A stretch of DNA of 59,924 bases, from IMG/VR virus record IMGVR_UViG_3300035682_000040, positions 1-59,924 of that record; one strand, given 5' to 3'. The notes under the pieces are model-generated. The model was not told where the DNA came from. It was given only the letters and a program-made list of their open reading frames with translations, and searched no databases. The position numbers and the translations under genes are program-made. Positions 1 through 59,924 of this stretch are shown one piece after another. Source of the DNA: a virus (lineage: Duplodnaviria > Caudoviricetes). Each line of letters starts with the position of its first letter. Positions within the stretch are counted from its first letter, which is position 1.

Positions 1-127
1 GGAAATACTTGGTGGTTTTATAATAATTATAGACATTCCAATGGAAGTAATTATTGGGGCACTCAGGTGGCTTGGGGTTGGGAAGATAATGCTAATAGAC
101 TAGCTACTAGAAACGTATCGGGCGGAG
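1..127. repeat. Terminal direct repeat identical to 59798-59924 (assembler overlap indicating a circular/complete contig)
   Basis: Exact 127-nt identity lying inside a coding frame; 127 is a common maximum assembly k-mer. Confidence 0.9.
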
Positions 128-1164
128 GGTTTGGTGCGTGGGTTTATTATCTAAATAGCTCAAATTATACTTCATATGCTCCGTCATTAACAGGTAGTGG
201 TGCTTCTGGAACTTGGGGTATATCAGTAACAGGTTCTTCAGCTTCTTGCACAGGCAACGCTGCTTCTGCTACAACTGCTACAAGTCAATCAGGGGGTACT
301 GTAAGTGCAACAACTGGAGCGTTTAGTGGTACTACTTCATTTCCATGTGCGCAGGGAGCATTTAATATACAGAATGGCACGGGCGATGGAGCTTCATTCA
401 CTGTTTATAACACAGCTATTCATAGCCATTGGGGTATTGGGTTTAGAGATTATCAAGATTTAACTACGGTTAAAGCATATATTGATTGTAGGTCTGGAAA
501 CATAGGAACAAGTGGGTCTTTTGTAGGTAATTTATCAGGCAACGCTGCTACTGCAACCACAGCAGGCGCATTACAAGGTCTAACAAGTGGTGCTAATGGT
601 TCAATATATACCGATGTAAACTGGGCAATGTTACTTCAAGGGTTTACCAATGGAGGATCATTTGGTTGGAGACCTACTAATGCAGTAAGTATAGCATTTA
701 GCTGCTCAAACACTGGTAATCTTAATGCTATTGGCACTATTTCAGGAACAAACATAACTACTGGCGGTAACGTCACTGGCTCATCAGCTTCTTGCACAGG
801 CAACGCTGTTACTGCTACATCGTTAACAACAATAGTTGGTTCAGCCCCTTCATACGCTTGCAGAGCATGGGTGAACTTCAACGGTACTGGTACTGTAGCT
901 ATTCGTGCAAGTGGGAATGTGTCGAGTATTACTGACAATGGTGGTGGGGATTACACGGTTAATTTTACTACTGCGATGCCTGATGCAAAGTATTCAGCAG
1001 TTGCAAATTGTAATGGCGTATCAACAACATCACTTGCCCCACACATGTTTGGAAGTGGGCAAGGTATTGCCTCATATACTGCTAGTAGCGTTAAAATACA
1101 ACTAGAACACGGAGGCGTATCGCCTGCTGATCGTGAAGTAGTTACTGTTGCAATTTTCCGCTAA
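1..1164 (+). CDS. 3' part of the fibre protein that starts at 58163
   Basis: Frame 1 open from base 1; TGSSASCTGNAATAT repeats; C-terminal RAWVNFNG...NVSSITD.G.GDYTVNF domain typical of phage fibre tips. Confidence 0.85.
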   Translation, partial: GNTWWFYNNYRHSNGSNYWGTQVAWGWEDNANRLATRNVSGGGFGAWVYYLNSSNYTSYAPSLTGSGASGTWGISVTGSSASCTGNAASATTATSQSGGTVSATTGAFSGTTSFPCAQGAFNIQNGTGDGASFTVYNTAIHSHWGIGFRDYQDLTTVKAYIDCRSGNIGTSGSFVGNLSGNAATATTAGALQGLTSGANGSIYTDVNWAMLLQGFTNGGSFGWRPTNAVSIAFSCSNTGNLNAIGTISGTNITTGGNVTGSSASCTGNAVTATSLTTIVGSAPSYACRAWVNFNGTGTVAIRASGNVSSITDNGGGDYTVNFTTAMPDAKYSAVANCNGVSTTSLAPHMFGSGQGIASYTASSVKIQLEHGGVSPADREVVTVAIFR

Positions 1165-1176
1165 AAGGGTAAAACA

Positions 1177-1368
1177 ATGAAAAGAATAATTTACAAAACA
1201 GAAGATGGCGGTGTTGCTGTAATCATACCAGCACCAGAATACCTACAAGACCACACGATTGAAGAACTTGCCGCCAAAGAAATACTTGAAGGTGTTGAGT
1301 ATGAGATTGTTGATACCGAGACTATTCCATCAGATCGTACATTCAGAGGAGCATGGCAATGGGCATAA
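1177..1368 (+). CDS. Fibre-associated small protein (assembly chaperone-like)
   Basis: GGVAVIIPA...IPSDRTFRGAW motif; directly follows the fibre gene. Confidence 0.6.
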   Translation: MKRIIYKTEDGGVAVIIPAPEYLQDHTIEELAAKEILEGVEYEIVDTETIPSDRTFRGAWQWA

Positions 1369-1589
1369 GTATTAACTTTACTAAAGCACAAGATATTACT
1401 AAGAACAGATTGCGTGCTGAACGTACACCTTTGCTTCAAGCACTTGATGTAGCTCAACTTAGGAATCTAGCTGACCCTGTAGCTTTAGCTGATATTGAAG
1501 CTAAGAAACAAGTGCTACGAGATGCTACTCAACAGGTTGACAGCTTGACTACGCTTGATGAACTTAAAGTAGTCCAACTGCCTGTGTAG
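1359..1589 (+). CDS. Tail fibre assembly-like protein
   Basis: RLRAERTPLLQALD...KKQVLRDAT pattern of fibre chaperones; start at 1353 or 1359. Confidence 0.6.
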   Translation: MGISINFTKAQDITKNRLRAERTPLLQALDVAQLRNLADPVALADIEAKKQVLRDATQQVDSLTTLDELKVVQLPV

Positions 1590-1656
1590 GCGGTGCAACC
1601 CGCTTGACAAGTCCAAATTGATGAACTGAAAGAACTTATAAACAAAGGAGAATAAA

Positions 1657-1881
1657 ATGGCAATTACAAAAACACAAAAATTAACACTTGTTACTTATCG
1701 AAAAGATATGGTGACTATACCTAAACAATTATACGTTGAATATCAAATTACTCTTGATGACCCTGAAGATTCTTCATTACCTGTATATACAAGTAAAGGT
1801 TATACATTGGTAGCAGATTCAGATGTTAGTAATGAAGAAGAATTAGTACAAAACATGTTCAATTTGGTATTTGATAAATAG
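1657..1881 (+). CDS. Hypothetical protein
   Basis: 74 aa ORF with AAGGAG RBS. Confidence 0.7.
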   Translation: MAITKTQKLTLVTYRKDMVTIPKQLYVEYQITLDDPEDSSLPVYTSKGYTLVADSDVSNEEELVQNMFNLVFDK

Positions 1882-1936
1882 TATATAAAACTGATTACCC
1901 CTGTCGTAACACCACTATCCTTGGAGTATATAAAAA

Positions 1937-2092
1937 ATGATTGATTTAAACTTAACATTGCAAGAAATTAACCTTATCCTACAAGCATTGGGTCAAGCAC
2001 CTTATGCGCAAGTGGCAGAGTTAGTTGAGAAGATTAAGGTACAAGCTGTTCCTCAAGTTGAGGCACTACCAAAAGAAGAAGTTTCAGAATAA
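1937..2092 (+). CDS. Small hypothetical protein, 51 aa (MIDLNLTLQEINLILQALGQAPY...)
   Basis: Not in ORF track; GGAG RBS; its TAA overlaps the next ATG (TAATG). Confidence 0.75.
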   Translation: MIDLNLTLQEINLILQALGQAPYAQVAELVEKIKVQAVPQVEALPKEEVSE

Positions 2093-2514
2093 TGTTTGGC
2101 ATAGATGATGCAATAACTTCAGTAGCTAATCTAGCTTCTACCGTTGTTGAAAGGATATACCCTGACGCAACCACGATTGAGAAAGCTAAACTTGACCGTA
2201 TAGCCGCTGAAATAAGTAATGAGTTCAACCTTGTACTAGGACAACTGGAGATAAATAAAGTCGAAGCTGCCAGTTCCAGTATATTCATCGCAGGAGCAAG
2301 ACCTGCGGCAATGTGGGTAGGAGTTATCACCTTATTCTATATAGGAATAGGTGGAAGTTTACTTAATTGGCTTGCTTTATGCTTCAACTTACCCCCATTC
2401 CCCGTTGTGGTCAATTCAGCAAGTACAGACATACTTATAGGGTTATTAGGACTTGGAGGTTTAAGGACTTTTGATAAGTTAAAAGGTATTGATACAAAGA
2501 TTGTAGGAAAGTAG
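2092..2514 (+). CDS. Holin, 3TM/GTA-holin-like family
   Basis: ARPAAMWVG...LLGLGGLRTFDKLKG signature and hydrophobic segments. Confidence 0.75.
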   Translation: MFGIDDAITSVANLASTVVERIYPDATTIEKAKLDRIAAEISNEFNLVLGQLEINKVEAASSSIFIAGARPAAMWVGVITLFYIGIGGSLLNWLALCFNLPPFPVVVNSASTDILIGLLGLGGLRTFDKLKGIDTKIVGK

Positions 2515-2543
2515 TTGCAGATTAACTAAATCTATGCTATTTT
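2515..2543 (+). promoter_or_regulatory. Possible sigma70-type promoter for neck/tail genes
   Basis: TTGCAG-N17-TATTTT with TGn extension. Confidence 0.35.
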
Positions 2544-2577
2544 AATAGTAATATATATTCTTTTATTAGGTAGATAA

Positions 2578-3084
2578 ATGTCATTAATTGTTGAAGATGG
2601 GACTGGTACTTTAGCATCTGAATCCTATTGTTCAGTAGCTTTTGCGGATACTTACCACACTAATCGTGGTAATACTGCTTGGGACAATTTAGGTACTTCA
2701 GATAAAGAAGCCATGTTGCGTAAAGCAACTGATTACATGGTACAAGTTTATAGGGCTTCATGGAAAGGCTATAAAGTTTTGTCTACTCAAGCATTAGACT
2801 TTCCTAGAAAGGAACTTTATTTAGTTGGCGAAATTATTAATAATACTACTCCTATAAGTAGTACCTCAGTACCTTCTGAAGTTCAAAAAGCATGTACTGA
2901 ATTAGCTTTAAAAGCAATTACTGATAGCCTTTTAATTGATACTGAACAACAAGTAGTTAAAGAAACTATTGGACCTATTTCTACAGAATATCAACCTTTT
3001 GACAATAAGTATAAACAATATACGGCTGTTGAAGCAATGCTTAGACCTTATTTAAAAAGTAGTGCAACTAAGGCAATAAGATAA
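2578..3084 (+). CDS. Head-tail adaptor (DnaT-like domain family)
   Basis: MSLIVEDGTG...SY.SVA.AD.Y...QALDFPR...ETIGPISTEY motifs; position ahead of neck genes. Confidence 0.75.
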   Translation: MSLIVEDGTGTLASESYCSVAFADTYHTNRGNTAWDNLGTSDKEAMLRKATDYMVQVYRASWKGYKVLSTQALDFPRKELYLVGEIINNTTPISSTSVPSEVQKACTELALKAITDSLLIDTEQQVVKETIGPISTEYQPFDNKYKQYTAVEAMLRPYLKSSATKAIR

Positions 3085-3085
3085 A

Positions 3086-3469
3086 ATGAGTTATTTAAAG
3101 AATCAAGCTACTGCTGATAAGCTTCTTAAAAAGTTTGGACAAAGCATGACTTTGACCAGTAAAACTCCAGGAACTTATAATACTGCAACTGGTTCTTTAA
3201 CTGTTAGTGAAACTACACAAACTATTATTGGTGCTGTATTTGAATGGGGTACATTTAATCATCCCGGATATGGAACTGAATATGGTGTAGGTGATTTAAT
3301 TCAAATACAGGATCAACAATTATTTATATCGGCAGTAGGTATTATACCGCCAAACTTAGGTGATACGGTACTTATACAGGACAAGGAATACACTATTGTA
3401 GCCCCGTTAAAACAAATAGCCCCTGCTGGTATTACTGTGGTTATTATGTGTAATATTAGGGGTGTTTGA
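3086..3469 (+). CDS. Head closure / stopper protein
   Basis: A.KLLKKFGQ...YN.ATG motif; synteny. Confidence 0.65.
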   Translation: MSYLKNQATADKLLKKFGQSMTLTSKTPGTYNTATGSLTVSETTQTIIGAVFEWGTFNHPGYGTEYGVGDLIQIQDQQLFISAVGIIPPNLGDTVLIQDKEYTIVAPLKQIAPAGITVVIMCNIRGV

Positions 3470-3897
3470 TGGGCATCTTTTTAAAAGATATACAACAATT
3501 TATTGATTCAACAACTATTAAAGAACATAAAATAGTTAAAGAAATCGTTACGGATATTATAGATTTCCCTATTCAACATTCACCTGTATTATCAGGTAAC
3601 TTTGTTTCTAACTGGTTGTTAGGTTTGGATAACGCAATTCCATGGGGTGTTACTGGTGAAAAGAATGGTGATAAAAATGCTATTGCTGATAGGCTAATTG
3701 CAAAGATACCTGAGGATGCTGCTAATCATACTTATAACTTAGTTAATAATACTAGCTATGCTCAAGCATTAGAAGATGGTACTGGTACTGCAAATCCAGG
3801 AAAACCTTATAGCCCTAAAGCTCCTCATGGTATGATAGGATTAACTAAGGTTCACATGCCAGAAATTATTAGACGTGTACTTGCAAGGAATAAATAA
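3466..3897 (+). CDS. Neck / tail completion protein (HK97 gp10-like)
   Basis: SPV.SG.F..NW, NN..YA..LE.G and S.KAP.GM motifs. Confidence 0.7.
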   Translation: MMGIFLKDIQQFIDSTTIKEHKIVKEIVTDIIDFPIQHSPVLSGNFVSNWLLGLDNAIPWGVTGEKNGDKNAIADRLIAKIPEDAANHTYNLVNNTSYAQALEDGTGTANPGKPYSPKAPHGMIGLTKVHMPEIIRRVLARNK

Positions 3898-4307
3898 TGT
3901 CAGTACTAAATATTAAAGCTGCAATAGAAACGGCATTAAATACAATAACCCCTGCATTGCCTACTGTGTGGGAAAATACAACTTATGTTCCTGTAACAGG
4001 ACAAGCTTACCAACAACTTTGGTTTTTAGATTTTATAACAAAACATATTGAAATTAATGCTACATCTTATCAAATAGATAGTTATTTTCAAATAGATTTA
4101 ATGTTTCCTTTACTATCAGGTACGGGTACAATTTTAGCAAGGGCTGAAGTAATTAAGTCATTGTTTAAACAAGGTTCTTCCTTTATAAATGGTGGGCAAA
4201 CTGTAAATATTACAGAAACACCTAGTATTTCTTCTGGTAGAGTGGATGGTAATTGTTGGAAAATTATAGTAAAAGTTTATTATTCATCTTGGATAATAGT
4301 TAATTAA
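3897..4307 (+). CDS. Tail terminator protein
   Basis: WEN..Y.P, FQID...P...G and A..I...F..G motifs; immediately before the tail tube gene. Confidence 0.7.
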   Translation: MSVLNIKAAIETALNTITPALPTVWENTTYVPVTGQAYQQLWFLDFITKHIEINATSYQIDSYFQIDLMFPLLSGTGTILARAEVIKSLFKQGSSFINGGQTVNITETPSISSGRVDGNCWKIIVKVYYSSWIIVN

Positions 4308-4321
4308 ATTAGGAGATTAAA

Positions 4322-5542
4322 ATGAGTATTGCTCAAGGTATTAATAAAGTTCTTGTATTTTTCAAGCAAACAGGGCTAGGTGTTCCAGGAACAGTTGGAG
4401 CTCATGTGGGTTCACAAGCTATGAGACGTGAAACTGGTATGGGTAAATTAGCAAAGGCTAATTTTGCTAACACAGAAATAAGCACATCCCAGCAATCAAC
4501 TGGAAAGCAATATGGTTTAAGAAGTGCTAGTTATGCGTTATCAGGTTTATTATCACCTAATACTTATTCAACTTTGTTTGCTTCATTGTTGCGTAAAGTA
4601 TTTACTGCTACAACTTCCTTAACTGGTTTAGGTTTAGCTATTAGTGGAACGGTTGGTGCTTATACTGCTACTGGTACAGGTTTTCTTGTTGGTGGTTTAA
4701 AAATAGGTGATGTATTTAGAATTACAGTTGGTACTGGTTTAGCTGCTGATAACCTTAATAAGAACTTTCTTATTATTAATGTAACCGCTACTGTTATTAC
4801 ATTTGCGGTAGTTAATGGAAGTACTGTTACTGCTGGTACTGGTACTGCTTGTACTATTGCTGTTCCAGGAAAAAAAGTAATAGCACCTATAACTGGTCAG
4901 ACTCAAGAGTATTGGACTATTGAGGAATGGCAAAGTGATATATCTCAATCTGAATTATTTACCGATATGGTAATGGCTTCTGCTGATATAGGGCTACCTA
5001 GTTCTGGTAATACTACTTGTGCATTTAACTTAGCTGGTTTGAACCGAGTTACTGGTGCAACGCAAGTTTTAACTGCTCCTGCTGCTGTTACTACAACTCC
5101 TATTTTAACCGCTGTACAAGGTGATATTATAGTTAATGGCATTACTGTTGCTAATATTACTGGTGCTACTATTAAAATTGATTGTGCTGCTGCTAATATG
5201 GGTGGTGTTATTGGAACTAACTTTTCACCAGATGTACAACGTCAAGTAATTTCAGTATCAGGTCAACTTACTGCATTTTATCAAGACGGTGTATTTCCTG
5301 GATATTTTGATAATGCAACTCCAATTAATGTGGTTATAGTAGTAGCTAATGATAATACTGCTGCATCTGAGTTTGTATCATTTTCAATGTCATCTGTTAC
5401 TCTTGATGGTGATGATAAAGACGATGGTCAAAAGGGTATTGTTAGAACATATCCTTTTACTGCTAAAATGAATCCTAGTGGTGGTGCTGCATTAGCAAAC
5501 GACCAAACTATTATTAGTATTCAAGATAGTCTTGCTGCATAA
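4322..5542 (+). CDS. Major tail (tube) protein
   Basis: 406 aa with strong AGGAG RBS, VSGQLTAFY motif, position before chaperone and tape measure. Confidence 0.8.
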   Translation: MSIAQGINKVLVFFKQTGLGVPGTVGAHVGSQAMRRETGMGKLAKANFANTEISTSQQSTGKQYGLRSASYALSGLLSPNTYSTLFASLLRKVFTATTSLTGLGLAISGTVGAYTATGTGFLVGGLKIGDVFRITVGTGLAADNLNKNFLIINVTATVITFAVVNGSTVTAGTGTACTIAVPGKKVIAPITGQTQEYWTIEEWQSDISQSELFTDMVMASADIGLPSSGNTTCAFNLAGLNRVTGATQVLTAPAAVTTTPILTAVQGDIIVNGITVANITGATIKIDCAAANMGGVIGTNFSPDVQRQVISVSGQLTAFYQDGVFPGYFDNATPINVVIVVANDNTAASEFVSFSMSSVTLDGDDKDDGQKGIVRTYPFTAKMNPSGGAALANDQTIISIQDSLAA

Positions 5543-5558
5543 GTTGTAAATGTTTTAA

Positions 5559-5590
5559 AACGCCTGTACACTGTATGGGCGTTCTTACTT
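5559..5590 (+). terminator. Stem-loop after the tail tube gene (terminator-like; overlaps a TTGTAA-N17-TACACT promoter-like sequence at 5544-5572)
   Basis: AACGCCTGTAC-ACT-GTATGGGCGTT followed by CTTACTT. Confidence 0.5.
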
Positions 5591-5612
5591 AAATAAATAG
5601 GATATAATTATA

Positions 5613-6038
5613 ATGACTTTAACCACACAACCAGAAAAAGCTTTACCCTCAATTCACGATTTTAATGCTACTAAGCAATCTGAGATTGGTTTTGAATTTG
5701 AATATGAAAATGAACTTGGTAAAGGTACAGGTTTTTTTATTACTGTTATTGGCGACCAAGCTGAATCTGTTAAAAAGGCTGTATTTGCTAAGATTAATAA
5801 AGAACGTAATCAAGCCGCTATACTTAAAAAACGGGGTAAGGATGAACCTGTTAAATCTATTGAAGAACTAATTGAAGATAATATTGAGGGTGTTGCAGCT
5901 TGTATTATTGATTGGCGTGGTGTTGCTGAACCTTATACTCAAGAATCAGCATTTTTAATTTGCCAAAATAACAAATTAATTTATGACCAAGTAAAGGCTG
6001 CTTCGGAAAACCTTGCAAATTTTACCAAGAGCAAATAG
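5613..6038 (+). CDS. Tail assembly chaperone (gpG-like)
   Basis: Between tail tube and tape measure; IIDWRGV...LANF end. Confidence 0.8.
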   Translation: MTLTTQPEKALPSIHDFNATKQSEIGFEFEYENELGKGTGFFITVIGDQAESVKKAVFAKINKERNQAAILKKRGKDEPVKSIEELIEDNIEGVAACIIDWRGVAEPYTQESAFLICQNNKLIYDQVKAASENLANFTKSK

Positions 6039-6385
6039 AAGATTTACTTTTATTTGCCGAATCAGAATTTTTATTAAGTGAAACAGAAGGTGATGGGGAG
6101 AGTTTACGAAATCACCTTGAATCAATTTATAGGCAAACTGGTAAAAAACCTGCTCAATTAGAACAAATAGAATTCCCACATACAATGCAACTTGTGTGGG
6201 AATCATTTAAAAGTTTAAACCAAACTCGAACTTATTCTGAAGTTAGAGCTAACCCTATAAGTTATTCTGAAATATTAGCTTGGAATATATTAACTGAAAC
6301 TAATATTAGTGCAAAAGAAATACAAATTTTAAAGATACTAGATAATTCATTTTTAGTTCATTTAGCAAAACAAAGTAAGGAATAG
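6017..6385 (+). CDS. -1 frameshift extension of the chaperone (gpGT-like, about 257 aa fusion)
   Basis: In-phase slippery heptamer A AAT TTT at 6017-6023; the -1 frame is open from 6023 to the stop at 6385 and includes the 6185..6385 ORF. Confidence 0.8.
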   Translation, partial: KFYQEQIEDLLLFAESEFLLSETEGDGESLRNHLESIYRQTGKKPAQLEQIEFPHTMQLVWESFKSLNQTRTYSEVRANPISYSEILAWNILTETNISAKEIQILKILDNSFLVHLAKQSKE

Positions 6386-6387
6386 AT

Positions 6388-9300
6388 ATGTCAGATCAAA
6401 CTTTAGCAAGCTTGGGTATTAAATTTGCTACAGAAGGAGTTGATACATCTCTTTCTGATATGAAACGTCTACTTACAGGTGCAGAAAATACTTATAACGG
6501 TATAGCTGAATCTCGTCTTCTACTTAGTCAAAAAACTATAGCCCAACTAGCCTTAGAAAAAGAAGGTGTTACTAGGGATTTAGCAATAAAAGCTGAACAA
6601 GCTACTAAAGAAATAGAAATTGAAACTCAAAAACAAGCTAAACTTAGAGCTTTATCTGGTTATGGTTTTTCAGGTTCATCTAATACAAGTTCTATGATAG
6701 ATGATAGTACCGCTAGGGCTGCTAAACAAAAAGAATTATCTGATACAAGAAAGGATAGAGAAAAATTAAATAGCGACCATATTCTTGCAATAGCTGAAAA
6801 TGAATCTAGAATGCGTATTTCTATAGCCCATGAAACGGCTCTTAGAATGAACGCTACTATGGATCAATATTATGCTAATCAAGCTTCACTAGCTGAAATG
6901 GCTGCAAAACGTAGTAATGAAATTTCAGATCAACAATTATTCCATGAAAAATCAAATAACACTGCGTACCGTAATAACCGTATATCCATGTACACTCAAA
7001 TGTTTAATGAGATAGAGGCTAAGGAAAAAGCATCCGCTGAAGAAACTAAAAAACGAGCAACTGAAACTCATGGTCATTTGGATAGACTAATGATGCGAAC
7101 AGCCTCCATTGTGGCTGCAATGGCTTCCTATCGAATTATTAGTGCTTTTATTGAAGTACCTGCGGAAATACTTAAAACCAATATTGAAATGGAAAAACTT
7201 CGAGTATTATTGGAAGGTGTTACAGGTTCTGTACAAAACGCAAGATTAGAATTTAATCGTTTATTAGCATTAGATATTAAAACCCCTTTTGATATTAAAG
7301 GTTTAACTGAAACTTTTGTTATGTTAAAGAATTATGGGCTTGAACCTACTGATATGGTAATGAAGTCCTTAACCGATAGTGTGGCTAAACTAGGTGGTAG
7401 TACTGAACAGTTAATAGGTATAGGTAGGCAGTTGGGTCAAGCTTGGGCAAAAGACAAGCTACAGCAAATAGACATGCGACCTATGATTGAAAATGGTTTA
7501 CCTGTAATTAGTTTATTGGCTAGTGCTTTAAAAACAAGTACTTCTGAAATTCTTGCAATGTCAAAAGCAGGTACTATAGGTAGGCAAGAAATGTTATTAC
7601 TTTTTGCTGAAATGCAAAAAGACGCACCTAATGCTGCTGCAAGGAATATGGATACTTTGCGTGGTTCTTTATCAAACGTAACTACAGCATGGACACAATT
7701 TCAAGATGCTATATTAGAGGATAAATCTGAGGGTGTACTAAAACGTATTTTTGAAAGTTGGAGTTCAATGCTATTCAAATGGCGTGATGATATTTCTGGT
7801 ATTGTTAATCAAACAAATGCAATGGCAGAAAATTTAATGAAGTTGGAAAGTGTTAGAAGTCAAATGCCTATAGCTCAAAAAAACCCTATAGCTGCTGAAC
7901 TTATGTCTTTATCAGGTCTTGGATATACTTACGCTGAATTAGTTGAAAAGGAAAGAGAACTTTTATTTACTCAAGATAAAATTCTTACTGCTATGGAAAA
8001 AGAAAGTCTTGCTGCTTATAAACTTAAGGACACTTCTGAATCAAAATTAGAACTTGATAAAAAAGCACTTGAACTTTCTGAAAAACAAGAAAAAGCTTTA
8101 ATTAGACAATTAGAATTTGAGGGCAAGATAAACCAATCTAAAATGGAACTTGCTAATGCGCTTATTGATGCTCAAATAAAGGATGAACAAAGGTTAAATA
8201 CAACTAAAGTTGCTGGTTATGAATTAGAACGTAAACAAAATGATGAAGCTTTGAGTAGAAATGAAATCTCAGCTAAACGTAGATATGATGTTGAAATTGA
8301 TTTAATTCAAAAACTTAAAGCTGCAGAACTTCAAAAACTTAATGAAATTGAAAGTTTAGAAAAACAAAAGATAGCTACAAAAGTTTTAGATGTTGATAAA
8401 GCTTGGCTTGCTATATTAGAAATTGAGGATAAGTCTGGTAAAAAAGGAACCGTTAATACAGCATCAATGGCAATGGGTCCTGGACAAGCAATGCCTAGAA
8501 CTTTGGCTGGTATTAACGAAAAAGGAGAAGATGTTGGTGTAGGTTTTGGTGTGGCTAGATTTAAACCTGCTGTTGATGAAAACCTCATGGGTATGTTAGG
8601 TGATTATAATAAAATTAAAGATTTTGCCACACGGCACGATGCTGAACTAAAAGAATGGTCAGAAAGGTATTGGAAAGCTTTAGTTTTAAATTATGGAAGT
8701 GTTGAAGAAGCTTTAAAGCATTATGGTGATGGTACAGTTAAATATAGTAAGGATGTTATGGCAGCCTACTCTATGATAACAGGTGCTACAAAAGACCAAA
8801 TTAAATTAGATTCTGATGCAAAGGATACTCTTGATGATAGAGCAAAAGCAGTAGCTAAATATGCTGCTATGGAACAAGATGCACGAAATAAATTAATTAA
8901 ATCTTCTTATGAATATCAAAAGATGTTGGAAGAAGAAAGTTTAAAAACTATTCAAATTACAGGTACTTCAAAACAGTATAGGGATGCTAACTTAGCTTAT
9001 CAAGAAAAGTATAATGTTGAATTACAAAAAGCTATAGCTATTCAAGATAAAGTAGGTGAAGCTATAATTAGAACTCGTATGGCTGCTGAAAATAAAAAAC
9101 CAATATTTGATCTTCAAAAGGAAAACGATTTAATTATTAAAAATGAGGATGCACAATCTAAATTTAATGACCAATTAAGTAAAGCTCGTAACTTATTAGA
9201 TGATGGTGTTATTAATGAAACTGAATTTAATAAAGAAATGGGTAGGTTAGCTCAATCATACAATGAAAATTTTGTAGACCCTGTAGAAACTTATACTAAA

Positions 9301-9987
9301 AGAATGAGTCAATTTGCTATTCAAGCTGCTCGTAATATGCAATCAGGTTTTGCTCAATTTCTTTATGATCCATTTAAAAATGGACTTAAAGGTATGCTTA
9401 GTGGTTTTATAGATATGTTGCGTAAAATGGCTGCTGAAGCTGCTGCTGCCCAAATTTTTGATAGAATGTTAGGTGTTAAAAATTCCGCTGGTGTGTCAAG
9501 CGGAGGTTGGCTTGGTACATTAGCTAGCGGTATAATGGGAGCTTTTGGTAGTGCAAATATGGGTGGTCAAAGCATTTACTCATCTACTACTGGTTTGGGA
9601 ACCGCTGGACCAAACTATGGGTATGCTGATGGTGGTGTAGTATCAGGTAAAGGCATTTCAGCCTACTCAGGAAGTGTGGTTAGCTCACCTACAGTATTTC
9701 CATTTGCAAACGGTACTGGTTTAATGGGTGAAGCTGGTCCAGAAGCTATTTTACCATTAAAAAGAACGCCTTCCGGTTCTTTAGGTGTTCAAACATCTGG
9801 TAATAAAAGTAGCGGTGATACTATAAACAATGTTACTATTAATGTACAAGCTGCTAAGGAAGAAAGTGCTTCAGATATTGGTCAAAAAACTGCTGAAGCA
9901 TTTATGAGGACTATAGCAAAACAAGAAATTACAAATGCTAACCGTCCTGGAAATCAGTTAAATAGAACTACTACTTTTGGAGCTTAG
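6388..9987 (+). CDS. Tape measure protein with an embedded lytic-transglycosylase-like domain
   Basis: 1199 aa helical protein; tape-measure motif (TPFDI..L...F..L...G, LGQAWAKDKLQ); C-terminal GLMGEAGPEAILPL. Confidence 0.9.
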   Translation: MSDQTLASLGIKFATEGVDTSLSDMKRLLTGAENTYNGIAESRLLLSQKTIAQLALEKEGVTRDLAIKAEQATKEIEIETQKQAKLRALSGYGFSGSSNTSSMIDDSTARAAKQKELSDTRKDREKLNSDHILAIAENESRMRISIAHETALRMNATMDQYYANQASLAEMAAKRSNEISDQQLFHEKSNNTAYRNNRISMYTQMFNEIEAKEKASAEETKKRATETHGHLDRLMMRTASIVAAMASYRIISAFIEVPAEILKTNIEMEKLRVLLEGVTGSVQNARLEFNRLLALDIKTPFDIKGLTETFVMLKNYGLEPTDMVMKSLTDSVAKLGGSTEQLIGIGRQLGQAWAKDKLQQIDMRPMIENGLPVISLLASALKTSTSEILAMSKAGTIGRQEMLLLFAEMQKDAPNAAARNMDTLRGSLSNVTTAWTQFQDAILEDKSEGVLKRIFESWSSMLFKWRDDISGIVNQTNAMAENLMKLESVRSQMPIAQKNPIAAELMSLSGLGYTYAELVEKERELLFTQDKILTAMEKESLAAYKLKDTSESKLELDKKALELSEKQEKALIRQLEFEGKINQSKMELANALIDAQIKDEQRLNTTKVAGYELERKQNDEALSRNEISAKRRYDVEIDLIQKLKAAELQKLNEIESLEKQKIATKVLDVDKAWLAILEIEDKSGKKGTVNTASMAMGPGQAMPRTLAGINEKGEDVGVGFGVARFKPAVDENLMGMLGDYNKIKDFATRHDAELKEWSERYWKALVLNYGSVEEALKHYGDGTVKYSKDVMAAYSMITGATKDQIKLDSDAKDTLDDRAKAVAKYAAMEQDARNKLIKSSYEYQKMLEEESLKTIQITGTSKQYRDANLAYQEKYNVELQKAIAIQDKVGEAIIRTRMAAENKKPIFDLQKENDLIIKNEDAQSKFNDQLSKARNLLDDGVINETEFNKEMGRLAQSYNENFVDPVETYTKRMSQFAIQAARNMQSGFAQFLYDPFKNGLKGMLSGFIDMLRKMAAEAAAAQIFDRMLGVKNSAGVSSGGWLGTLASGIMGAFGSANMGGQSIYSSTTGLGTAGPNYGYADGGVVSGKGISAYSGSVVSSPTVFPFANGTGLMGEAGPEAILPLKRTPSGSLGVQTSGNKSSGDTINNVTINVQAAKEESASDIGQKTAEAFMRTIAKQEITNANRPGNQLNRTTTFGA

Positions 9988-9989
9988 TA

Positions 9990-10337
9990 ATGCCACAAGC
10001 AATGCCTTTAACCACAAAAATCTCTGAAAATAGTACTAAAAGTTCAGCTTATAAAACTTTAATATCTAGATTTGGAGATGGTTATGCTCAAAGAGCTCCT
10101 GATGGTACTAATAGTAAAATTGATATTTGGGATTTAAAATGGTCGCCATTAAACCTAACAGACCGAAATATTGTGGTTGCCGTATTTGATGCAGTAGGTG
10201 GTTGGGATTATATAACATGGACACCTCCTGGAGAGTCAGTTTCTAAGAAATTTATAATGACTTCAGGTTATAGTGAAAGTTATGTATCAACTTATTATAA
10301 TATTAGTGTAAAACTAGAACAAGTTTTTAATGTATAA
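9990..10337 (+). CDS. Minor tail protein, lambda gpM-like (distal tail)
   Basis: FGDGYAQRAPDG.N, WTPP and LEQVF motifs. Confidence 0.85.
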   Translation: MPQAMPLTTKISENSTKSSAYKTLISRFGDGYAQRAPDGTNSKIDIWDLKWSPLNLTDRNIVVAVFDAVGGWDYITWTPPGESVSKKFIMTSGYSESYVSTYYNISVKLEQVFNV

Positions 10338-10348
10338 TTGGAATAATC

Positions 10349-10879
10349 ATGCCAGATAGTATTGATTTAGAAGTCTTAAAAGCAAATGTATCAGCTTATA
10401 TTGAATTATTTGAAATGGATTGTACTGCAATTAGCGGTATAGGAATTGTATATTATTTAACCACAAATAAAACTGCTGTTAGTTTTGGCAATATTACTTA
10501 TAACCCTTTTCCAATGAGTATAGAGGGGGTTCAAAGTAGTGCTGATGGTGCTCCAGCAAGACCAACAATTCAAATGTCTAATATTGCTTCTAATGTAGGG
10601 GCATTAATGAAATTTATAGGTTCATTAGCTTTTTTACATGAGGATTTAATTGGTGTTAAAGTTACTTATATTAGAACTTTTGCTAGTTATTTAAATAGTG
10701 CTGCTAGAATATCTGCACCGCCTTTAAAATATACTATAGCAAAAAAGTTAGAACATAATAAAATAGCATTAAAATTTGAACTTAGAAGTCCATTGGATAA
10801 AGAACGAGCATATTTACCTAAACGTCAAATGCTTAAAAGGGATTTTCCAGGATTAGGTGTTAATAAACGAGTAGGTTAA
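10349..10879 (+). CDS. Minor tail protein, lambda gpL-like (short form)
   Basis: IELFEMD, Y.PFP, RPT..SN, V.YIRTFA.YL, FEL.SPLD, LPKRQ. Confidence 0.8.
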   Translation: MPDSIDLEVLKANVSAYIELFEMDCTAISGIGIVYYLTTNKTAVSFGNITYNPFPMSIEGVQSSADGAPARPTIQMSNIASNVGALMKFIGSLAFLHEDLIGVKVTYIRTFASYLNSAARISAPPLKYTIAKKLEHNKIALKFELRSPLDKERAYLPKRQMLKRDFPGLGVNKRVG

Positions 10880-11599
10880 ATGCAATTATCACAACAACAA
10901 TTTAATGAAGTTTCTACCCATACGTTAAATTGTTATCCCAATGAAATGTGTGGTATATTAGTAGACGATACTTTTATACCTATTCCTAATATTAATAAAG
11001 AACCTGAGAATAATTTTACATTATGCCCAGTTACTTTAGTTAAATATCTTGGTAAAATACAAGCTATAATTCATAGTCATTGTAGGGATTTAAAAGCTCC
11101 TGAAATATTAGATCTTCGTACACCCTCATATAATGATATATTAGGTCAAAAGAAAAGTAAACTTCCTTGGTTAATTGTTAGTTGTGAAGGAATCAATGTA
11201 ACTTATCCCTTACAAATTCCTAGAATAAAAAATAAGGATTATTTAGAAAGACCTTTTATTTGGTTTATTAATGATTGCTATAGTTTGGTACAAGACTATT
11301 ATTTATTTGAACTAGCTATTGATTTACCAGACCATAAAGCTGATGAAGATTTTTGTAATATGAGAAAACTGCATAACCTATTTGATGATTATATTAAAGA
11401 ATATGGTTTTATAGAATTACCTGCTACTGTAGAATTACAAAAAGGTGATTTACTTTTATTAGATAATGCAGGTCACACAAAAAATCATTTAGGTATTTAT
11501 GAAGATGGCTATATACTACATCAAGATATGTTGTCTTTAAAAGAAAAAGTTGAACATTTTATAGGTCGTATTCATAAGGTTTTAAGATATGATAATTAA
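10880..11599 (+). CDS. Tail tip assembly protein, lambda gpK-like (JAB + NlpC/P60)
   Basis: YPNEMCG, HSH...PS..D, DCYSLV.DYY, NHLGIY, ILHQ. Confidence 0.85.
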   Translation: MQLSQQQFNEVSTHTLNCYPNEMCGILVDDTFIPIPNINKEPENNFTLCPVTLVKYLGKIQAIIHSHCRDLKAPEILDLRTPSYNDILGQKKSKLPWLIVSCEGINVTYPLQIPRIKNKDYLERPFIWFINDCYSLVQDYYLFELAIDLPDHKADEDFCNMRKLHNLFDDYIKEYGFIELPATVELQKGDLLLLDNAGHTKNHLGIYEDGYILHQDMLSLKEKVEHFIGRIHKVLRYDN

Positions 11600-12191
11600 A
11601 GTATATGAAGATTTAGAGAACTTTGATGAATTTGATTTTAATGTTGATAATATGAGGGATATATTATCAGGTATTAAAATGAATAAAGGAGTAGAATATT
11701 CTGATAATATTTTATATCAAAATTGCCAATATATTTTAACTTCTAATAACCCTGAAGTTACGCCTATTAGTTTAAATGAGGAAACCTTTTTATCTGAAGT
11801 ATGTGGTTATGATAACCTATATATAATTCCTGAGACTTCAGGTGGTGTCCCTGCGCCACTTGTTGCTGTAATAATGGCTTACGGTGCTTCCATTGCTGCT
11901 ACCGTAGGGCTTAGTGTTAGTGCAGGTGTTACATTAGGTACAGCAATGGTATTTGCTGCTCAGGTTATAATATCAGTAGGAGTATCAATGGCTTTAAATG
12001 GTATCATGCAACTTATATCACCAACTACTTCATTTTCATCTGATCCTGCTCAAGCTCAACAAATGCAAAGTTCCTTATTTAATGGAGCTCCTATAATCAG
12101 GGAACAAGGTGGTAGTGTACCTTTATGGTATGGCTCAAGTTATATCGGTGGAGTTTTAATTAGTTCAAGTATTTCTACTGCAGAAGGTTAA
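11589..12191 (+). CDS. Tail assembly protein, lambda gpI-like
   Basis: Hydrophobic middle segment; S.LFNG....EQG..VPL.YG...GG.LIS. Confidence 0.8.
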   Translation: MIIKVYEDLENFDEFDFNVDNMRDILSGIKMNKGVEYSDNILYQNCQYILTSNNPEVTPISLNEETFLSEVCGYDNLYIIPETSGGVPAPLVAVIMAYGASIAATVGLSVSAGVTLGTAMVFAAQVIISVGVSMALNGIMQLISPTTSFSSDPAQAQQMQSSLFNGAPIIREQGGSVPLWYGSSYIGGVLISSSISTAEG

Positions 12192-12194
12192 TAA

Positions 12195-15100
12195 ATGGAA
12201 GAAAATGAGTTAATATCAGGTTCTGGTGGTAAAGGTGGTAAAGGCGGACATGTACCTGTAGAATCCAATGATACTTTAAAAAGTAAACAAGCTATTAAAT
12301 TACTTTTTGCTGTAGCGGAAGGTGAAATAACATCTATTGATGATATTCTTCTTGATAAAGTATCCATATCAAGTTATAAAGCTTCCTATGCTTGGAAAAG
12401 TGGTTTATCAAATCAAACTGTTATTCCTGGATTTATTGATACAGAATCACCGTTACCTACATTTACTTCTGTTGCACTTGTTAAAGCTACTCTTTTTACT
12501 TATAACATTGATTCATTAGTTGATGCAGTTAGACTAACTTTAGGTTTAGATAGTTTAAGGCAAATACAAGAAAATGGTGATATGACGGGATTTACTGTAT
12601 CTATTGAAATTTATACTAAAGCTACTACAGTTGCAGGTCTAGTTTTATATAAAACCAGTACTAAAAAAGGTAAAGCTTCCAACCCTTATAGTTGGGATGT
12701 TATAGTTGATAGACCCACTAATTATGTTCCTGGAACTAATTGGTCAGTTGTTGTTAATAGACTTAGTGACGATGATACCAGTGTAAAAAGGAATTCTGTT
12801 ACTCGTTTAATTGCTATAACACAAATATATCATAAACAATTAACCTATCCTGGAACTGCTTTAGTTGCAATTAGTTTAGAGGATGCTAATGAATTTGGAG
12901 GTCGAGTACCTCAAATTCTTATAAAAGGTAAGGGACGAAAAGTATTAGTTCCTTCTAATTATAATCCTGTTACTAGAGTTTATACTGGTACTTGGAATTT
13001 ATCCATGAATTCTGTAAAGCAATTTAGTGATAATATAGCTTGGGTTTTGTATGATGTATTGCATGACCCTACTTGTTTAGATATAAATTCTGCTGATATT
13101 GATAAAACTTCATTTTATTTACTTAGCCAATATGCTGATACCTTAATACCTGATGGTTATGGCGTTAATATACCTCGTTATTCTATTGGTAATCAATTTT
13201 TTTCTAGAGATAATGTACCTACGTTTATTCAAAATTTGTTATCAATTTGTAATGGAATGCTTACTGAAAATGAATTTGGACAGATTAAAGTTATTTTTGA
13301 CCAACCTAATTTATCAGCAAGTAGATTAGTAACCAATGCTAATGTAGTAGCAGGTTTATTTAATTATAGTTCCAATGATTTAGAAAATAGGTATTCTCTT
13401 GTAAATGTTACTTATAATAATTATTTAAGCTATAACGAAACCGATACTGCAACTTGGTCAGATAATGCTTTAATAACTCGGTATGGTTTACAAACTTCTG
13501 ATATTGTACTTCCTGGATGTATTTATGAAGCTCAAGCTATAAGAAAAGCTCGTTGGGCTGTTTACACTAATGCTATAACCACGAAACTTCTTACATTTAA
13601 TGTAATGTTTGAGGGTTTATCATTCAGAAACGGTTCCATTATTAAAGTAATGGATAGTGATAATGCTGGTGTTAATCAGCATGGTATTATTAAAGGTACA
13701 AGTGTTTTAACAGGTAATACTACTATTGTTATGGATAGAAGTATTACCCTTGCTGCTCAAACCTATACTGTTACTTTTTATGGAATTGATGGGGTTACTT
13801 TATACAATAAAACTTTACTACAAACCAATTCTACAGTATCCAGCATTAGTTTTGTGGGTACTGAAGTTCCTTTATTAGGTAGTACTTTTATACTTTCAGG
13901 TACAGTTACTCCTCAATTATTTAGAGTTGTTGGTAATGCTAAAAATAGTGATGATAGTTATACTATATCCTGTTTAGTTTACGATACTGACAAATTTACA
14001 TATATAGATCAAGGTATTACTTTAGGTGGTGGTACTGGCGATTTTATAAATATTGATGGTTTTTATGCACCTGCGGTTTTTAATTTAGCAGTTAGTCCTA
14101 TATCTTCATCAAACGGAGTTAATAATAATATTCAACTTGATGTTCATTGGGATTGGGATTTATTACATGCTCAAAAATATAAAGCTACTTTTCAAGCTAC
14201 ATGGATAAGGGATAATACCGATATAAAAGAAGTAAAGGAGATTACTGGTAATAGTTTTGATATAAATGGTGCTGTTCCAGGAACTTATGATATTACAGTG
14301 TGGGCAATTAATCCTTTTTCAGGTATTAAATCAACTCCTGCTACTTTAAGTTATTCCTATAGAACTACTGCTGGTAATTCAACTTTATTACCTCCTGTTA
14401 ATGCTAGGGTATCCGGTACAGTTGGTTTAATTTATAACACTCCTGCCTTATCATTGTTATTTGACTATAATACCCTTAATGATAATGTTTCGGATAGTTT
14501 ATTGGACTATGTTGTTGAACTTTGGACCTTAACTGGTACAACTAAAGTTGGAACTTATGTGGTTAAGCCGAACTTATTATTTGGTAGTACTTTTAATTTT
14601 CCATTTTTAGAAAATTTAGCTATATTTGGTGCATCAACTAGAAGTTATATTATTAAACTGTATAGTAGAGATTTAACTGGTTTTGTTTCAACTGCTTATG
14701 CAGTTACCGTTAATAATACTGTTCCTGTTCTTCAATCATTTACAATACTTTCAGGTGTTTCATCTGTTTATATTAAAGTTACTACAACTCCTTATGAAAT
14801 AGATACTGCTGGCTATGAAGTACATAGAAGTTTAACTACAGGTTTTACTCCTGGAGTAGGTACATTAGTTTATGATGGTCTTGATACTTATATAACCCTT
14901 AATGTTCCTGACACTCAAACTTATTACTATAGGATTGCTGCTTATGATGACTTTGATAAAGTTGGTCTAACTTATTCAAGCCAACAATCAAATACTGCAT
15001 TAACTACAGAGGCTATTACTTGGTCTAAGACAGGTTTAGTTTTTTCAGTAGGTACTACAAATCAATTAACTTGGACGGCAGGTACTATAATTAAGTCTGG

Positions 15101-18047
15101 AACTACTACTTATAGTGGTGTTGTGGCTGGGAATGCTACTTGGACAACTGGAACCCTTTATGCTTATTTTAATCCAGGACTTTCAGCTACGATAATTCAA
15201 ACTACAACTTCATTAAGTGTGGCAGTAGGAATAGGTTGTTTTCCTATAGCCACATATACGGGTGGTGCAGTTACTAATATTAAAGGTGGTACTGGTGATG
15301 CCTTTATCTCAGGCAGTCAAATTATTGCTGGTACAGTTGGTGCAAGCCAAATAATTGCTGGTTCTATTGTGGCTAGTTTGCTTGATGTAAATAATGCAGT
15401 TATAACTGGTGAAGCACAGATAGCAAGTGCTGTTATTACTAATGCTGCTATTAAAGATCATATTCAAAGTAGTAACTATAACCCTACTGCTCATACAGGT
15501 TGGAAACTAGATAAAGTAGCTAATATGATTACTACTTATGGAGGTTTACAAATACTTGATAGTACTGGAGCTACGATACTATCGTCTGGTACTTCTCCAA
15601 CTTGGAACTGGGATAATATTATTGGTCCTGGTATACCTGCCGATAACGCAACAAGAAATGTATTTAAAGGTAATTGGTCATCTGCCACAGTCTCATATGT
15701 AGTCGGAGATATTGTCTTAGATACTCTTGGTTATGGCTGGTCTTGTATTTTAGCCCATACATCAAGTGCTTCTATTTTAACACCTGTGTACCCAATAACC
15801 GCCAACACCTACTGGACGCTATATGTTGTTAAAGGTACAGATGGCGCTGAGGCTTCTAACTATGCCTTAAGTTTATCCTCTTCTGTAATAAGCAAAAGTG
15901 TTTTAAATGTATTAACGCCCACAAGCAGTACAGCGAAAATTTATAAAACCACTGGAACAGCTTCACCTGTTCTTTATGCTGGTAGATTTATAATAGCCAC
16001 CTCGTCAGATGGTACGACCTATACCGATGTTTATACCTCTTCCGCTGATGAAAGTTCTAAAGCTTATATAATACCTGTAACAGCTAAAACTATAAGAGTG
16101 AGAGCTTATTTAGCTGGTGGTGTTACTACATTACTTGATGAAGAAGTTATAACTATTGTTACTGATGGCTCTAGTGGTATTGACTCTGTCAATAATATCG
16201 TTGCTGTGTTATCTAATGAAAACCAAAGTATTCCTGCCGATAATGCGGGTGTTACTGGTGTTTTCAGTGCGGTATCCACTATGTCTGTTTATAACGGTGC
16301 TGTGGATGACTCAGCGAACTGGACTTATGCTAAGGTTGATAGTAATACTACTTCCACTATCACGGGTGCAGTTGCTACTGTTACTGCCTTATCTGCGGAT
16401 AGCGGTACTGTAACTATAACTGCAACACGGTCTGCCGCTGCTCAGGTTAATATATTATCAGGCAGTGAAACTTTTGACGCTACTCAAGCTTGGTATGACC
16501 CCGCATCTTTAGGCTGGACTGCTTCTTATGCTTCTACATTATCCAACATACCTGCACCTAATGGAGCATTAACCGCTAGAAGGATAGTGACCGGAGCAGG
16601 TTTAGTACTATTCTATAGAAAAGGGAATATAACATTCCCCGCTGGTCAATATTCAGTCAGCACTTATGTATATGTACCCACTCAAGCTGGAATTAATAAT
16701 TGGAATGTTGGTAATGATTTTGCCGATGCTGAGGCTGCTGGTGGAACTGTTTATACTGTGTTTGATAAGTGGGTTAGGTTTGAAAATACACTAACAACTA
16801 CCTTATCAAGAGGTTTCCTTGATTGGAATATCAATATGAATGGGACTGGCTTGCCTGCTGGTGCTGTTTTCCATGTATGGGGTGCAATGTGCAAAACAGG
16901 AGCTGCTTCAGGCAAATATATTCCTTATCTTGCTCCAGTATCTAAAGTGTTTACTCTTGCTAAAGCTAAAGCTGGAACTAATGGAGCAACTGGTTTAACA
17001 GGTTCAGCGGGAACTAATGGTACTAATGGTACTAATGGCGCCACTCTTTATACTTGGCTTAAGTATGCAGACACCACTACAACAGGTATGTCTGATTTAC
17101 CTGCTGGCAAAACCTATATGGGTATTGCTTATAATAAAACTGTTGCCACCGAGTCAACCATCTACACAGATTATGATTGGAGCTTAATCAAAGGCACTGA
17201 TGGTATTAATGGTCTAGCTGGAACAAATACTTATACTTGGGTTAAGTATGGTACTTCTGCCGCTGGAGCTGGTTTAAACGACAGCCCTACAGGAATGACT
17301 TATATAGGACTCGCGTTTAATAAAACCACTGCAACTGAATCAGGTACTCCAGGAGATTATACTTGGTCTTTAATACAAGGGGCGGCGGGTACTAATGGAA
17401 CTAATGGAACTAATGGGGCAACTGGAGCAACTGGGGCAACAGGTCCCGCTGGTACGACCGACTGGGCAGGTTTGGTTAATAAACCCACTTTTGGTAATTT
17501 TGCTTATTTAAGTTCGATTGATAGTGCCAATATCTCGACTTATATTGCTGCAGCTGCCATAGGTACTGCTTATATAGCCAATGCAGCCATTACCAATGCT
17601 CAAATAGCTAATCTTTCAGTTAGTACAGGTAAAATAGCTAATCTTGCCGTTGATAGTCTGCAAATTGCTGGTAATGCGGTCACTGTGCCTTTATCAGCAT
17701 ATACCGCTGCGAGTATAGTAACATCTAGTTTAGGGTTAGTGGTTCAAACTTTAACAACTGGTATTATTAGTACTACAATAGCGTCTAACCTTTGTATTAA
17801 TTTTGGACTTTGTGGTCGTGGAACTCCCGGAGGGACGTGGGGACAAGTTGCTACCCTAAAAGCAGGAACAACCGCAGTCTATAGCGCAACATGGATTCAT
17901 GAAAATGCGGACGACCAAGCTGCAAGTGGTTGTATTAATTATACTTTACCTGCAAATACCTCAGTACAGTTTACTTTAGTATGGACAAGTCCTTCTAGTA
18001 TACCTGTGTCAAATAGATTTATTAACATAATGACAACTAAACGATAA
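12195..18047 (+). CDS. Central tail fibre / tip attachment protein, lambda gpJ-like (1950 aa)
   Basis: GSGGKGG start, EGEI, YPGTAL, KG.KV.VPSNY.P.TR.Y.G.W, DN.AW; Ig/FN3-like, collagen-like and C-terminal IANAAITNAQI repeats. Confidence 0.9.
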   Translation: MEENELISGSGGKGGKGGHVPVESNDTLKSKQAIKLLFAVAEGEITSIDDILLDKVSISSYKASYAWKSGLSNQTVIPGFIDTESPLPTFTSVALVKATLFTYNIDSLVDAVRLTLGLDSLRQIQENGDMTGFTVSIEIYTKATTVAGLVLYKTSTKKGKASNPYSWDVIVDRPTNYVPGTNWSVVVNRLSDDDTSVKRNSVTRLIAITQIYHKQLTYPGTALVAISLEDANEFGGRVPQILIKGKGRKVLVPSNYNPVTRVYTGTWNLSMNSVKQFSDNIAWVLYDVLHDPTCLDINSADIDKTSFYLLSQYADTLIPDGYGVNIPRYSIGNQFFSRDNVPTFIQNLLSICNGMLTENEFGQIKVIFDQPNLSASRLVTNANVVAGLFNYSSNDLENRYSLVNVTYNNYLSYNETDTATWSDNALITRYGLQTSDIVLPGCIYEAQAIRKARWAVYTNAITTKLLTFNVMFEGLSFRNGSIIKVMDSDNAGVNQHGIIKGTSVLTGNTTIVMDRSITLAAQTYTVTFYGIDGVTLYNKTLLQTNSTVSSISFVGTEVPLLGSTFILSGTVTPQLFRVVGNAKNSDDSYTISCLVYDTDKFTYIDQGITLGGGTGDFINIDGFYAPAVFNLAVSPISSSNGVNNNIQLDVHWDWDLLHAQKYKATFQATWIRDNTDIKEVKEITGNSFDINGAVPGTYDITVWAINPFSGIKSTPATLSYSYRTTAGNSTLLPPVNARVSGTVGLIYNTPALSLLFDYNTLNDNVSDSLLDYVVELWTLTGTTKVGTYVVKPNLLFGSTFNFPFLENLAIFGASTRSYIIKLYSRDLTGFVSTAYAVTVNNTVPVLQSFTILSGVSSVYIKVTTTPYEIDTAGYEVHRSLTTGFTPGVGTLVYDGLDTYITLNVPDTQTYYYRIAAYDDFDKVGLTYSSQQSNTALTTEAITWSKTGLVFSVGTTNQLTWTAGTIIKSGTTTYSGVVAGNATWTTGTLYAYFNPGLSATIIQTTTSLSVAVGIGCFPIATYTGGAVTNIKGGTGDAFISGSQIIAGTVGASQIIAGSIVASLLDVNNAVITGEAQIASAVITNAAIKDHIQSSNYNPTAHTGWKLDKVANMITTYGGLQILDSTGATILSSGTSPTWNWDNIIGPGIPADNATRNVFKGNWSSATVSYVVGDIVLDTLGYGWSCILAHTSSASILTPVYPITANTYWTLYVVKGTDGAEASNYALSLSSSVISKSVLNVLTPTSSTAKIYKTTGTASPVLYAGRFIIATSSDGTTYTDVYTSSADESSKAYIIPVTAKTIRVRAYLAGGVTTLLDEEVITIVTDGSSGIDSVNNIVAVLSNENQSIPADNAGVTGVFSAVSTMSVYNGAVDDSANWTYAKVDSNTTSTITGAVATVTALSADSGTVTITATRSAAAQVNILSGSETFDATQAWYDPASLGWTASYASTLSNIPAPNGALTARRIVTGAGLVLFYRKGNITFPAGQYSVSTYVYVPTQAGINNWNVGNDFADAEAAGGTVYTVFDKWVRFENTLTTTLSRGFLDWNINMNGTGLPAGAVFHVWGAMCKTGAASGKYIPYLAPVSKVFTLAKAKAGTNGATGLTGSAGTNGTNGTNGATLYTWLKYADTTTTGMSDLPAGKTYMGIAYNKTVATESTIYTDYDWSLIKGTDGINGLAGTNTYTWVKYGTSAAGAGLNDSPTGMTYIGLAFNKTTATESGTPGDYTWSLIQGAAGTNGTNGTNGATGATGATGPAGTTDWAGLVNKPTFGNFAYLSSIDSANISTYIAAAAIGTAYIANAAITNAQIANLSVSTGKIANLAVDSLQIAGNAVTVPLSAYTAASIVTSSLGLVVQTLTTGIISTTIASNLCINFGLCGRGTPGGTWGQVATLKAGTTAVYSATWIHENADDQAASGCINYTLPANTSVQFTLVWTSPSSIPVSNRFINIMTTKR

Positions 18048-18050
18048 TAT

Positions 18051-18455
18051 ATGATAGCTATAATATATAAAATAAATACAGGTGAAATTTTAAGAACTAT
18101 TAATATGCCTGATGATTTTATACCTTATCAGGTTGGTGAGGGTGAAGCATTTCTTGAAACTCAAGTAACGATTAATGATGGTATTCATTATGTTGATAAT
18201 GATGTTGTATTGGAGAAAGTGATTCAACCAATACTACTGAACAAAACAACTATTAATGCAGATGGAATAGATAAGTTAATATTTTCTAACGTACCACTTG
18301 GTTCTATTAAAATAGATAACCTGCAAACAAAAGAAACCATATCAGGAACTATAGAGGGTACTGATACATTCTCAACTACTATTTCTGGTACTTATAAAAT
18401 CAAAATAATATCATTCCCCTATCTTGATTTTGAAACCACCATAGAGGCTACCTAA
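18051..18455 (+). CDS. Tail tip-associated protein
   Basis: IY...TGEI.R motif following gpJ. Confidence 0.55.
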   Translation: MIAIIYKINTGEILRTINMPDDFIPYQVGEGEAFLETQVTINDGIHYVDNDVVLEKVIQPILLNKTTINADGIDKLIFSNVPLGSIKIDNLQTKETISGTIEGTDTFSTTISGTYKIKIISFPYLDFETTIEAT

Positions 18456-18736
18456 TGGCATTTATCATAACTAAACCTTTAGCAGACCAAAAGCAAGAGT
18501 TTACACTTAAAGTTAATTCTGATGCTTATGATAAAATAACTTTACTTTATCCTATTTATCTTCAACTTAATATTGAACGTGAATCCGATGAAACTGCTAA
18601 AACTACTATGCACACCTATATAGATGCAATTAGAGGGTATGCTAATGTGGCTAAAGCAAGTATAACCGCTGCTACTTCAATTTCGGATATTCGTTCCGCT
18701 TATTCAACTTTCACTACAGATTTAGCCACAATTTAA
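18455..18736 (+). CDS. Tail fibre assembly-like protein
   Basis: I...YP.Y.Q.N...YIDAIR pattern; TAATG coupling. Confidence 0.5.
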   Translation: MAFIITKPLADQKQEFTLKVNSDAYDKITLLYPIYLQLNIERESDETAKTTMHTYIDAIRGYANVAKASITAATSISDIRSAYSTFTTDLATI

Positions 18737-18865
18737 TTTCAAATTCTTTTACCATCACCTTGTAATCCCAAATTATCAACTATACTTCTAATGATACCCT
18801 TAAAAAAGGTATCGAGGAGTGTCCTCAAATGTACTAGCATTTCTAGTTAAATGTAGGAGAAAACT

Positions 18866-18991
18866 ATGGCTGTTAAAAGTTCTTTAGATGAATTAATAGC
18901 TAAAGCATTTAAAATTGGAATTAAAATGGGTAAAAAGTCGTCAGATGCAATGGATACAGAAATGTATATGGAACCAACAACAATGGTATAA
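18866..18991 (+). CDS. Small hypothetical protein, 41 aa (MAVKSSLDELIAKAFKIGIKMG...)
   Basis: Not in ORF track; AGGAG RBS; followed by a terminator. Confidence 0.6.
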   Translation: MAVKSSLDELIAKAFKIGIKMGKKSSDAMDTEMYMEPTTMV

Positions 18992-19017
18992 AAGCTCCCA
19001 TAATGAGAGCTTATTTT
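18990..19017. terminator. Bidirectional terminator-like hairpin between the convergent arms
   Basis: AAAAGCTC-CCATAATGA-GAGCTTATTTT. Confidence 0.6.
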
Positions 19018-19030
19018 AGATCTCAGCCCC

Positions 19031-19705
19031 TTATCGGGCTGATTTACTGAATAGTTCTTCAGTTTTAGGAAAGTGTTCAGCAATTAATTTACATACTTCA
19101 TCCGCATAAACCCTAATTTCCCATTGTGCAGCTTTATCCTGCCTTAGTGTAAGAAACGCTAACCAGTTGCGTAGGTTACATGAAACACGCATACGGCTAT
19201 AACGCCCAACCGTAACAGGTAAACGTGCAAGCTCTTTAGGTATTCCTACCTTTAAACCATACTCATAAACCCTTTGGCAATGGTTATAAGCATCATTAAG
19301 CATATTCAACCAATCCATTGCGTCCTGTTCATTTAATTCAGCTAAACTCTGAGCCTGTTTATTTGTAGTTGCAGTAGTAGCTCCAGTCATTAACCTTTCT
19401 AATGTGGGCATATAATCTTCATTCGGTAAAGGTACATAACGTGCAGACATTTCATTATAGGACATTGTTCTATGTCTATGCCATTCTCTAAATACCATAA
19501 TTGGTGCTTTAACTTCAAGAACCATACCTGCCATTTCAAAAGGAGTCATGTGTTTGTGGTTATAAAGGTACGCTAAAAGCTTTGCATCTTCATTCCAATT
19601 AACAAATCCTTTATTGGTTGACATTCTTGCAGCTTCAATAATACGTTCATCTGAACCCCAAGATTCAATAAATTCAACGTAACCACAATCTAAAACTTTA
19701 GTCAT
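19031..19705 (-). CDS. thyX: FAD-dependent thymidylate synthase
   Basis: H.TPFE, REWHRHRTMSYNEMSARY (RHRx7SxR motif), AQWEIR. Confidence 0.95.
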   Translation of the reverse strand: MTKVLDCGYVEFIESWGSDERIIEAARMSTNKGFVNWNEDAKLLAYLYNHKHMTPFEMAGMVLEVKAPIMVFREWHRHRTMSYNEMSARYVPLPNEDYMPTLERLMTGATTATTNKQAQSLAELNEQDAMDWLNMLNDAYNHCQRVYEYGLKVGIPKELARLPVTVGRYSRMRVSCNLRNWLAFLTLRQDKAAQWEIRVYADEVCKLIAEHFPKTEELFSKSAR

Positions 19706-19932
19706 TATTTACTTCCTAATTCAACAAGTCTACGGTTGGCATAATAAATTATCTTATTTAGATCATAAATTTCTGTAGTATTACCTTTCTCACCAAGACG
19801 GTATGTAGCTTTAAAAATGTTACCACGACCAAATGACATACCTTTAAATTCTATTAAGTCATCTAAAGTTTCAGCACCTTTTGGTACATCATAATAACTG
19901 GTACTACCACCATTATTTTGTGCATTATTCAT
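19705..19932 (-). CDS. DUF3310/SaV-like protein (putative nucleotide kinase)
   Basis: GGSTSYY, F..GNIFKA.YR.G.K, DL.KI.YYA. Confidence 0.7.
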   Translation of the reverse strand: MNNAQNNGGSTSYYDVPKGAETLDDLIEFKGMSFGRGNIFKATYRLGEKGNTTEIYDLNKIIYYANRRLVELGSK

Positions 19933-20137
19933 TATCTACCCCAAAATGTGAATTAATAATAAATATCATGTCATCTACGGTACGATTATCATCTGAACAA
20001 ACAAATATTAAATCTTTACATTCTTGAATAATTAACTTAGCAAACTTCTCAAGGTATCTAGGATGTGGTAACTGGTGCAAACTATCACCATCAATAATTG
20101 CTCGTTCTGAAAATTGCTTAATTTTATCGTTCATCAC
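19925..20137 (-). CDS. Small phage protein with LEKFAxLIIQEC motif
   Basis: Overlap-coupled ORF; motif shared with 40942..41229. Confidence 0.7.
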   Translation of the reverse strand: MMNDKIKQFSERAIIDGDSLHQLPHPRYLEKFAKLIIQECKDLIFVCSDDNRTVDDMIFIINSHFGVDNE

Positions 20138-20454
20138 TCACCTTCAATACCGTGTGCTTTTTCTATTGCTCTTGCAAAGTTACGAACCGAGTCCGCTTTG
20201 TCTACCACATAGGTATTCCACCATAACTCTGCTATTTCATCTTCACTCAAAGGCTCACGTTTTGGTGGTGACCATTTTTCTTTTAACATGGCATTTTCTG
20301 CTGTTAATCTACTAACTTGATCTAGCAAGTATTGAGTGATGGTATCAGGTTCTGCAAGTAGTTCTACTAATTTTGTTGCTGTAGAAAATGGCAATTCCAT
20401 CATTGTTATTTCATCATCGTATATTTCTTGCAACAACTCTCTTTCTTTACTCAT
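20134..20454 (-). CDS. Hypothetical protein ending FARAIEKAHGI
   Basis: Overlap-coupled ORF. Confidence 0.7.
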   Translation of the reverse strand: MSKERELLQEIYDDEITMMELPFSTATKLVELLAEPDTITQYLLDQVSRLTAENAMLKEKWSPPKREPLSEDEIAELWWNTYVVDKADSVRNFARAIEKAHGIEGE

Positions 20455-20659
20455 TACTATGCTCCAACATACTAAACTTGGCTAGTTCAAGAAAATAAAC
20501 CACCTCAGAAAAATTCATCTTTGATGACCGTGTAATTAACTTATCGCTTTCATCAATACCAATTATAAAAACCTTTTTAAGGTCTTTTCTTTTAATGTGG
20601 TCTAACACTTGGTTGACCGACATGTTTTCGTGTGGTGGTAGTTCAGTCACATTACTCAT
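20447..20659 (-). CDS. Hypothetical protein (distantly similar to 21540..21788)
   Basis: GGAGG RBS; IIG and LELAK motifs. Confidence 0.7.
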   Translation of the reverse strand: MSNVTELPPHENMSVNQVLDHIKRKDLKKVFIIGIDESDKLITRSSKMNFSEVVYFLELAKFSMLEHSNE

Positions 20660-20781
20660 TCCCCACCTCCAATGCCGTTCTTAATTATCTTTACTAACTT
20701 TTCAATCAAATAGGGGAAACTTAAAACAGCCCACCCAAAACCCATTGAGAAAATCACATAAAACCATTCAACGATACTCAT
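20656..20781 (-). CDS. Small membrane protein, 41 aa (MSIVEWFYVIFSMGFGWAVLSFPYL...NGIGGGE)
   Basis: Not in ORF track; GAGG RBS; ATGA overlap with next gene; one hydrophobic helix. Confidence 0.65.
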   Translation of the reverse strand: MSIVEWFYVIFSMGFGWAVLSFPYLIEKLVKIIKNGIGGGE

Positions 20782-20789
20782 TCCCCACC

Positions 20790-20966
20790 TCAGTCATGCA
20801 CATAAGGAACCACATAGCCACCTTGTTCTAAAACTTCTTCCGCAACTGCATAAGCCCATTCAACCATAGTTGCCGTATAATTAAATTGACCTTCCTTAGC
20901 TACTAAACCTTGTAGTAAGTTATAAGCAATTCGCATTCTTTCTTTTTTAAGTTGTTCAGCGTTCAT
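20790..20966 (-). CDS. Hypothetical protein (likely start MNAEQL)
   Basis: GGAG RBS before the internal ATG of the 20790..21002 ORF. Confidence 0.65.
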   Translation of the reverse strand: MNAEQLKKERMRIAYNLLQGLVAKEGQFNYTATMVEWAYAVAEEVLEQGGYVVPYVHD

Positions 20967-20967
20967 T

Positions 20968-21405
20968 TTAATTCTCCAATTTATGCCTAACGTGATGTTC
21001 AAATACTTCTAAAAATACTTCAAAATCAACTTCCATACGACAATTTTTAAATTGACTATTAGGTAAAGCTGCATAACCTTCCATGATACATTTCCAAGGT
21101 TTTCTAGTTTGCCTATAAAGTAATACAGGAACTTCATTAGCTTCAAATGCAGCTTTAGTACATTGCTTCCACCAAGTATTGATACTAAGGGCTTCCTGCC
21201 TTTTAACTTCAATACCAAAACCGTAAGTATTATTTAAGTCATTACCACCAACCGCACTTTGATTCTGGTTACGTTGCACAAAGTAATTAGCATTAGTTAT
21301 ATCGGTAACACCTTTTTCAAACAAAATTTTGTTGATAATGGTATTTAACTGGATTGCAATATCTCGTTCCGCACTGGCTCCTTTAACTCTTATATTAATG
21401 CCCAT
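20968..21405 (-). CDS. Holliday junction resolvase (PD-(D/E)xK, Hjc-like)
   Basis: R.KGA.AER, GG.DL, IEVKRQE.L....WW.Q. Confidence 0.8.
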   Translation of the reverse strand: MGINIRVKGASAERDIAIQLNTIINKILFEKGVTDITNANYFVQRNQNQSAVGGNDLNNTYGFGIEVKRQEALSINTWWKQCTKAAFEANEVPVLLYRQTRKPWKCIMEGYAALPNSQFKNCRMEVDFEVFLEVFEHHVRHKLEN

Positions 21406-21550
21406 TGTACTTATCCAAAATTACAAGTATTTCTTTTCTTAATTGAAGAAACTGAGCTTTCATACCGTCAGCCATTCTATATTCAGGGTTATAAGATTGT
21501 AAAAATTTAACAAATTGCAGAAGTTTTTCTTGTTCTTGTTTATTCATCAT
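21395..21550 (-). CDS. Small hypothetical protein, about 51 aa (MMNKQEQEKLLQF...)
   Basis: Not in ORF track; fills the gap and overlaps both neighbours. Confidence 0.55.
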   Translation of the reverse strand: MMNKQEQEKLLQFVKFLQSYNPEYRMADGMKAQFLQLRKEILVILDKYNGH

Positions 21551-21788
21551 AAGCACCATTTAATAATCGCATTTTAAAATCTTCAATCCAATACAAAAGA
21601 GTTTTCTTATCACCAGTAGTTGAAGAAATATAAAATTCATCATCTAAAGTTTGACCTATAATTAAAGCATGTTTCAATTCGCCTATAGCAGTATTCAATA
21701 GCATATCACTATCCAATGTGGGTTCATCTTCCTCAAATGAAGTCTCATTTTTAGGTACTATTTTCAAATTAAATATATTTTTCGTCAT
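21540..21788 (-). CDS. Hypothetical protein
   Basis: AAGGA RBS; IIG...ISS...LLYWIE.FK. Confidence 0.7.
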   Translation of the reverse strand: MTKNIFNLKIVPKNETSFEEDEPTLDSDMLLNTAIGELKHALIIGQTLDDEFYISSTTGDKKTLLYWIEDFKMRLLNGAYDE

Positions 21789-21796
21789 ACTATTCC

Positions 21797-21952
21797 TTAA
21801 TGAATTTTAACTTTTGTTATAATAAAAATTTCGGCAGTAGCAGTTTCTATATATTGTTCCCCATTTAAATAAAACATTACTACAGGAGTTATATTATATT
21901 TCTTGCAATGCCTAAAAAATAATTTTGTTGTAAACTTTAACCACCAATTCAT
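21797..21952 (-). CDS. Small hypothetical protein, 51 aa (MNWWLKFTTK...)
   Basis: Not in ORF track; fills the gap downstream of the polymerase gene. Confidence 0.5.
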   Translation of the reverse strand: MNWWLKFTTKLFFRHCKKYNITPVVMFYLNGEQYIETATAEIFIITKVKIH

Positions 21953-21966
21953 AAATTTACCCTTTA

Positions 21967-22000
21967 ATTATACTACAAGTGTTACTTATTACAAGCGTTA
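21967..22000 (-). promoter_or_regulatory. sigma70-type promoter with two TAACRCTTGYAR boxes
   Basis: TTGTAA-N16-TATAAT; boxes at 21989-22000 and 21973-21984. Confidence 0.65.
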
Positions 22001-22003
22001 TTT

Positions 22004-23998
22004 TTATGCAGCTATTTCAATTAGAATTTTATTACATTCCTCAATATACCAATCATAATGTATATCATTTGGAAAAGTAGTAGGTAATTCCATTAATGGT
22101 TTAGCACCTTCTGAACGTGCAACTTTATTACCAGATTTAGCATAAACTATTTCACCTTCTATATCTTTAGCATAGTACCAACGAATAGCTTTACCTAAAT
22201 ACTCAGTTCTATCACTCCATACTTTTACACCACCACCTTTAACGTCTCGTACAGTTATAAACTTAGTTATATCCCTACATTCATAAATAGTATGTTGTAA
22301 GGGAATACTTTTTGTAAGCCAATCATTAACTGCATCTATACATATTAAGTTAGTTGGATTTTTATGTAGTCTAAATGTACTATTATCATTCCAATGGTTT
22401 GAGAACGCACCTTTTAACTTGGCTTCACCATTAGGTTTAATAGCAATATAGTTATTAACGTCCCTACTATACAAAGCTGTATAAATAGTTTCTTCCATTT
22501 TAAAGTTAGTTTCTTTTTCCCATTGCTTAACTATGCTATCAAATAACGCCTCACAGCTACGTTTAAAATAGCTGACCACACCATCGGTATTGGCACTAAT
22601 TACCTGTATTCCTGCCATTTCTAAGCGTTCAATAAGCATTAATAAACTTAACTGCCCAGTAATAGTAGTTTGAATAATTAAGTGCGGTGCATAAAGGATT
22701 GAGTAAGGTGAACCAAACTTTCCAAACGAACCATTAATAACAATCTTTAAACTATCAGCTTCTTTTTTACGTTTATTTCTTTTAGCATTAATTCTAGTTT
22801 CAACAATTTCATTATAGACATTTAAAAAACTTCGACCTAACTGTTCTGGAAATAAAGCTAAGTTAAGAATAATTCTTGGGTAATAAGATTCAACGTCAAC
22901 ATCTTTAATCAGGTATTCGTCATTAGCTTTAAATGACTTACTTTTTTCTTTACTATGTAAACCACCAATACCCATCTTATAACTTGAAGCCCCCATTGTG
23001 ATAGGTGCATTGCCTATTACTTCAGGCAAGCCAACCTTACCAGATTCTGAAGTAACAAAAGGGGTTGTGGTAATAAGTTTAAGAACCCATTGCATTAATG
23101 GCGATTCAAACTTTAAAAATCTAGGTGCTTGATAATGGTAAATACGTCCCGGAGTCATAACAGGTTTTTGTATTCGACCACCACCTCTTTTTTGTAATGA
23201 AGTTCTAATTACGGCTTCAGCTATTTGAGCATCTGATTTTGAACGTAAATCTACATTATAAGTATTAGACATATCATTACGAAGTTCTAATTCAGTTTTT
23301 AAAGATTCATTTAATAGTATAGTATTATCCAAATCATTTACACAGTAAAGACGGGTAATAGCTATTTGTTCTGGATTTAAAGTTTTATCAGGATGAAACG
23401 GTAAGTCTTGCATTTTATGACAATGTAATCGACCTGAATACATTTTAAGACTTGCTGTTATTGGTGCAACTTCAATTAAATCTATGTGGTCAACTTTTAA
23501 TTTACCACACTTATAATTCTTTAAAATATCATTGGCTCTTAAACCTAATTGAATAATGTCATCCGTAGCTTGCTTTAATACCTTGCAAGGCTTACAGTTT
23601 AAAGCCAAACTTAGGATTGGTATATCATAATTCCAACCATTGAAACTAATTATGGTAAAGTTATTAATCAACCATTCTAATGATGCAGTTTCTAATTTTG
23701 AATCTTCAAACATTTCCCAGTAACAAACCTTACCAGTTGTTATAGATTTAAAAGCTATAAGGAAATAATTACGATAACACTCTATATCAAAAACTAAAGG
23801 TTCTTTATTAAGCCATGCTTGCTTTAATTCTTCAACTGTAAATAGTTCTACATTAAACGCAGTAGCTTCTTCAAGTCCAGGAAGGTAACTATCATATAGC
23901 CACACTGGTTCAGGTGGTATGCGATTAATCTTTTCTTTTTTAACTTTAGGTTCAACATAATCGTCCCAAAAGAAACCTGTTTGGTCATTACGAGCCAT
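22004..23998 (-). CDS. DNA polymerase, family B-type, with 3'-5' exonuclease
   Basis: Exo motifs FDIECY, FNG.NYD, YCVND; pol motifs DVESYYP, K..INGSFGKFG, ANTDG. Confidence 0.9.
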   Translation of the reverse strand: MARNDQTGFFWDDYVEPKVKKEKINRIPPEPVWLYDSYLPGLEEATAFNVELFTVEELKQAWLNKEPLVFDIECYRNYFLIAFKSITTGKVCYWEMFEDSKLETASLEWLINNFTIISFNGWNYDIPILSLALNCKPCKVLKQATDDIIQLGLRANDILKNYKCGKLKVDHIDLIEVAPITASLKMYSGRLHCHKMQDLPFHPDKTLNPEQIAITRLYCVNDLDNTILLNESLKTELELRNDMSNTYNVDLRSKSDAQIAEAVIRTSLQKRGGGRIQKPVMTPGRIYHYQAPRFLKFESPLMQWVLKLITTTPFVTSESGKVGLPEVIGNAPITMGASSYKMGIGGLHSKEKSKSFKANDEYLIKDVDVESYYPRIILNLALFPEQLGRSFLNVYNEIVETRINAKRNKRKKEADSLKIVINGSFGKFGSPYSILYAPHLIIQTTITGQLSLLMLIERLEMAGIQVISANTDGVVSYFKRSCEALFDSIVKQWEKETNFKMEETIYTALYSRDVNNYIAIKPNGEAKLKGAFSNHWNDNSTFRLHKNPTNLICIDAVNDWLTKSIPLQHTIYECRDITKFITVRDVKGGGVKVWSDRTEYLGKAIRWYYAKDIEGEIVYAKSGNKVARSEGAKPLMELPTTFPNDIHYDWYIEECNKILIEIAA

Positions 23999-24945
23999 TA
24001 ACGTCTCATCCCAATAATTGCTCCCCTTAACTGTTCACCAAAAAATAAGCAAGGTGATATATGCCAATCTATTTTAACGGCAGTATCTTTTAAAAGGTTT
24101 AACATATCAATATTATAAATTCCATTAAAATCAATACTTTCTACTTCATAGTTAGCACTGGTTGTTAAATCTGTTGAAGTACTCAATATACCTTCTGTAA
24201 TATTAATTGCACCAAGTTTATCTATAAATGGTTTTAATACTTCCAAACCTTTAAATATTTCTTTATCAATATCAGTAGGGTTTGATTCTTTATTTAAAAT
24301 CTTACCCATATCGGGGAAATTAGTTTCTAATAATTGAGTTTTAATCCAACGCTTATCAGCATAATGCACTGTTAAAGAAGCATCTGCGATTTGAATACGC
24401 TCTGGTATTTCACCAATCCTAAGCATTTCTCTAATAGCATGTTTTGGTATATTTATTTCTTTTTCTGGTTTAAAACCTAGCCAATGTTCTATGATACAAA
24501 CATTGTTAGTTGCATAAGCACTACCATTAGCAAGTAATACCCCATTAGCCCAAGGACGGCTTGCATCATCACCTATAAATTTATAAACCTTACCCAATGC
24601 CTTAATAAGTAAAGCACCGTCAATATCGCTTATTTTTCCTTCAGGTTCCATAGCTGGTGTTGGGTCACTAAAGCATTCTATAAAAGCTTTGAACTTACCA
24701 CTTTGAACTTTTAAACGCCCTGCTTCTGTAATTGATAATGCAACCGTTTCTTTACAATTTCCAATAGCTTTAATTAATAAATCAGCTTTAGGATTACAAT
24801 CAATATCAAAAGCAATAGGGCTACTCAAAGTAAGCATTCCATTATAGGAACGCACTTCACCTTTTTTAATAGAAAAGTGGGTCATATAAGGTACTAAATC
24901 TTTTTTAGCAACCGCACCAGAAACAAACTTAAGTTCTGCTAACAT
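23998..24945 (-). CDS. Sliding clamp / processivity factor (beta-clamp-like)
   Basis: 315 aa; D.SRPW.NGVL...AYATN pattern resembling DnaN; translationally coupled to the polymerase. Confidence 0.7.
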   Translation of the reverse strand: MLAELKFVSGAVAKKDLVPYMTHFSIKKGEVRSYNGMLTLSSPIAFDIDCNPKADLLIKAIGNCKETVALSITEAGRLKVQSGKFKAFIECFSDPTPAMEPEGKISDIDGALLIKALGKVYKFIGDDASRPWANGVLLANGSAYATNNVCIIEHWLGFKPEKEINIPKHAIREMLRIGEIPERIQIADASLTVHYADKRWIKTQLLETNFPDMGKILNKESNPTDIDKEIFKGLEVLKPFIDKLGAINITEGILSTSTDLTTSANYEVESIDFNGIYNIDMLNLLKDTAVKIDWHISPCLFFGEQLRGAIIGMRR

Positions 24946-25154
24946 TAACTATCCTTTTTATTAAAAAACCTTCTTATTATAAAACTACGAATAATGGAAG
25001 CTAATGTAAACCAAAGGGTTATCCAAATATTATCCATAAAATTAATATTGATATTATAAAAAGGAAATATTGTTAATTGAACTATTAAAGAAAAAATAAA
25101 TCCGGTAAGGGTATTAATCAAAGATTCAATAAAACTATTTTTTACAGTCTGCAT
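24945..25154 (-). CDS. Small two-TM membrane protein
   Basis: Q...S.IES..N...GF...S.IRS..IRR.FN pattern. Confidence 0.7.
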   Translation of the reverse strand: MQTVKNSFIESLINTLTGFIFSLIVQLTIFPFYNININFMDNIWITLWFTLASIIRSFIIRRFFNKKDS

Positions 25155-26080
25155 TAAAATAATTCCTGTACACGCATAAAATCCATATTACATCCTTTTT
25201 CATTATGTTCTTTCATAATTTCACCCATTGACCACAAATTATAGGCAGCTCTACTTTGATAAGTAGTACTTAATCTTTCATAGTTAAAACCACCTTTATT
25301 AATTATCTTTAATATGTGGTTACGCTCTTCTTCAGCAAAATTACAAAGATGTTGACCTTTAGTATGACGACTAGGTGATTTATCTGAAAGTGATATATTT
25401 CGATGTTCTTTAGTTACAATCATTCCAAATGAAGCTGATTGTATCCATAATGATGAATCCACTGAGTACCATGGATACCGTTCAATTAGTTTATCCGATG
25501 TAATACCGAAACCATGTACTTTAATACGAGGGTTTCCGCTACCATCGACAAGGTTATTTGACCATACTCTATCCAACCAATTCATAAGTTGAGTAATACT
25601 ACCACCAACCATTCCGCCTAATGAAATATAGGGATAATATTTTATATAATAATCCAAATATTTTTCATCTTCACCAGCATGAAAACATGGTATAGCTTTA
25701 ACACCATGCTTCCACATTCTATTAAGGTTATGATAAGTTAATTCCGCATCACCAATACCGTCCATTCCAGCAGCCATTAAGGTATCATCATCCTTAGCTA
25801 TAATATCAATATTTCTAAGAATATAATTACAATAATCAGAAATAGGGATGTCAACACCTAAAGTAAAAGCTGAGAATGCACCTGAGTCAAGAAATATTTG
25901 TGCATTATCAGCCCTCATTTCATCTACAAATTTTTGTTTATTAACATAATGATAACTTTCAAGAATAGGACCTTTTGCTGCATTACAAACTTTTTCTTGT
26001 TCGTGCAATTCTAATTCAGTATGTTTATTTTGACCTTTACAATATTGGTTAGTATAGACCGCAGCGTTATAAATTTTCAT
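25154..26080 (-). CDS. dpdA: DNA 7-deazaguanine transglycosylase (TGT-like DpdA)
   Basis: FLDSGAFS, P.FH.GE, LGGMV, VHGFG, WYSVDSS.W; sits in a que/folE cluster. Confidence 0.9.
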   Translation of the reverse strand: MKIYNAAVYTNQYCKGQNKHTELELHEQEKVCNAAKGPILESYHYVNKQKFVDEMRADNAQIFLDSGAFSAFTLGVDIPISDYCNYILRNIDIIAKDDDTLMAAGMDGIGDAELTYHNLNRMWKHGVKAIPCFHAGEDEKYLDYYIKYYPYISLGGMVGGSITQLMNWLDRVWSNNLVDGSGNPRIKVHGFGITSDKLIERYPWYSVDSSLWIQSASFGMIVTKEHRNISLSDKSPSRHTKGQHLCNFAEEERNHILKIINKGGFNYERLSTTYQSRAAYNLWSMGEIMKEHNEKGCNMDFMRVQELF

Positions 26081-26970
26081 TATTTAATTTGATCTAAGAA
26101 TTCACGCCTAGCTGAACTTTCATCTAAAATAACACCTTTGAGAGCTGTGGTTACAGTATGATGCCCTTGTTGGCAAGTACCCCTAGATTCCATACATAAA
26201 TGCCTAGCCTTTATACTAACACCAACACCTAACGGTTGCAAGTGTTCAAATAAACAATCAGCAATCTGTGAAGTCAAACGCTCTTGTACTTGTAATCGTT
26301 TGGCGTACATTGATACAATTCTTGATAACTTTGATAGTCCAACAATTCTACCATTTGGTATGTACGATATAGTACATGTGCCAAAGAAAGGAGCGAGATG
26401 ATGTTCACAATGACTATAAAAAGGAATATCTTTGACTGTAACCATCTGGTCATAAGTTTCAGCTCCATCTTCAAATACTTTTAAAATATCGGATGCACTT
26501 TGAGTATAACCAGCACACCATTCTTTCCAAGCTTTAGCTACACGTTTAGGAGTTTCAAGTAAACCACCCCTAGCGGGATCTTCACCTATGTATTGCAATA
26601 GCCTAGTAATATTGTTCTCAATACCACCTACAGCATCACCTTCCCATGGAAATACTATCCATTTATCCATTAAATCATAATTTTCTGATTTATCAATTAA
26701 AGCAAAGAAAGGTAAAGTGGGGTTACTATCTAAAAACTCACTCCAAGTAGCACCTGAATCTATAATATCATCTATAATAAAATCAGCTTCTTCAGGGCTA
26801 TCAACTATTTTGTACCATCCTGGATTTGTTGCCATTAAAGCATAAGCAGCAGGTATTCCACCTCTAGGTACTGGGTACATTTTTCTGTATGAATTAGAAA
26901 TTTCATTATTTAAATCATACGCTAATTTAAAAACATCCTTGTTACTTAGGTAAACGCTATTATTCTCCAT
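26080..26970 (-). CDS. folE: GTP cyclohydrolase I with an N-terminal purine-PRTase-like domain
   Basis: GL.ETPKRVAK, FYSHCEHHLAPF, GLSKLSR, RLQVQERLT, HLCMESRG; N-terminal VPRGG, IIDDIIDSGAT, WIVFPWE. Confidence 0.92.
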   Translation of the reverse strand: MENNSVYLSNKDVFKLAYDLNNEISNSYRKMYPVPRGGIPAAYALMATNPGWYKIVDSPEEADFIIDDIIDSGATWSEFLDSNPTLPFFALIDKSENYDLMDKWIVFPWEGDAVGGIENNITRLLQYIGEDPARGGLLETPKRVAKAWKEWCAGYTQSASDILKVFEDGAETYDQMVTVKDIPFYSHCEHHLAPFFGTCTISYIPNGRIVGLSKLSRIVSMYAKRLQVQERLTSQIADCLFEHLQPLGVGVSIKARHLCMESRGTCQQGHHTVTTALKGVILDESSARREFLDQIK

Positions 26971-27391
26971 AAGTCACCGAACATTTTCTTGTTTCATCAA
27001 TAGTAACTGAAGTAACTATAATTCCTGTATCTAATAATTGCATTGGTGCAATAACATTAACTAGATATTCAGCCATATTTTCAGCAGTTGGATTAAAAGG
27101 AACTGCAACTACTCCTTCAGGATCAATATCCTTTAAAAATGGTAAATTACCATCTTCCGCCCAAGCCAAAAACTTATGATCCCAGTTATCTTCTAACCAC
27201 ATACAGAGTTTAGATTTAACTACACCGAAATCTATTACACGACCTACTGAATCCAGTGTATTGTTTTCTGCTTCACAAACAAAATGAACACGGTAATTAT
27301 GCCCATGTAAGAAACGGCATTTACCTTCATGCCCAACAACTCTATGACCACAACTTATGTCATGGTATCTTTTTACTTGATATTTACTCAT
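26960..27391 (-). CDS. queD: 6-carboxy-5,6,7,8-tetrahydropterin synthase
   Basis: GHR..GHEGKC..LHGHNY, IDFG, NPTAEN.A, ET. Confidence 0.93.
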   Translation of the reverse strand: MSKYQVKRYHDISCGHRVVGHEGKCRFLHGHNYRVHFVCEAENNTLDSVGRVIDFGVVKSKLCMWLEDNWDHKFLAWAEDGNLPFLKDIDPEGVVAVPFNPTAENMAEYLVNVIAPMQLLDTGIIVTSVTIDETRKCSVTYGE

Positions 27392-27654
27392 TTTAATTCC
27401 ACTATATGTCTATTTGTCATTAAAGCTACTTTAATGTAGCTTGCATTTTTAAATTCTGAAGCAAGTGCTAATGCTACATCTTCCATAAACATAAGTTTAC
27501 CTGAAATAAGCTTTCTCATACGTTTACGAACTTCATATAATTCTACAAATTCATTTTCAAAACCCAAAGTTATATAAAGAAAATCTGGTAGTTTATTTAC
27601 TGGGCAAAAAGTTACAATAGGCAACCAATGTGAAATTAGGACATGTTGATCCAT
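27388..27654 (-). CDS. QueF-like T-fold protein (probably QueF-L type), 88 aa from MDQHVL
   Basis: CPVNKLPDF matches the QueF catalytic C-P-x4-D; VE and FMED align with QueF VESKS and FHED but the NADPH motif is degenerate; GGAG RBS before 27654. Confidence 0.7.
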   Translation of the reverse strand: MDQHVLISHWLPIVTFCPVNKLPDFLYITLGFENEFVELYEVRKRMRKLISGKLMFMEDVALALASEFKNASYIKVALMTNRHIVELK

Positions 27655-28043
27655 AATAAACTCCATAATATTGTTAGTACAAGACCTGTAAACCATGAAG
27701 TGGAATACCACTCCCATTCATTATTGCCTAAACTAAACCTTTTATTTTTAAAAGGGTATAACAAAGGTGGAGCCCAAGTTGTACCATGAGTAGGTATATC
27801 CAAAAGTAAATGGCTTAATAAAGCAAAAAATAGTAAACCATCACCCATATAAAACCAATAGGAATAGCCAAGTACCGTAGTGAAGATAAGGCTATGTGTA
27901 ATATCATACAGTTTAGTAGGGGTAAGCATACGTTTAGCCCCTAGCACTAAATCTGGTATAACTGCTACACAAGCTCCTAATATAGGTTTACCGTAATATG
28001 TACCTGTAGCTGCTCCAGCTACAGCATGACTAAAAATATCCAT
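27636..28043 (-). CDS. YdjM-like membrane metal-dependent hydrolase (likely start MDIFSH)
   Basis: SH, PDL, THS, SH..LD..TH, LLYPF motifs with TM segments; TAATG-coupled to queC. Confidence 0.7.
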   Translation of the reverse strand: MDIFSHAVAGAATGTYYGKPILGACVAVIPDLVLGAKRMLTPTKLYDITHSLIFTTVLGYSYWFYMGDGLLFFALLSHLLLDIPTHGTTWAPPLLYPFKNKRFSLGNNEWEWYSTSWFTGLVLTILWSLLWINMS

Positions 28044-28804
28044 TATTTTTTTAAACAAATATAATTTGAACTTAATGGTAATTCCATCAATCCTTCCTGC
28101 CAAGCACGAACAACTAAAGGATCGGGAAAACCTGATTTTTCAAAACCATCTGCACGAAGTACATTGGCATGATTCATATCAGTGGGCGGATACTTACCAT
28201 CATAACTTGTGTGGCTATAAGCTAGTGCTTCCCAAGCTCCAGGAGTAGTATGAGCAAGTTTTACAGTTTCAGCTTTAGTTAAACACATTAAGGGAGCTAC
28301 AATTCTTAATGCACCTACTTTTAAAGGTTCTAAACCTAATGCAATATTAGCAGTATCTTCAAATAAAGTTCTAAAGTTATCAGTACAATCAGGGTAATTA
28401 GCATTGTCTTCTTGACATATACCTATATAAATATGGCTACAACCTAATGAAACTGCTCTATTAACTGCAATAGTTAGAAACAGCATATTACGCATTGGAA
28501 CAAAAGTATCCTCAATCCTATTACCGATAACTGATTCCATTTGTTCAGCACTTTCGTAACGCTCAAGTCCTATACCACCTTGCGTTAAAGGGGAGGTTGA
28601 AACTAAAGTATTTCTAATATTGATAATTTCAAAACTATCCACTTCAGCTAGAATGGCAACTTCACCAGCAGCTTTTAATTCAATAATATGATTCTGCCCG
28701 TAGTCAAAACTAATCGCATGGACTTCATCAAATTGTTCTTTTGCAAGAAATAAACAGGTTGTTGAATCCTGCCCACCTGAAAGGACAACTAAACATTTAC
28801 TCAT
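28043..28804 (-). CDS. queC: 7-cyano-7-deazaguanine (preQ0) synthase
   Basis: SGGQDS PP-loop, FDYGQ.H..E, FVPMRN, YPDC, PL..LTK. Confidence 0.93.
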   Translation of the reverse strand: MSKCLVVLSGGQDSTTCLFLAKEQFDEVHAISFDYGQNHIIELKAAGEVAILAEVDSFEIINIRNTLVSTSPLTQGGIGLERYESAEQMESVIGNRIEDTFVPMRNMLFLTIAVNRAVSLGCSHIYIGICQEDNANYPDCTDNFRTLFEDTANIALGLEPLKVGALRIVAPLMCLTKAETVKLAHTTPGAWEALAYSHTSYDGKYPPTDMNHANVLRADGFEKSGFPDPLVVRAWQEGLMELPLSSNYICLKK

Positions 28805-29511
28805 TATTCAACTCCAATTATTTTATGGATTTGTAGGTTTAAAATATGCCCAAACTTTAAACAGCTATCTATAACAGCAGTTAGATTTTTACAGTTTTCA
28901 GTTTCATCATACGAATCTTCTGGTTGCAAATAAGTTAAACCAATAAAATCATTTCTGGGTCTAGCAACTTTAAATGAATTAACAGGAAAACCTAATACTG
29001 CATTTGGCAATCCATCATCTTCATTTACGTCATTGTGGTTAAGAACATATTTATAAGCACATGCTTCTATTTCTATACGTTCATTAATTTTTATGGTCTT
29101 TGGTGAACAAACAATATAACAACCATGTCTAGCAAATATATTAGTAGCCCAAAATCTATCGGTTGGTACTATACTTCCATTTGTTTCAACTTGAACATAA
29201 AAGTCTTCTTCAACTAAAAGTCTTAACAACGTAGCAAGATTTTGTCTAAAAGGTTCACCACCAGTAATAACAACTAAACCTTTCTTTTGCCAATCCTGAA
29301 CAATTTTTACAATTACTTCAGGTTTTAAAGAAGTTCTGTGAGTAGTGTAATCTGTATCACAATTTGGACATTGTAGATTACAACCAGCTAGACGAATAAA
29401 CACACAAGGCGTACCAGAAAAAGGTCCTTCACCTTGGATTGTTTTAAATATTGAATGTACTTCTAATAGGGAATTATCTGAACGATGTTCAGATTTTTGA
29501 TTATTTTTCAT
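28804..29511 (-). CDS. queE: 7-carboxy-7-deazaguanine synthase (radical SAM)
   Basis: F.TIQGEG, RLAGCNLQCPNCDT, ITGGEP, ETNG, SPK, LQ.HK. Confidence 0.95.
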   Translation of the reverse strand: MKNNQKSEHRSDNSLLEVHSIFKTIQGEGPFSGTPCVFIRLAGCNLQCPNCDTDYTTHRTSLKPEVIVKIVQDWQKKGLVVITGGEPFRQNLATLLRLLVEEDFYVQVETNGSIVPTDRFWATNIFARHGCYIVCSPKTIKINERIEIEACAYKYVLNHNDVNEDDGLPNAVLGFPVNSFKVARPRNDFIGLTYLQPEDSYDETENCKNLTAVIDSCLKFGHILNLQIHKIIGVE

Positions 29512-29551
29512 TTTAAGCCTTGTGTTTTCTTAAACAGGGAGAACAAAACTT

Positions 29552-29577
29552 TAGGGGACTAAAATATTAATCCCCTA
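29552..29577 (-). terminator. Hairpin downstream of the 168-aa gene
   Basis: TAGGGGA-N12-TCCCCTA. Confidence 0.4.
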
Positions 29578-29582
29578 TATGA

Positions 29583-30089
29583 TTATTTTGATTGAGTTAA
29601 ACCATAGAATTTTTTATAAGCCCATAGTTCAGGTGATAAATTTGAAGGATTAATAAAAGCTTCAACTCCATTTTTATCAATATAGGTAGGTGCAGTTACA
29701 GCTTTTAAATCTGAAATTTTACAAACTTCACCTTTCTCATTTGAAATTGAAGTAATTAAAATCCAAATAGCTAATGCTGAAGTATGTTCTGAAGGAAGTT
29801 TTATACCATTTTTAGAAATTCTTTCAGGTTTAGGTGCATTTTTAATAGCTAACTTTTCAGCTTTAGCAGATTCTTTTTCAAAAGCTTTAAGAGCTTTTTC
29901 ATCCAGTTTAGCTTGTTTGGCAGCAATACGTTCTTCATCTTTTTTAACTTTTTCAGCAAATTTAGCAGCTTCTTTAACTGACTTTTCTTTAACTTTTTCT
30001 TCAGCCAATGCAGTTTTTAAATCAACACAACCTTCTAGTTCGTCAATACCTTCTTGCATTAAATCTAAATTTTCTTGATCTTGTGACAT
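29583..30089 (-). CDS. K/E/A-rich protein with a putative C-terminal DNA-binding domain
   Basis: Charged helical N-half; NGIKLP...IW...IN..N...E...YKKFYG C-domain; has its own promoter. Confidence 0.6.
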   Translation of the reverse strand: MSQDQENLDLMQEGIDELEGCVDLKTALAEEKVKEKSVKEAAKFAEKVKKDEERIAAKQAKLDEKALKAFEKESAKAEKLAIKNAPKPERISKNGIKLPSEHTSALAIWILITSISNEKGEVCKISDLKAVTAPTYIDKNGVEAFINPSNLSPELWAYKKFYGLTQSK

Positions 30090-30137
30090 TATTATTATCC
30101 TATTTGGTTTAGTGTGGTTGTTTTTTACAGCACGGTT

Positions 30138-30172
30138 AGTATATTTTACCTAATACTTAATTGCAAGCGTTA
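30138..30172 (-). promoter_or_regulatory. sigma70-type promoter with TAACGCTTGCAA box; heads the regulator-que-dpdA-pol unit
   Basis: TTGCAA-N17-TATACT. Confidence 0.75.
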
Positions 30173-30185
30173 TTTTAACTTATTT

Positions 30186-31859
30186 TTAAAAGGGGAATTC
30201 ATTTATATCAAAATGTACGGAACCTCCAGTTAAAGGAATAGTGTCATCATATTCTACCCATTTAACTTCTTTTTCAAAAATTACTTCTACTATTTCAGGG
30301 TACTTCTTATTAGTCCAAACTTTAATATGACTTGGTTTTCTTAATGAATCTATCAAATACATTGCGGATAAAATAGTATCAGGTGATCTAGAATCAGCCC
30401 TTGATTTCCACCATATATTAGCTTTATTCTTTGCATAACCCTCATGCTCTATACAAATATATTCGCTAAAGATTTTTAGGTTACTATAGTAACTAACTTT
30501 TAAACTAGGCTTAGAACCTGCTTTGATATGTTGTGCATAAGTAATATGGTCTACTTTAAATAGTTCTATTAACGGTAAATCACCTTTTATAAGTTCATGC
30601 GTTCCAGCCTCAGTATTAATTTTGACAATCATTGTAAATTCAGCATCACAATAGGTACAATTCCTTGCACTGGCATGGTTATAACAACTACAGCTATTAC
30701 ATAGCTTAACTGGTGCAGTACCAGCCTTGTCACCTTTTCTTTTTGGTATCAGAGGGTCATTAATAGGTCCTAAACGTCTAGTATTACCAGCAAAATCTAA
30801 AACTAAACAATTTTCTTTACCAGTTTCAGGACTAGGTCGAGTTCCCCTACCTAATAATTGTACCCACAAATTAATAGAAGTAGTTGGTCTTAATACTATG
30901 ATTAAATCAATAGCTTTATGATTAAAGCCAGTAGTAAGGACGTTATTATTAACAACGGCTCGGAGTTTCCCAGATTTAAAATCTTCAATATATTCATCAC
31001 GTTGTTTAGCCCCTATTTTAGAGTGAATTGCTTTACATTCAATTCCTAGCTCGGTTAATATTTCTGCAATGTGGTCACAATGTTCAATCCCTGAACCAAA
31101 AATTAGCCAATGCTTTCTATCATGGGCTAACTCCATTGATTCTTTTAAAGCTTCAAAAGTAATCTCATATTTGTCTACTGCTATTTGTAAATCTCCTTTA
31201 GCATAATCACCATCACTTCCTAACTTAACACCAGTAGTATCCAGTATTAAATTAGTTTGTTTTGGTATTAAAGGAGCCATATAGCCTTCTGCAATCAAAC
31301 GATTGAATGAGTGCATATCCGTAATATCATAGCAAAAATCAGTAAAAATACCATCTTCTGTTATTTTGCCATGCCCCATTCTATAAGGGGTGGCTGTAAA
31401 GCCTATAACTTTTAAATAAGGATTGAAAGCCTTTAATGCACCAAGAAATTTCTTGTACATTGTTTCATCATTAGGATTAACTAAATGAGCTTCGTCTATA
31501 ATGATAATATCCACTTTACCAAACTTAGCAAAGTCCTTATGAATGGAAGCAATACCAGCAAAAATAATTCTTTTATCATAATCTCTTTGATTAAGCGCAG
31601 CGGAATTAATACCTGCCGGAGCAGTAGACCACATACCTAATAACTCTTTAAAGTTTTGTACAATCAATTCTTTTACATGGGTAAGAACTAAAACCTTTTG
31701 GTGTGGATAACGGTAAAAGGCTCTCATTAAAAACATTGAAATACATACAGATTTTCCGCAACCCGTTGGTATAGCACAAACAGGATTACCTGTATGATCT
31801 TCAAAGTAATTAAATAAAGCATCATTACATTCTAATTGATAATAACGAGGTTCAATCAT
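30186..31859 (-). CDS. SF2 DNA helicase (RadD/YejH-like) with C-terminal Zn ribbon
   Basis: PTGCGKS, DEAH, TATPYR, LTTGF, Q..GRG.R, CxxC...CxxC. Confidence 0.92.
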   Translation of the reverse strand: MIEPRYYQLECNDALFNYFEDHTGNPVCAIPTGCGKSVCISMFLMRAFYRYPHQKVLVLTHVKELIVQNFKELLGMWSTAPAGINSAALNQRDYDKRIIFAGIASIHKDFAKFGKVDIIIIDEAHLVNPNDETMYKKFLGALKAFNPYLKVIGFTATPYRMGHGKITEDGIFTDFCYDITDMHSFNRLIAEGYMAPLIPKQTNLILDTTGVKLGSDGDYAKGDLQIAVDKYEITFEALKESMELAHDRKHWLIFGSGIEHCDHIAEILTELGIECKAIHSKIGAKQRDEYIEDFKSGKLRAVVNNNVLTTGFNHKAIDLIIVLRPTTSINLWVQLLGRGTRPSPETGKENCLVLDFAGNTRRLGPINDPLIPKRKGDKAGTAPVKLCNSCSCYNHASARNCTYCDAEFTMIVKINTEAGTHELIKGDLPLIELFKVDHITYAQHIKAGSKPSLKVSYYSNLKIFSEYICIEHEGYAKNKANIWWKSRADSRSPDTILSAMYLIDSLRKPSHIKVWTNKKYPEIVEVIFEKEVKWVEYDDTIPLTGGSVHFDINEFPF

Positions 31860-32755
31860 GCAATTCTCGAATAGGTATTACATCCTTTAAGTTGTAATTC
31901 TTTAGATATTAATTCACCAGTAAATGTACATAACCATTCTGCATTATCCATAGGTTTTGAAAATGAGCAAGTACGGCAGTTATAATCTGGTTCACTGTTA
32001 AGATGACATACTGGTTTGTGGTCACAAAATCTACATTTATAGTATCCAGGACTACTACTTATTTTGTTAGGTGGTTCTGTTGAAAATACTAATTCAGTTC
32101 CTAAATCTAAATGGCTACTAGCGATTTCTTTATTAGCCACAATAATCTCAGCATACAATTTATCTGTATTTTTATTTACTGCCATATAAAGCCCGACTGG
32201 AATATTCATTTTTTCCATGTAAATATTCATCTGTACTACATGCTCAGGCTTAGTTTTTTCTACACCATCTTTTTCTAAAGCTATGAAAGATTTTTCACCA
32301 TGCGTTTTAAATTCTGCCAAAACATATTCATTAGGATAGTCAGGAATGTTAAAGACAATACCGTCACTACTGCCCCCGAAATGCCCAGAACTATGGCTAA
32401 TACGAAACTGTTTTCCGTTAGCATCTTGTTGATATACCTCACATCCGATAGTTAATAAAATTGCTATAAATCTAGCTTCTTCAAGATGTCCACGATTAAA
32501 TAAACGTAAAAGACGCCCATCATAATTAGGACGAGTAAACCATCGAAACCCGTACCAAATAGCCCGTTTACATTCTCCACCAATGAGTGAAGCTCCCATG
32601 TGACTTCTGAATGGTGTGTTATCGGGAGAATAAGCATCCCCGATATGACTAATAACTTTGCCAAGATTTTCACGATACTTTGAACCTTGATCTTCATTGA
32701 TTTTTTGCTCGATAAGAGCAAGTGTTTTGTGTGCAATATGGACATTATTGTTCAT
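31856..32755 (-). CDS. PD-(D/E)xK exonuclease, Cas4-like
   Basis: GAS.IG..C.R.IWY.FRW, G..DG, EFKT, Q...YM, CRFC...VC. Confidence 0.85.
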   Translation of the reverse strand: MNNNVHIAHKTLALIEQKINEDQGSKYRENLGKVISHIGDAYSPDNTPFRSHMGASLIGGECKRAIWYGFRWFTRPNYDGRLLRLFNRGHLEEARFIAILLTIGCEVYQQDANGKQFRISHSSGHFGGSSDGIVFNIPDYPNEYVLAEFKTHGEKSFIALEKDGVEKTKPEHVVQMNIYMEKMNIPVGLYMAVNKNTDKLYAEIIVANKEIASSHLDLGTELVFSTEPPNKISSSPGYYKCRFCDHKPVCHLNSEPDYNCRTCSFSKPMDNAEWLCTFTGELISKELQLKGCNTYSRIA

Positions 32756-32760
32756 AATAT

Positions 32761-32783
32761 AAGCCCACGTCTTAGGTGGGCTT
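32761..32783 (-). terminator. Hairpin after the SSB gene
   Basis: AAGCCCAC-GTCTTAG-GTGGGCTT. Confidence 0.55.
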
Positions 32784-32802
32784 AAACTCCTATGTTAAAG
32801 GA

Positions 32803-33477
32803 TTATTTTGTCATCCAAGCAGGTGGTTGACTTGGGTCAAATGCTGCTTCCGTAGCTGGTTCAGGAGCAGGTTGAGCAACTTGTGGAACTTCAATAGCAA
32901 CTGGTTGAGCTACAGGAGCAGGTTGCGCCCATGCTTGCGCTGGTGCAGCACCTAAAATAGCTGGTGCAATACCAGTAGCTAATGAAGTTGAAACAGGCGG
33001 TACAAATGCAGGGATTGGTTGAAGAACAGGTACAACTGGTGGCAATATAGCTACAGGTGCAACTTGTGCAACTCCTACAGTTTCATTGACATTCTTATAA
33101 GCAATAATATCATTGCTTGGTGAATAACCTTCTTGCTCAACAACCTTAACTCTGATTTTTAAAGGTATCCCATGTAATTGCTGACTATCGGATACTTGCA
33201 TAATTCCAACAGCATGTGAGATAGCTGATAATTGTGCAAGTGCAATTCTTTGTGCAATATCATTAGCATTACGAATATTCAATCTACCATAAACTGAACG
33301 ATTGATAAAATTGCCATCCACTACTTTAAATCTAAGTTTTAAAATAGCTCCGTCACCATTTTTAGTAGGTGAGATTTCGCTATTATCAATCATCACATTA
33401 TACCAACCTTCCGGTAATGGATCCATTACACCCATATCTGGTGCTACTTCTAGAGCGTTAAAATTTAATGCTGCCAT
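32803..33477 (-). CDS. Single-stranded DNA-binding protein (DUF669-like)
   Basis: PLPEGWY...I..SE, L.L.F.V.DG, L.AI.HAVG, P/A-rich tail ending PPAW. Confidence 0.8.
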   Translation of the reverse strand: MAALNFNALEVAPDMGVMDPLPEGWYNVMIDNSEISPTKNGDGAILKLRFKVVDGNFINRSVYGRLNIRNANDIAQRIALAQLSAISHAVGIMQVSDSQQLHGIPLKIRVKVVEQEGYSPSNDIIAYKNVNETVGVAQVAPVAILPPVVPVLQPIPAFVPPVSTSLATGIAPAILGAAPAQAWAQPAPVAQPVAIEVPQVAQPAPEPATEAAFDPSQPPAWMTK

Positions 33478-33546
33478 TCTAATTTCCTTTGTTACAGGTT
33501 TAAAAAAGAGTGTCTATAACACCTGATAAGCTATAGACACATTATG

Positions 33547-34386
33547 TTATCGTGTATAAACGTCAATGCCAGATACAGCATGTAACGCTTGTGCAAACGC
33601 ATTCCAACCATTAGTAGGAGGTGCTGGGATAGGTAATTCACCTATTAAACCAAAACGGTTTCCAGCAAGGTAAGCAGGGGTTCTTGAAACTGCTAATACT
33701 CTACCCTTGTTTTGTGAAATACCTCTACTTGAATTAGTTGTGGTATTTTCTATAAGGTAAAGAGGTTCATAAAGAAAACCAATAACGTCTGCCCATTGGG
33801 TAAATATTTCTCGTTTACCATAGGTTTTTTGATTCTTTGGTGAATGTAGTAGTAATTCCCAACTGTCATATTCCCCAACAGTAGGATCACTTATTTTAGC
33901 ACTAAAAACATGTGCAGTAAGGACGATATTAATTCCACCATACACAGCAAGAACATCAAGTTGTTGTAGAAATTCTTCAAATAAAGAATTTGCCATTGTG
34001 TAAGCCTTGCCATATCCACCATGAGCTGATTCCATTGTAACTGACTTATTTTTACCACCTTTACTACTTACATCCAATCTTAAAACATATTCATGTATTA
34101 ATCTTTCTAACGCAGTAACAGAATCAAACACTAATGTTTTATAAGGGAATTGACCAGATTGGGCATAAGTAATAATCTCAGTTACTAATTGTAGTACATC
34201 TTCATACTTATTCAAAATTGGAACTTTAGCTACATTTACACCAGCATAACCTACTTCCATAGGAAGCAGTAATGTATTAGGAGCATTGCAAGCTAATGTA
34301 GTCTTACCCATTTTTTCTTGTCCAGCGATAACCATACGAATACCAGAACTGGATACACCTGTGGTTATACTATTTAACATACTCAT
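33547..34386 (-). CDS. Sak4-like AAA ATPase (ssDNA annealing)
   Basis: G.EK.GKTT, TLV.DS...LE, GYGKAY, L.AH, WADVIGF, A.NRFG. Confidence 0.85.
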   Translation of the reverse strand: MSMLNSITTGVSSSGIRMVIAGQEKMGKTTLACNAPNTLLLPMEVGYAGVNVAKVPILNKYEDVLQLVTEIITYAQSGQFPYKTLVFDSVTALERLIHEYVLRLDVSSKGGKNKSVTMESAHGGYGKAYTMANSLFEEFLQQLDVLAVYGGINIVLTAHVFSAKISDPTVGEYDSWELLLHSPKNQKTYGKREIFTQWADVIGFLYEPLYLIENTTTNSSRGISQNKGRVLAVSRTPAYLAGNRFGLIGELPIPAPPTNGWNAFAQALHAVSGIDVYTR

Positions 34387-34395
34387 TTTATTTCC

Positions 34396-34683
34396 TTAAA
34401 GTTCAACGTAACTGTTTTCTAACAACGTTTCTATATACTGCCTTGCTTCAATAAAGTCAGCTTTTAATTCTGCTTTACGAAGTAGTTCCATAGCTTCAGC
34501 AATAAAGTCTTTACAAAACTGCATCTGTTCATAATACCGTTCACAACGACTATCTAATACTTCAATTTCTTTTTCATAAACAACAAGTTTATCTATTGTT
34601 TGTTCAATGAGGTCAGAAGTTTGTTGGTCAAAGTTTCCACAACTCATTCGTTCTTGTAAAGTAAAGTTACTGGGAATGTTCAT
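34396..34683 (-). CDS. Hypothetical protein
   Basis: TAATG-coupled to the ligase gene. Confidence 0.65.
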   Translation of the reverse strand: MNIPSNFTLQERMSCGNFDQQTSDLIEQTIDKLVVYEKEIEVLDSRCERYYEQMQFCKDFIAEAMELLRKAELKADFIEARQYIETLLENSYVEL

Positions 34684-35627
34684 TACATATCTTCCTCATT
34701 TCTAATTGATTGGTAAGTTGCAAATCTTGGTTTATCTTTAATACCTTTAGGAAAGAATTTAAACTTAATTGTTTTACCAAGTATTTCTTGTTGATGCCCA
34801 AAGTAATGTAATCTTTCAGTATGTGGCATATTTCCAGGACTTACAGTTATAAAATATCCTTTATTAAAAAGGATAGTACCGTTACTATCAAAAACATCAT
34901 CCTTTAATTGGCAAGTTAAACTTCCAACCATGCCATTACCAATTTTATTTTCTTGGTGGCTACTGCGAAATGATCTTCCTAATTCATTAACTTGTTTCTC
35001 ATTTAAATTTTCTTCACCTTCTACAAGTGCAGCCACAATAGCTTCAGCATCCATAAAACGCTTAACTCGAAGCAAACCGCCTTCTTTAGCAGTACTACGC
35101 CCCTGTTTATAATTGCCATGAGGATCACGAATAATCAATCCCTCATAACCTTGCATAAGCCAGTTATCTTCCCATTCATTCAATTTTTCTATACTATCAA
35201 CTATAATAAAAGGTAATACTTCTAAATGAGAACCTAATAAACTATACTTTTCTTTAATAGTAGAAATAACCTTTTCAGCCATTTGCAATCTTTTATAATA
35301 AGGTAAACTGATAGTTTCCTCAGTAATGTAATCAAAGATATGCCAAGTAGTGAAAGGAGTTCCTTCATAACTACCTAAAGCACTACTGGTATTTCTACAT
35401 AAATCAGGGTGCATTGGATAATTACCTACAATCATTTCCCCATCAAAGCCCTTAAACATAGGGTCACTAAAGAAATGATTAACAAAACGGTTCTTATGTT
35501 GCTTAAGGCTACGACCAGTAAGTTTATCTTCTAAGTACATTGCACGAACACCATCAATCTTAGGTTGTATCATACAAGGGAATTTAATTTTTTCTAAATT
35601 TGCATCTGATGCTAACATTGGTTTCAT
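34683..35627 (-). CDS. ATP-dependent DNA ligase
   Basis: KPMLA, PKIDGVR, FDGE, FD, YEGLIIR, YKQGRST, KPRF. Confidence 0.93.
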   Translation of the reverse strand: MKPMLASDANLEKIKFPCMIQPKIDGVRAMYLEDKLTGRSLKQHKNRFVNHFFSDPMFKGFDGEMIVGNYPMHPDLCRNTSSALGSYEGTPFTTWHIFDYITEETISLPYYKRLQMAEKVISTIKEKYSLLGSHLEVLPFIIVDSIEKLNEWEDNWLMQGYEGLIIRDPHGNYKQGRSTAKEGGLLRVKRFMDAEAIVAALVEGEENLNEKQVNELGRSFRSSHQENKIGNGMVGSLTCQLKDDVFDSNGTILFNKGYFITVSPGNMPHTERLHYFGHQQEILGKTIKFKFFPKGIKDKPRFATYQSIRNEEDM

Positions 35628-35629
35628 TA

Positions 35630-36046
35630 TTATTCCTCAAAACCTTGTCTTTTTGCCGATGCAGGAAGTACCACTTTCATTTGTGGTGAACCTTCCTTAA
35701 TGATTAGAAACTGGTCAACTAAATGTACTTCTTCTTCAGTTAAACAACGATATTGCTTAAGTTCAAGTTCTGGTAAAAACTTAACCATCTTATCAGGGCT
35801 AATATGAGCTTCTTCAAGTTGTTCTTTCATTGCAAGGAAAGCTGCAATATCAACTTTTCTAGTGATTGGCAAGGTTGCATTAAGAATCCAACCTTCCCCT
35901 AAATCAACTTTATTTGTACCTTCTTTTGGTGATGGGAATGCGTCTTTGAAAATTTCATTTCGTAATGAAGATTCAGCATCACGAAGTATTTTTAAATCGT
36001 CCTGCATTTTATACCATAACTCTAATTTCTTAATATTTACTGACAT
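35630..36046 (-). CDS. Conserved-looking phage protein of unknown function
   Basis: E..LR..I...F...EGTN..L pattern; GGAG RBS. Confidence 0.6.
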   Translation of the reverse strand: MSVNIKKLELWYKMQDDLKILRDAESSLRNEIFKDAFPSPKEGTNKVDLGEGWILNATLPITRKVDIAAFLAMKEQLEEAHISPDKMVKFLPELELKQYRCLTEEEVHLVDQFLIIKEGSPQMKVVLPASAKRQGFEE

Positions 36047-36101
36047 TTTCGTACTCCAGTTGGATTGGTGTGGTGGATTATTTTTATTTTTGGTACAGCT
36101 A

Positions 36102-36135
36102 ATAATAACACAACTGTTATTAATTGCAAGTGTTA
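36102..36135 (-). promoter_or_regulatory. sigma70-type promoter with TAACACTTGCAA box
   Basis: TTGCAA-N16-TATTAT with TGn extension. Confidence 0.65.
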
Positions 36136-38496
36136 TTTTATGTTACTTACATCAAGAATACGGTATGCCTTACCGTGGAAATTAAAAGCAGTAGCAGTTT
36201 CAGCAGCAGCCATTTCTACAATATAACCACTATCGCATAAAGATTTTATTGTGCTGTCTAGTGCTTTACCAGAACCATATTGATATTTTTCAAATGGTGG
36301 ACAATTACAAATCTTCATTTGTAGATATTTTCTAGAAACAATACCTAAAGTTCTCATAGACTCTATTACTTTGTAACCAGCGGACGGTTGTTCTTGTAAA
36401 TACTTTTTCATTATATTAAGTAGTTTACGTTCCCTAGCATTATCAGTAACGCCAATTTCTCCACTAGCCATTTTATTTTCCATTAAACCTATATCTCTAC
36501 GAACTGCTTTTAACGCCCAAGCTACATCTGTTTCTTGAATAACAGGGAACATAAAATTATTTCCTACAGCTAGTAAAGCAGCCATCTTTGTAACTTTTAA
36601 AGCAGCACGATTCCACATTTGTCGCCATGATTCATCTTCTGAACTATTAATTTGTGCATCACATTCTAATTCAAATTGTGCAATAATTTTTGCAGCTTCA
36701 CTAGATCGCTGAACACTTGAATTATCACCTTTATTAATTAATATAGAGCAATGAGAACATACTTCAGATAATGAATCCGATAATATTGCATCTGGTTGTC
36801 TTATTTGTTTTGTGTTCAAAGGAGGTCGCTCCCCTGAATATTCAAATAAGTTAAACCTAGATAAAAAACCATCAGACATCATACTAGGCGTTAAACATTC
36901 ATAGAAAGTTCCAGGAGTTGTTTCACCAATCATGGAATATGAGACACCAGAAATTGAAGCCACATTATTATCTTTACTAGAATAGGTTAAGCCACCCACA
37001 ATAGATTGAGGTCCAGACTTTTGGTATAAATCCGTCATAACAGTTCGTAAAGAGTGCATGGCAGTATCACGACCATCATCTTTAGCTAAACGTGTTAATT
37101 TACGTCCCCATTCTCCAGCCACATTTACAAAACTATTATTATCTATTACAGTTTTTATTAAAGCTGGACCTGAAGCAAATTCTGTAAAATTAACAAATCT
37201 CATACAAACAGGATCACGACTTGTAACGGCAGTCATTAAAGATGAAATTCCACTATGCAAAGCTTCTTTACCAATACCTGATCTAGCTATAAGTATGATA
37301 TACATATTAAGCCCAGACTGAGTGATTGAATAAGCCTTGCCACATATACCAGCCATAAGCCCTAACGCAGCTACAATAGCAACTTCCTTTACAGGTCTAG
37401 GTGCTGAACTGTATATGTAACGCGCAATTTTGCCAGTAAGTCCTGGAGGGTAATCCAATACATTAGGGTCATCAGATACTTCATCGTTATCTAAATTAAA
37501 CTTTTCTGCAAATGCAGCACTTGTAGGTTTATCATAGATTTTGTCATTAGTATTCTCAGTACTATGTAAAAACTCACTAGCTTTCTTAAAACCTTGTAAC
37601 TCCATTACTAAATCAGCAGCAATAGATATCTGACTTAAATCAGCCTGTACTGTATTTTGTTCCCTTGTTCTTATAACACGCAAAGTGTTATTAAGATAAG
37701 TGTCATTCTTTACAGCTTTTTCTCTTTGACCTAAACCACTAAGTCTAAATAAACGTCTACATTGTTCATTAGAAGGGCTATAAAAAGTAAGCATAGACAA
37801 TAAAGCTAAATCAGCTTCTGATTGTGACGGGTATCCTGTAGTATCACCTTTACACAACAGATTAAATTTATCCTTATTAGAAGCATTAATAGCCATTTCT
37901 ATAATAGCGTTATCGTCCATTTCTTGTGGTAACTCTTCCAAACCTGTCTTAACAACCTGCGGTTTCATCTGAAGCTGCATACTGTCTAAAAATGCTTGTG
38001 CATCCACAATAGGGTGATTAATTAATGTGTTCCCAGTACAAATCATATAGCGTTCTTGACTATATACTTCAACACCATCCCTACGCATACCAGAACCAAT
38101 ATTACCTTTTACCCAAATATGAATACCTTTTCCATATTTAGAATGTTCAGTATATGATTTTAGATTTTGAACTATGCTCCAATAGCGATTCAAATGTTCT
38201 TGTGTAGTCCATTTAGTACGGTCTATTGGTTGTAACTTTCGAGTTTGACTTTCCTGATCCACTACATCTAAATCAATGCAAGTAAATGGGTCATCTTTAG
38301 TTAATACATATCCAAAATTCAAATTAAGAATTTTTGAATAATGTACAGCTTCTTCAAAAGTTAATAAATAACTTGGATCAGTAACGGATATATTAAATAC
38401 GTTTGATCCGTTTGTTGATAAGGGAGCTTTATTTTCACCACTTAAAGCCCATTGCCGTCTTTCTTTTAAATCATTTGGAATTTTACTGAACGGCAT
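36133..38496 (-). CDS. Primase-polymerase fused to a helicase-like (DUF3987-type) domain
   Basis: IP..LK...QW, IDLD, SYTE.S..G.G.HIW, E.YS..RY, SQSEAD.AL; A.SG.GKE, SGPAL, DGFLSRF. Confidence 0.85.
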   Translation of the reverse strand: MPFSKIPNDLKERRQWALSGENKAPLSTNGSNVFNISVTDPSYLLTFEEAVHYSKILNLNFGYVLTKDDPFTCIDLDVVDQESQTRKLQPIDRTKWTTQEHLNRYWSIVQNLKSYTEHSKYGKGIHIWVKGNIGSGMRRDGVEVYSQERYMICTGNTLINHPIVDAQAFLDSMQLQMKPQVVKTGLEELPQEMDDNAIIEMAINASNKDKFNLLCKGDTTGYPSQSEADLALLSMLTFYSPSNEQCRRLFRLSGLGQREKAVKNDTYLNNTLRVIRTREQNTVQADLSQISIAADLVMELQGFKKASEFLHSTENTNDKIYDKPTSAAFAEKFNLDNDEVSDDPNVLDYPPGLTGKIARYIYSSAPRPVKEVAIVAALGLMAGICGKAYSITQSGLNMYIILIARSGIGKEALHSGISSLMTAVTSRDPVCMRFVNFTEFASGPALIKTVIDNNSFVNVAGEWGRKLTRLAKDDGRDTAMHSLRTVMTDLYQKSGPQSIVGGLTYSSKDNNVASISGVSYSMIGETTPGTFYECLTPSMMSDGFLSRFNLFEYSGERPPLNTKQIRQPDAILSDSLSEVCSHCSILINKGDNSSVQRSSEAAKIIAQFELECDAQINSSEDESWRQMWNRAALKVTKMAALLAVGNNFMFPVIQETDVAWALKAVRRDIGLMENKMASGEIGVTDNARERKLLNIMKKYLQEQPSAGYKVIESMRTLGIVSRKYLQMKICNCPPFEKYQYGSGKALDSTIKSLCDSGYIVEMAAAETATAFNFHGKAYRILDVSNIK

Positions 38497-38506
38497 ACCG
38501 TTTCCT

Positions 38507-38734
38507 TTATTTTTCTAAACCACGTCTCTTATTGAGGTTTTTTTGTAATTCTTTTAACAATGGTAATAAAGGTTCCCTTTCCCATATTGTTAATTGGATT
38601 CCTGGAACTTCAATAGCATTGGGAAGTTTACCGTTATTTTTCCATGAAACTATAGTAGCTCTCGGGATATTTAACTGTTTGCAAATTTCACCAGACGTTA
38701 TATACTTAGTATTAAATACTTCTAAATGACTCAT
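38507..38734 (-). CDS. HTH DNA-binding protein (excisionase/AlpA-like)
   Basis: YIT..EIC..L.I.RATI..W...GKLP. Confidence 0.7.
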   Translation of the reverse strand: MSHLEVFNTKYITSGEICKQLNIPRATIVSWKNNGKLPNAIEVPGIQLTIWEREPLLPLLKELQKNLNKRRGLEK

Positions 38735-38763
38735 TATAATTTTCCTATTTTGAAAAGCGTTAC

Positions 38764-38798
38764 AGTTTAATAGGATTAAATTGTAATTGCAAGTGTTA
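38764..38798 (-). promoter_or_regulatory. sigma70-type promoter with TAACACTTGCAA box
   Basis: TTGCAA-N17-TAAACT. Confidence 0.7.
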
Positions 38799-38802
38799 CT
38801 TT

Positions 38803-39033
38803 TTAATCTATTGTATTCTTTTTTAAGCCATTTTTAAATAAGAAATCATTAATGGTACGTTTACAATCTACAATAGTAAATTCCCTAATCCAATCCCTAC
38901 CATTATCTAAGATTTGATACCATTCAATATCCTCTTTTTTAGGTCTTTTAGGTACAACAGTTCCGTTTTTATCTAACTTCCAATCACCACATATACCGTA
39001 TGAAGGAATTATCTCAAAGCCTTTATATTTCAT
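38803..39033 (-). CDS. Hypothetical protein
   Basis: ORF in the early gene run. Confidence 0.65.
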   Translation of the reverse strand: MKYKGFEIIPSYGICGDWKLDKNGTVVPKRPKKEDIEWYQILDNGRDWIREFTIVDCKRTINDFLFKNGLKKNTID

Positions 39034-39034
39034 A

Positions 39035-39382
39035 CTAATTCCCTACAGCTAAAAGTGCTTCAATTCTTAATATTTCAGTTAGTATAGTTTCTTTTTTCCA
39101 TAATCTAGTTGTTAATGGAAAACCTTTTGTACTGGTAGTTTTATTTCCAAAATTAGTATTACTTCTTACTAATCTTTTAAAATCATTTTTAGGAAAATGA
39201 CCTTTTGCTAATCTTAAATTCAACGCACTACTTGTAAATCCAAAAATGTCACAAATATCTTTTACTCTAATAGGAGAATTAGAAGCTACCGTCTTTAACC
39301 AATCATAGTTAGATGGTTTACGGTAATTAAAATTATTTGCTCCAGCATTATCACCAATTTTAAAAGTCATATAGAATTCCAT
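39035..39382 (-). CDS. AlpA-like HTH protein
   Basis: KDIC.IFG.T.S.L.......HFPK....LW. Confidence 0.5.
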   Translation of the reverse strand: MEFYMTFKIGDNAGANNFNYRKPSNYDWLKTVASNSPIRVKDICDIFGFTSSALNLRLAKGHFPKNDFKRLVRSNTNFGNKTTSTKGFPLTTRLWKKETILTEILRIEALLAVGN

Positions 39383-39426
39383 TAGTTAATTAAAAAGTTC
39401 TGACGTATTAATTATCCCGTACATTC

Positions 39427-39564
39427 AAGCCACTGGGGTTCACTCCAAATAATAAGCATGATAAAGCCTGCCGTCCTTATTACTAGAGCATTAATACTAT
39501 TTCAAGCTGTCAGAGTAGCCTTAAGCGTCCTTGCAGGCAATATATCCTGAGGAGTAGTGGCTCC
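39427..39564 (-). ncRNA. Candidate structured non-coding RNA
   Basis: Three nested complementary segments in an ORF-free gap (see findings). Confidence 0.4.
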
Positions 39565-39578
39565 GGCAATCAAATTAG

Positions 39579-39830
39579 TTAATCGTAATCTCGGTCAACA
39601 TCGTTATGACTATTCGAGATTTGTTCTTCAATACTGGCTAAACATTCCTCATTCAACACAAGGATTAAATCTACTTCACCACACATTACTGATAGGATTT
39701 CAATTACTTCACATGAATCAGGGTAACTACCGTCCCAAGGACCTGAATAAATTCCTATTGTGGCAGCTTCAAAATTATACTCGACTTCCATGTCAAATCC
39801 TGCAACAACGCACTCCGTTATGAGGCTCAT
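39579..39830 (-). CDS. Acidic hypothetical protein
   Basis: ATGA-coupled ORF. Confidence 0.65.
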   Translation of the reverse strand: MSLITECVVAGFDMEVEYNFEAATIGIYSGPWDGSYPDSCEVIEILSVMCGEVDLILVLNEECLASIEEQISNSHNDVDRDYD

Positions 39831-40054
39831 TTCTCATAACCTATATCTTGGTTTTGGAATGAAGCCTTGTTTGTGGGTAGCTCCAATACTTCAAAAATGT
39901 GGGAACCTTTGTTATCATGGTCGTCTATGATAAAAGTTCCACTACGAGTCTTGTGCAGTTTAAAACTTTTGTCATCTTGCATAAACTTAGCTCCAATAAC
40001 AAAACCAATTATAAGACCTATTAATAATACAGCTAAAACATTTTTCTTATCCAT
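39827..40054 (-). CDS. Membrane-anchored hypothetical protein
   Basis: N-terminal TM helix; GGGG RBS. Confidence 0.65.
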   Translation of the reverse strand: MDKKNVLAVLLIGLIIGFVIGAKFMQDDKSFKLHKTRSGTFIIDDHDNKGSHIFEVLELPTNKASFQNQDIGYEK

Positions 40055-40064
40055 TTTATTCCCC

Positions 40065-40316
40065 TTAGTATGATATTACACGAACAATTTGATCTGTATA
40101 AGCCCAACGACCATCGCCAGACTTATCAATGTAATCAATGACATTTCTACCATTCTTACCTTCTTCAGTAAATCCAGTTAAGGTAACTACTTCTGGTGCA
40201 TCGCCACCGAAACCTGATCTAACCACAACAACTGAACCTTGTCCAAGGCGTTCCTCATCCACATTTATTTTGGTAGCTGACTGATTAGACATTAAAGCAT
40301 TTAATAACATATTCAT
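40065..40316 (-). CDS. Hypothetical protein
   Basis: AGGAG RBS. Confidence 0.7.
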   Translation of the reverse strand: MNMLLNALMSNQSATKINVDEERLGQGSVVVVRSGFGGDAPEVVTLTGFTEEGKNGRNVIDYIDKSGDGRWAYTDQIVRVISY

Positions 40317-40331
40317 CTTAGTTCTCCTAAA

Positions 40332-40631
40332 TCAAAAATAATTTCTACGCCATTCACAAAAGTCATCATCTTCAGGATGAGCGTACATACCACCCTCTTC
40401 ACCTAAGTAACAGAACCCGTTGTAGCAATTCTGGTCGTGAAGCAAGTCTTCTAACATCACGTTAGCACCTTCTGCCATACCAATCCATCGGTCTTCTGAT
40501 TGCCTAATCCAACTGGCAACTTGTTCAGGTCTTTCACGCTTATCCTTAAGCCTGTCACTACAGTGACGGATAAAATCACGGTGGCGTTCTAACGCTTTTA
40601 CTACTACTTTAGTTGGATTCTTTCTAGCCAT
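40332..40631 (-). CDS. Hypothetical protein
   Basis: AGGGG RBS; first gene after the 40677-40705 promoter. Confidence 0.7.
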   Translation of the reverse strand: MARKNPTKVVVKALERHRDFIRHCSDRLKDKRERPEQVASWIRQSEDRWIGMAEGANVMLEDLLHDQNCYNGFCYLGEEGGMYAHPEDDDFCEWRRNYF

Positions 40632-40676
40632 GCTGTTCCCCTTTTGTTAAGATAATTTAATTTTTACTACAGCTAT

Positions 40677-40725
40677 AATATACCATGTAAATTTAACGCT
40701 TGCAAGTTTTATTTTACAAGCGTTA
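40677..40725 (-). promoter_or_regulatory. sigma70-type promoter overlapped by an inverted pair of boxes
   Basis: TTGCAA-N17-TATATT with TGn; TAACGCTTGCAA-N8-TTACAAGCGTTA at 40694-40725. Confidence 0.7.
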
Positions 40726-40736
40726 TCTTTATAATT

Positions 40737-40931
40737 CTACATATTTTCTATGTATTTGGTAAGAGTAGCAAAAGTTACTGCTCTAGGAGTACCGATTCGC
40801 AATCCTAACATTCGGCAAGCTGTCTTATTAGCTGAAGTTCTAAACTTCAAACCTTTCATTTCTAAACCTAGCGCACTTCTAATAGCTGAAAGTCTATACT
40901 TTTCAATTTGTTCTGGTGTATTTAAAATCAT
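40737..40931 (-). CDS. Hypothetical protein
   Basis: L.LEMKGLK motif; GAGGGG RBS. Confidence 0.65.
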   Translation of the reverse strand: MILNTPEQIEKYRLSAIRSALGLEMKGLKFRTSANKTACRMLGLRIGTPRAVTFATLTKYIENM

Positions 40932-40941
40932 TTTATTCCCC

Positions 40942-41229
40942 TCATCCTAAAAACTTAACAGCATCAAAAAAACCTTGTCGGTAACTATCCTCATCAACTG
41001 GATACCAACCATTGATAATGGCGTTAGATAGGCAAGTATCAATGGCATCATTACTTAAAAATTCTCTTTTTTGTAAAACATATTCTTGAATAATCAACTC
41101 GGCAAATTTTTCTAAATCAACTTTAGATATATCATAATCTCCATCAATATTCCATACTTCACACTTGTCAGCAAGTTCTGCAATTTTCTCTTTTATTTCC
41201 AAAGTCAATAAATCTAAATTAGACATCAT
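40942..41229 (-). CDS. Small phage protein with LEKFAELIIQE motif
   Basis: TAATG coupling. Confidence 0.65.
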   Translation of the reverse strand: MMSNLDLLTLEIKEKIAELADKCEVWNIDGDYDISKVDLEKFAELIIQEYVLQKREFLSNDAIDTCLSNAIINGWYPVDEDSYRQGFFDAVKFLG

Positions 41230-41489
41230 TACACGTCCATCCCATGATTAACTATTACAATTAATTGATCTTCAGAATTACCTTTGCGAAACATAGTTAC
41301 AGAATTACAAAAGTAAAGACCGTTGTTATAACAATGTTCTTCTTCAAAATACTCTTTGTACTCGGCTAATTCTTCATCAAGAATATTTTCATTTAGGTTT
41401 GTGACAAGAAGCCATTCATAAGTATAAAAATCTTCTTGAACATTACCAATCTTGGTATATTTTAAATCGCTATTTTTCTCAAACATCAT
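41229..41489 (-). CDS. Acidic hypothetical protein
   Basis: ORF 41229..41504 with uncertain start; GAGG precedes the internal ATGs. Confidence 0.6.
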   Translation of the reverse strand: MMFEKNSDLKYTKIGNVQEDFYTYEWLLVTNLNENILDEELAEYKEYFEEEHCYNNGLYFCNSVTMFRKGNSEDQLIVIVNHGMDV

Positions 41490-41820
41490 CTTCATCCTCA
41501 TCAACAGTATCTAAACCAAAGAATATGTAGCAAGGTTCCCACATATCTACTTCATCTTCAGGGCAAACTTCAATAGAATTATCTAACACAACCGTCATGT
41601 CCTCAACACCCTCAAACAAAACTTCTACAGCCAGTTTATAAGCATCATCATCTAAATCTTCAATATGCTCAGTTGACCAAGACACGTCCAACAGCATGTC
41701 TTTTATGTCTTGATAAGTAGTAGCACCTTCAACAATAACTTGGACTACATCATTGTGGTAGCCACGGAAGTAATCACCTGTGCAGGTATCTAAATGATGC
41801 AGGAAGTATTTCTTTTTCAT
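41479..41820 (-). CDS. Highly acidic hypothetical protein
   Basis: AGGAG RBS; D/E-rich. Confidence 0.7.
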   Translation of the reverse strand: MKKKYFLHHLDTCTGDYFRGYHNDVVQVIVEGATTYQDIKDMLLDVSWSTEHIEDLDDDAYKLAVEVLFEGVEDMTVVLDNSIEVCPEDEVDMWEPCYIFFGLDTVDEDEDDV

Positions 41821-41889
41821 TTGTAACTCCTATTAATTAATGATAACGAATGTCATCCACATAGGCACTGTTTCCAATGCCTATGAAGA

Positions 41890-42114
41890 TTAATCAGCGT
41901 TAGGAAAAACTACGAAACTTTTTCTTAATTTAGCATACCGGAATATAATGCCACTAAACTTTGGGCATGGTGATCCCTCGCTAAGGTCACGTTTAGAAAC
42001 ATAACAACCCTCAGGAACCAGTCTGAAATCTTTACCATCTTCCCAGTCAGCTAAAACACTAGCTTTAGATTTGTAGTCACGACCATAAGCCGGAATTAAA
42101 TGTAAGTCTCTCAT
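41890..42114 (-). CDS. Hypothetical protein with PAYGRDYKS motif
   Basis: GAGG RBS; ATGA overlap. Confidence 0.7.
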   Translation of the reverse strand: MRDLHLIPAYGRDYKSKASVLADWEDGKDFRLVPEGCYVSKRDLSEGSPCPKFSGIIFRYAKLRKSFVVFPNAD

Positions 42115-42314
42115 TTTGTTTCCTCAAGTGGTGCTAGAATTATCCAACCTTTGTTCAACAGTTCTGATATAGCCTCATACGCATCCCCATTTTTAATTTT
42201 AGGATTAGCATCAATAATTTCTACTACTTTATTGTGGTTAAACGCTTTTTCCCAAGTATTAAAACGTCTACCGTCCGTACCCTCGTACAATCTTACTTCT
42301 TTTATATCACTCAT
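42111..42314 (-). CDS. Hypothetical protein (likely start MSDIKE)
   Basis: AGGAG RBS before the internal ATG. Confidence 0.65.
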   Translation of the reverse strand: MSDIKEVRLYEGTDGRRFNTWEKAFNHNKVVEIIDANPKIKNGDAYEAISELLNKGWIILAPLEETK

Positions 42315-42316
42315 TT

Positions 42317-42643
42317 TTATTCTCCTAATTTTATAAAAAACCAACGATCTGCACATGAATCAAATTGCTCAGGATTAAAATACATATTTAATTCTGTAGC
42401 ATAGGTAGCCACATTATAAGTAGCTACATAAGTATCTGGACAAACATCAAATAACTCAAGAATAGGATAATCATTTACGTCTAGAAACAACATACCTTTA
42501 TTTACTTCATCATGGACAATACTTCGAACTCGATAGAATTCTTTATCATCATATCTTTCAACATAAAGATTCTTAGGTGTCACTTCATAGACATTCGCTA
42601 AGTGTAAAGCTGGGATCATTTTAATATTTCTAAGATCAATCAT
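42317..42643 (-). CDS. Hypothetical protein
   Basis: TAATG coupling with the upstream ORF. Confidence 0.65.
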   Translation of the reverse strand: MIDLRNIKMIPALHLANVYEVTPKNLYVERYDDKEFYRVRSIVHDEVNKGMLFLDVNDYPILELFDVCPDTYVATYNVATYATELNMYFNPEQFDSCADRWFFIKLGE

Positions 42644-42873
42644 TACCATTCCTCATTTAAATTAGTTTCAACAATAAATCCATTTTCAACCAGACCACAT
42701 TCACAAACGAACTTAGTCCATTCGCCTGGATTCTTAGGGTCAACCCAATCCGCAGTACACCATTTTTTGTGGCAACCTTGGAACGCATCAGTTTGAGCCT
42801 TTGCTTTTTCCATAGTATCAAAGACACCATGATTACTTTGACCTGTAAAGGACATTGCGATAAACATCTTCAT
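42643..42873 (-). CDS. Hypothetical protein
   Basis: AAGGAG RBS. Confidence 0.65.
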   Translation of the reverse strand: MKMFIAMSFTGQSNHGVFDTMEKAKAQTDAFQGCHKKWCTADWVDPKNPGEWTKFVCECGLVENGFIVETNLNEEW

Positions 42874-42878
42874 TTTTG

Positions 42879-43100
42879 TTACTCCTTATTTATTTTAATT
42901 AACTCATCTTCCCAATATTCAATATCGTTCATCAATTCTAAGATATATAGTGAAGCATCAATATCAAGAGCAATGGAACGATTATTATTATTTATTATTT
43001 CTTGATATATTTCAGTATCAAGATTAAGTGGAAAAATTTCAGCATCGAGAAGGGTACATAAAGTTACTATTTTAGATTTTACTACGTCAATTCTTTTCAT
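42879..43100 (-). CDS. Hypothetical protein
   Basis: GGAG RBS. Confidence 0.65.
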   Translation of the reverse strand: MKRIDVVKSKIVTLCTLLDAEIFPLNLDTEIYQEIINNNNRSIALDIDASLYILELMNDIEYWEDELIKINKE

Positions 43101-43142
43101 TTTATTACTCCAAAAAATTAAGCCGTCCTTGGCGATTAGATA

Positions 43143-43304
43143 TTAACCTACTTTACGAGTTATTTCATCAACCCAGAATTTATTTATTAAAGAGTTGATA
43201 GATAGATACTCAGCACCATTCACTTTTAAAGTAGACAGATGCTGTGTTAAAGACCTAATGTACTTTGTACGAGCTGGGCTTAGATAATTTTTATTCGCTT
43301 TCAT
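43143..43304 (-). CDS. Hypothetical protein (likely start MKANKN)
   Basis: GAGG RBS; downstream of the 43352-43386 promoter. Confidence 0.55.
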   Translation of the reverse strand: MKANKNYLSPARTKYIRSLTQHLSTLKVNGAEYLSINSLINKFWVDEITRKVG

Positions 43305-43351
43305 ATAGATAAACCTCATATTTGGACACATAAGCAACATTGCTTAGGGTT

Positions 43352-43386
43352 ATATTACACTTGTTATATATACATTACAAGCGTTA
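43352..43386 (-). promoter_or_regulatory. sigma70-type promoter with an inverted box pair
   Basis: TTGTAA-N17-TAATAT; TTACACTTGTTA-N8-TTACAAGCGTTA. Confidence 0.7.
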
Positions 43387-43483
43387 TTTTAACTTATTTT
43401 ATGCTAGAGGTTGAATAATAATTGGGATAGGCAAGCTGGTAGTAGGCTAATGGGATAAAAAGCCTACCACAGCTAAAAATGGG

Positions 43484-43777
43484 CTAAGAACGGGCGTGTT
43501 TGCGTAAAGGTTTAGGGACAGGGTTAAACTTACGGGATAACAACAGGACTTCTTGTACTTTATTGAAGTTTATCCCGAACTCGGACTTCAGCCATCCGTC
43601 AATGTCAGACTTAAGATATGAGATACCTCGTCTACCTGATATTGAAGAAGGGACTTGTGTTGGAGCATCGGGGTTAGACAAGTATTTGCGGACATAGTGT
43701 TCCGACCTACCAATGTAAGTCATTATGTCTACTATGGATAAGTATTCGTCAGATGTCGGTGTCATTGTCGTTTTCAA
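43484..43777 (-). CDS. HTH DNA-binding protein (excisionase/AlpA-like)
   Basis: YLSI.DI..YIGRS...VR.Y....P.....Y.KSDID.WL. Confidence 0.65.
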   Translation of the reverse strand: MKTTMTPTSDEYLSIVDIMTYIGRSEHYVRKYLSNPDAPTQVPSSISGRRGISYLKSDIDGWLKSEFGINFNKVQEVLLLSRKFNPVPKPLRKHARS

Positions 43778-43876
43778 GATGTGTTGATACTAGGTTGCAG
43801 AATTGAATGACCACAATTACTGAGAAGATTAGTAGAAGTGTGGGTACAAGGAGCAAGGAATAGATTATTGTACGTA

Positions 43877-44245
43877 TCATCGGTAACTATCCATTTCTTT
43901 ACGAGCTTGTAGAACTTCATAATCTAATTCAGCTACTATTTGCTTGCGTCTTGTAGTAGCATCACGCCATTTAGATTTAGCTTGTTCAAAAGGATTTTCA
44001 ACTAATGTATATTTAATTGGATTATTTAAATCAGTTAATTCATATCCTTTAGCTCTCATGTTAGCTCGCCATTCAGCGTGTGGATGATTTGCTTCAAGAT
44101 CAGTTTCAGTTTCAGGTTCAGGTTCTATTTCAGGTTCAGATTGAAGTGTGGATGTGTATTCAGGGATAACCACATTATCAGGTAACTCGATTGAATTAAG
44201 ATCGTTTATTGCTCCGGGTGTGAAGTCAAGATTTAAGAGTGCCAT
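43877..44245 (-). CDS. Hypothetical protein
   Basis: 122 aa ORF with AAGG RBS. Confidence 0.65.
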   Translation of the reverse strand: MALLNLDFTPGAINDLNSIELPDNVVIPEYTSTLQSEPEIEPEPETETDLEANHPHAEWRANMRAKGYELTDLNNPIKYTLVENPFEQAKSKWRDATTRRKQIVAELDYEVLQARKEMDSYR

Positions 44246-44279
44246 TTTGATACCTTATTAGAATTTTAGTGAGTTGATA

Positions 44280-44600
44280 CTATACCATAAAAACATTTTA
44301 TAGTAAAGTATAAAGTATAAAAGAAAACTATTTACTATAAAAGAAAAAGAAAACATAGTTATAGAAAGTATAGCGAATAATATAAATACACAAAATAACT
44401 TTTCTTTTAATGTTTAATGTTTTCTTTTACTATAAAATAAAATACTACTTAGGTATATACTTATGGACCTATCAAATGCTGGGCTCCAAAGCCAAACTTG
44501 CTTACCAGCTACTATAGAAAGTAGCCTGAGTTATAGATCTTCAACACTTTACTATAAACATTTTTCTTTTACTATAAAATGTTTTCTTTTAGTTGCGTTA
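44280..44600. repeat. Very AT-rich intergenic region with five TTTACTATAAA iteron-like repeats (candidate origin)
   Basis: Direct copies at 44331, 44426, 44548 and 44568; inverted copy at 44297-44307. Confidence 0.6.
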
Positions 44601-44626
44601 TAAAAGTTATAGAGTTATATAATTAC

Positions 44627-44655
44627 TTGTTTTTATGCTTAACAAGTGTTAAAAT
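44627..44655 (+). promoter_or_regulatory. sigma70-type promoter for the isolated plus-strand unit, with a box over the spacer/-10
   Basis: TTGTTT-N17-TAAAAT with TGn; TAACAAGTGTTA at 44640-44651. Confidence 0.55.
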
Positions 44656-44705
44656 GGTTTTGAGGGTAAAAACTCAATTCTATAACTTTAATTCTGAGGT
44701 GTAAA

Positions 44706-45041
44706 ATGAAAAAATCTGTATCTAAATATGAATTTATGGGCGATTCTGCATTAACTGACAACTTTTCTTACAATGGTTTAGATGCTTTATTCGAGTGGTT
44801 TGAGGAATATGAAGATAGTTGTGGTGAGCAAATCGAATATGATCCTGTGGCTATACGATTAGATTTCACAGAGTTTGCAAGCATAGAGGAAATATCTAAT
44901 TACTATACTGAGATTCCACTTCCACCAGAAGAACTGGATGAAGACGATGAAACTGATTATGATGAAGAAGCATTAGAATGGCTCCGAGATCGTACTTCGG
45001 TGATAGTGTTCGAGGGTGGAATAATATTGCAGGACTTCTAA
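44706..45041 (+). CDS. Highly acidic protein (candidate DNA mimic)
   Basis: GAGGTG RBS; about 32 D/E versus 6 K/R in 111 aa. Confidence 0.75.
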   Translation: MKKSVSKYEFMGDSALTDNFSYNGLDALFEWFEEYEDSCGEQIEYDPVAIRLDFTEFASIEEISNYYTEIPLPPEELDEDDETDYDEEALEWLRDRTSVIVFEGGIILQDF

Positions 45042-45169
45042 TGATTGTATTCTTGACATTGATATTCATTCTTGTGGTTATGTACACATTAAGAATAATG
45101 GTAATGGTGTTCTTCGCAATAGTTTTCCCAGAACAGCAGAAACAAGTAACGCCAAGACGCAGAAGGTAA
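45041..45169 (+). CDS. Small membrane protein, 42 aa
   Basis: TAATG coupling; hydrophobic helix and RRRR tail. Confidence 0.55.
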   Translation: MIVFLTLIFILVVMYTLRIMVMVFFAIVFPEQQKQVTPRRRR

Positions 45170-45176
45170 TAGGCAC

Positions 45177-45209
45177 AAAAAAGCCCTCGATTAAGAGGGC
45201 TTTATTTTT
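45177..45209. terminator. Bidirectional intrinsic terminator
   Basis: AAAAAAGCCCTC-GATTAA-GAGGGCTTTATTTTT between convergent genes. Confidence 0.8.
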
Positions 45210-45423
45210 AAAGGACGTAGTTCTTTTCCTCAGGTGGTTCTGGTAAATCTTCCCCAAACTCAAGATCAGCGGCAACTCGGATTAGTTCCCGAAGCCTCGT
45301 TTTAATCTTGTACAGTTCAATACAAGACGCAGTATCGCCTTTTGCATCTAAGACTTCATTTACAAGCCAGAACTCATCAATGTGGTTAGTCCAAATTCTA
45401 ATATATTTTTCTTTAGCAGTCAT
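45208..45423 (-). CDS. Hypothetical protein (likely start MTAKEK)
   Basis: AAGGAG RBS. Confidence 0.65.
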   Translation of the reverse strand: MTAKEKYIRIWTNHIDEFWLVNEVLDAKGDTASCIELYKIKTRLRELIRVAADLEFGEDLPEPPEEKNYVL

Positions 45424-45424
45424 T

Positions 45425-45601
45425 CTATTCTCCTTCAACTAAGACTTGGGTTTCACCAAGCCACTCTTCGGTTATCTGCCATTTGGCAGATTGTTTTTTA
45501 GCAAGAGCAATCAATTCATGCAGATCGCCAATGGCGATGTCGAACCAGTCGCCTTCCATATTAAAGTATTCTTCGTTGATCCAGACCCATAATGTACACA
45601 T
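45425..45601 (-). CDS. Small hypothetical protein, 58 aa (MCTLWVWINEEYF...)
   Basis: Not in ORF track; AGGAG RBS; downstream of the TTGACA promoter. Confidence 0.7.
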   Translation of the reverse strand: MCTLWVWINEEYFNMEGDWFDIAIGDLHELIALAKKQSAKWQITEEWLGETQVLVEGE

Positions 45602-45651
45602 GTTTTACTCCTAGAAATGGTTAGGTTGGACACAATGCCCAACCAAGCTAT

Positions 45652-45680
45652 ATATTAACACACGTTAATGTTCTTGTCAA
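45652..45680 (-). promoter_or_regulatory. Strong sigma70-type early promoter
   Basis: TTGACA-N17-TAATAT with TGn. Confidence 0.75.
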
Positions 45681-45683
45681 TAT

Positions 45684-45869
45684 TTAAATTATCCGCAACG
45701 TCAAAAGCATCGGATACAGTTTGGTTCCAAGAGCATGGAATTCAAGTTCTGCAAGGTTGTTTTGGTCTAAACATTTAGCACTATCCAAAAGACGTAAGGC
45801 TTGCGCCTCAGTCATCTTGTCTTGGACGAACTCGGCAATCTCAATTAATTGTTCTAAATTGAATTTCAT
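45684..45869 (-). CDS. Hypothetical protein (likely start MKFNLEQL)
   Basis: AGGAG RBS before the internal ATG. Confidence 0.65.
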   Translation of the reverse strand: MKFNLEQLIEIAEFVQDKMTEAQALRLLDSAKCLDQNNLAELEFHALGTKLYPMLLTLRII

Positions 45870-45879
45870 TCTTATTCTC

Positions 45880-46008
45880 CTAAAATTGATAAAGATAAAC
45901 AGCAATGGTAGACAGAAATAGTGCAATAGAAAGAGCAGCCATTCCAACCTCAATAAGATTGAATAACTGTCTTTTTTGTGCAGACGGAAGGTTTTTGTAG
46001 TCTTTCAT
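45880..46008 (-). CDS. Small membrane protein, 42 aa (MKDYKNLPSAQ...)
   Basis: Not in ORF track; GGAG RBS; C-terminal TM helix. Confidence 0.6.
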   Translation of the reverse strand: MKDYKNLPSAQKRQLFNLIEVGMAALSIALFLSTIAVYLYQF

Positions 46009-46065
46009 TTTGTACTCCGATTAGACATAGCGATATTGCTATTTTATACAGTCTAAAATAAACCG

Positions 46066-46098
46066 TATAAAATAGCAGGGCAATCAAGCCCTGCTATT
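46066..46098 (-). terminator. Intrinsic terminator after the sigma54-driven gene
   Basis: Perfect 11-bp stem AATAGCAGGGC-N6-GCCCTGCTATT, followed by TTAT on the minus strand. Confidence 0.7.
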
Positions 46099-46106
46099 AT
46101 TAGCCC

Positions 46107-46577
46107 TTATGCAGTGTGGTTTTTTAACCACTTTTTGTAATTATTGATTTCAATACCAATATTGGCAACATTTACTGGCTTACCATTGGCACAATACAAA
46201 CCCATGCTATCAATAGCACCTATATACAGCTTAGTGACTGAAGTTTGAGTAATACCCAACTCAATGCAAGCTTGCCGAATCATATAACCGCTGGTGCCTG
46301 CTTTTAACTCACTATCGCCATAACCCTTGCTATTGCCAAAAGCATTCAGTTTTGATGCTTTTGGCTTATTAGGCGTTACAGTTGGTTTGATGCCATTCAT
46401 TTCATTTTGTGCCGCTTGAATGGCAAGTTCACGGTAGCTTGCCATGTCATTTGCAAGCTTAGTTGCCTTTACTGTATGGGCGTAAACAATAGCCCTTGTT
46501 TTAAGTGTTGGTAACTTGCCATTGATAACCAGTGGCAAGTTTACTGATTGAATTTTTTTAGTTGCTAATTTAGCCAT
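46107..46577 (-). CDS. Basic protein, putative DNA-binding regulator (156 aa from MAKLAT)
   Basis: AGGTG RBS; Lys-rich; C-domain resembles that of 29583..30089; first gene after the sigma54 promoter. Confidence 0.65.
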   Translation of the reverse strand: MAKLATKKIQSVNLPLVINGKLPTLKTRAIVYAHTVKATKLANDMASYRELAIQAAQNEMNGIKPTVTPNKPKASKLNAFGNSKGYGDSELKAGTSGYMIRQACIELGITQTSVTKLYIGAIDSMGLYCANGKPVNVANIGIEINNYKKWLKNHTA

Positions 46578-46633
46578 GATATACACCTATATATAATTGA
46601 TTGACACTAACACGCGTTAGCTACCTTAGGTAT

Positions 46634-46650
46634 AGCAATGACCATGCCAA
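46634..46650 (-). promoter_or_regulatory. sigma54 (RpoN) -24/-12 promoter
   Basis: TTGGCATGGTCATTGCT versus consensus TGGCACG-N4-TTGCW with exact GG-N10-GC spacing; predicted start about 46623. Confidence 0.85.
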
Positions 46651-46677
46651 CTATACCAAATATATTAATACCTTATT

Positions 46678-46856
46678 AATCAATTACTTATAATAACATA
46701 CTATCATACTAGGTTATTAGATTGCACCACATTAGTGCATATCACGCACCATAATAGTGCTTGTCACTGTAACATATTGATTTATATACATTAATTAATC
46801 ACCTCGTGCACCAAATCAGTGCAGGTTTTAACAATACCTTATTAATCAATCACTTA
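46678..46856. promoter_or_regulatory. Three IHF-consensus sites (WATCAANNNNTTR)
   Basis: AATCAATTACTTA (46678-46690), AATCAATATGTTA (minus strand, 46770-46782), AATCAATCACTTA (46844-46856). Confidence 0.75.
46723..46823. promoter_or_regulatory. Three NtrC-consensus enhancer sites
   Basis: TGCACCACATTAGTGCA (46723-46739), CGCACCATAATAGTGCT (46745-46761), TGCACCAAATCAGTGCA (46807-46823); consensus TGCACY-N5-RGTGCA. Confidence 0.8.
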
Positions 46857-47032
46857 TCCCCCCATGCCGGATTATTTTGAAAAAAGTGGGCGGTCTACCT
46901 CCCTACCACCAGACTCCCATTTTAGCTACCTAACACTTGTAAGGTACTATTCCAATATCCCTATTCTCAAAAATATGGATGAACCCTATTTAGCCGCCTA
47001 ACACATGTAACCCAACTAATCTCACGCACTCC

Positions 47033-47061
47033 TTGCATTGTGGTCATTATTGTGCTACTGT
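47033..47061 (+). promoter_or_regulatory. Candidate sigma70-type promoter for the dcd-lysis-packaging arm
   Basis: TTGCAT-N17-TACTGT with TGn; two boxes upstream at 46931 and 46999. Confidence 0.5.
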
Positions 47062-47095
47062 ACCCAAAATTCCTAATCCCAATACCCTATATCCT

Positions 47096-47653
47096 ATGAG
47101 CGTTATATCTTATTCTGAATTATGTGAACTTGTTGAAGCTGGTGTTATCAATGCTAAACCCAGTCAAATTAATGGAAGTTCAATCGACCTAACATTAGAC
47201 AATATCATTCGCACTGAGTCACCTAACACTCACGGCAAGCCAATTGACTTAGCCATTAAAGAAAACATCATCACCGCAGCGATTGACCTTAACAATAGCC
47301 CCTATCATTGTGGTTACATCATGCAACCAAACGAAATGATTCTAGCCTCATCCTTTGAAGTTTTTAACTTACCACATAATATCAGTGCTGAATATAAACT
47401 AAAATCCAGTATGGCGAGGAATGGCTTAGAACATCTTAATGCTGGCTGGTGTGATGCAGGTTGGACTAATTCTAAATTGACACTTGAACTTAAAAACGTA
47501 AATCAATTTCATAAACTATTATTAACTGTGGGTATGCCTATAGGTCAGGTTATATTCTACAAACATGAACCTGTACCTGTAGATAAGTCATACTCTATTC
47601 GTGGTCAGTACAACAACCAAACTGAAGTTACTGAATCAAAAGGAATCAGGTAA
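47096..47653 (+). CDS. dcd: dCTP deaminase
   Basis: Q.N..SIDLTL, KSS.AR.GL, AGW.D.GW...LTLEL.N, I.Q..F, Y...G.Y..Q. Confidence 0.88.
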   Translation: MSVISYSELCELVEAGVINAKPSQINGSSIDLTLDNIIRTESPNTHGKPIDLAIKENIITAAIDLNNSPYHCGYIMQPNEMILASSFEVFNLPHNISAEYKLKSSMARNGLEHLNAGWCDAGWTNSKLTLELKNVNQFHKLLLTVGMPIGQVIFYKHEPVPVDKSYSIRGQYNNQTEVTESKGIR

Positions 47654-47895
47654 TGGTAGATAGCAACGAGCAACGAGAATTAATTAGGCAGACTGTGAAA
47701 GAGACTTTACTTTCATTAGGTATTGAAGTAGACGATCCTATTAAAGTACAAAGGGATTTTCAGCATTTAAGGGAGTGGCGTGAAACTACTGAAGCCTTAA
47801 AGTCCAAAGGGTTAATGACGTTGTTTGGTGTAGTCCTAGCAGGTATTCTAGGGTTTATTTGGTTGGGGTTTAAAGGTTCATTGGGAGTTAAATAA
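47653..47895 (+). CDS. Single-TM protein, putative holin/antiholin
   Basis: C-terminal TM helix; TAATG-coupled to the endolysin. Confidence 0.5.
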   Translation: MVDSNEQRELIRQTVKETLLSLGIEVDDPIKVQRDFQHLREWRETTEALKSKGLMTLFGVVLAGILGFIWLGFKGSLGVK

Positions 47896-48392
47896 TGAAA
47901 GATATTTACGATGCTGATATTAAAAGGTTTCACAAAGAATATAATTTGCCGTTTGACTGGACTTTAGTAAAAGCTCAGTTGTTTCAAGAGTCGGGTTTAA
48001 ACCCTGAAGCTTGTAGCCCAGTGGGTGCTAAGGGTTTGGCTCAGTTTATGCCTGCTACTTGGGAAGAATACACTATTAAGTGTGGCTTGCCTGCTAAAAC
48101 TAGCCGTACTGATACTGTTGCTTCAATTCAATGCTGTGCTGCTTACATGAGGGCGTTAATTACGCAATGGAAAAGTAAAAGGACAGAGGTTGACCGCTAT
48201 AATTTAGCATTGGCTTCATACAATGCAGGTCTAGGTAACTTGCTGAAAGCACAGAAGATGGTTCATGGTGCTACGGATTATGCTACTATTATTTCAGCAT
48301 TGAAATTTGTTACTGGAAATGAAAATGCTTTACAAACTACAGATTATGTGGTTAAAATAAATGAGTTTCATAGATTATTAAATAAGAAGTAA
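47895..48392 (+). CDS. Endolysin, soluble lytic transglycosylase (SLT) family
   Basis: QESGLNP, SPVGAKGLAQFMPAT, ALASYNAG. Confidence 0.9.
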   Translation: MKDIYDADIKRFHKEYNLPFDWTLVKAQLFQESGLNPEACSPVGAKGLAQFMPATWEEYTIKCGLPAKTSRTDTVASIQCCAAYMRALITQWKSKRTEVDRYNLALASYNAGLGNLLKAQKMVHGATDYATIISALKFVTGNENALQTTDYVVKINEFHRLLNKK

Positions 48393-48536
48393 CTTAGAAT
48401 TGTGGTAACTGTAACCTTGGATACAGTCAGGATGAAATTAAATTTCCAGTTACCACACTTGTAGGTTGCGTTAAATAATAGACTTTAAAGACGTTAATTT
48501 AGTTAGCGTGACCTCAACTTATTATAGGAAACCAAA

Positions 48537-49025
48537 ATGAATTTATGGGGAAATGAAGGGCAATTACCTCTATCAGAAAGGGAACAAGCTCTTAGAAATG
48601 AATTTGTGCGACATTACTTGATTGATTTTGATCCAGTACTGGCGTGTATGAGAGTTGGTTTCACTAAAGCTTTTGCTGAAGATTACGCAATACGATTTAT
48701 GGCGGAACCATACGTTCAAAAACGGATTACTGAACTTAGTTTGGAGACTCCTGAAGATGAACTTGAACAAGAAGAACTCGATAAGCAACTTACTTTGTCA
48801 GTATTACGACAAGCTGCTACGAACGGACCTTATAGTTCAAGGGTTGCTGCTGCTGCAAAACTTGCTTCTATACTAGGTATGGATAAACCTGTTGCTAATA
48901 CACTTGATATTACCAGTAAAGGTGGTGTCATGGTTGTTCCTGGAATTAGTAATGTTGATGATTGGGAAGAAACTGCTTTGAAAGCTCAACAAGAGTTAAT
49001 TAACGCTGCACAAGAATCAATATGA
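48537..49025 (+). CDS. Terminase small subunit
   Basis: FV..YL.DFD...A..R.GF HTH, RVAAA..LA..LGMD; upstream of TerL. Confidence 0.8.
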   Translation: MNLWGNEGQLPLSEREQALRNEFVRHYLIDFDPVLACMRVGFTKAFAEDYAIRFMAEPYVQKRITELSLETPEDELEQEELDKQLTLSVLRQAATNGPYSSRVAAAAKLASILGMDKPVANTLDITSKGGVMVVPGISNVDDWEETALKAQQELINAAQESI

Positions 49026-49195
49026 GAAATGTAGAAGCTGATAGAAGGGCAAAAAGTTTACAGTTAAGACCCAGACCGTCTTGTGAAAATAGTAAATGGC
49101 GGATAGTAATTGATCCACCTATGAATGATATGGATTATGTTAGAATGGAACGTATGCAAAGGTTCGCAGACAATAAAGCAAGGACTCTAAAGTAA
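49022..49195 (+). CDS. Small hypothetical protein, 57 aa (MRNVEADRRAK...)
   Basis: Not in ORF track; ATGA overlap with terS and TAATG overlap with terL. Confidence 0.65.
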   Translation: MRNVEADRRAKSLQLRPRPSCENSKWRIVIDPPMNDMDYVRMERMQRFADNKARTLK

Positions 49196-50799
49196 TGGTT
49201 GAAAAGGTAGTTTGGGCTCCGCTTCCAGGATCTCAAACTTTAGCAATGTCATGTCCTGCTCAAATTATCGTTTATCACGGTAGTCGAGGTCCTGGAAAGA
49301 CGGATTCTCAGTTAATGCGGTTTCGTGCTAAAGTTGGACAGGGTTATGGTCGGCATTGGCGAGGTATTATCTTTGATAGGGAATATAAGAACTTAGATGA
49401 CTTAGTTTCTAAGTCAATGCGTTGGTTTCCTGAGTTTAAGGATAACTGTCGCTTTATAAATTCTAAATCAGATTATAAATGGGTTTGGAAGACTGGCGAA
49501 GAACTACTTTTTCGTACAGTTAAGAAAGATCAAGACTATTGGGGTTTTCATGGGCAAGAATTTCCATTTATTGGGTGGAATGAGCTTACTAAGTACCCTA
49601 ATGGTAACTTATTTGAGATGATGATGTCCTGTAATCGGTCATCATTCAGACCTGAGGATTTTCCTTTTTATATTAATAAGGATATACTTAATAAAAAAGG
49701 TTTAATTCAGCATGTGCCTAGTAACCACAAGTTTGCTGAACAACGTCTACTGCCAGAAATCAATTTAGAGGTGTTTGCTACCTGCAATCCTCATGGTCCT
49801 GGACATAACTGGGTTAAAAGACGTTTTATTAGTGCTTCTCGCATGGGTGAAATTTTAAAAAACAAAGTTAATGTTTACAATCCTAGAACTCAAAAACGAG
49901 AAGATGTATTTAAAACTCAAACGCATATATTTGGAAGCTATAGGGAGAATAAATACCTAAGTCCTGAGTATGTTGCTACATTGGAGAGTATAGATGAGCC
50001 TAATAAAAAGAGAGCATGGCTTATGGGTGATTGGGATGTTGTTGCAGGGGGTATGTTTGACGACCTTTGGGATTCTAAGTTACATATTATTGAACCTTTT
50101 ACTGTCCCCGATAATTGGCGTATTGACCGTTCATTTGATTGGGGCAGTTCGCACCCTTTTTCAGTAGGTTGGTGGGCTGAAAGTGATGGTACAGATGTAA
50201 TATTGCCAGATGGTACTAAACGTAGTACTATAAGGGGAGATATATTCCGTATCGGGGAGTGGTACGGTTGGAATGGACGTCCAAATGAAGGATTACGAAT
50301 GTTGGCAGGTGATATTGCTCAAGGTATCATCGAAAGGGAACTTTCTATGGGTATCTATAAAAGGGTACATCCTGGACCTGCTGATAATTCAATTTATGAT
50401 GTTGAAAATGGAAATAGTATTGGCGCATCAATGGCTAATCCTGTTAGAATAAACGGAAACAACTATCCTGGAGTTACTTGGATACGTTCTGATAAATCTT
50501 CTGGTAGTCGTAAGGCTGGTTGGGAAAAAATGCGGTTGTATATGCGACAAGGTAAACCGCAAATTATTATAGATAAAGATACAAAAGAAAAAACTGTAAT
50601 TCCTCGGGAAAAACCAGGAATGTTTATCTTTAATAGTTGTAAATTATTTATAGATTTAGTACCAATTTTACCTAGAGATGAAATTGACCCTGATGATGTA
50701 GATACTGATGCTGAAGATCATATTGGTGATGAAGCACGTTACAAACTTCTATCCATTGGCGTTGGTGCTAAAGGTGGACGAACTAAAGGTGTTCAATAA
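49195..50799 (+). CDS. Terminase large subunit
   Basis: Walker A GSRGPGKT, Walker B IGWNEL, ATCNP.GPGH.WVK, FDWG, EDH..DE.RY. Confidence 0.92.
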   Translation: MVEKVVWAPLPGSQTLAMSCPAQIIVYHGSRGPGKTDSQLMRFRAKVGQGYGRHWRGIIFDREYKNLDDLVSKSMRWFPEFKDNCRFINSKSDYKWVWKTGEELLFRTVKKDQDYWGFHGQEFPFIGWNELTKYPNGNLFEMMMSCNRSSFRPEDFPFYINKDILNKKGLIQHVPSNHKFAEQRLLPEINLEVFATCNPHGPGHNWVKRRFISASRMGEILKNKVNVYNPRTQKREDVFKTQTHIFGSYRENKYLSPEYVATLESIDEPNKKRAWLMGDWDVVAGGMFDDLWDSKLHIIEPFTVPDNWRIDRSFDWGSSHPFSVGWWAESDGTDVILPDGTKRSTIRGDIFRIGEWYGWNGRPNEGLRMLAGDIAQGIIERELSMGIYKRVHPGPADNSIYDVENGNSIGASMANPVRINGNNYPGVTWIRSDKSSGSRKAGWEKMRLYMRQGKPQIIIDKDTKEKTVIPREKPGMFIFNSCKLFIDLVPILPRDEIDPDDVDTDAEDHIGDEARYKLLSIGVGAKGGRTKGVQ

Positions 50800-51119
50800 T
50801 GAGAAAAATAACTATTATTTTATTTATAATCAGTACATTAGTTTTATTAAATGATTCTGAAGCTTCAACTTGCAGAAGTTATACAGTTAAAAAACAATTT
50901 GATAAAGAACAAGGATACCCACATGGTAGAAAAGGTTATGTTGTCGACCATATTTGTGCTTTGGCTCAGGGTGGTATTGATTCACCTAAAAATATGCAGT
51001 ATCAGACACTCGCAGATAGCAAAGCTAAAGATAAAATAGAGAACACTACTTATGGTAAAGCTTTATATTGTAATTCATCCAATTCAACTTTAAATCGTTT
51101 AGTATTTAACTGTAAATAA
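50799..51119 (+). CDS. HNH-like protein with an N-terminal signal peptide
   Basis: MRK + hydrophobic stretch + SEA; GYVVDHI.AL..GG.D.P.NMQ.Q. Confidence 0.7.
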   Translation: MRKITIILFIISTLVLLNDSEASTCRSYTVKKQFDKEQGYPHGRKGYVVDHICALAQGGIDSPKNMQYQTLADSKAKDKIENTTYGKALYCNSSNSTLNRLVFNCK

Positions 51120-51128
51120 GGAACTTCA

Positions 51129-52616
51129 ATGTCATTAAATTCTCAACATCCTGCTTATGCTAGGTATTACGACCAATGGATTCAATTAAGGGATTTTTAT
51201 AAAGGTGAAGAACACGTTAAACTAGCAGAGGATAAATATTTACTTCCAACTGCTGGTATGACTATGGACGGCATGGGTGCTAATGATGTAGGTAGACAAG
51301 CTTATGAATCCTATTTATCAAGAGCAGTATTTCCTGATTATATTAAGGATGCTGTTGAAATTTCTATAGGTTTATTGCATCAAAAGGAAGCAGTTATTGA
51401 ATTGCCTCCTGAACTTGAAGTTTTAAGAGATGATGCTAGTATTAAAGGTGAATCCTTAAATCAATTATTAAGACGTATCAATGTAGAACAATTAATTACA
51501 GGTCGATGCGGTTTATTGCTGGATACACCTATTATTTCTGATCCAACTAACCCTGTGCCGTATATAGCTTTATATATTGCAGAATCAATTATAAATTGGG
51601 ACGAAAGTAATGATTCCATTGATACTGATAAAATTAATATGGTTATCATGGATGAAACGGGCTATCGTAGAGTTAATAAGCTATTTGATTGGCAAATAAT
51701 GATGCAGTACCGCATTTTAATTCTTGATGATAATGGTACTTATAAACAAGGTGTATTTAATAATGATACAGGTACTAATTACGATGAAAGTTTATTAATT
51801 ACACCTGCTATTAGAGGTAAATCATTAAAAGAACTTCCTTTTGTATTTATAAATTCAAAAGACTTATTACCTTTGCCTGAAAATTCACCGTTACTTGGTT
51901 TAGCTAATATTACTGCTGCTATTTATCGTGGTGAAGCTGATTACCGTTATTCTTTGTTTATGCAAGGTCAAGATACCCTTGTTGTTATAGGAAGTGTCCG
52001 TAACCCTAATTTAGCTCCTGGAGGAGATGATGCGATTCGTACTGGTGCTGGTAGTCGTATTGATATTGATGTTACTGGGGACGCTAAGTATATTGGCGTT
52101 AGTTCTAAGGGGTTAGCTGAACAAAGAACTTGTTTAGAAAATGACCGCAAACGTGCAGAAACTCATTCCGGTCGTTTAATTGGTACTAAGTCAAATGTAG
52201 AAAGTGGTGAAGCTTTAAGAGTTCGTATTGGAGCTCAAACTGCTACTTTAAATCAAATAGCTATTACTTCAGCATTAGCTTTGGAGAAGATATTAAAAAT
52301 AGCCGCTAGATGGATTGGTGCTGATGACTCAAAAGTAAGAGTTATACCAAATATGGACTTTGCTGATATAGACTTCCAAGGTCAAGAACTTGTTAATATT
52401 ATGACTGCTAGAAATATGGGTGCTCCTATATCTTTAGAAAGTATTCATAATGTGCTTGTAGATAGGGGTATGACAAACTTTGATTTTGAAACTGAAATGG
52501 CAAAAATTCCAGTTGAAAATAAGGATGCTAATATTCCAACACCTGATGCCGGAACAAAGATTCCTGCACAACCCAACCAAACCACAAAACCACCACAACC
52601 AAAAGTAGGAAAATAA
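51129..52616 (+). CDS. Portal protein (DUF4055-like)
   Basis: HP.Y, YL.RA.F, GR.GLL.D, LPFVF, ESGEALR.R; position after terL. Confidence 0.88.
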   Translation: MSLNSQHPAYARYYDQWIQLRDFYKGEEHVKLAEDKYLLPTAGMTMDGMGANDVGRQAYESYLSRAVFPDYIKDAVEISIGLLHQKEAVIELPPELEVLRDDASIKGESLNQLLRRINVEQLITGRCGLLLDTPIISDPTNPVPYIALYIAESIINWDESNDSIDTDKINMVIMDETGYRRVNKLFDWQIMMQYRILILDDNGTYKQGVFNNDTGTNYDESLLITPAIRGKSLKELPFVFINSKDLLPLPENSPLLGLANITAAIYRGEADYRYSLFMQGQDTLVVIGSVRNPNLAPGGDDAIRTGAGSRIDIDVTGDAKYIGVSSKGLAEQRTCLENDRKRAETHSGRLIGTKSNVESGEALRVRIGAQTATLNQIAITSALALEKILKIAARWIGADDSKVRVIPNMDFADIDFQGQELVNIMTARNMGAPISLESIHNVLVDRGMTNFDFETEMAKIPVENKDANIPTPDAGTKIPAQPNQTTKPPQPKVGK

Positions 52617-52617
52617 T

Positions 52618-53430
52618 ATGGGCTTAAAAATAGTAGAAGAAAACTTAGACTTAGTTGATGCAGCTTTTCAATCATTATATACAGAACTAGACGGTAAGTT
52701 TATTCTTACTGGTATTGATGGTATGAAAACTGATGCAGATGTTGCACGTTTAAATGCTAGTATCATAAAAGAACGTGCTGCTACTGCTGAAGCTAAGACT
52801 AAATATGCAATATTAGGTGGTCTTGATGCTAATGAAATCTTAGCTAAACTAGATCGTATTCCTGAACTTGAAGCTTTGGCTTCAGGTAAAGTTGATGAAA
52901 CTAAAATTGAGAGTATTGTTGAAACTAGGCTAAAAGCTAAATTAAATCCGATTGAACGGTTACTTGAAGCTGAAAAAGTGAAAACTGCTAACCTTGAAAA
53001 TGTAAACAGAATGTTTATGGAGAAGGAAAAGACTGTTAGTATTCATTCGGCAGTTCGCAAGGCTGCTACTGCTGCAAATGTAAGAAGTGAAGCTATTGAT
53101 GATGCTATTACATTAGCTGAACGGTACTTTGAATTGTCTGAAGATGGTGCAGTTATAGCTAAGGACGTTCCTGGAGTTACTCAAGGAATAGACCCTGCTA
53201 TGTGGTTATCAGACTTACAAGCTAAAAAACCGCATTGGTGGGGTGAAACTGTTGGTGGTGGTGCAAGTGGGAGTGGTTCAGGTTTTAGTGGTATTAACAA
53301 TCCTTGGTCTGCTGATAATTGGAATATGACTGAACAAGGTAAACTGTATTCCAAAAATCCTGCTAAAGCTGAACAAATGGCTAAAGCTGCTGGAAGTAAC
53401 GTAGGTGCTAGTAAACCAACTAAAAAATAA
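52618..53430 (+). CDS. Capsid scaffolding protein
   Basis: Coiled-coil body; PHWW...GGGA.G...NPW...WN.TEQ. Confidence 0.8.
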   Translation: MGLKIVEENLDLVDAAFQSLYTELDGKFILTGIDGMKTDADVARLNASIIKERAATAEAKTKYAILGGLDANEILAKLDRIPELEALASGKVDETKIESIVETRLKAKLNPIERLLEAEKVKTANLENVNRMFMEKEKTVSIHSAVRKAATAANVRSEAIDDAITLAERYFELSEDGAVIAKDVPGVTQGIDPAMWLSDLQAKKPHWWGETVGGGASGSGSGFSGINNPWSADNWNMTEQGKLYSKNPAKAEQMAKAAGSNVGASKPTKK

Positions 53431-53432
53431 AG

Positions 53433-53530
53433 TTGTTTTTAGGCGTATTGTGTGGTACAGTACGCCTAAATAGAGCATGGTCTCTATATAGAGCATGGTC
53501 TCTATAAAATAATTATACATGGCTATAATT
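53433..53530 (+). promoter_or_regulatory. Capsid-gene promoter candidate and leader with three CAUGGY-loop hairpins
   Basis: TTGTTT-N17-TACAGT with TGn, then hairpins at 53470-53487, 53488-53505 and 53511-53530. Confidence 0.6.
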
Positions 53531-53566
53531 AAAAACTCCCCTTAATTACTTTATGAGATCACTACT

Positions 53567-54586
53567 ATGGCTGCTGGAAATGTCCAGATTGCAGATGTTG
53601 TTGTACCTGCAATCTTTAACCCTTATGTACAAGAATTAACTCAAGAAAAAACTGCTATCATTCGTTCAGGTGCAGTTGTTATTGATTCTCAACTAGCTTC
53701 AAACCTTGCTGGAGAAGGTTCTACTTTCAACGTAAGATCATATAAAGATCTACAAAATGATGCTGAAAACGTATCTTCTGATGTTGCTGGTAATTTATCT
53801 ACCCCTAACAAAATTCTATCCGCTACTGAAATTCAAGTACGTTTAAGCCGTAATAATTCTTGGGCTTCTATGGATTTAGTTACTGACCTTATTTCTAAAG
53901 ACCCTATGCAAGCTATCGCTTCTAGAGTTTCTGATTATTGGGTTCGTAGATTGCAATTAGCTTTTGTTAATACTGTAAAAGGTGTATTGGCTGATAATGC
54001 TTTGGCTCCTAATGGTAATGATACTCATATTCAAAATGATATGACTTTCAACGCTTCAGGTGCTGCTTTTGCTGCTGGTGTTACTAACTTTACGGCTGAA
54101 TCTTTTGTAGATGCTACTACTACAATGGGTGACTCTTTAAACACACTAACAATGATTATGGTTCATTCTGTTGTTTATGGTCGTATGATTAAAAACAACT
54201 TGATTGATTTCGTTCCTGATTCAACTGGTTCTACTAACATTCCTACTTTTATGGGTCGTACTGTAATTGTTGATGACGGTATGCCTTTCACTGGTGGTGT
54301 ATTTGAATCTTGGTTGTTTGGTGCTAATGCTTTCACTATGGGTATGTCACAACCTAAAGTACCTACTGAAATTTATCGTCTCCCTGCTGCTGGTAATGGT
54401 GCTGGTATGGAAACATTGTTCAACCGTGTTGAATGGGCTATCCATCCATCAGGTTATCAATATACTCCTGCTTATACCGTTGGCGGTCCAACAAACGCTA
54501 CACTTGCATTGGCTGCTTCTTGGTCAAGAGTGTTCCCTGAACGTAAACAAATTCGTATGGCTCGATTGATTACAAGAGAGTTCTAA
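53567..54586 (+). CDS. Major capsid protein
   Basis: I.DVVVP.IF..Y, SG, DPM.AIA.RV..YW.R, MVHS.VY, GR.VIVDD.MP, HP.GY; biased codon usage. Confidence 0.92.
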   Translation: MAAGNVQIADVVVPAIFNPYVQELTQEKTAIIRSGAVVIDSQLASNLAGEGSTFNVRSYKDLQNDAENVSSDVAGNLSTPNKILSATEIQVRLSRNNSWASMDLVTDLISKDPMQAIASRVSDYWVRRLQLAFVNTVKGVLADNALAPNGNDTHIQNDMTFNASGAAFAAGVTNFTAESFVDATTTMGDSLNTLTMIMVHSVVYGRMIKNNLIDFVPDSTGSTNIPTFMGRTVIVDDGMPFTGGVFESWLFGANAFTMGMSQPKVPTEIYRLPAAGNGAGMETLFNRVEWAIHPSGYQYTPAYTVGGPTNATLALAASWSRVFPERKQIRMARLITREF

Positions 54587-54612
54587 AAACCAGTTTGGTG
54601 TGGTGTGTTTTA

Positions 54613-54640
54613 ACAGGGTGGTTCGCTGCCCTGTCTTTTT
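54613..54640 (+). terminator. Intrinsic terminator after the capsid gene
   Basis: ACAGGGTGG-TTCG-CTGCCCTGT-CTTTTT. Confidence 0.85.
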
Positions 54641-54654
54641 AGTTAGGAGGCTAT

Positions 54655-54810
54655 ATGCCAAAAGGTTATTCAAGAGCATTAGCAAGAGCCGTTGCTAAAC
54701 CAGCTCCAAATGTTACAACTGTACAAACTCAACCAACAGTTGAAGAACCAACTGGTACAATAGCTGTTACTATTCCAGTTATTGAAAAAGTTAAAGAACC
54801 AACTGTTTAA
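54655..54810 (+). CDS. Small protein, 51 aa (MPKGYSRALARAVAKP...)
   Basis: Not in ORF track; AGGAGG RBS. Confidence 0.7.
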   Translation: MPKGYSRALARAVAKPAPNVTTVQTQPTVEEPTGTIAVTIPVIEKVKEPTV

Positions 54811-54833
54811 CAATATTATATTGGTATAAATTA

Positions 54834-55388
54834 ATGACAGATTCAGCACTTAAAACGGCACTTTTATCTTTAAGTGTTGAAAATGATAATCATTGGACTA
54901 AAGCAGGGTTGCCAAGATTAGAAACTTTAAAATTTCTAACAGGCAATTCTGATTTAACCCAAGAAATAGTATCAGCGGAAATTCCGGGATTTAATAGGGA
55001 AGCCGCCACATTGCCACCACAAATTACTAATGTGGTTAAAATGGAGGAAGTTAAACCTAAACAAGTTAAAGTTGATAGCTTAACTTTAAGTGAACAATTA
55101 GTTGTAGAACAACTTAAACTTGAACAAGTAAGAAAAACTTCTTTTGAAATAGAAAAAGAACTTGTCTTACAATCAGCAATAGTTTCTCAATTAGCTGAAG
55201 ATGTAAGCAATGAATTTGGTATTGAAACTTCAGAAACTGCTATTATAAATTATTTAAAAAGTCAGCAAATTGTTTTAGAAGAACGTGCTGCTAGACAAAA
55301 AATGATAGCTGAAAGTGGTATTAATCTTAAAGAATTAGCTCAAGGTTTAAAATCACCTTTAGATATTTCTTTAGCTCGTAAAAGATAA
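54834..55388 (+). CDS. Virion-associated hypothetical protein
   Basis: ND.HWT..GLP motif plus coiled coil; head region. Confidence 0.6.
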   Translation: MTDSALKTALLSLSVENDNHWTKAGLPRLETLKFLTGNSDLTQEIVSAEIPGFNREAATLPPQITNVVKMEEVKPKQVKVDSLTLSEQLVVEQLKLEQVRKTSFEIEKELVLQSAIVSQLAEDVSNEFGIETSETAIINYLKSQQIVLEERAARQKMIAESGINLKELAQGLKSPLDISLARKR

Positions 55389-55397
55389 GGAATTATT

Positions 55398-55757
55398 ATG
55401 TTGCGTCCTGGATATTTTTTTAGTCAAACTAATAACGGAGCTATTGGTGGTGATGTTGGTACAGATCAATTACAACCTATATTTAATGAAGCTACTACTG
55501 CTATAGTTAGGAGTACTGCTTTATTTTGCCCATGTTATAGTTTAATTTGCGTTGATTTTGCTCCAGGAACTACAGGTTCTGTTAAAATTATTAACAATCC
55601 TTTTAATGATACTCCTTCTGCAAAGGATAAGGTGTTAGCTACTTTAACTGCAAGTGGTCAATTTGTTATGGTATCTGCAGGTATTGTACTTTTAGATGTT
55701 ACCGCTGTTGTGGGTACTATTTCAGCCAGAGCTGTATTTGAACAAGAATTAGATTAA
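55398..55757 (+). CDS. Putative structural protein (beta-rich)
   Basis: AAGGA RBS; structural operon. Confidence 0.55.
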   Translation: MLRPGYFFSQTNNGAIGGDVGTDQLQPIFNEATTAIVRSTALFCPCYSLICVDFAPGTTGSVKIINNPFNDTPSAKDKVLATLTASGQFVMVSAGIVLLDVTAVVGTISARAVFEQELD

Positions 55758-55759
55758 TT

Positions 55760-56113
55760 ATGTCAGCTTCTACTTTAAATTTACCAGTTATTGAAAAGGG
55801 TGCTACTTATAGGCATACTTTAACTTGGACAGATTCTACTGGAACTGCTATAAATTTAACGGATTGTACTGCTAAATTACAAGTTAGAGCTTCTGCTGCA
55901 TCATCAACTATTATCTTAGAATTAAGTAGTGCTAACACTAGAATTATTATTACACCTTTACTTGGTAAAATTGAACTCTATGTTTCATCTACCGATACTA
56001 TGGCTTTATCTGGTTTAGGTGGTGTTTATGATCTTGAAATTTATTTTGCTAATGGTGATATAACAAGGTTAGTAGAAGGTAAAGTAACTTTTAAACCAGA
56101 GGTTACTAAATAA
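55760..56113 (+). CDS. Fibre attachment protein (BppU-N/LtfC-like beta sandwich)
   Basis: I..GAT.......D..G..INLT..TA..QVR, G.I.L, YDLEI, RL.EG.V...PEVT. Confidence 0.7.
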   Translation: MSASTLNLPVIEKGATYRHTLTWTDSTGTAINLTDCTAKLQVRASAASSTIILELSSANTRIIITPLLGKIELYVSSTDTMALSGLGGVYDLEIYFANGDITRLVEGKVTFKPEVTK

Positions 56114-56547
56114 TGGCTGATTCTATAATCATAACAACGGATACCATTACTAATATTATTAGTGATATTAACACATCAAGTGTTATTGTTTCAGCCACTC
56201 AAGGACCTCCAGGTGTACCTTGGGATTTACAGGAAGGTGGGTTTGATTCCGATAGAGTCGTAATAACATCACTTGGTTCTCAAGTATTAGATTCGTTTCC
56301 TTATACACAATATGGAGCTGCAAAATATATCATTTATGCTACTTTAGGTATAGAAAGACAGATTTGCGAAATTCTTTTAATACAAGATGGAACAATAGTT
56401 CAGACTGTTGAATATGCAAATATGGTTACTGCTTCTTTATTGGGAACATTTTCTGCAAGTATAACTGTAGGATTTATCAATATTATTGTTGAACCTGTGG
56501 TAGTAGGAACAAGTTTCAAAATTATTCGCACGTTAATCAAGGATTAA
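56113..56547 (+). CDS. Fibre-associated structural protein
   Basis: C-domain (DSF....Y.AAKYII...EIL.IQDG....EYA) similar to the C-terminus of 56576..58105. Confidence 0.65.
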   Translation: MADSIIITTDTITNIISDINTSSVIVSATQGPPGVPWDLQEGGFDSDRVVITSLGSQVLDSFPYTQYGAAKYIIYATLGIERQICEILLIQDGTIVQTVEYANMVTASLLGTFSASITVGFINIIVEPVVVGTSFKIIRTLIKD

Positions 56548-56575
56548 TGCTTATCACTTTATTTAGGAAACTATC

Positions 56576-58105
56576 ATGGCTTTAAAAAGATTTATTGGCG
56601 CAAATGGATTAGATGCTAACTCTAAGACCATTATAAATGTTACTGATCCAGTTAATGCACAAGATGCAGCAACCAAAAATTCAGCGAGTAATGCGAGTAA
56701 CTTGAATGCTGGAACTATTCCCGCATCGGTTATGCCAGCGCATACAGGAGATGTTACTGCAAGTGCTGGAAACATAGCTCTGACACTAGCTACCGTAAAC
56801 TCAAATGTAGGTAGTTTTGGTTCATCTACCGCAGTACCAATAGTAACAGTTAATGCTAAGGGCTTAGTTACAGGAGTTACTACTGCAAGTATCTCTGGTG
56901 CTATTACTATTGCTGGTGATGCCGCAGGTACTGGTGTAACTGGAGGTACAACAACTGTAACTCTTGCTACTGTAAACGCAACTGTAGGTAGTTTTGGAAG
57001 TGCTTCTTCTGTACCTGCTATTACAGTCAATGCTAAAGGGTTAGTTACGGCTGTAACTGCCACTACAATCACTCCTTCGGCTATTGGTGCGGTTGCTACT
57101 ACTGCTCTAGGTGCGAATTCTGGTGTTGCTACTCTTGATTCAGGTGGTAAACTTACTACAAGTCAAATACCTTCTTCATTAGTTGGTTCTATTGTTTATC
57201 AAGGTGTATGGAATGCTTCAACAAACACTCCTGCTATTCCTGCTGCGGCTGTTGGTAATAAAGGTTACTACTATAAAGTAAGTGTTGCAGGCACAACTGC
57301 TATTGATGGGTTTTCTGCTTGGACATTAGGCGATTTAATTATATCCGATGGTACAGCTTGGGCAAATGTACAAGGTGGTTCATCAGATGTAGTGTCTGTT
57401 GCTGGTAAAGTTGGTGCAGTTACACTGGCATCTGGTGACATTAGTGGTCTTGTTGCTTCCGCAACTACTGATACAACTAATGCGGCAAACATATCTTCAG
57501 GTACATTACCCGCTGGTAGACTTCCTGCTTTTACAGGTGACGCAACTACTACTGCTGGTGCTAGCGCAATAACACTAGCGGCTTCCGGTGTTACCGCAGG
57601 CACTTATGGTTCAGCTACTCAAGTAGTTCCTTTAACTGTAGATGCCAAAGGTCGTGTTACTACGGCTGGTGTTGCTGTAACGGTTACTCCTGCCTTTAGT
57701 TCTATAACAAGTAAGCCAACCACTGTTGCGGGTTATGGCATTACCGATGCACTTAACACAACTACTAATACCACCATCCCATTAACTTATGGCGATATTG
57801 GTTGTGCAACATTAACCACGGCAGCTACAACAGCTAACCAAGTTATTGATACTAATTCCGCAACTCTTTATAGATCGGTTAAATATGTAGTTCAAGTTAC
57901 CTCAGCTACCGCTTATCAGTCTTGCAATATTAATATTATTCACGATGGTACAACAGCTTATATTAGTGAATTTGGGGATATTGCTACAGGTGCTATTTTG
58001 GCTTCTTTTGATGCTGATGTTTCAGGTGGAAACTTAAGGTTATTGACAACTCCAGTTAATGCCGCCACTACCTATAAAGTTATCAAAACTATGATTGATA
58101 TCTAA
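56576..58105 (+). CDS. Fibre protein (509 aa)
   Basis: DP.NAQDAATK; repeated GSFGS....P.ITV.AKG.VT units; GVATLD..GK; YQG.WNA.TNTP; SVAGK.GAVTL. Confidence 0.85.
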   Translation: MALKRFIGANGLDANSKTIINVTDPVNAQDAATKNSASNASNLNAGTIPASVMPAHTGDVTASAGNIALTLATVNSNVGSFGSSTAVPIVTVNAKGLVTGVTTASISGAITIAGDAAGTGVTGGTTTVTLATVNATVGSFGSASSVPAITVNAKGLVTAVTATTITPSAIGAVATTALGANSGVATLDSGGKLTTSQIPSSLVGSIVYQGVWNASTNTPAIPAAAVGNKGYYYKVSVAGTTAIDGFSAWTLGDLIISDGTAWANVQGGSSDVVSVAGKVGAVTLASGDISGLVASATTDTTNAANISSGTLPAGRLPAFTGDATTTAGASAITLAASGVTAGTYGSATQVVPLTVDAKGRVTTAGVAVTVTPAFSSITSKPTTVAGYGITDALNTTTNTTIPLTYGDIGCATLTTAATTANQVIDTNSATLYRSVKYVVQVTSATAYQSCNINIIHDGTTAYISEFGDIATGAILASFDADVSGGNLRLLTTPVNAATTYKVIKTMIDI

Positions 58106-58112
58106 TAATTAT

Positions 58113-58143
58113 TGAGCTGGTTAATAGCCAGCTCTTTCTTTCT
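58113..58143 (+). terminator. Terminator-like hairpin between the two fibre genes
   Basis: GAGCTGGTT-AAT-AGCCAGCTC-TTTCTTTCT. Confidence 0.6.
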
Positions 58144-58162
58144 GCTATCGGGATAGTGAACA

Positions 58163-59924
58163 ATGGCAACTCAAAAAAGATTTATAGCTAAGAATGGATT
58201 AGATAATAATGGACTATCCATCACAAATGTGGCTGATCCAACCAATGCACAAGATGTAGCTACTAAGGCTTTTGTATTGGCTAGTGCTTCCGCAAGTGGT
58301 GTAAGTTCGGTCAATACCAGAACTGGTGCGGTAACTTTAACTTCTTCTGATGTTGGATTAGGTAGTGCTAATAATACTTCAGATGCAAGTAAGCCCATAT
58401 CGACAGCCACACAAACTGCTTTAGACTTAAAAGCATCATTGGCAAGCCCGACATTAAGTAACCCGACCTACACAGGCACACTCACAGGCTCCACAGGCAT
58501 ACTTAATATTGGCTCAGGTCAAGTCTATAAAGATGGTTCCGGCAAGGTAGGTATCAACGTAGTTCCTGTTGCTGGAACTAACGCAAAATTACAAATAACA
58601 GGGCTTGCAACAAATGCCACAACACTTGCTACAGCATATTCAAATGCGTCTTTGGTTGTAGTTCCAAAATCCACTTCAGGGTATTCACTTGCCATTGCTT
58701 CAGGAACTGGTGATTTACCACAGTTGCAAGTTAGCGCAAATGGCGCAGCTTCTGGGGATTTATTGATCCAACCTTATGGCGGCAACGTGGGGATTGGGAC
58801 TGCTAGTCCTGTAACTTCACTGACTGTACAAGCAGGGTCTGGTACTGGCATTAAAGTATATGACGCATCTGCAGGTGTTGGTGGTACGTGGGCTTGTATT
58901 GAATCTATTGGTAGTAGGGGTGATGGCAACGGGTCATTTGGTGGTAGATTTGGCGCAGGAAGTAGAAGAACTGATGGAACAGCAATAGCAACTGGAAGTG
59001 CTTTAGGAACATATGCTTTTGGTGGTCAATGGGGAACAGGAACTACATATAACCAAACTAACTTTCTTTATACCGCTGCTGTAGTTGGTATTTCAGAGGG
59101 TTCGTTTACTTCCGCAACTGCAATGCCAACTGCTTTGGTTTTTAGAACCGGAAGCACTGGTGCATCATTACAATCTATAAATGTAGACTACGGCACAGAA
59201 CGCATGCGCATCACCTCCGCAGGTGGCGTATCTTTCGGTTCATCAGGTACAGCGTATGGTACATCTGGTCAAGTATTAACATCGGCAGGTAACGCAGCAC
59301 CAACTTGGACAACTCCTACAACAGGTACGGTAACAGGAGTTACGGGTACAGCCCCAGTAGTATCCTCTGGAGGCACAGCTCCTGCAATTAGTATGAGCGC
59401 AGCTTCAAGTGCTGTTAATGGGTATATGACAGGCGTATACGCTACTAAACTGGATGGTATAGCTACTGGAGCAACAGCAAATACAGGCACAGTAACTTCT
59501 GTAGCAACAAGTGGAAATGTAAGTGGGATAACTCTAACTGGGGGTACAATTACAGGAAGTGGAACAATCACACTTGGTGGCGCAATAGGTACCCTTAACC
59601 AAAATACTACTGGTTCATCAGGTTCCTGCACAGGCAACGCTGCTACGGCTACAACTGCTACTTCTGCTACTTACCTTAATTCATCAAATTATATTTCAAG
59701 GGCAGGGAGTAGTGGTAACGCTAACACAGATTTCCAAAACACACCAGCTGGCTCTGTACGACACAATGGAGATGATGCAAATCTTACAAATGGACCTGGA
59801 AATACTTGGTGGTTTTATAATAATTATAGACATTCCAATGGAAGTAATTATTGGGGCACTCAGGTGGCTTGGGGTTGGGAAGATAATGCTAATAGACTAG
59901 CTACTAGAAACGTATCGGGCGGAG
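58163..59924 (+). CDS. Long fibre / receptor-binding protein, 5' part; continues across the circular junction to 1164 (about 932 aa in total)
   Basis: ATG at 58163 (MATQKRFIAKNGLDNNG...), open to the window end. Position 59798 (= base 1) is in frame with the 67..1164 ORF. G/S/T/A-rich, with GNVGIGT and ERMRI fibre motifs. Missed by the ORF track because it is split. Confidence 0.85.
   Translation, partial: MATQKRFIAKNGLDNNGLSITNVADPTNAQDVATKAFVLASASASGVSSVNTRTGAVTLTSSDVGLGSANNTSDASKPISTATQTALDLKASLASPTLSNPTYTGTLTGSTGILNIGSGQVYKDGSGKVGINVVPVAGTNAKLQITGLATNATTLATAYSNASLVVVPKSTSGYSLAIASGTGDLPQLQVSANGAASGDLLIQPYGGNVGIGTASPVTSLTVQAGSGTGIKVYDASAGVGGTWACIESIGSRGDGNGSFGGRFGAGSRRTDGTAIATGSALGTYAFGGQWGTGTTYNQTNFLYTAAVVGISEGSFTSATAMPTALVFRTGSTGASLQSINVDYGTERMRITSAGGVSFGSSGTAYGTSGQVLTSAGNAAPTWTTPTTGTVTGVTGTAPVVSSGGTAPAISMSAASSAVNGYMTGVYATKLDGIATGATANTGTVTSVATSGNVSGITLTGGTITGSGTITLGGAIGTLNQNTTGSSGSCTGNAATATTATSATYLNSSNYISRAGSSGNANTDFQNTPAGSVRHNGDDANLTNGPGNTWWFYNNYRHSNGSNYWGTQVAWGWEDNANRLATRNVSGG

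Follow-up and report, generated by a model that had tools for sequence, protein, structure and literature searches.

A candidate host-dependent NtrC/IHF/sigma-54 promoter cassette upstream of a single gene in an uncultivated phage genome

Introduction

Phage transcription is generally attributed almost wholly to promoters of the sigma-70 type or to phage-specific ones. In bacteria, a sigma-54 promoter carries a -24 GG and a -12 GC exactly 10 bp apart, within a TGGCAC-N5-TTGCW-like context; the enterobacterial glnAp2 and glnHp2 are NtrC-dependent promoters of this class, and glnHp2 also uses IHF. Cyanophage genomes carry binding sites for NtcA, which belongs to the CRP family and activates cyanobacterial sigma-70 promoters, and the cosB region of lambda contains terminase-binding repeats together with an IHF site, terminase binding there being assisted by IHF. 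Dependence of a phage on host sigma-54 is reported for Pseudomonas phage YuA, and such use by phages is called rare in the cited portions of the two reports (PMC10914365, PMC5053324), the second of which, in that portion, documents it for this one phage (PMC5053324). A protein of a Pectobacterium phage bears only a weak HHpred likeness to sigma-54, according to the cited excerpt (PMC7693777). Among the titles and abstracts searched, none describes a natural phage promoter with NtrC sites.

Here we analyse a complete phage genome from IMG/VR (59,924 bp, approximately 35% G+C; the whole stretch is hereafter the window), in which a single intergenic region holds the elements of an NtrC-type promoter. 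Like glnAp2 and glnHp2, the phage cassette combines a -24/-12 element with 17-bp NtrC-type dyads, placed some 100-140 bp upstream, and with an intervening IHF site; unlike these promoters, it lies in a virulent-type phage genome, where it would drive a phage gene, and it adds one more dyad (-192) as well as a second and a third IHF-type site. Phage YuA is likewise of about 59 kb, lacks an RNA polymerase of its own and uses host sigma-54. However, the three '-24/-12 consensus' promoters annotated in the YuA record are located in the structural region, unlike the present cassette, its genome contains no GCAC-N7-GTGC dyad (0 matches), and no enhancer or IHF architecture is annotated there. The cassette resembles the cyanophage NtcA sites in wiring a phage gene to a host regulator of nitrogen stress, but here NtrC, IHF and sigma-54 of a heterotrophic host would act. 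It also resembles lambda cosB in that repeated protein-binding sites are interleaved with IHF sites near packaging genes, yet the repeats are of the NtrC type and their distances to the -24/-12 element and to the downstream gene are locked. As a kind of promoter the cassette is textbook; what is new, as far as our searches reach, is the occurrence of the whole unit in phages, seemingly in several lineages.

Results

The record was assembled as a circle, and one ORF spans its ends. Plus-strand genes extend from 47096 past the record end and on from 1 to 18736, encoding dCTP deaminase, an SLT lysozyme, TerS, TerL and the structural proteins. Minus-strand genes run from 46577 down to approximately 19000 and include those for primase, ligase, helicase and DNA polymerase as well as a 7-deazaguanine (queuosine-type) gene set. 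The cassette is situated in the 518-bp divergent intergenic region (46578-47095). TerL is most similar to that of Acinetobacter phage HD01 (71% identity) and shares 62-65% identity with TerL of Queuovirinae-type siphoviruses of Pseudomonas and Escherichia; HD01 was dropped as a comparator, as its gene order differs despite its having the closest TerL. Queuovirinae-type isolates offer no close relative of the dCTP deaminase, and the window contains no tRNA genes. A blastn search of 45500-48500 against phage records returned no match, and a conserved 18-mer of the spacer was found in 0 stretches of IMG/VR. Four sequencing runs were compared as contigs; those of the single RNA library among them contain pieces of 90-99% likeness scattered over 44.6-48.3 kb, and these contigs carry no transcription start, strand or level.

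The core of the cassette is a sigma-54-type -24/-12 element, TTGGCATGGTCATTGCT, on the minus strand at 46634-46650, with the GG at 46648-46647 and the GC at 46636-46635, exactly 10 bp apart. In our own weighted consensus scan of the 59.9-kb genome it is the single best sigma-54-type match on either strand, scoring 15/16, a score reached by a mean of 0.08 sites in shuffled genomes. The stricter pattern TGGCAY-N5-TTGCW has two matches in the genome against 0.17 expected, a number reached in 2 of 100 shuffles. The first-pass annotation had placed the element at this very position, and it stands out against the whole-genome background. With the C of the -12 GC taken as -12, transcription is predicted to start at 46623 on the minus strand.

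Upstream of the element, at distances within the approximately 80-200 bp from which activators of such promoters act, lie three 17-bp NtrC-type dyads, whose centres are counted from the predicted start at 46623. Dyad 1 (46723-46739; promoter strand TGCACTAATGTGGTGCA) is centred at -108, dyad 2 (46745-46761; AGCACTATTATGGTGCG) at -130 and dyad 3 (46807-46823; TGCACTGATTTGGTGCA) at -192, as the same annotation had described them. The pattern GCACY-N5-RGTGC occurs nowhere else in the 59,924 bases: its only three matches, at 46724, 46746 and 46808, compare with 0.12 expected, and 1 of 100 shuffles reaches three. The published NtrC box is TGCACCAnnnTGGTGCA, with GCAnnA and TnnTGC as its conserved halves in the cited part of the description (PMC8743547). 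Measured against the halves as given there, dyads 1 and 2 agree in both halves and dyad 3 in one, and the window therefore holds at least two copies of the 17-bp box.

Three IHF-consensus sites are interleaved with the dyads, and all three are found where they had been reported. The proximal site (46678-46690, plus strand; -67 to -55) is a WATCAANNNNTTR match at a fixed position between the activator sites and the promoter; a second match separates dyads 2 and 3 (46770-46782, minus strand; -159 to -147); and a distal match lies at 46844-46856 (plus strand; -233 to -221). The proximal and distal matches are parts of a 25-nt direct repeat (46667-46691 and 46833-46857). When the consensus was scored against the genome, clustering was observed but enrichment was not: the whole genome has 12 matches against 8.35 expected, a count reached by 15 of 100 shuffles, yet 3 of the 12 fall within 46678-46856. 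All three dyads of the genome and three of its 12 IHF matches thus cluster within 180 bp upstream of the promoter, on the correct side.

Downstream, the putative transcription unit is short. A ribosome-binding site, AGGTG (46584-46588, minus strand), read from the sequence and kept in the related loci L003 and L004 described below, precedes by 6 nt the ATG at 46577 of the gene P0001 (46107-46577, minus strand; 156 amino acids). Directly 3' of its stop codon, a rho-independent terminator (46062-46098, minus strand) is formed by a 10-11 bp G+C-containing stem followed by a T-run. Its fold has a z-score of -6.5, none of 200 shuffles folds as well, and the hairpin is conserved in L003, L004 and L011 through compensatory changes. 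Because this strong, conserved terminator immediately follows P0001, the promoter most likely serves P0001 alone, as a single-gene cassette and not as the promoter of the whole leftward arm. The earlier view that it heads the early arm is contradicted by the same hairpin.

P0001 belongs to no Pfam or PHROG family. A tblastn search with P0001 against phage records gave no match, and neither its sequence nor, subsequently, its alignment retrieved a relative from IMG/VR. The AlphaFold model has a mean pLDDT of 62 and is confident only at residues 90-156; a Foldseek search of the model against the PDB found no match at E<=0.001, and an Atlas search with P0001 found none scoring above 0.76. The C-terminal domain (residues 90-156), however, is also found at the N-terminus of proteins with HNH or AAA domains, a position that DNA-binding modules would commonly hold. 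P0001 is therefore probably a DNA-binding protein by virtue of this domain, and CTAACAC-type repeats of the same intergenic region (46607-46624, 46922-46936 and 46990-47004) may be its targets.

Nine homologues of P0001, 61-81% identical, are present in a large protein collection. Three loci were reached through P0001 homology and chosen without any motif, namely two contigs from lake metagenomes, L002 and L003, whose sequences agree over positions 1-420 of L002, and the MAG contig L004. TGGCATG-N4-nTGCT is kept in all three, with TTGGCATG and TGCT equally spaced and the four bases between them variable (GTCA, GAAG and CTTA). The L004 phage has a 96% identical TerL and DNA 76-89% identical over most of the genome; it carries three identical TGCACTTGTATGGTGCA dyads at -109, -131 and -192, together with IHF matches at the two distal IHF positions of the window. 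In L002 and L003, nearest to the window as judged by P0001, three CACCCAsTAAT(AA)GGTGyA units, by contrast, at -158 to -100 replace the dyads and retain only the right half-site positions of those in the window, and the distal IHF site is absent from L003.

A second route led through dCTP deaminase. Among 36 IMG/VR loci encoding this enzyme, three (L011, L019 and L022) were picked because the opposite strand carries the -24/-12 pattern upstream. Neither dyads nor IHF sites nor the downstream genes formed part of the selection. All three loci have a dyad, centred at -108 in L019 and L022 and at -107 in L011. Further dyads are located at -204 and -224 in L019, at -203 in L022 and at -129 and -191 in L011, where the right halves of two dyads are degenerate. 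The IHF match at -67 to -55 is exact in L019 and L022 and has one mismatch, at -66 to -54, in L011. The gene downstream in L011 is a P0001 homologue (E = 1e-12 for L004 against L011); the small downstream gene of L019 and L022 is weakly similar to the P0001 family (E no better than 0.002, with six sequences in the database).

Taken across the six lineages compared, GG-N10-GC is kept in 6 of 6, and the -24 and -12 blocks persist in L003, L004, L011, L019 and L022 while 4-5 spacer bases vary. A dyad at -107 to -109 is present in 5 of 6 (the window, L004, L011, L019 and L022), dyad 2 has counterparts at -131 in L004 and -129 in L011, and dyad 3 at -192 and -191, respectively. The proximal IHF site is exact in 4 of 6 (the window, L003, L019 and L022), with one mismatch in L004 and in L011. 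The NtrC-type box itself persists in L004, L019 and L022, to some extent also in L011, and gives way to other repeats in L002/L003. In an ungapped comparison with the window over -125 to +15, the motif columns are 72% (L019) and 78% (L022) identical, whereas the remaining columns are 29% and 33% identical, approximately the level of unrelated A+T-rich sequence. Since the motif columns are conserved while the others sit at random-level identity, the motifs and their spacing are maintained by selection, and recent common descent does not explain them. The expectation of the same architecture upstream of P0001 homologues is borne out in L004 and, in part, in L011, which have dyads; it fails in L002/L003, where other repeats stand beside a retained -24/-12 element. 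Collectively, these comparisons show that the cassette is a real, conserved cis-regulatory unit.

We then used the geometry itself as a query, with a composite pattern made of a dyad, 72-77 nt and a -24/-12 element. Within a sample of 401 bacterial genomes from the order of MAG G001, the assembly that holds L004, 46 contain the composite and none contains the backwards control. Twelve of the bacterial loci were fetched, and the downstream ORFs of all but L104 and L107 were scanned. These ten ORFs comprise three glutamine synthetases, an NtrB-like histidine kinase, an amidase, two solute-binding proteins, a NirB-like reductase, a Gcw_chp protein and one ORF without a family. In bacteria the composite is thus a mark of the classical nitrogen regulon, that is, of glnA and other nitrogen genes.

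In IMG/VR 48 stretches contain the composite, whereas a control pattern in which the promoter half is reversed matches 5. These stretches represent 37 distinct strings, in which positions left free by the pattern also follow a consensus: a purine follows TGGCAY in 34 of 37, and box positions 7 and 11 are A and T, respectively, in 23 of 37 each. The L019 and L022 contigs are two of the matches. One stretch, L071, is probably host DNA, because its box and promoter strings are identical to those of the bacterial glnA promoter L110. Four others (L053, L059, L084 and L089) were inspected and proved to be phage contexts. The module adjoins a scanned terminase large subunit gene in L053, L059 and L089, with a portal gene as well in L053, and in L084 it is followed by a TerS-like ORF resembling that of L059.

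On these grounds we regard the cassette as probably a host NtrC-type, IHF-assisted, sigma-54-dependent phage promoter. The NtrC/IHF/sigma-54 reading of the first-pass annotation gains from a geometry kept in diverged relatives and from a composite that marks bacterial nitrogen genes, and it is weakened by the different repeats of L002/L003.

Domain searches of the window returned no Sigma54_activat, HTH_8, Sigma54_DBD or Sigma70_r2 match, in agreement with the earlier finding of no phage-encoded sigma factor or enhancer-binding ATPase; ten further small ORFs of the window matched no Pfam family. A lambda-like repressor/operator switch was rejected, the window having no HTH_3 (cI/Cro-type HTH) and no Phage_integrase match. 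P0001 was also rejected as the binder, because dyad type does not correlate with P0001 similarity: the 80%-identical L003 differs, whereas far more distant homologues share the dyad type. For the same reason a conserved host factor is the best fit for the binder; together with the domain searches of the window, this makes a phage protein in this role unlikely.

A proteobacterial sigma-54 host had been deduced from the promoter. L004, a 57.5-kb contig, was binned into MAG G001, which is a proteobacterium by ClpB similarity and whose G+C content matches that of the phage; on both counts G001 is a credible host, the link being binning alone. Sigma54_DBD, however, was found in 0 of 38 genomes of G001's genus, as was the activator AAA+ domain at E<=1e-20, G001 included in both cases, and the only three dyad-pattern matches of G001 are those on the phage contig. 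This sole host clue does not confirm the deduced host; if this genus is the host, the sigma-54 reading fails. Apart from G001, no genome of the genus (38 genomes) or of the order sample (401 genomes) contained the phage TerL. Our search for a CRISPR-spacer link between phage and host found none; a 30-bp perfect match in genome G006 was rejected as a spacer, since it is inside a gene and has no flanking repeats.

The host data bear most directly on the alternative that the module is real and conserved but independent of sigma-54, some other host or phage protein binding the dyads and the TTGGCATG...TGCT block and so controlling a sigma-70-type promoter of P0001. This alternative presumes a proteobacterial host without sigma-54, such as G001, and the binning of L004, the matching G+C content and the empty genus searches speak for it, as does the DNA-binding look of P0001 itself. 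A sigma-70-like extended -10, TGgTATAGT, is indeed present just upstream of the -24 element (46650-46658), but it is not conserved in L004, and no sigma-70-type hexamer pair is common to the window, L003 and L004, whereas GG-N10-GC runs through all six lineages. The identical composite, with the same spacing, marks bacterial glnA promoters; binning of a virulent-phage contig is weak evidence of a host, and here it is not joined by a spacer link; and the window lacks a cI/Cro-type HTH or integrase. We therefore consider a sigma-54-independent module unlikely.

It is rather unlikely, too, that the promoter is of the sigma-54 type but answers to an enhancer-binding protein other than NtrC, in which case the signal would not be nitrogen. 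The identity of the activator as NtrC is drawn from motif likeness only, and several dyads deviate from the conserved A7/T11 of the box as given in the cited part of its description, although in the window dyads 1 and 2 agree with both of the halves given there. In L003 and in the first promoter of L011 the -24/-12 element is retained with other repeats upstream of it, which points to exchangeable enhancers. Against another activator, three of the ten bacterial ORFs behind the composite are glnA and most of the others are nitrogen-assimilation genes.

A role of the repeats and IHF sites in packaging or replication, as a cos/pac site or origin with an incidental -24/-12 match, appears very unlikely. 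The region is the main divergent intergenic region and lies approximately 1.7 kb upstream of terS, and lambda cosB offers a precedent for IHF-assisted binding of terminase to repeated sites; the spacing of the dyads from the -24/-12 element and from the P0001-family gene, though, is preserved to the base even where the neighbouring genes differ. A conserved G+C-rich element (46888-46899) and a G-run adjoin the region, but the G+C-rich element is absent from L019 and L022 and stands between the dyads and the terminase genes. The beginning of the phage Seurat record was uninformative about cos. Chance co-occurrence of motifs in an A+T-rich intergenic region can be dismissed as having next to no likelihood: IHF-consensus matches are common in this genome (12 against 8.35 expected), but the motifs occur together far more than chance would lead one to expect, and their positions are conserved in diverged relatives.

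Discussion

Under the NtrC/IHF/sigma-54 reading, which we prefer, segment 46578-46860 would constitute an enhancer-dependent sigma-54 promoter cassette run entirely by host proteins, and from its layout we infer the following course of events. Host sigma-54 RNA polymerase would occupy the -24/-12 element at 46634-46650 on the minus strand. Under nitrogen scarcity, an NtrC-type activator of the host would be phosphorylated and would bind the dyads at -108, -130 and -192. Host IHF would bend the DNA at -67 to -55, bringing the activator oligomer into contact with the polymerase, upon which the promoter would open. The predicted transcript would start near 46623, encode P0001 only and stop at the terminator directly after the gene.

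A complete enhancer/IHF/sigma-54 unit of this kind would leave its gene silent unless a host signalling pathway is active, the signal here being the nitrogen state of the cell. Given that P0001 probably binds DNA, a phage regulator would be tied to host nitrogen status through the cassette. The same reading constrains the host, in which rpoN, an NtrC-type activator and IHF would all be required.

The composite apparently recurs in several unrelated phage lineages, either before a small DNA-binding-type gene or beside a terminase/portal operon. We tentatively suggest, at somewhat less than even likelihood, that reliance on host NtrC, sigma-54 and IHF is a strategy that recurs among uncultivated phages infecting heterotrophic bacteria, and that the enhancer may be swapped between relatives. 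If the strategy is recurrent, the programme of such phages would depend on host nitrogen status, as a heterotroph counterpart of the cyanophage NtcA sites; if enhancers are exchangeable, one promoter could be plugged into different host signals. The composite offers a sequence signature by which more cases can be sought, starting with the 48 matching IMG/VR stretches. Through the cassette, a shortage of nutrients in lakes could also modulate the development of the phage, and DNA near-identical to that of the window is present in lake-water metagenome runs besides the likely source samples.

Promoter-like modules in other uncultivated phages

Near-perfect NtrC boxes with -24/-12 elements adjoin packaging genes in other uncultivated phages, namely four IMG/VR matches to the composite of a dyad, 72-77 nt and a -24/-12 element (L053, 2400-2700; L059, 550-800; L089, 3640-3900; and L084). 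A terminase large subunit gene was identified by scan in L053, L059 and L089, with a portal gene additionally found in L053, which carries three -24/-12 elements in tandem. Just downstream, L059, L084 and L053 each have a G-rich element together with a sigma-70 promoter that matches the consensus perfectly. Another IMG/VR contig, L071, carries at its edge box and promoter strings that exactly match a bacterial glnA promoter (L110); some of the "viral" matches to the composite are therefore probably host DNA. In L011, one of the IMG/VR loci found via the neighbouring dCTP deaminase, the minus strand at about 2028-2290 holds a further -24/-12-type element, TGGCATGATATGTGCT, located 251 bp upstream of the first one; here a separate ATGGCATAGGGTAG repeat pair takes the place of the dyads.

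Conserved elements in and around the cassette

Two elements are conspicuous within the A+T-rich spacer of the window: a G-run at 46857-46866 on the minus strand and a G+C-rich 12-mer, GGGCGGTCTACC, at 46888-46899. L003 and L004, two loci of relatives found via homology to P0001 (the 156-residue product of the gene downstream of the cassette), carry this 12-mer unchanged, and it is absent from every other locus fetched. Because it resembles the lambda cohesive-end sequence, the 12-mer may represent a cos site. Repeats based on CTAACAC/TTAGCyrCC occur just downstream of the predicted start (46607-46624) and upstream of the rightward genes (46922-46936 and 46990-47004), with an additional copy at 47215-47229. 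These repeats, which are conserved in both L003 and L004, may serve as binding sites for a phage regulator, with P0001 itself as one possibility. Both loci also conserve an A+T-rich second hairpin that immediately follows the P0001 terminator in the window (46040-46070).

Bacterial bin, P0001 domain and DNA-modification genes

The metagenome-assembled genome G001, into which L004 is binned together with L005-L007, is titled "uncultured Neisseria sp.", yet its G+C content is about 36%; genes for sigma-54 and its activator were found in none of the 38 genomes of the G001 genus. The C-terminal domain of P0001 recurs in P0024, P0026 and P0027, where it is fused ahead of HNH endonuclease or AAA domains. 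Elsewhere in the window, positions 25154-29511 hold a 7-deazaguanine/queuosine-type gene set encoding a DpdA-like transglycosylase, FolE, QueD, QueC and QueE, which suggests that the phage DNA is modified.

Follow-up and report, generated by a model that had tools for sequence, protein, structure and literature searches.

A diverged extra copy of a conserved phage domain behind a putative sigma54-type control region in a Queuovirinae-like phage genome

The window, i.e. the whole stretch of DNA that was analysed, is a complete phage genome of 59,924 bp; it has direct terminal repeats and a GC content of 34.9%. Two of its genes, P0001 (46107..46577, minus strand) and P0002 (29583..30089, minus strand), are identified by comparisons of family profiles and structure models as a real paralogue pair that shares a homologous C-terminal domain. 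P0001 represents an additional, diverged version of the P0002 C-terminal domain that was relocated to the start of the leftward early region, and the control region of P0001 looks like a bacterial enhancer-dependent promoter of the glnAp2 type. Overall, it is plausible that P0001 is an accessory copy under the control of the nitrogen status of the host. The reading that we prefer combines the paralogue pair, control by NtrC and sigma54 of the host, and a modulation by P0001, via the shared domain, of the step served by P0002. We assign a probability of roughly 45% to this composite, and most of the doubt concerns the shared-target step and the sigma54 of the host. What is new is the combination, i.e. 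a promoter of a known type together with a known, uncharacterised phage domain family.

Gene content and gene order identify the layout of the genome as that of a Queuovirinae-like siphophage with a 7-deazaguanine DNA-modification cluster. The genome has 96 ORFs, of which 40 were scanned against PHROGs and 35 small ones against Pfam, in addition to P0001 and P0002. According to the PHROG scan of 40 ORFs, the first part of the leftward array encodes primase, ligase, Sak4, SSB, a Cas4-type exonuclease, helicase, and P0002. The genes for QueE, QueC, QueD, GTP cyclohydrolase, a DpdA/Tgt-like protein, and a clamp-like factor follow, and the array ends with DNA polymerase, RusA, and thymidylate synthase. 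The rightward array, beginning at 47033, comprises dCTP deaminase, endolysin, terminase, portal, and capsid genes. Neither an integrase nor a CI-type repressor was found among the 40 ORFs (PHROGs), the 35 small ORFs (Pfam), and P0001 and P0002; the first-pass annotation had likewise recognised neither. The 35 small ORFs contain no HTH regulator (Pfam), and neither sigma54 nor an activator is encoded on the phage genome. A DNA-level search of the phage collection with the window retrieved no similar record, a scan of viral contigs found no relative, and searches of the phage collection with P0001 and P0002 themselves yielded nothing useful. The sequencing runs that contain the window sequence are labelled lake water.

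The ORF of P0001 is real. It starts with an ATG and encodes a protein of 156 aa with a pI of 9.84 and a net charge of +13, and its homologues share the initial MAK residues. The gene comes first in the leftward direction beyond a divergent intergenic region of 446 bp and is located at the head of the leftward early region, not between helicase and queE. Nine close homologues have identities of 61–81%. Among 1.84 billion representatives, the search for relatives gave 13 matches including two spurious ones; P0013 and P0023, giant proteins with Thr/Pro-rich tandem repeats, were rejected as spurious and dropped from the family. Residues 1–70 of P0001 are basic (pI 10.2), consist of 26% K+A, and contain one modelled helix (28–60). 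Distant relatives (P0014, P0017, P0018, and P0022) have Lys/Ala/Pro-rich N-terminal tails of the KPAAKPVKKPV type, which are reminiscent of histone H1-like proteins. The protein was not assigned to any family in Pfam, PHROGs (E<=0.1), or NCBIfam, a sequence search of the PDB with the family profile returned nothing at E<=10, and the ESM Atlas contained no match above 0.76, with TM values of at most 0.35. One of 16 family members matched phrog_21588 (6e-4) and one of 16 matched phrog_18634 (0.016), both of which belong to the PHROGs of the P0002 group.

P0002, with 168 aa, consists of a long K/E/A-rich helix followed by the shared C-terminal domain. Its matches to phrog_18634 (2.7e-9) and 11298 (1.5e-5) and its position identify it as the window's copy of a Queuovirinae-like core gene (PHROG 18634/11298, CAjan gp46). 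In profile match and place, it is like the pre-queE protein of this PHROG group (18634/11298, with 17772 and 21588), e.g. CAjan gp46, NP1 gp40, and Xanthomonas phage IVIA-DoCa3 gp35. The gene of this family follows the helicase gene and directly precedes queE in CAjan, Knedl, NP1, and R31B, and P0002 has the same position in the window; one gene lies between it and queE in HD01, and several in RHEph05. A tblastn search with a relative of P0002 (P0087) found 151 phage records, including the Queuovirinae 9g, Seurat, CAjan, JenK1, and NP1 as well as phages of Vibrio, Rhizobium, Acinetobacter, and Sphingomonas. Seven homologues of P0002 were gathered, and a search with the merged P0001 and P0002 alignment yielded 144 proteins. 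All nine of these that were examined match phrog_18634 and phrog_11298, families without an assigned function.

It had been proposed that P0002 heads the replication/modification operon. P0002 lies directly before queE and also has a promoter-like site of its own, i.e. a sigma70-like consensus match, TTGCAA-17-TATACT (30138..30166, minus strand), as well as a hairpin directly downstream (29552..29577, minus strand; 11 pairs, −15.8 kcal/mol, z −4.4). The genes for primase, ligase, Sak4, SSB, exonuclease, and helicase precede it. Acinetobacter phage HD01 likewise has a second copy of the P0002-type domain, at a distance of two genes from the first, showing that a duplication of the domain is not unique to the window. 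The window is particular in that the extra copy has been relocated, to the start of the early region and behind a control region of the sigma54 type. P0001 is linked to PHROG 18634/11298 via the hhalign comparison with the P0002 family (94%) and has no PHROG match of its own at E<=0.1; it differs from the PHROG proteins in its basic N-terminal part, its distance of 16 kb from P0002, and a predicted sigma54-type promoter and terminator of its own.

The resemblance of the two C-termini had been noticed by eye, and it is not recovered when only the two sequences are compared. BLASTP of P0001 against P0002 gave no C-terminal alignment, just an unrelated stretch of 13 residues (E 1.3). A Smith-Waterman alignment of the C-terminal parts had a score of 32, which was reached by 124 of 2000 shuffles (p about 0.06), and contained only the last 16 residues; 15 of 78 aligned pairs are identical. 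These values would be compatible with a chance resemblance of two unrelated proteins. In contrast, the comparison of the two family profiles with hhalign had a probability of 93.8–94.6% and E-values of 1.7e-7 to 6.7e-8, and the score of 51.8 compares with 15.5 for the reversed profile and 17.0 for the best of 30 column shuffles. The alignment joins residues 71–152 of P0001 (46122..46367, minus strand) with residues 85–163 of P0002 (29601..29837, minus strand), which is essentially the register of the first-pass annotation, and leaves the N-terminal parts outside. An alignment of 24 sequences of both families with MAFFT has the same register, and G81, T95, W101, E143, and K148 are nearly invariant.

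The structure models were compared by the order of their secondary-structure elements. The AF2 model of P0001 (mean pLDDT 72.8; C-terminal domain 86–91 over residues 90–150) contains a helix (96–107), a second helix (115–123), a small hairpin (128/134), and a third helix (137–154). The model of P0002 (mean pLDDT 80.1; C-terminal domain 85–94) contains a helix (104–119), a second helix (125–129), a hairpin (135–145), and a third helix (148–161). The order is the same in both, i.e. helix, helix, beta-hairpin, helix, and it agrees with the sequence alignment. The profile comparison and the structure predictions, which had been suggested as checks, are thus in favour of a shared domain. Together with the clean controls and the cross-matches to the same PHROG group, these results make a chance resemblance extremely improbable. 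The N-terminal parts, by comparison, are unrelated. The statement that both are Lys/Ala-rich is superficially correct (26% K+A in P0001, 36% in residues 1–84 of P0002), but that of P0001 is basic (pI 10.2) whereas that of P0002 is acidic (pI 5.1, 21 Asp/Glu) and is modelled as one long K/E/A-rich helix of 60 residues.

In the first-pass annotation, both proteins were taken to be DNA-binding regulators with a winged-helix-like fold, one of them induced by nitrogen starvation, and together they would switch the phage between lytic growth and a stalled or carrier state. Several observations would agree with this: the homology of the C-terminal domains is real, P0001 is basic, no HTH regulator was detected among the 35 small ORFs (Pfam) and no integrase or repressor among the 40 ORFs (PHROGs), and some database records label relatives of P0002 as “transcriptional activator” or as containing an FtrA domain (e.g. 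CAjan gp46 and HD01_00031). However, the fold is not supported by the models. A winged HTH consists of a three-helix core and a C-terminal beta-hairpin wing after the recognition helix. Both AF2 models place the sole hairpin between helix 2 and helix 3 and have nothing after helix 3, which does not agree with a winged helix in the shared domain. No winged-helix chain was among the matches returned by the Foldseek search of the PDB or the wide VIA-align search, an absence that by itself does not exclude the fold. The label of an AraC-type activator FtrA is not supported either, as no AraC or HTH family of Pfam was found in P0002, nine relatives, CAjan gp46, HD01_00031, and Knedl CDS0050, and the accessible part of the Vid5 paper gives no experiment behind it. 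Moreover, the complete P0002 protein is almost neutral (pI 6.65) with an acidic N-terminal part, and P0002 is a core gene of phages that are regarded as virulent, located in the replication/modification module, so that a housekeeping role fits better than a lysis-lysogeny switch. A switch formed by two winged-helix regulators is thus distinctly unlikely.

The fold searches gave no significant match of any type. No match reached E<=0.001 when Foldseek was run on the PDB and BFVD, the best match of the FF type having an E-value of 2.6 (PDB). In an exhaustive search with VIA-align, FF domains were at the top, i.e. 2cqn (Z 5.7; 60 residues aligned, rmsd 2.6), 1uzc (Z 5.6), and 2doe (Z 5.6). These three had rmsd values of 2.6–3.1 over 57–63 residues and identities of 5–10%. 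The FF-domain neighbours overall had Z values of 5.1–5.7, and Myb- and homeodomain-like DNA-binding domains had Z values of about 4.0–4.4; by the tool's own level, a Z below 8 may reflect only a common helical arrangement. The search with the whole model of P0002 was dominated by its long helix. Neither the sequence nor the fold of the shared domain significantly matched any DNA-binding family in Pfam, NCBIfam, the PDB profile search, Foldseek, or VIA-align. The possible likeness to FF domains lies in the modelled bundle of three helices, about 60 residues long, in which a short element separates helix 2 from helix 3 (P0001 model, Z 5.6–5.7), and the differences are the identity of 5–10%, the Z below the meaningful level, and the lack of a sequence relation.

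FF domains are eukaryotic phosphopeptide-binding, i.e. protein-binding, modules. It is conceivable that the shared domain is an FF-like, three-helix adaptor that binds proteins and not nucleic acids. The C-terminal domain of P0002 would then dock an enzyme of replication or modification or RNA polymerase, and P0001 would be a conditional competitor or an alternative adaptor. The structural neighbours agree with this, the charged helix of 60 residues in P0002 is typical of spacers or coiled-coil arms, and the P0002-family gene keeps its fixed place between helicase and queE. Yet all Z values are below 8 and Foldseek had no match at E<=0.001, and we regard the adaptor as possible, if somewhat unlikely. 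The basic charge of P0001 (pI 9.84, net charge +13) and the histone H1-like Lys/Ala/Pro tails of distant relatives point to nucleic-acid binding, and on these grounds our analysis favours a nucleic acid as the most likely target of the shared domain.

The control region upstream of P0001 contains a −24/−12 element of the sigma54 type, TGGCATGGTCATTGCT (46634..46649, minus strand), 57 nt before the ATG. It is close to the RpoN consensus TGGCACnnTTnTTGC (PMC8743547), with the −24 GG and the −12 GC at the right spacing. Such motifs are not rare: the window contains 8 matches with at most one mismatch, compared with 4.6 expected. As the pattern alone is not above chance, the case for the promoter rests on its surroundings, i.e. 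on three NtrC-type boxes located 75–175 bp upstream of the element. Two of them, TGCACCACATTAGTGCA and CGCACCATAATAGTGCT (46723..46761, no strand assigned), are adjacent with 22 bp from start to start, and the third, TGCACCAAATCAGTGCA (46807..46823, no strand assigned), is distal, resulting in a spacing of 62/22 bp. In comparison with the NtrC box consensus TGCACCAnnnTGGTGCA (PMC8743547), the three 17-mers have 1, 3, and 2 mismatches, respectively (14–16/17 positions matching). The core of the box, GCAC-N7-GTGC, occurs three times in the 59,924 bp, each time within 46724–46822, whereas 0.17 occurrences are expected and none of 100 shuffles reaches three. Between boxes and promoter, the sequence AATCAATTACTTA (46678..46690, plus strand) fits the IHF consensus, WATCAANNNNTTR, and would presumably be a further likeness to promoters of the glnAp2 type. 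It is weak evidence in AT-rich DNA, and it is part of a 25-nt repeat, the second copy of which is found at 46833–46857. In this organization, with a −24/−12 element near TGGCACnnTTnTTGC and several boxes near TGCACCAnnnTGGTGCA (both consensus sequences from PMC8743547), the region resembles glnAp2-type promoters of E. coli, which have two or more NtrC boxes about 100–150 bp upstream. The difference is that the predicted promoter of P0001 belongs to a phage, in the genome of which sigma54 and an activator are both missing.

The arrangement recurs in related phages. A related contig of 57.5 kb (L001) encodes a protein that is 65% identical to P0001, and upstream of its gene are three identical boxes, TTGCAC-N7-GTGCAA, with a spacing of 61/22 bp, and the −24/−12 element TGGCATGCTTACTGCT, which has one change. 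In an alignment of three phages, no base of TTGGCATG or TGCT changes, whereas each of the five spacer bases does. The pattern TGGCAY-N5-KTGCW precedes the homologous gene in the window, L003, L004, L007, and L008, i.e. at 5 of 6 sites with upstream DNA, and the sixth site, that of L001, differs in one base. The proteins of L007 and L008 are only 47% and 43% identical to P0001, respectively, and their genes are still preceded by a −24/−12 match. The intergenic region as a whole is 77% conserved among the three close phages, and the conservation of the motif is therefore only modestly discriminating. Taken together, the motifs make control by sigma54 and NtrC the probable, though by no means certain, reading of the control region. 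A precedent in a virulent phage is Pseudomonas phage YuA, which has a sigma54-dependent promoter alongside sigma70 promoters (PMC10914365). YuA is alike in that a phage carries a promoter of the host sigma54 type, predicted from sequence in the case of the window; it differs in being an unrelated phage, and the accessible part of the report describes no NtrC enhancer (PMC10914365). Full-text searches found no literature on an NtrC enhancer that drives a phage gene.

The three 17-bp palindromes could instead be operators for another dimeric protein, either of the phage, possibly P0001 itself, or another regulator of the host, with transcription starting from a promoter of the sigma70 type. The −24 element overlaps TTAATA-18-TATAGT, a site of the sigma70 type in which a preceding TG extends the −10. 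In lambdoid phages, it is a classic arrangement for a divergent intergenic region to contain three operators. Furthermore, the half-sites differ between the window and L004, in which one half of each box is changed to give CACC-N7-GGTG instead of GCAC-N7-GTGC, as if they were co-evolving with a phage protein. However, L001 and L004 have both lost the sigma70-like −10, in contrast to the unchanged TTGGCATG...TGCT. Of the 17 positions of the NtrC consensus, the boxes match 16, 15, and 14, and they are found at the usual distance of enhancers, with the IHF-like site in between, and the −24/−12 match also precedes the genes of the distant homologues with 43–47% identity.

A candidate host adds to the points in favour of other operators. 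The genome bin that contains the related contig L001 (G001) has glnA but neither Sigma54_DBD nor Sigma54_CBD, nor a strong match to Sigma54_activat (best 29 bits), i.e. neither domains of sigma54 nor a true enhancer-binding protein; G001 is possibly incomplete, and the host may be a different organism. No −24/−12 element or NtrC box was seen by eye in the region upstream of its glnA. The sampled contigs of the bin have GC contents of 31–36%, which fits the phage and not the genus given for the bin. As this candidate is without sigma54, the sigma54 reading is no more than probable. Considering both sides, operators for another protein are unlikely.

Downstream of P0001, a hairpin that resembles an intrinsic terminator (46065..46098, minus strand) has a perfect stem of 11 bp, a loop of 6 nt, and a U-tract. 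The stem-loop AATAGCAGGGC-ttgatt-GCCCTGCTATT at 46071–46098 (minus strand) begins 8 bases past the stop codon, with UUUAU after it. Its folding energy is −20.8 kcal/mol (z −3.95), a stability that none of 200 shuffles reaches. In relatives the top of the stem is different yet paired, with stems of 12 bp in L001 and 13 bp in L004. The next gene starts about 60 bp further, beyond a conserved AT-rich stretch. With a promoter-type element upstream and a terminator-like hairpin downstream, P0001 is plausibly a transcription unit of one gene, predicted to extend from about 46622 to about 46065, in line with the earlier proposal that it is largely its own unit between a sigma54 promoter and a perfect 11-bp hairpin. 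Of four sequencing runs compared with positions 45000–48000, the one RNA run contained only short contigs of relatives, which are 85–99% alike and scattered across genes and intergenic DNA and are thus uninformative about expression.

According to the composite reading, NtrC and the sigma54 RNA polymerase of the host would switch on P0001 in an infected cell that is starved of nitrogen. P0001 would then use its helix-helix-hairpin-helix domain of about 70 residues to engage the same target as P0002. As it lacks the long acidic helical arm of P0002, P0001 would adjust the step served by P0002 or compete with it; this step may be replication, DNA modification, or middle transcription. A more specific version, which we consider quite improbable, is that P0001 is made only in nitrogen-starved cells, competes with the core pre-queE protein for a common target, and in this way delays or diverts both replication and the 7-deazaguanine modification of phage DNA, which is costly in nitrogen. 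If this were true, a virulent freshwater phage without lysogeny genes would possess a nutrient-sensing brake, and it would have taken over a complete nitrogen-starvation enhancer of the host, comprising NtrC boxes, IHF site, and sigma54 promoter.

Full-text searches found no paper on the protein family of P0001 and P0002, and the pair offers a first handle on a domain that has been retained in 151 or more sequenced phages, among them 9g, Seurat, and CAjan, which are tractable in E. coli, and the position of which links it to the genes for 7-deazaguanine DNA modification. P0001 is a candidate case of a lytic phage that reads the nitrogen status of its host via the host's own enhancer-dependent transcription, and it touches the open ecological question of how phages in lakes adjust infection to starved hosts. 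Being short, the control region lends itself to direct testing. A protein of a T4-like phage that resembles enhancer-binding proteins, and is unrelated to P0001, is described in the accessible text of a preprint (bioRxiv 10.64898/2026.10.06.757011).

Two 27-nt direct repeats, which are 81% alike (46916-46942 and 46984-47010; TTACA(A/T)GTGTTAGG..GCTAAA when read on the minus strand), immediately precede the rightward dCTP-deaminase/late array. The related phage contigs L001 and L004 also keep them. A palindrome related to these repeats, CTAAC-N4-GTTAG (46607-46624), lies within the 5′ leader of the gene for P0001, the 156-aa basic protein. The repeats and the palindrome are candidate sites of a regulator that may act on the divergent promoters.

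A 25-nt repeat is present in two copies that are 96% alike (46667-46691 and 46833-46857), one between the P0001 promoter and the NtrC-type boxes, and the other just past the distal box. Both copies include the IHF-like sequence AATCAAT(T/C)ACTTA. Directly after the P0001 terminator, a conserved stretch (TTTTAGACTGTATAAAATAGCAAT..., 45950-46066) is nearly invariant across the window, L001, and L004, and is probably the location of a promoter for the small early genes downstream.

The DNA upstream of the distant P0001 homologues in contigs L007 and L008 contains two or three tandem copies of TGGCA(C/T)G, spaced by ~32 bp (L007, 95-170; L008, 150-205). Only the last copy has a good -12 part, and a sigma70-like site, TTGACG...TATGAAAT, is situated between the tandem copies and the homologue gene.

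One candidate host, the genome bin G001 that holds L001, contains glnA; sigma54 domains were not found in this bin. G001 is labelled Neisseria, and the GC content of three sampled contigs (L015-L017) is 31-36%, which is atypical for this genus.

The C-terminal domain common to P0001 and its paralogue P0002 occurs twice in Acinetobacter phage HD01 (PQ437329.1, 29755-30135 and 31044-31286). The copies are two genes apart, both upstream of que genes, and one carries the label "transcriptional activator" and the other "FtrA domain-containing". In the window, an ORF of 296 aa (26080-26970) encodes a GTP cyclohydrolase, and its PHROG match is limited to residues 117-295, so that the protein has an N-terminal extension of ~115 residues that is unassigned.
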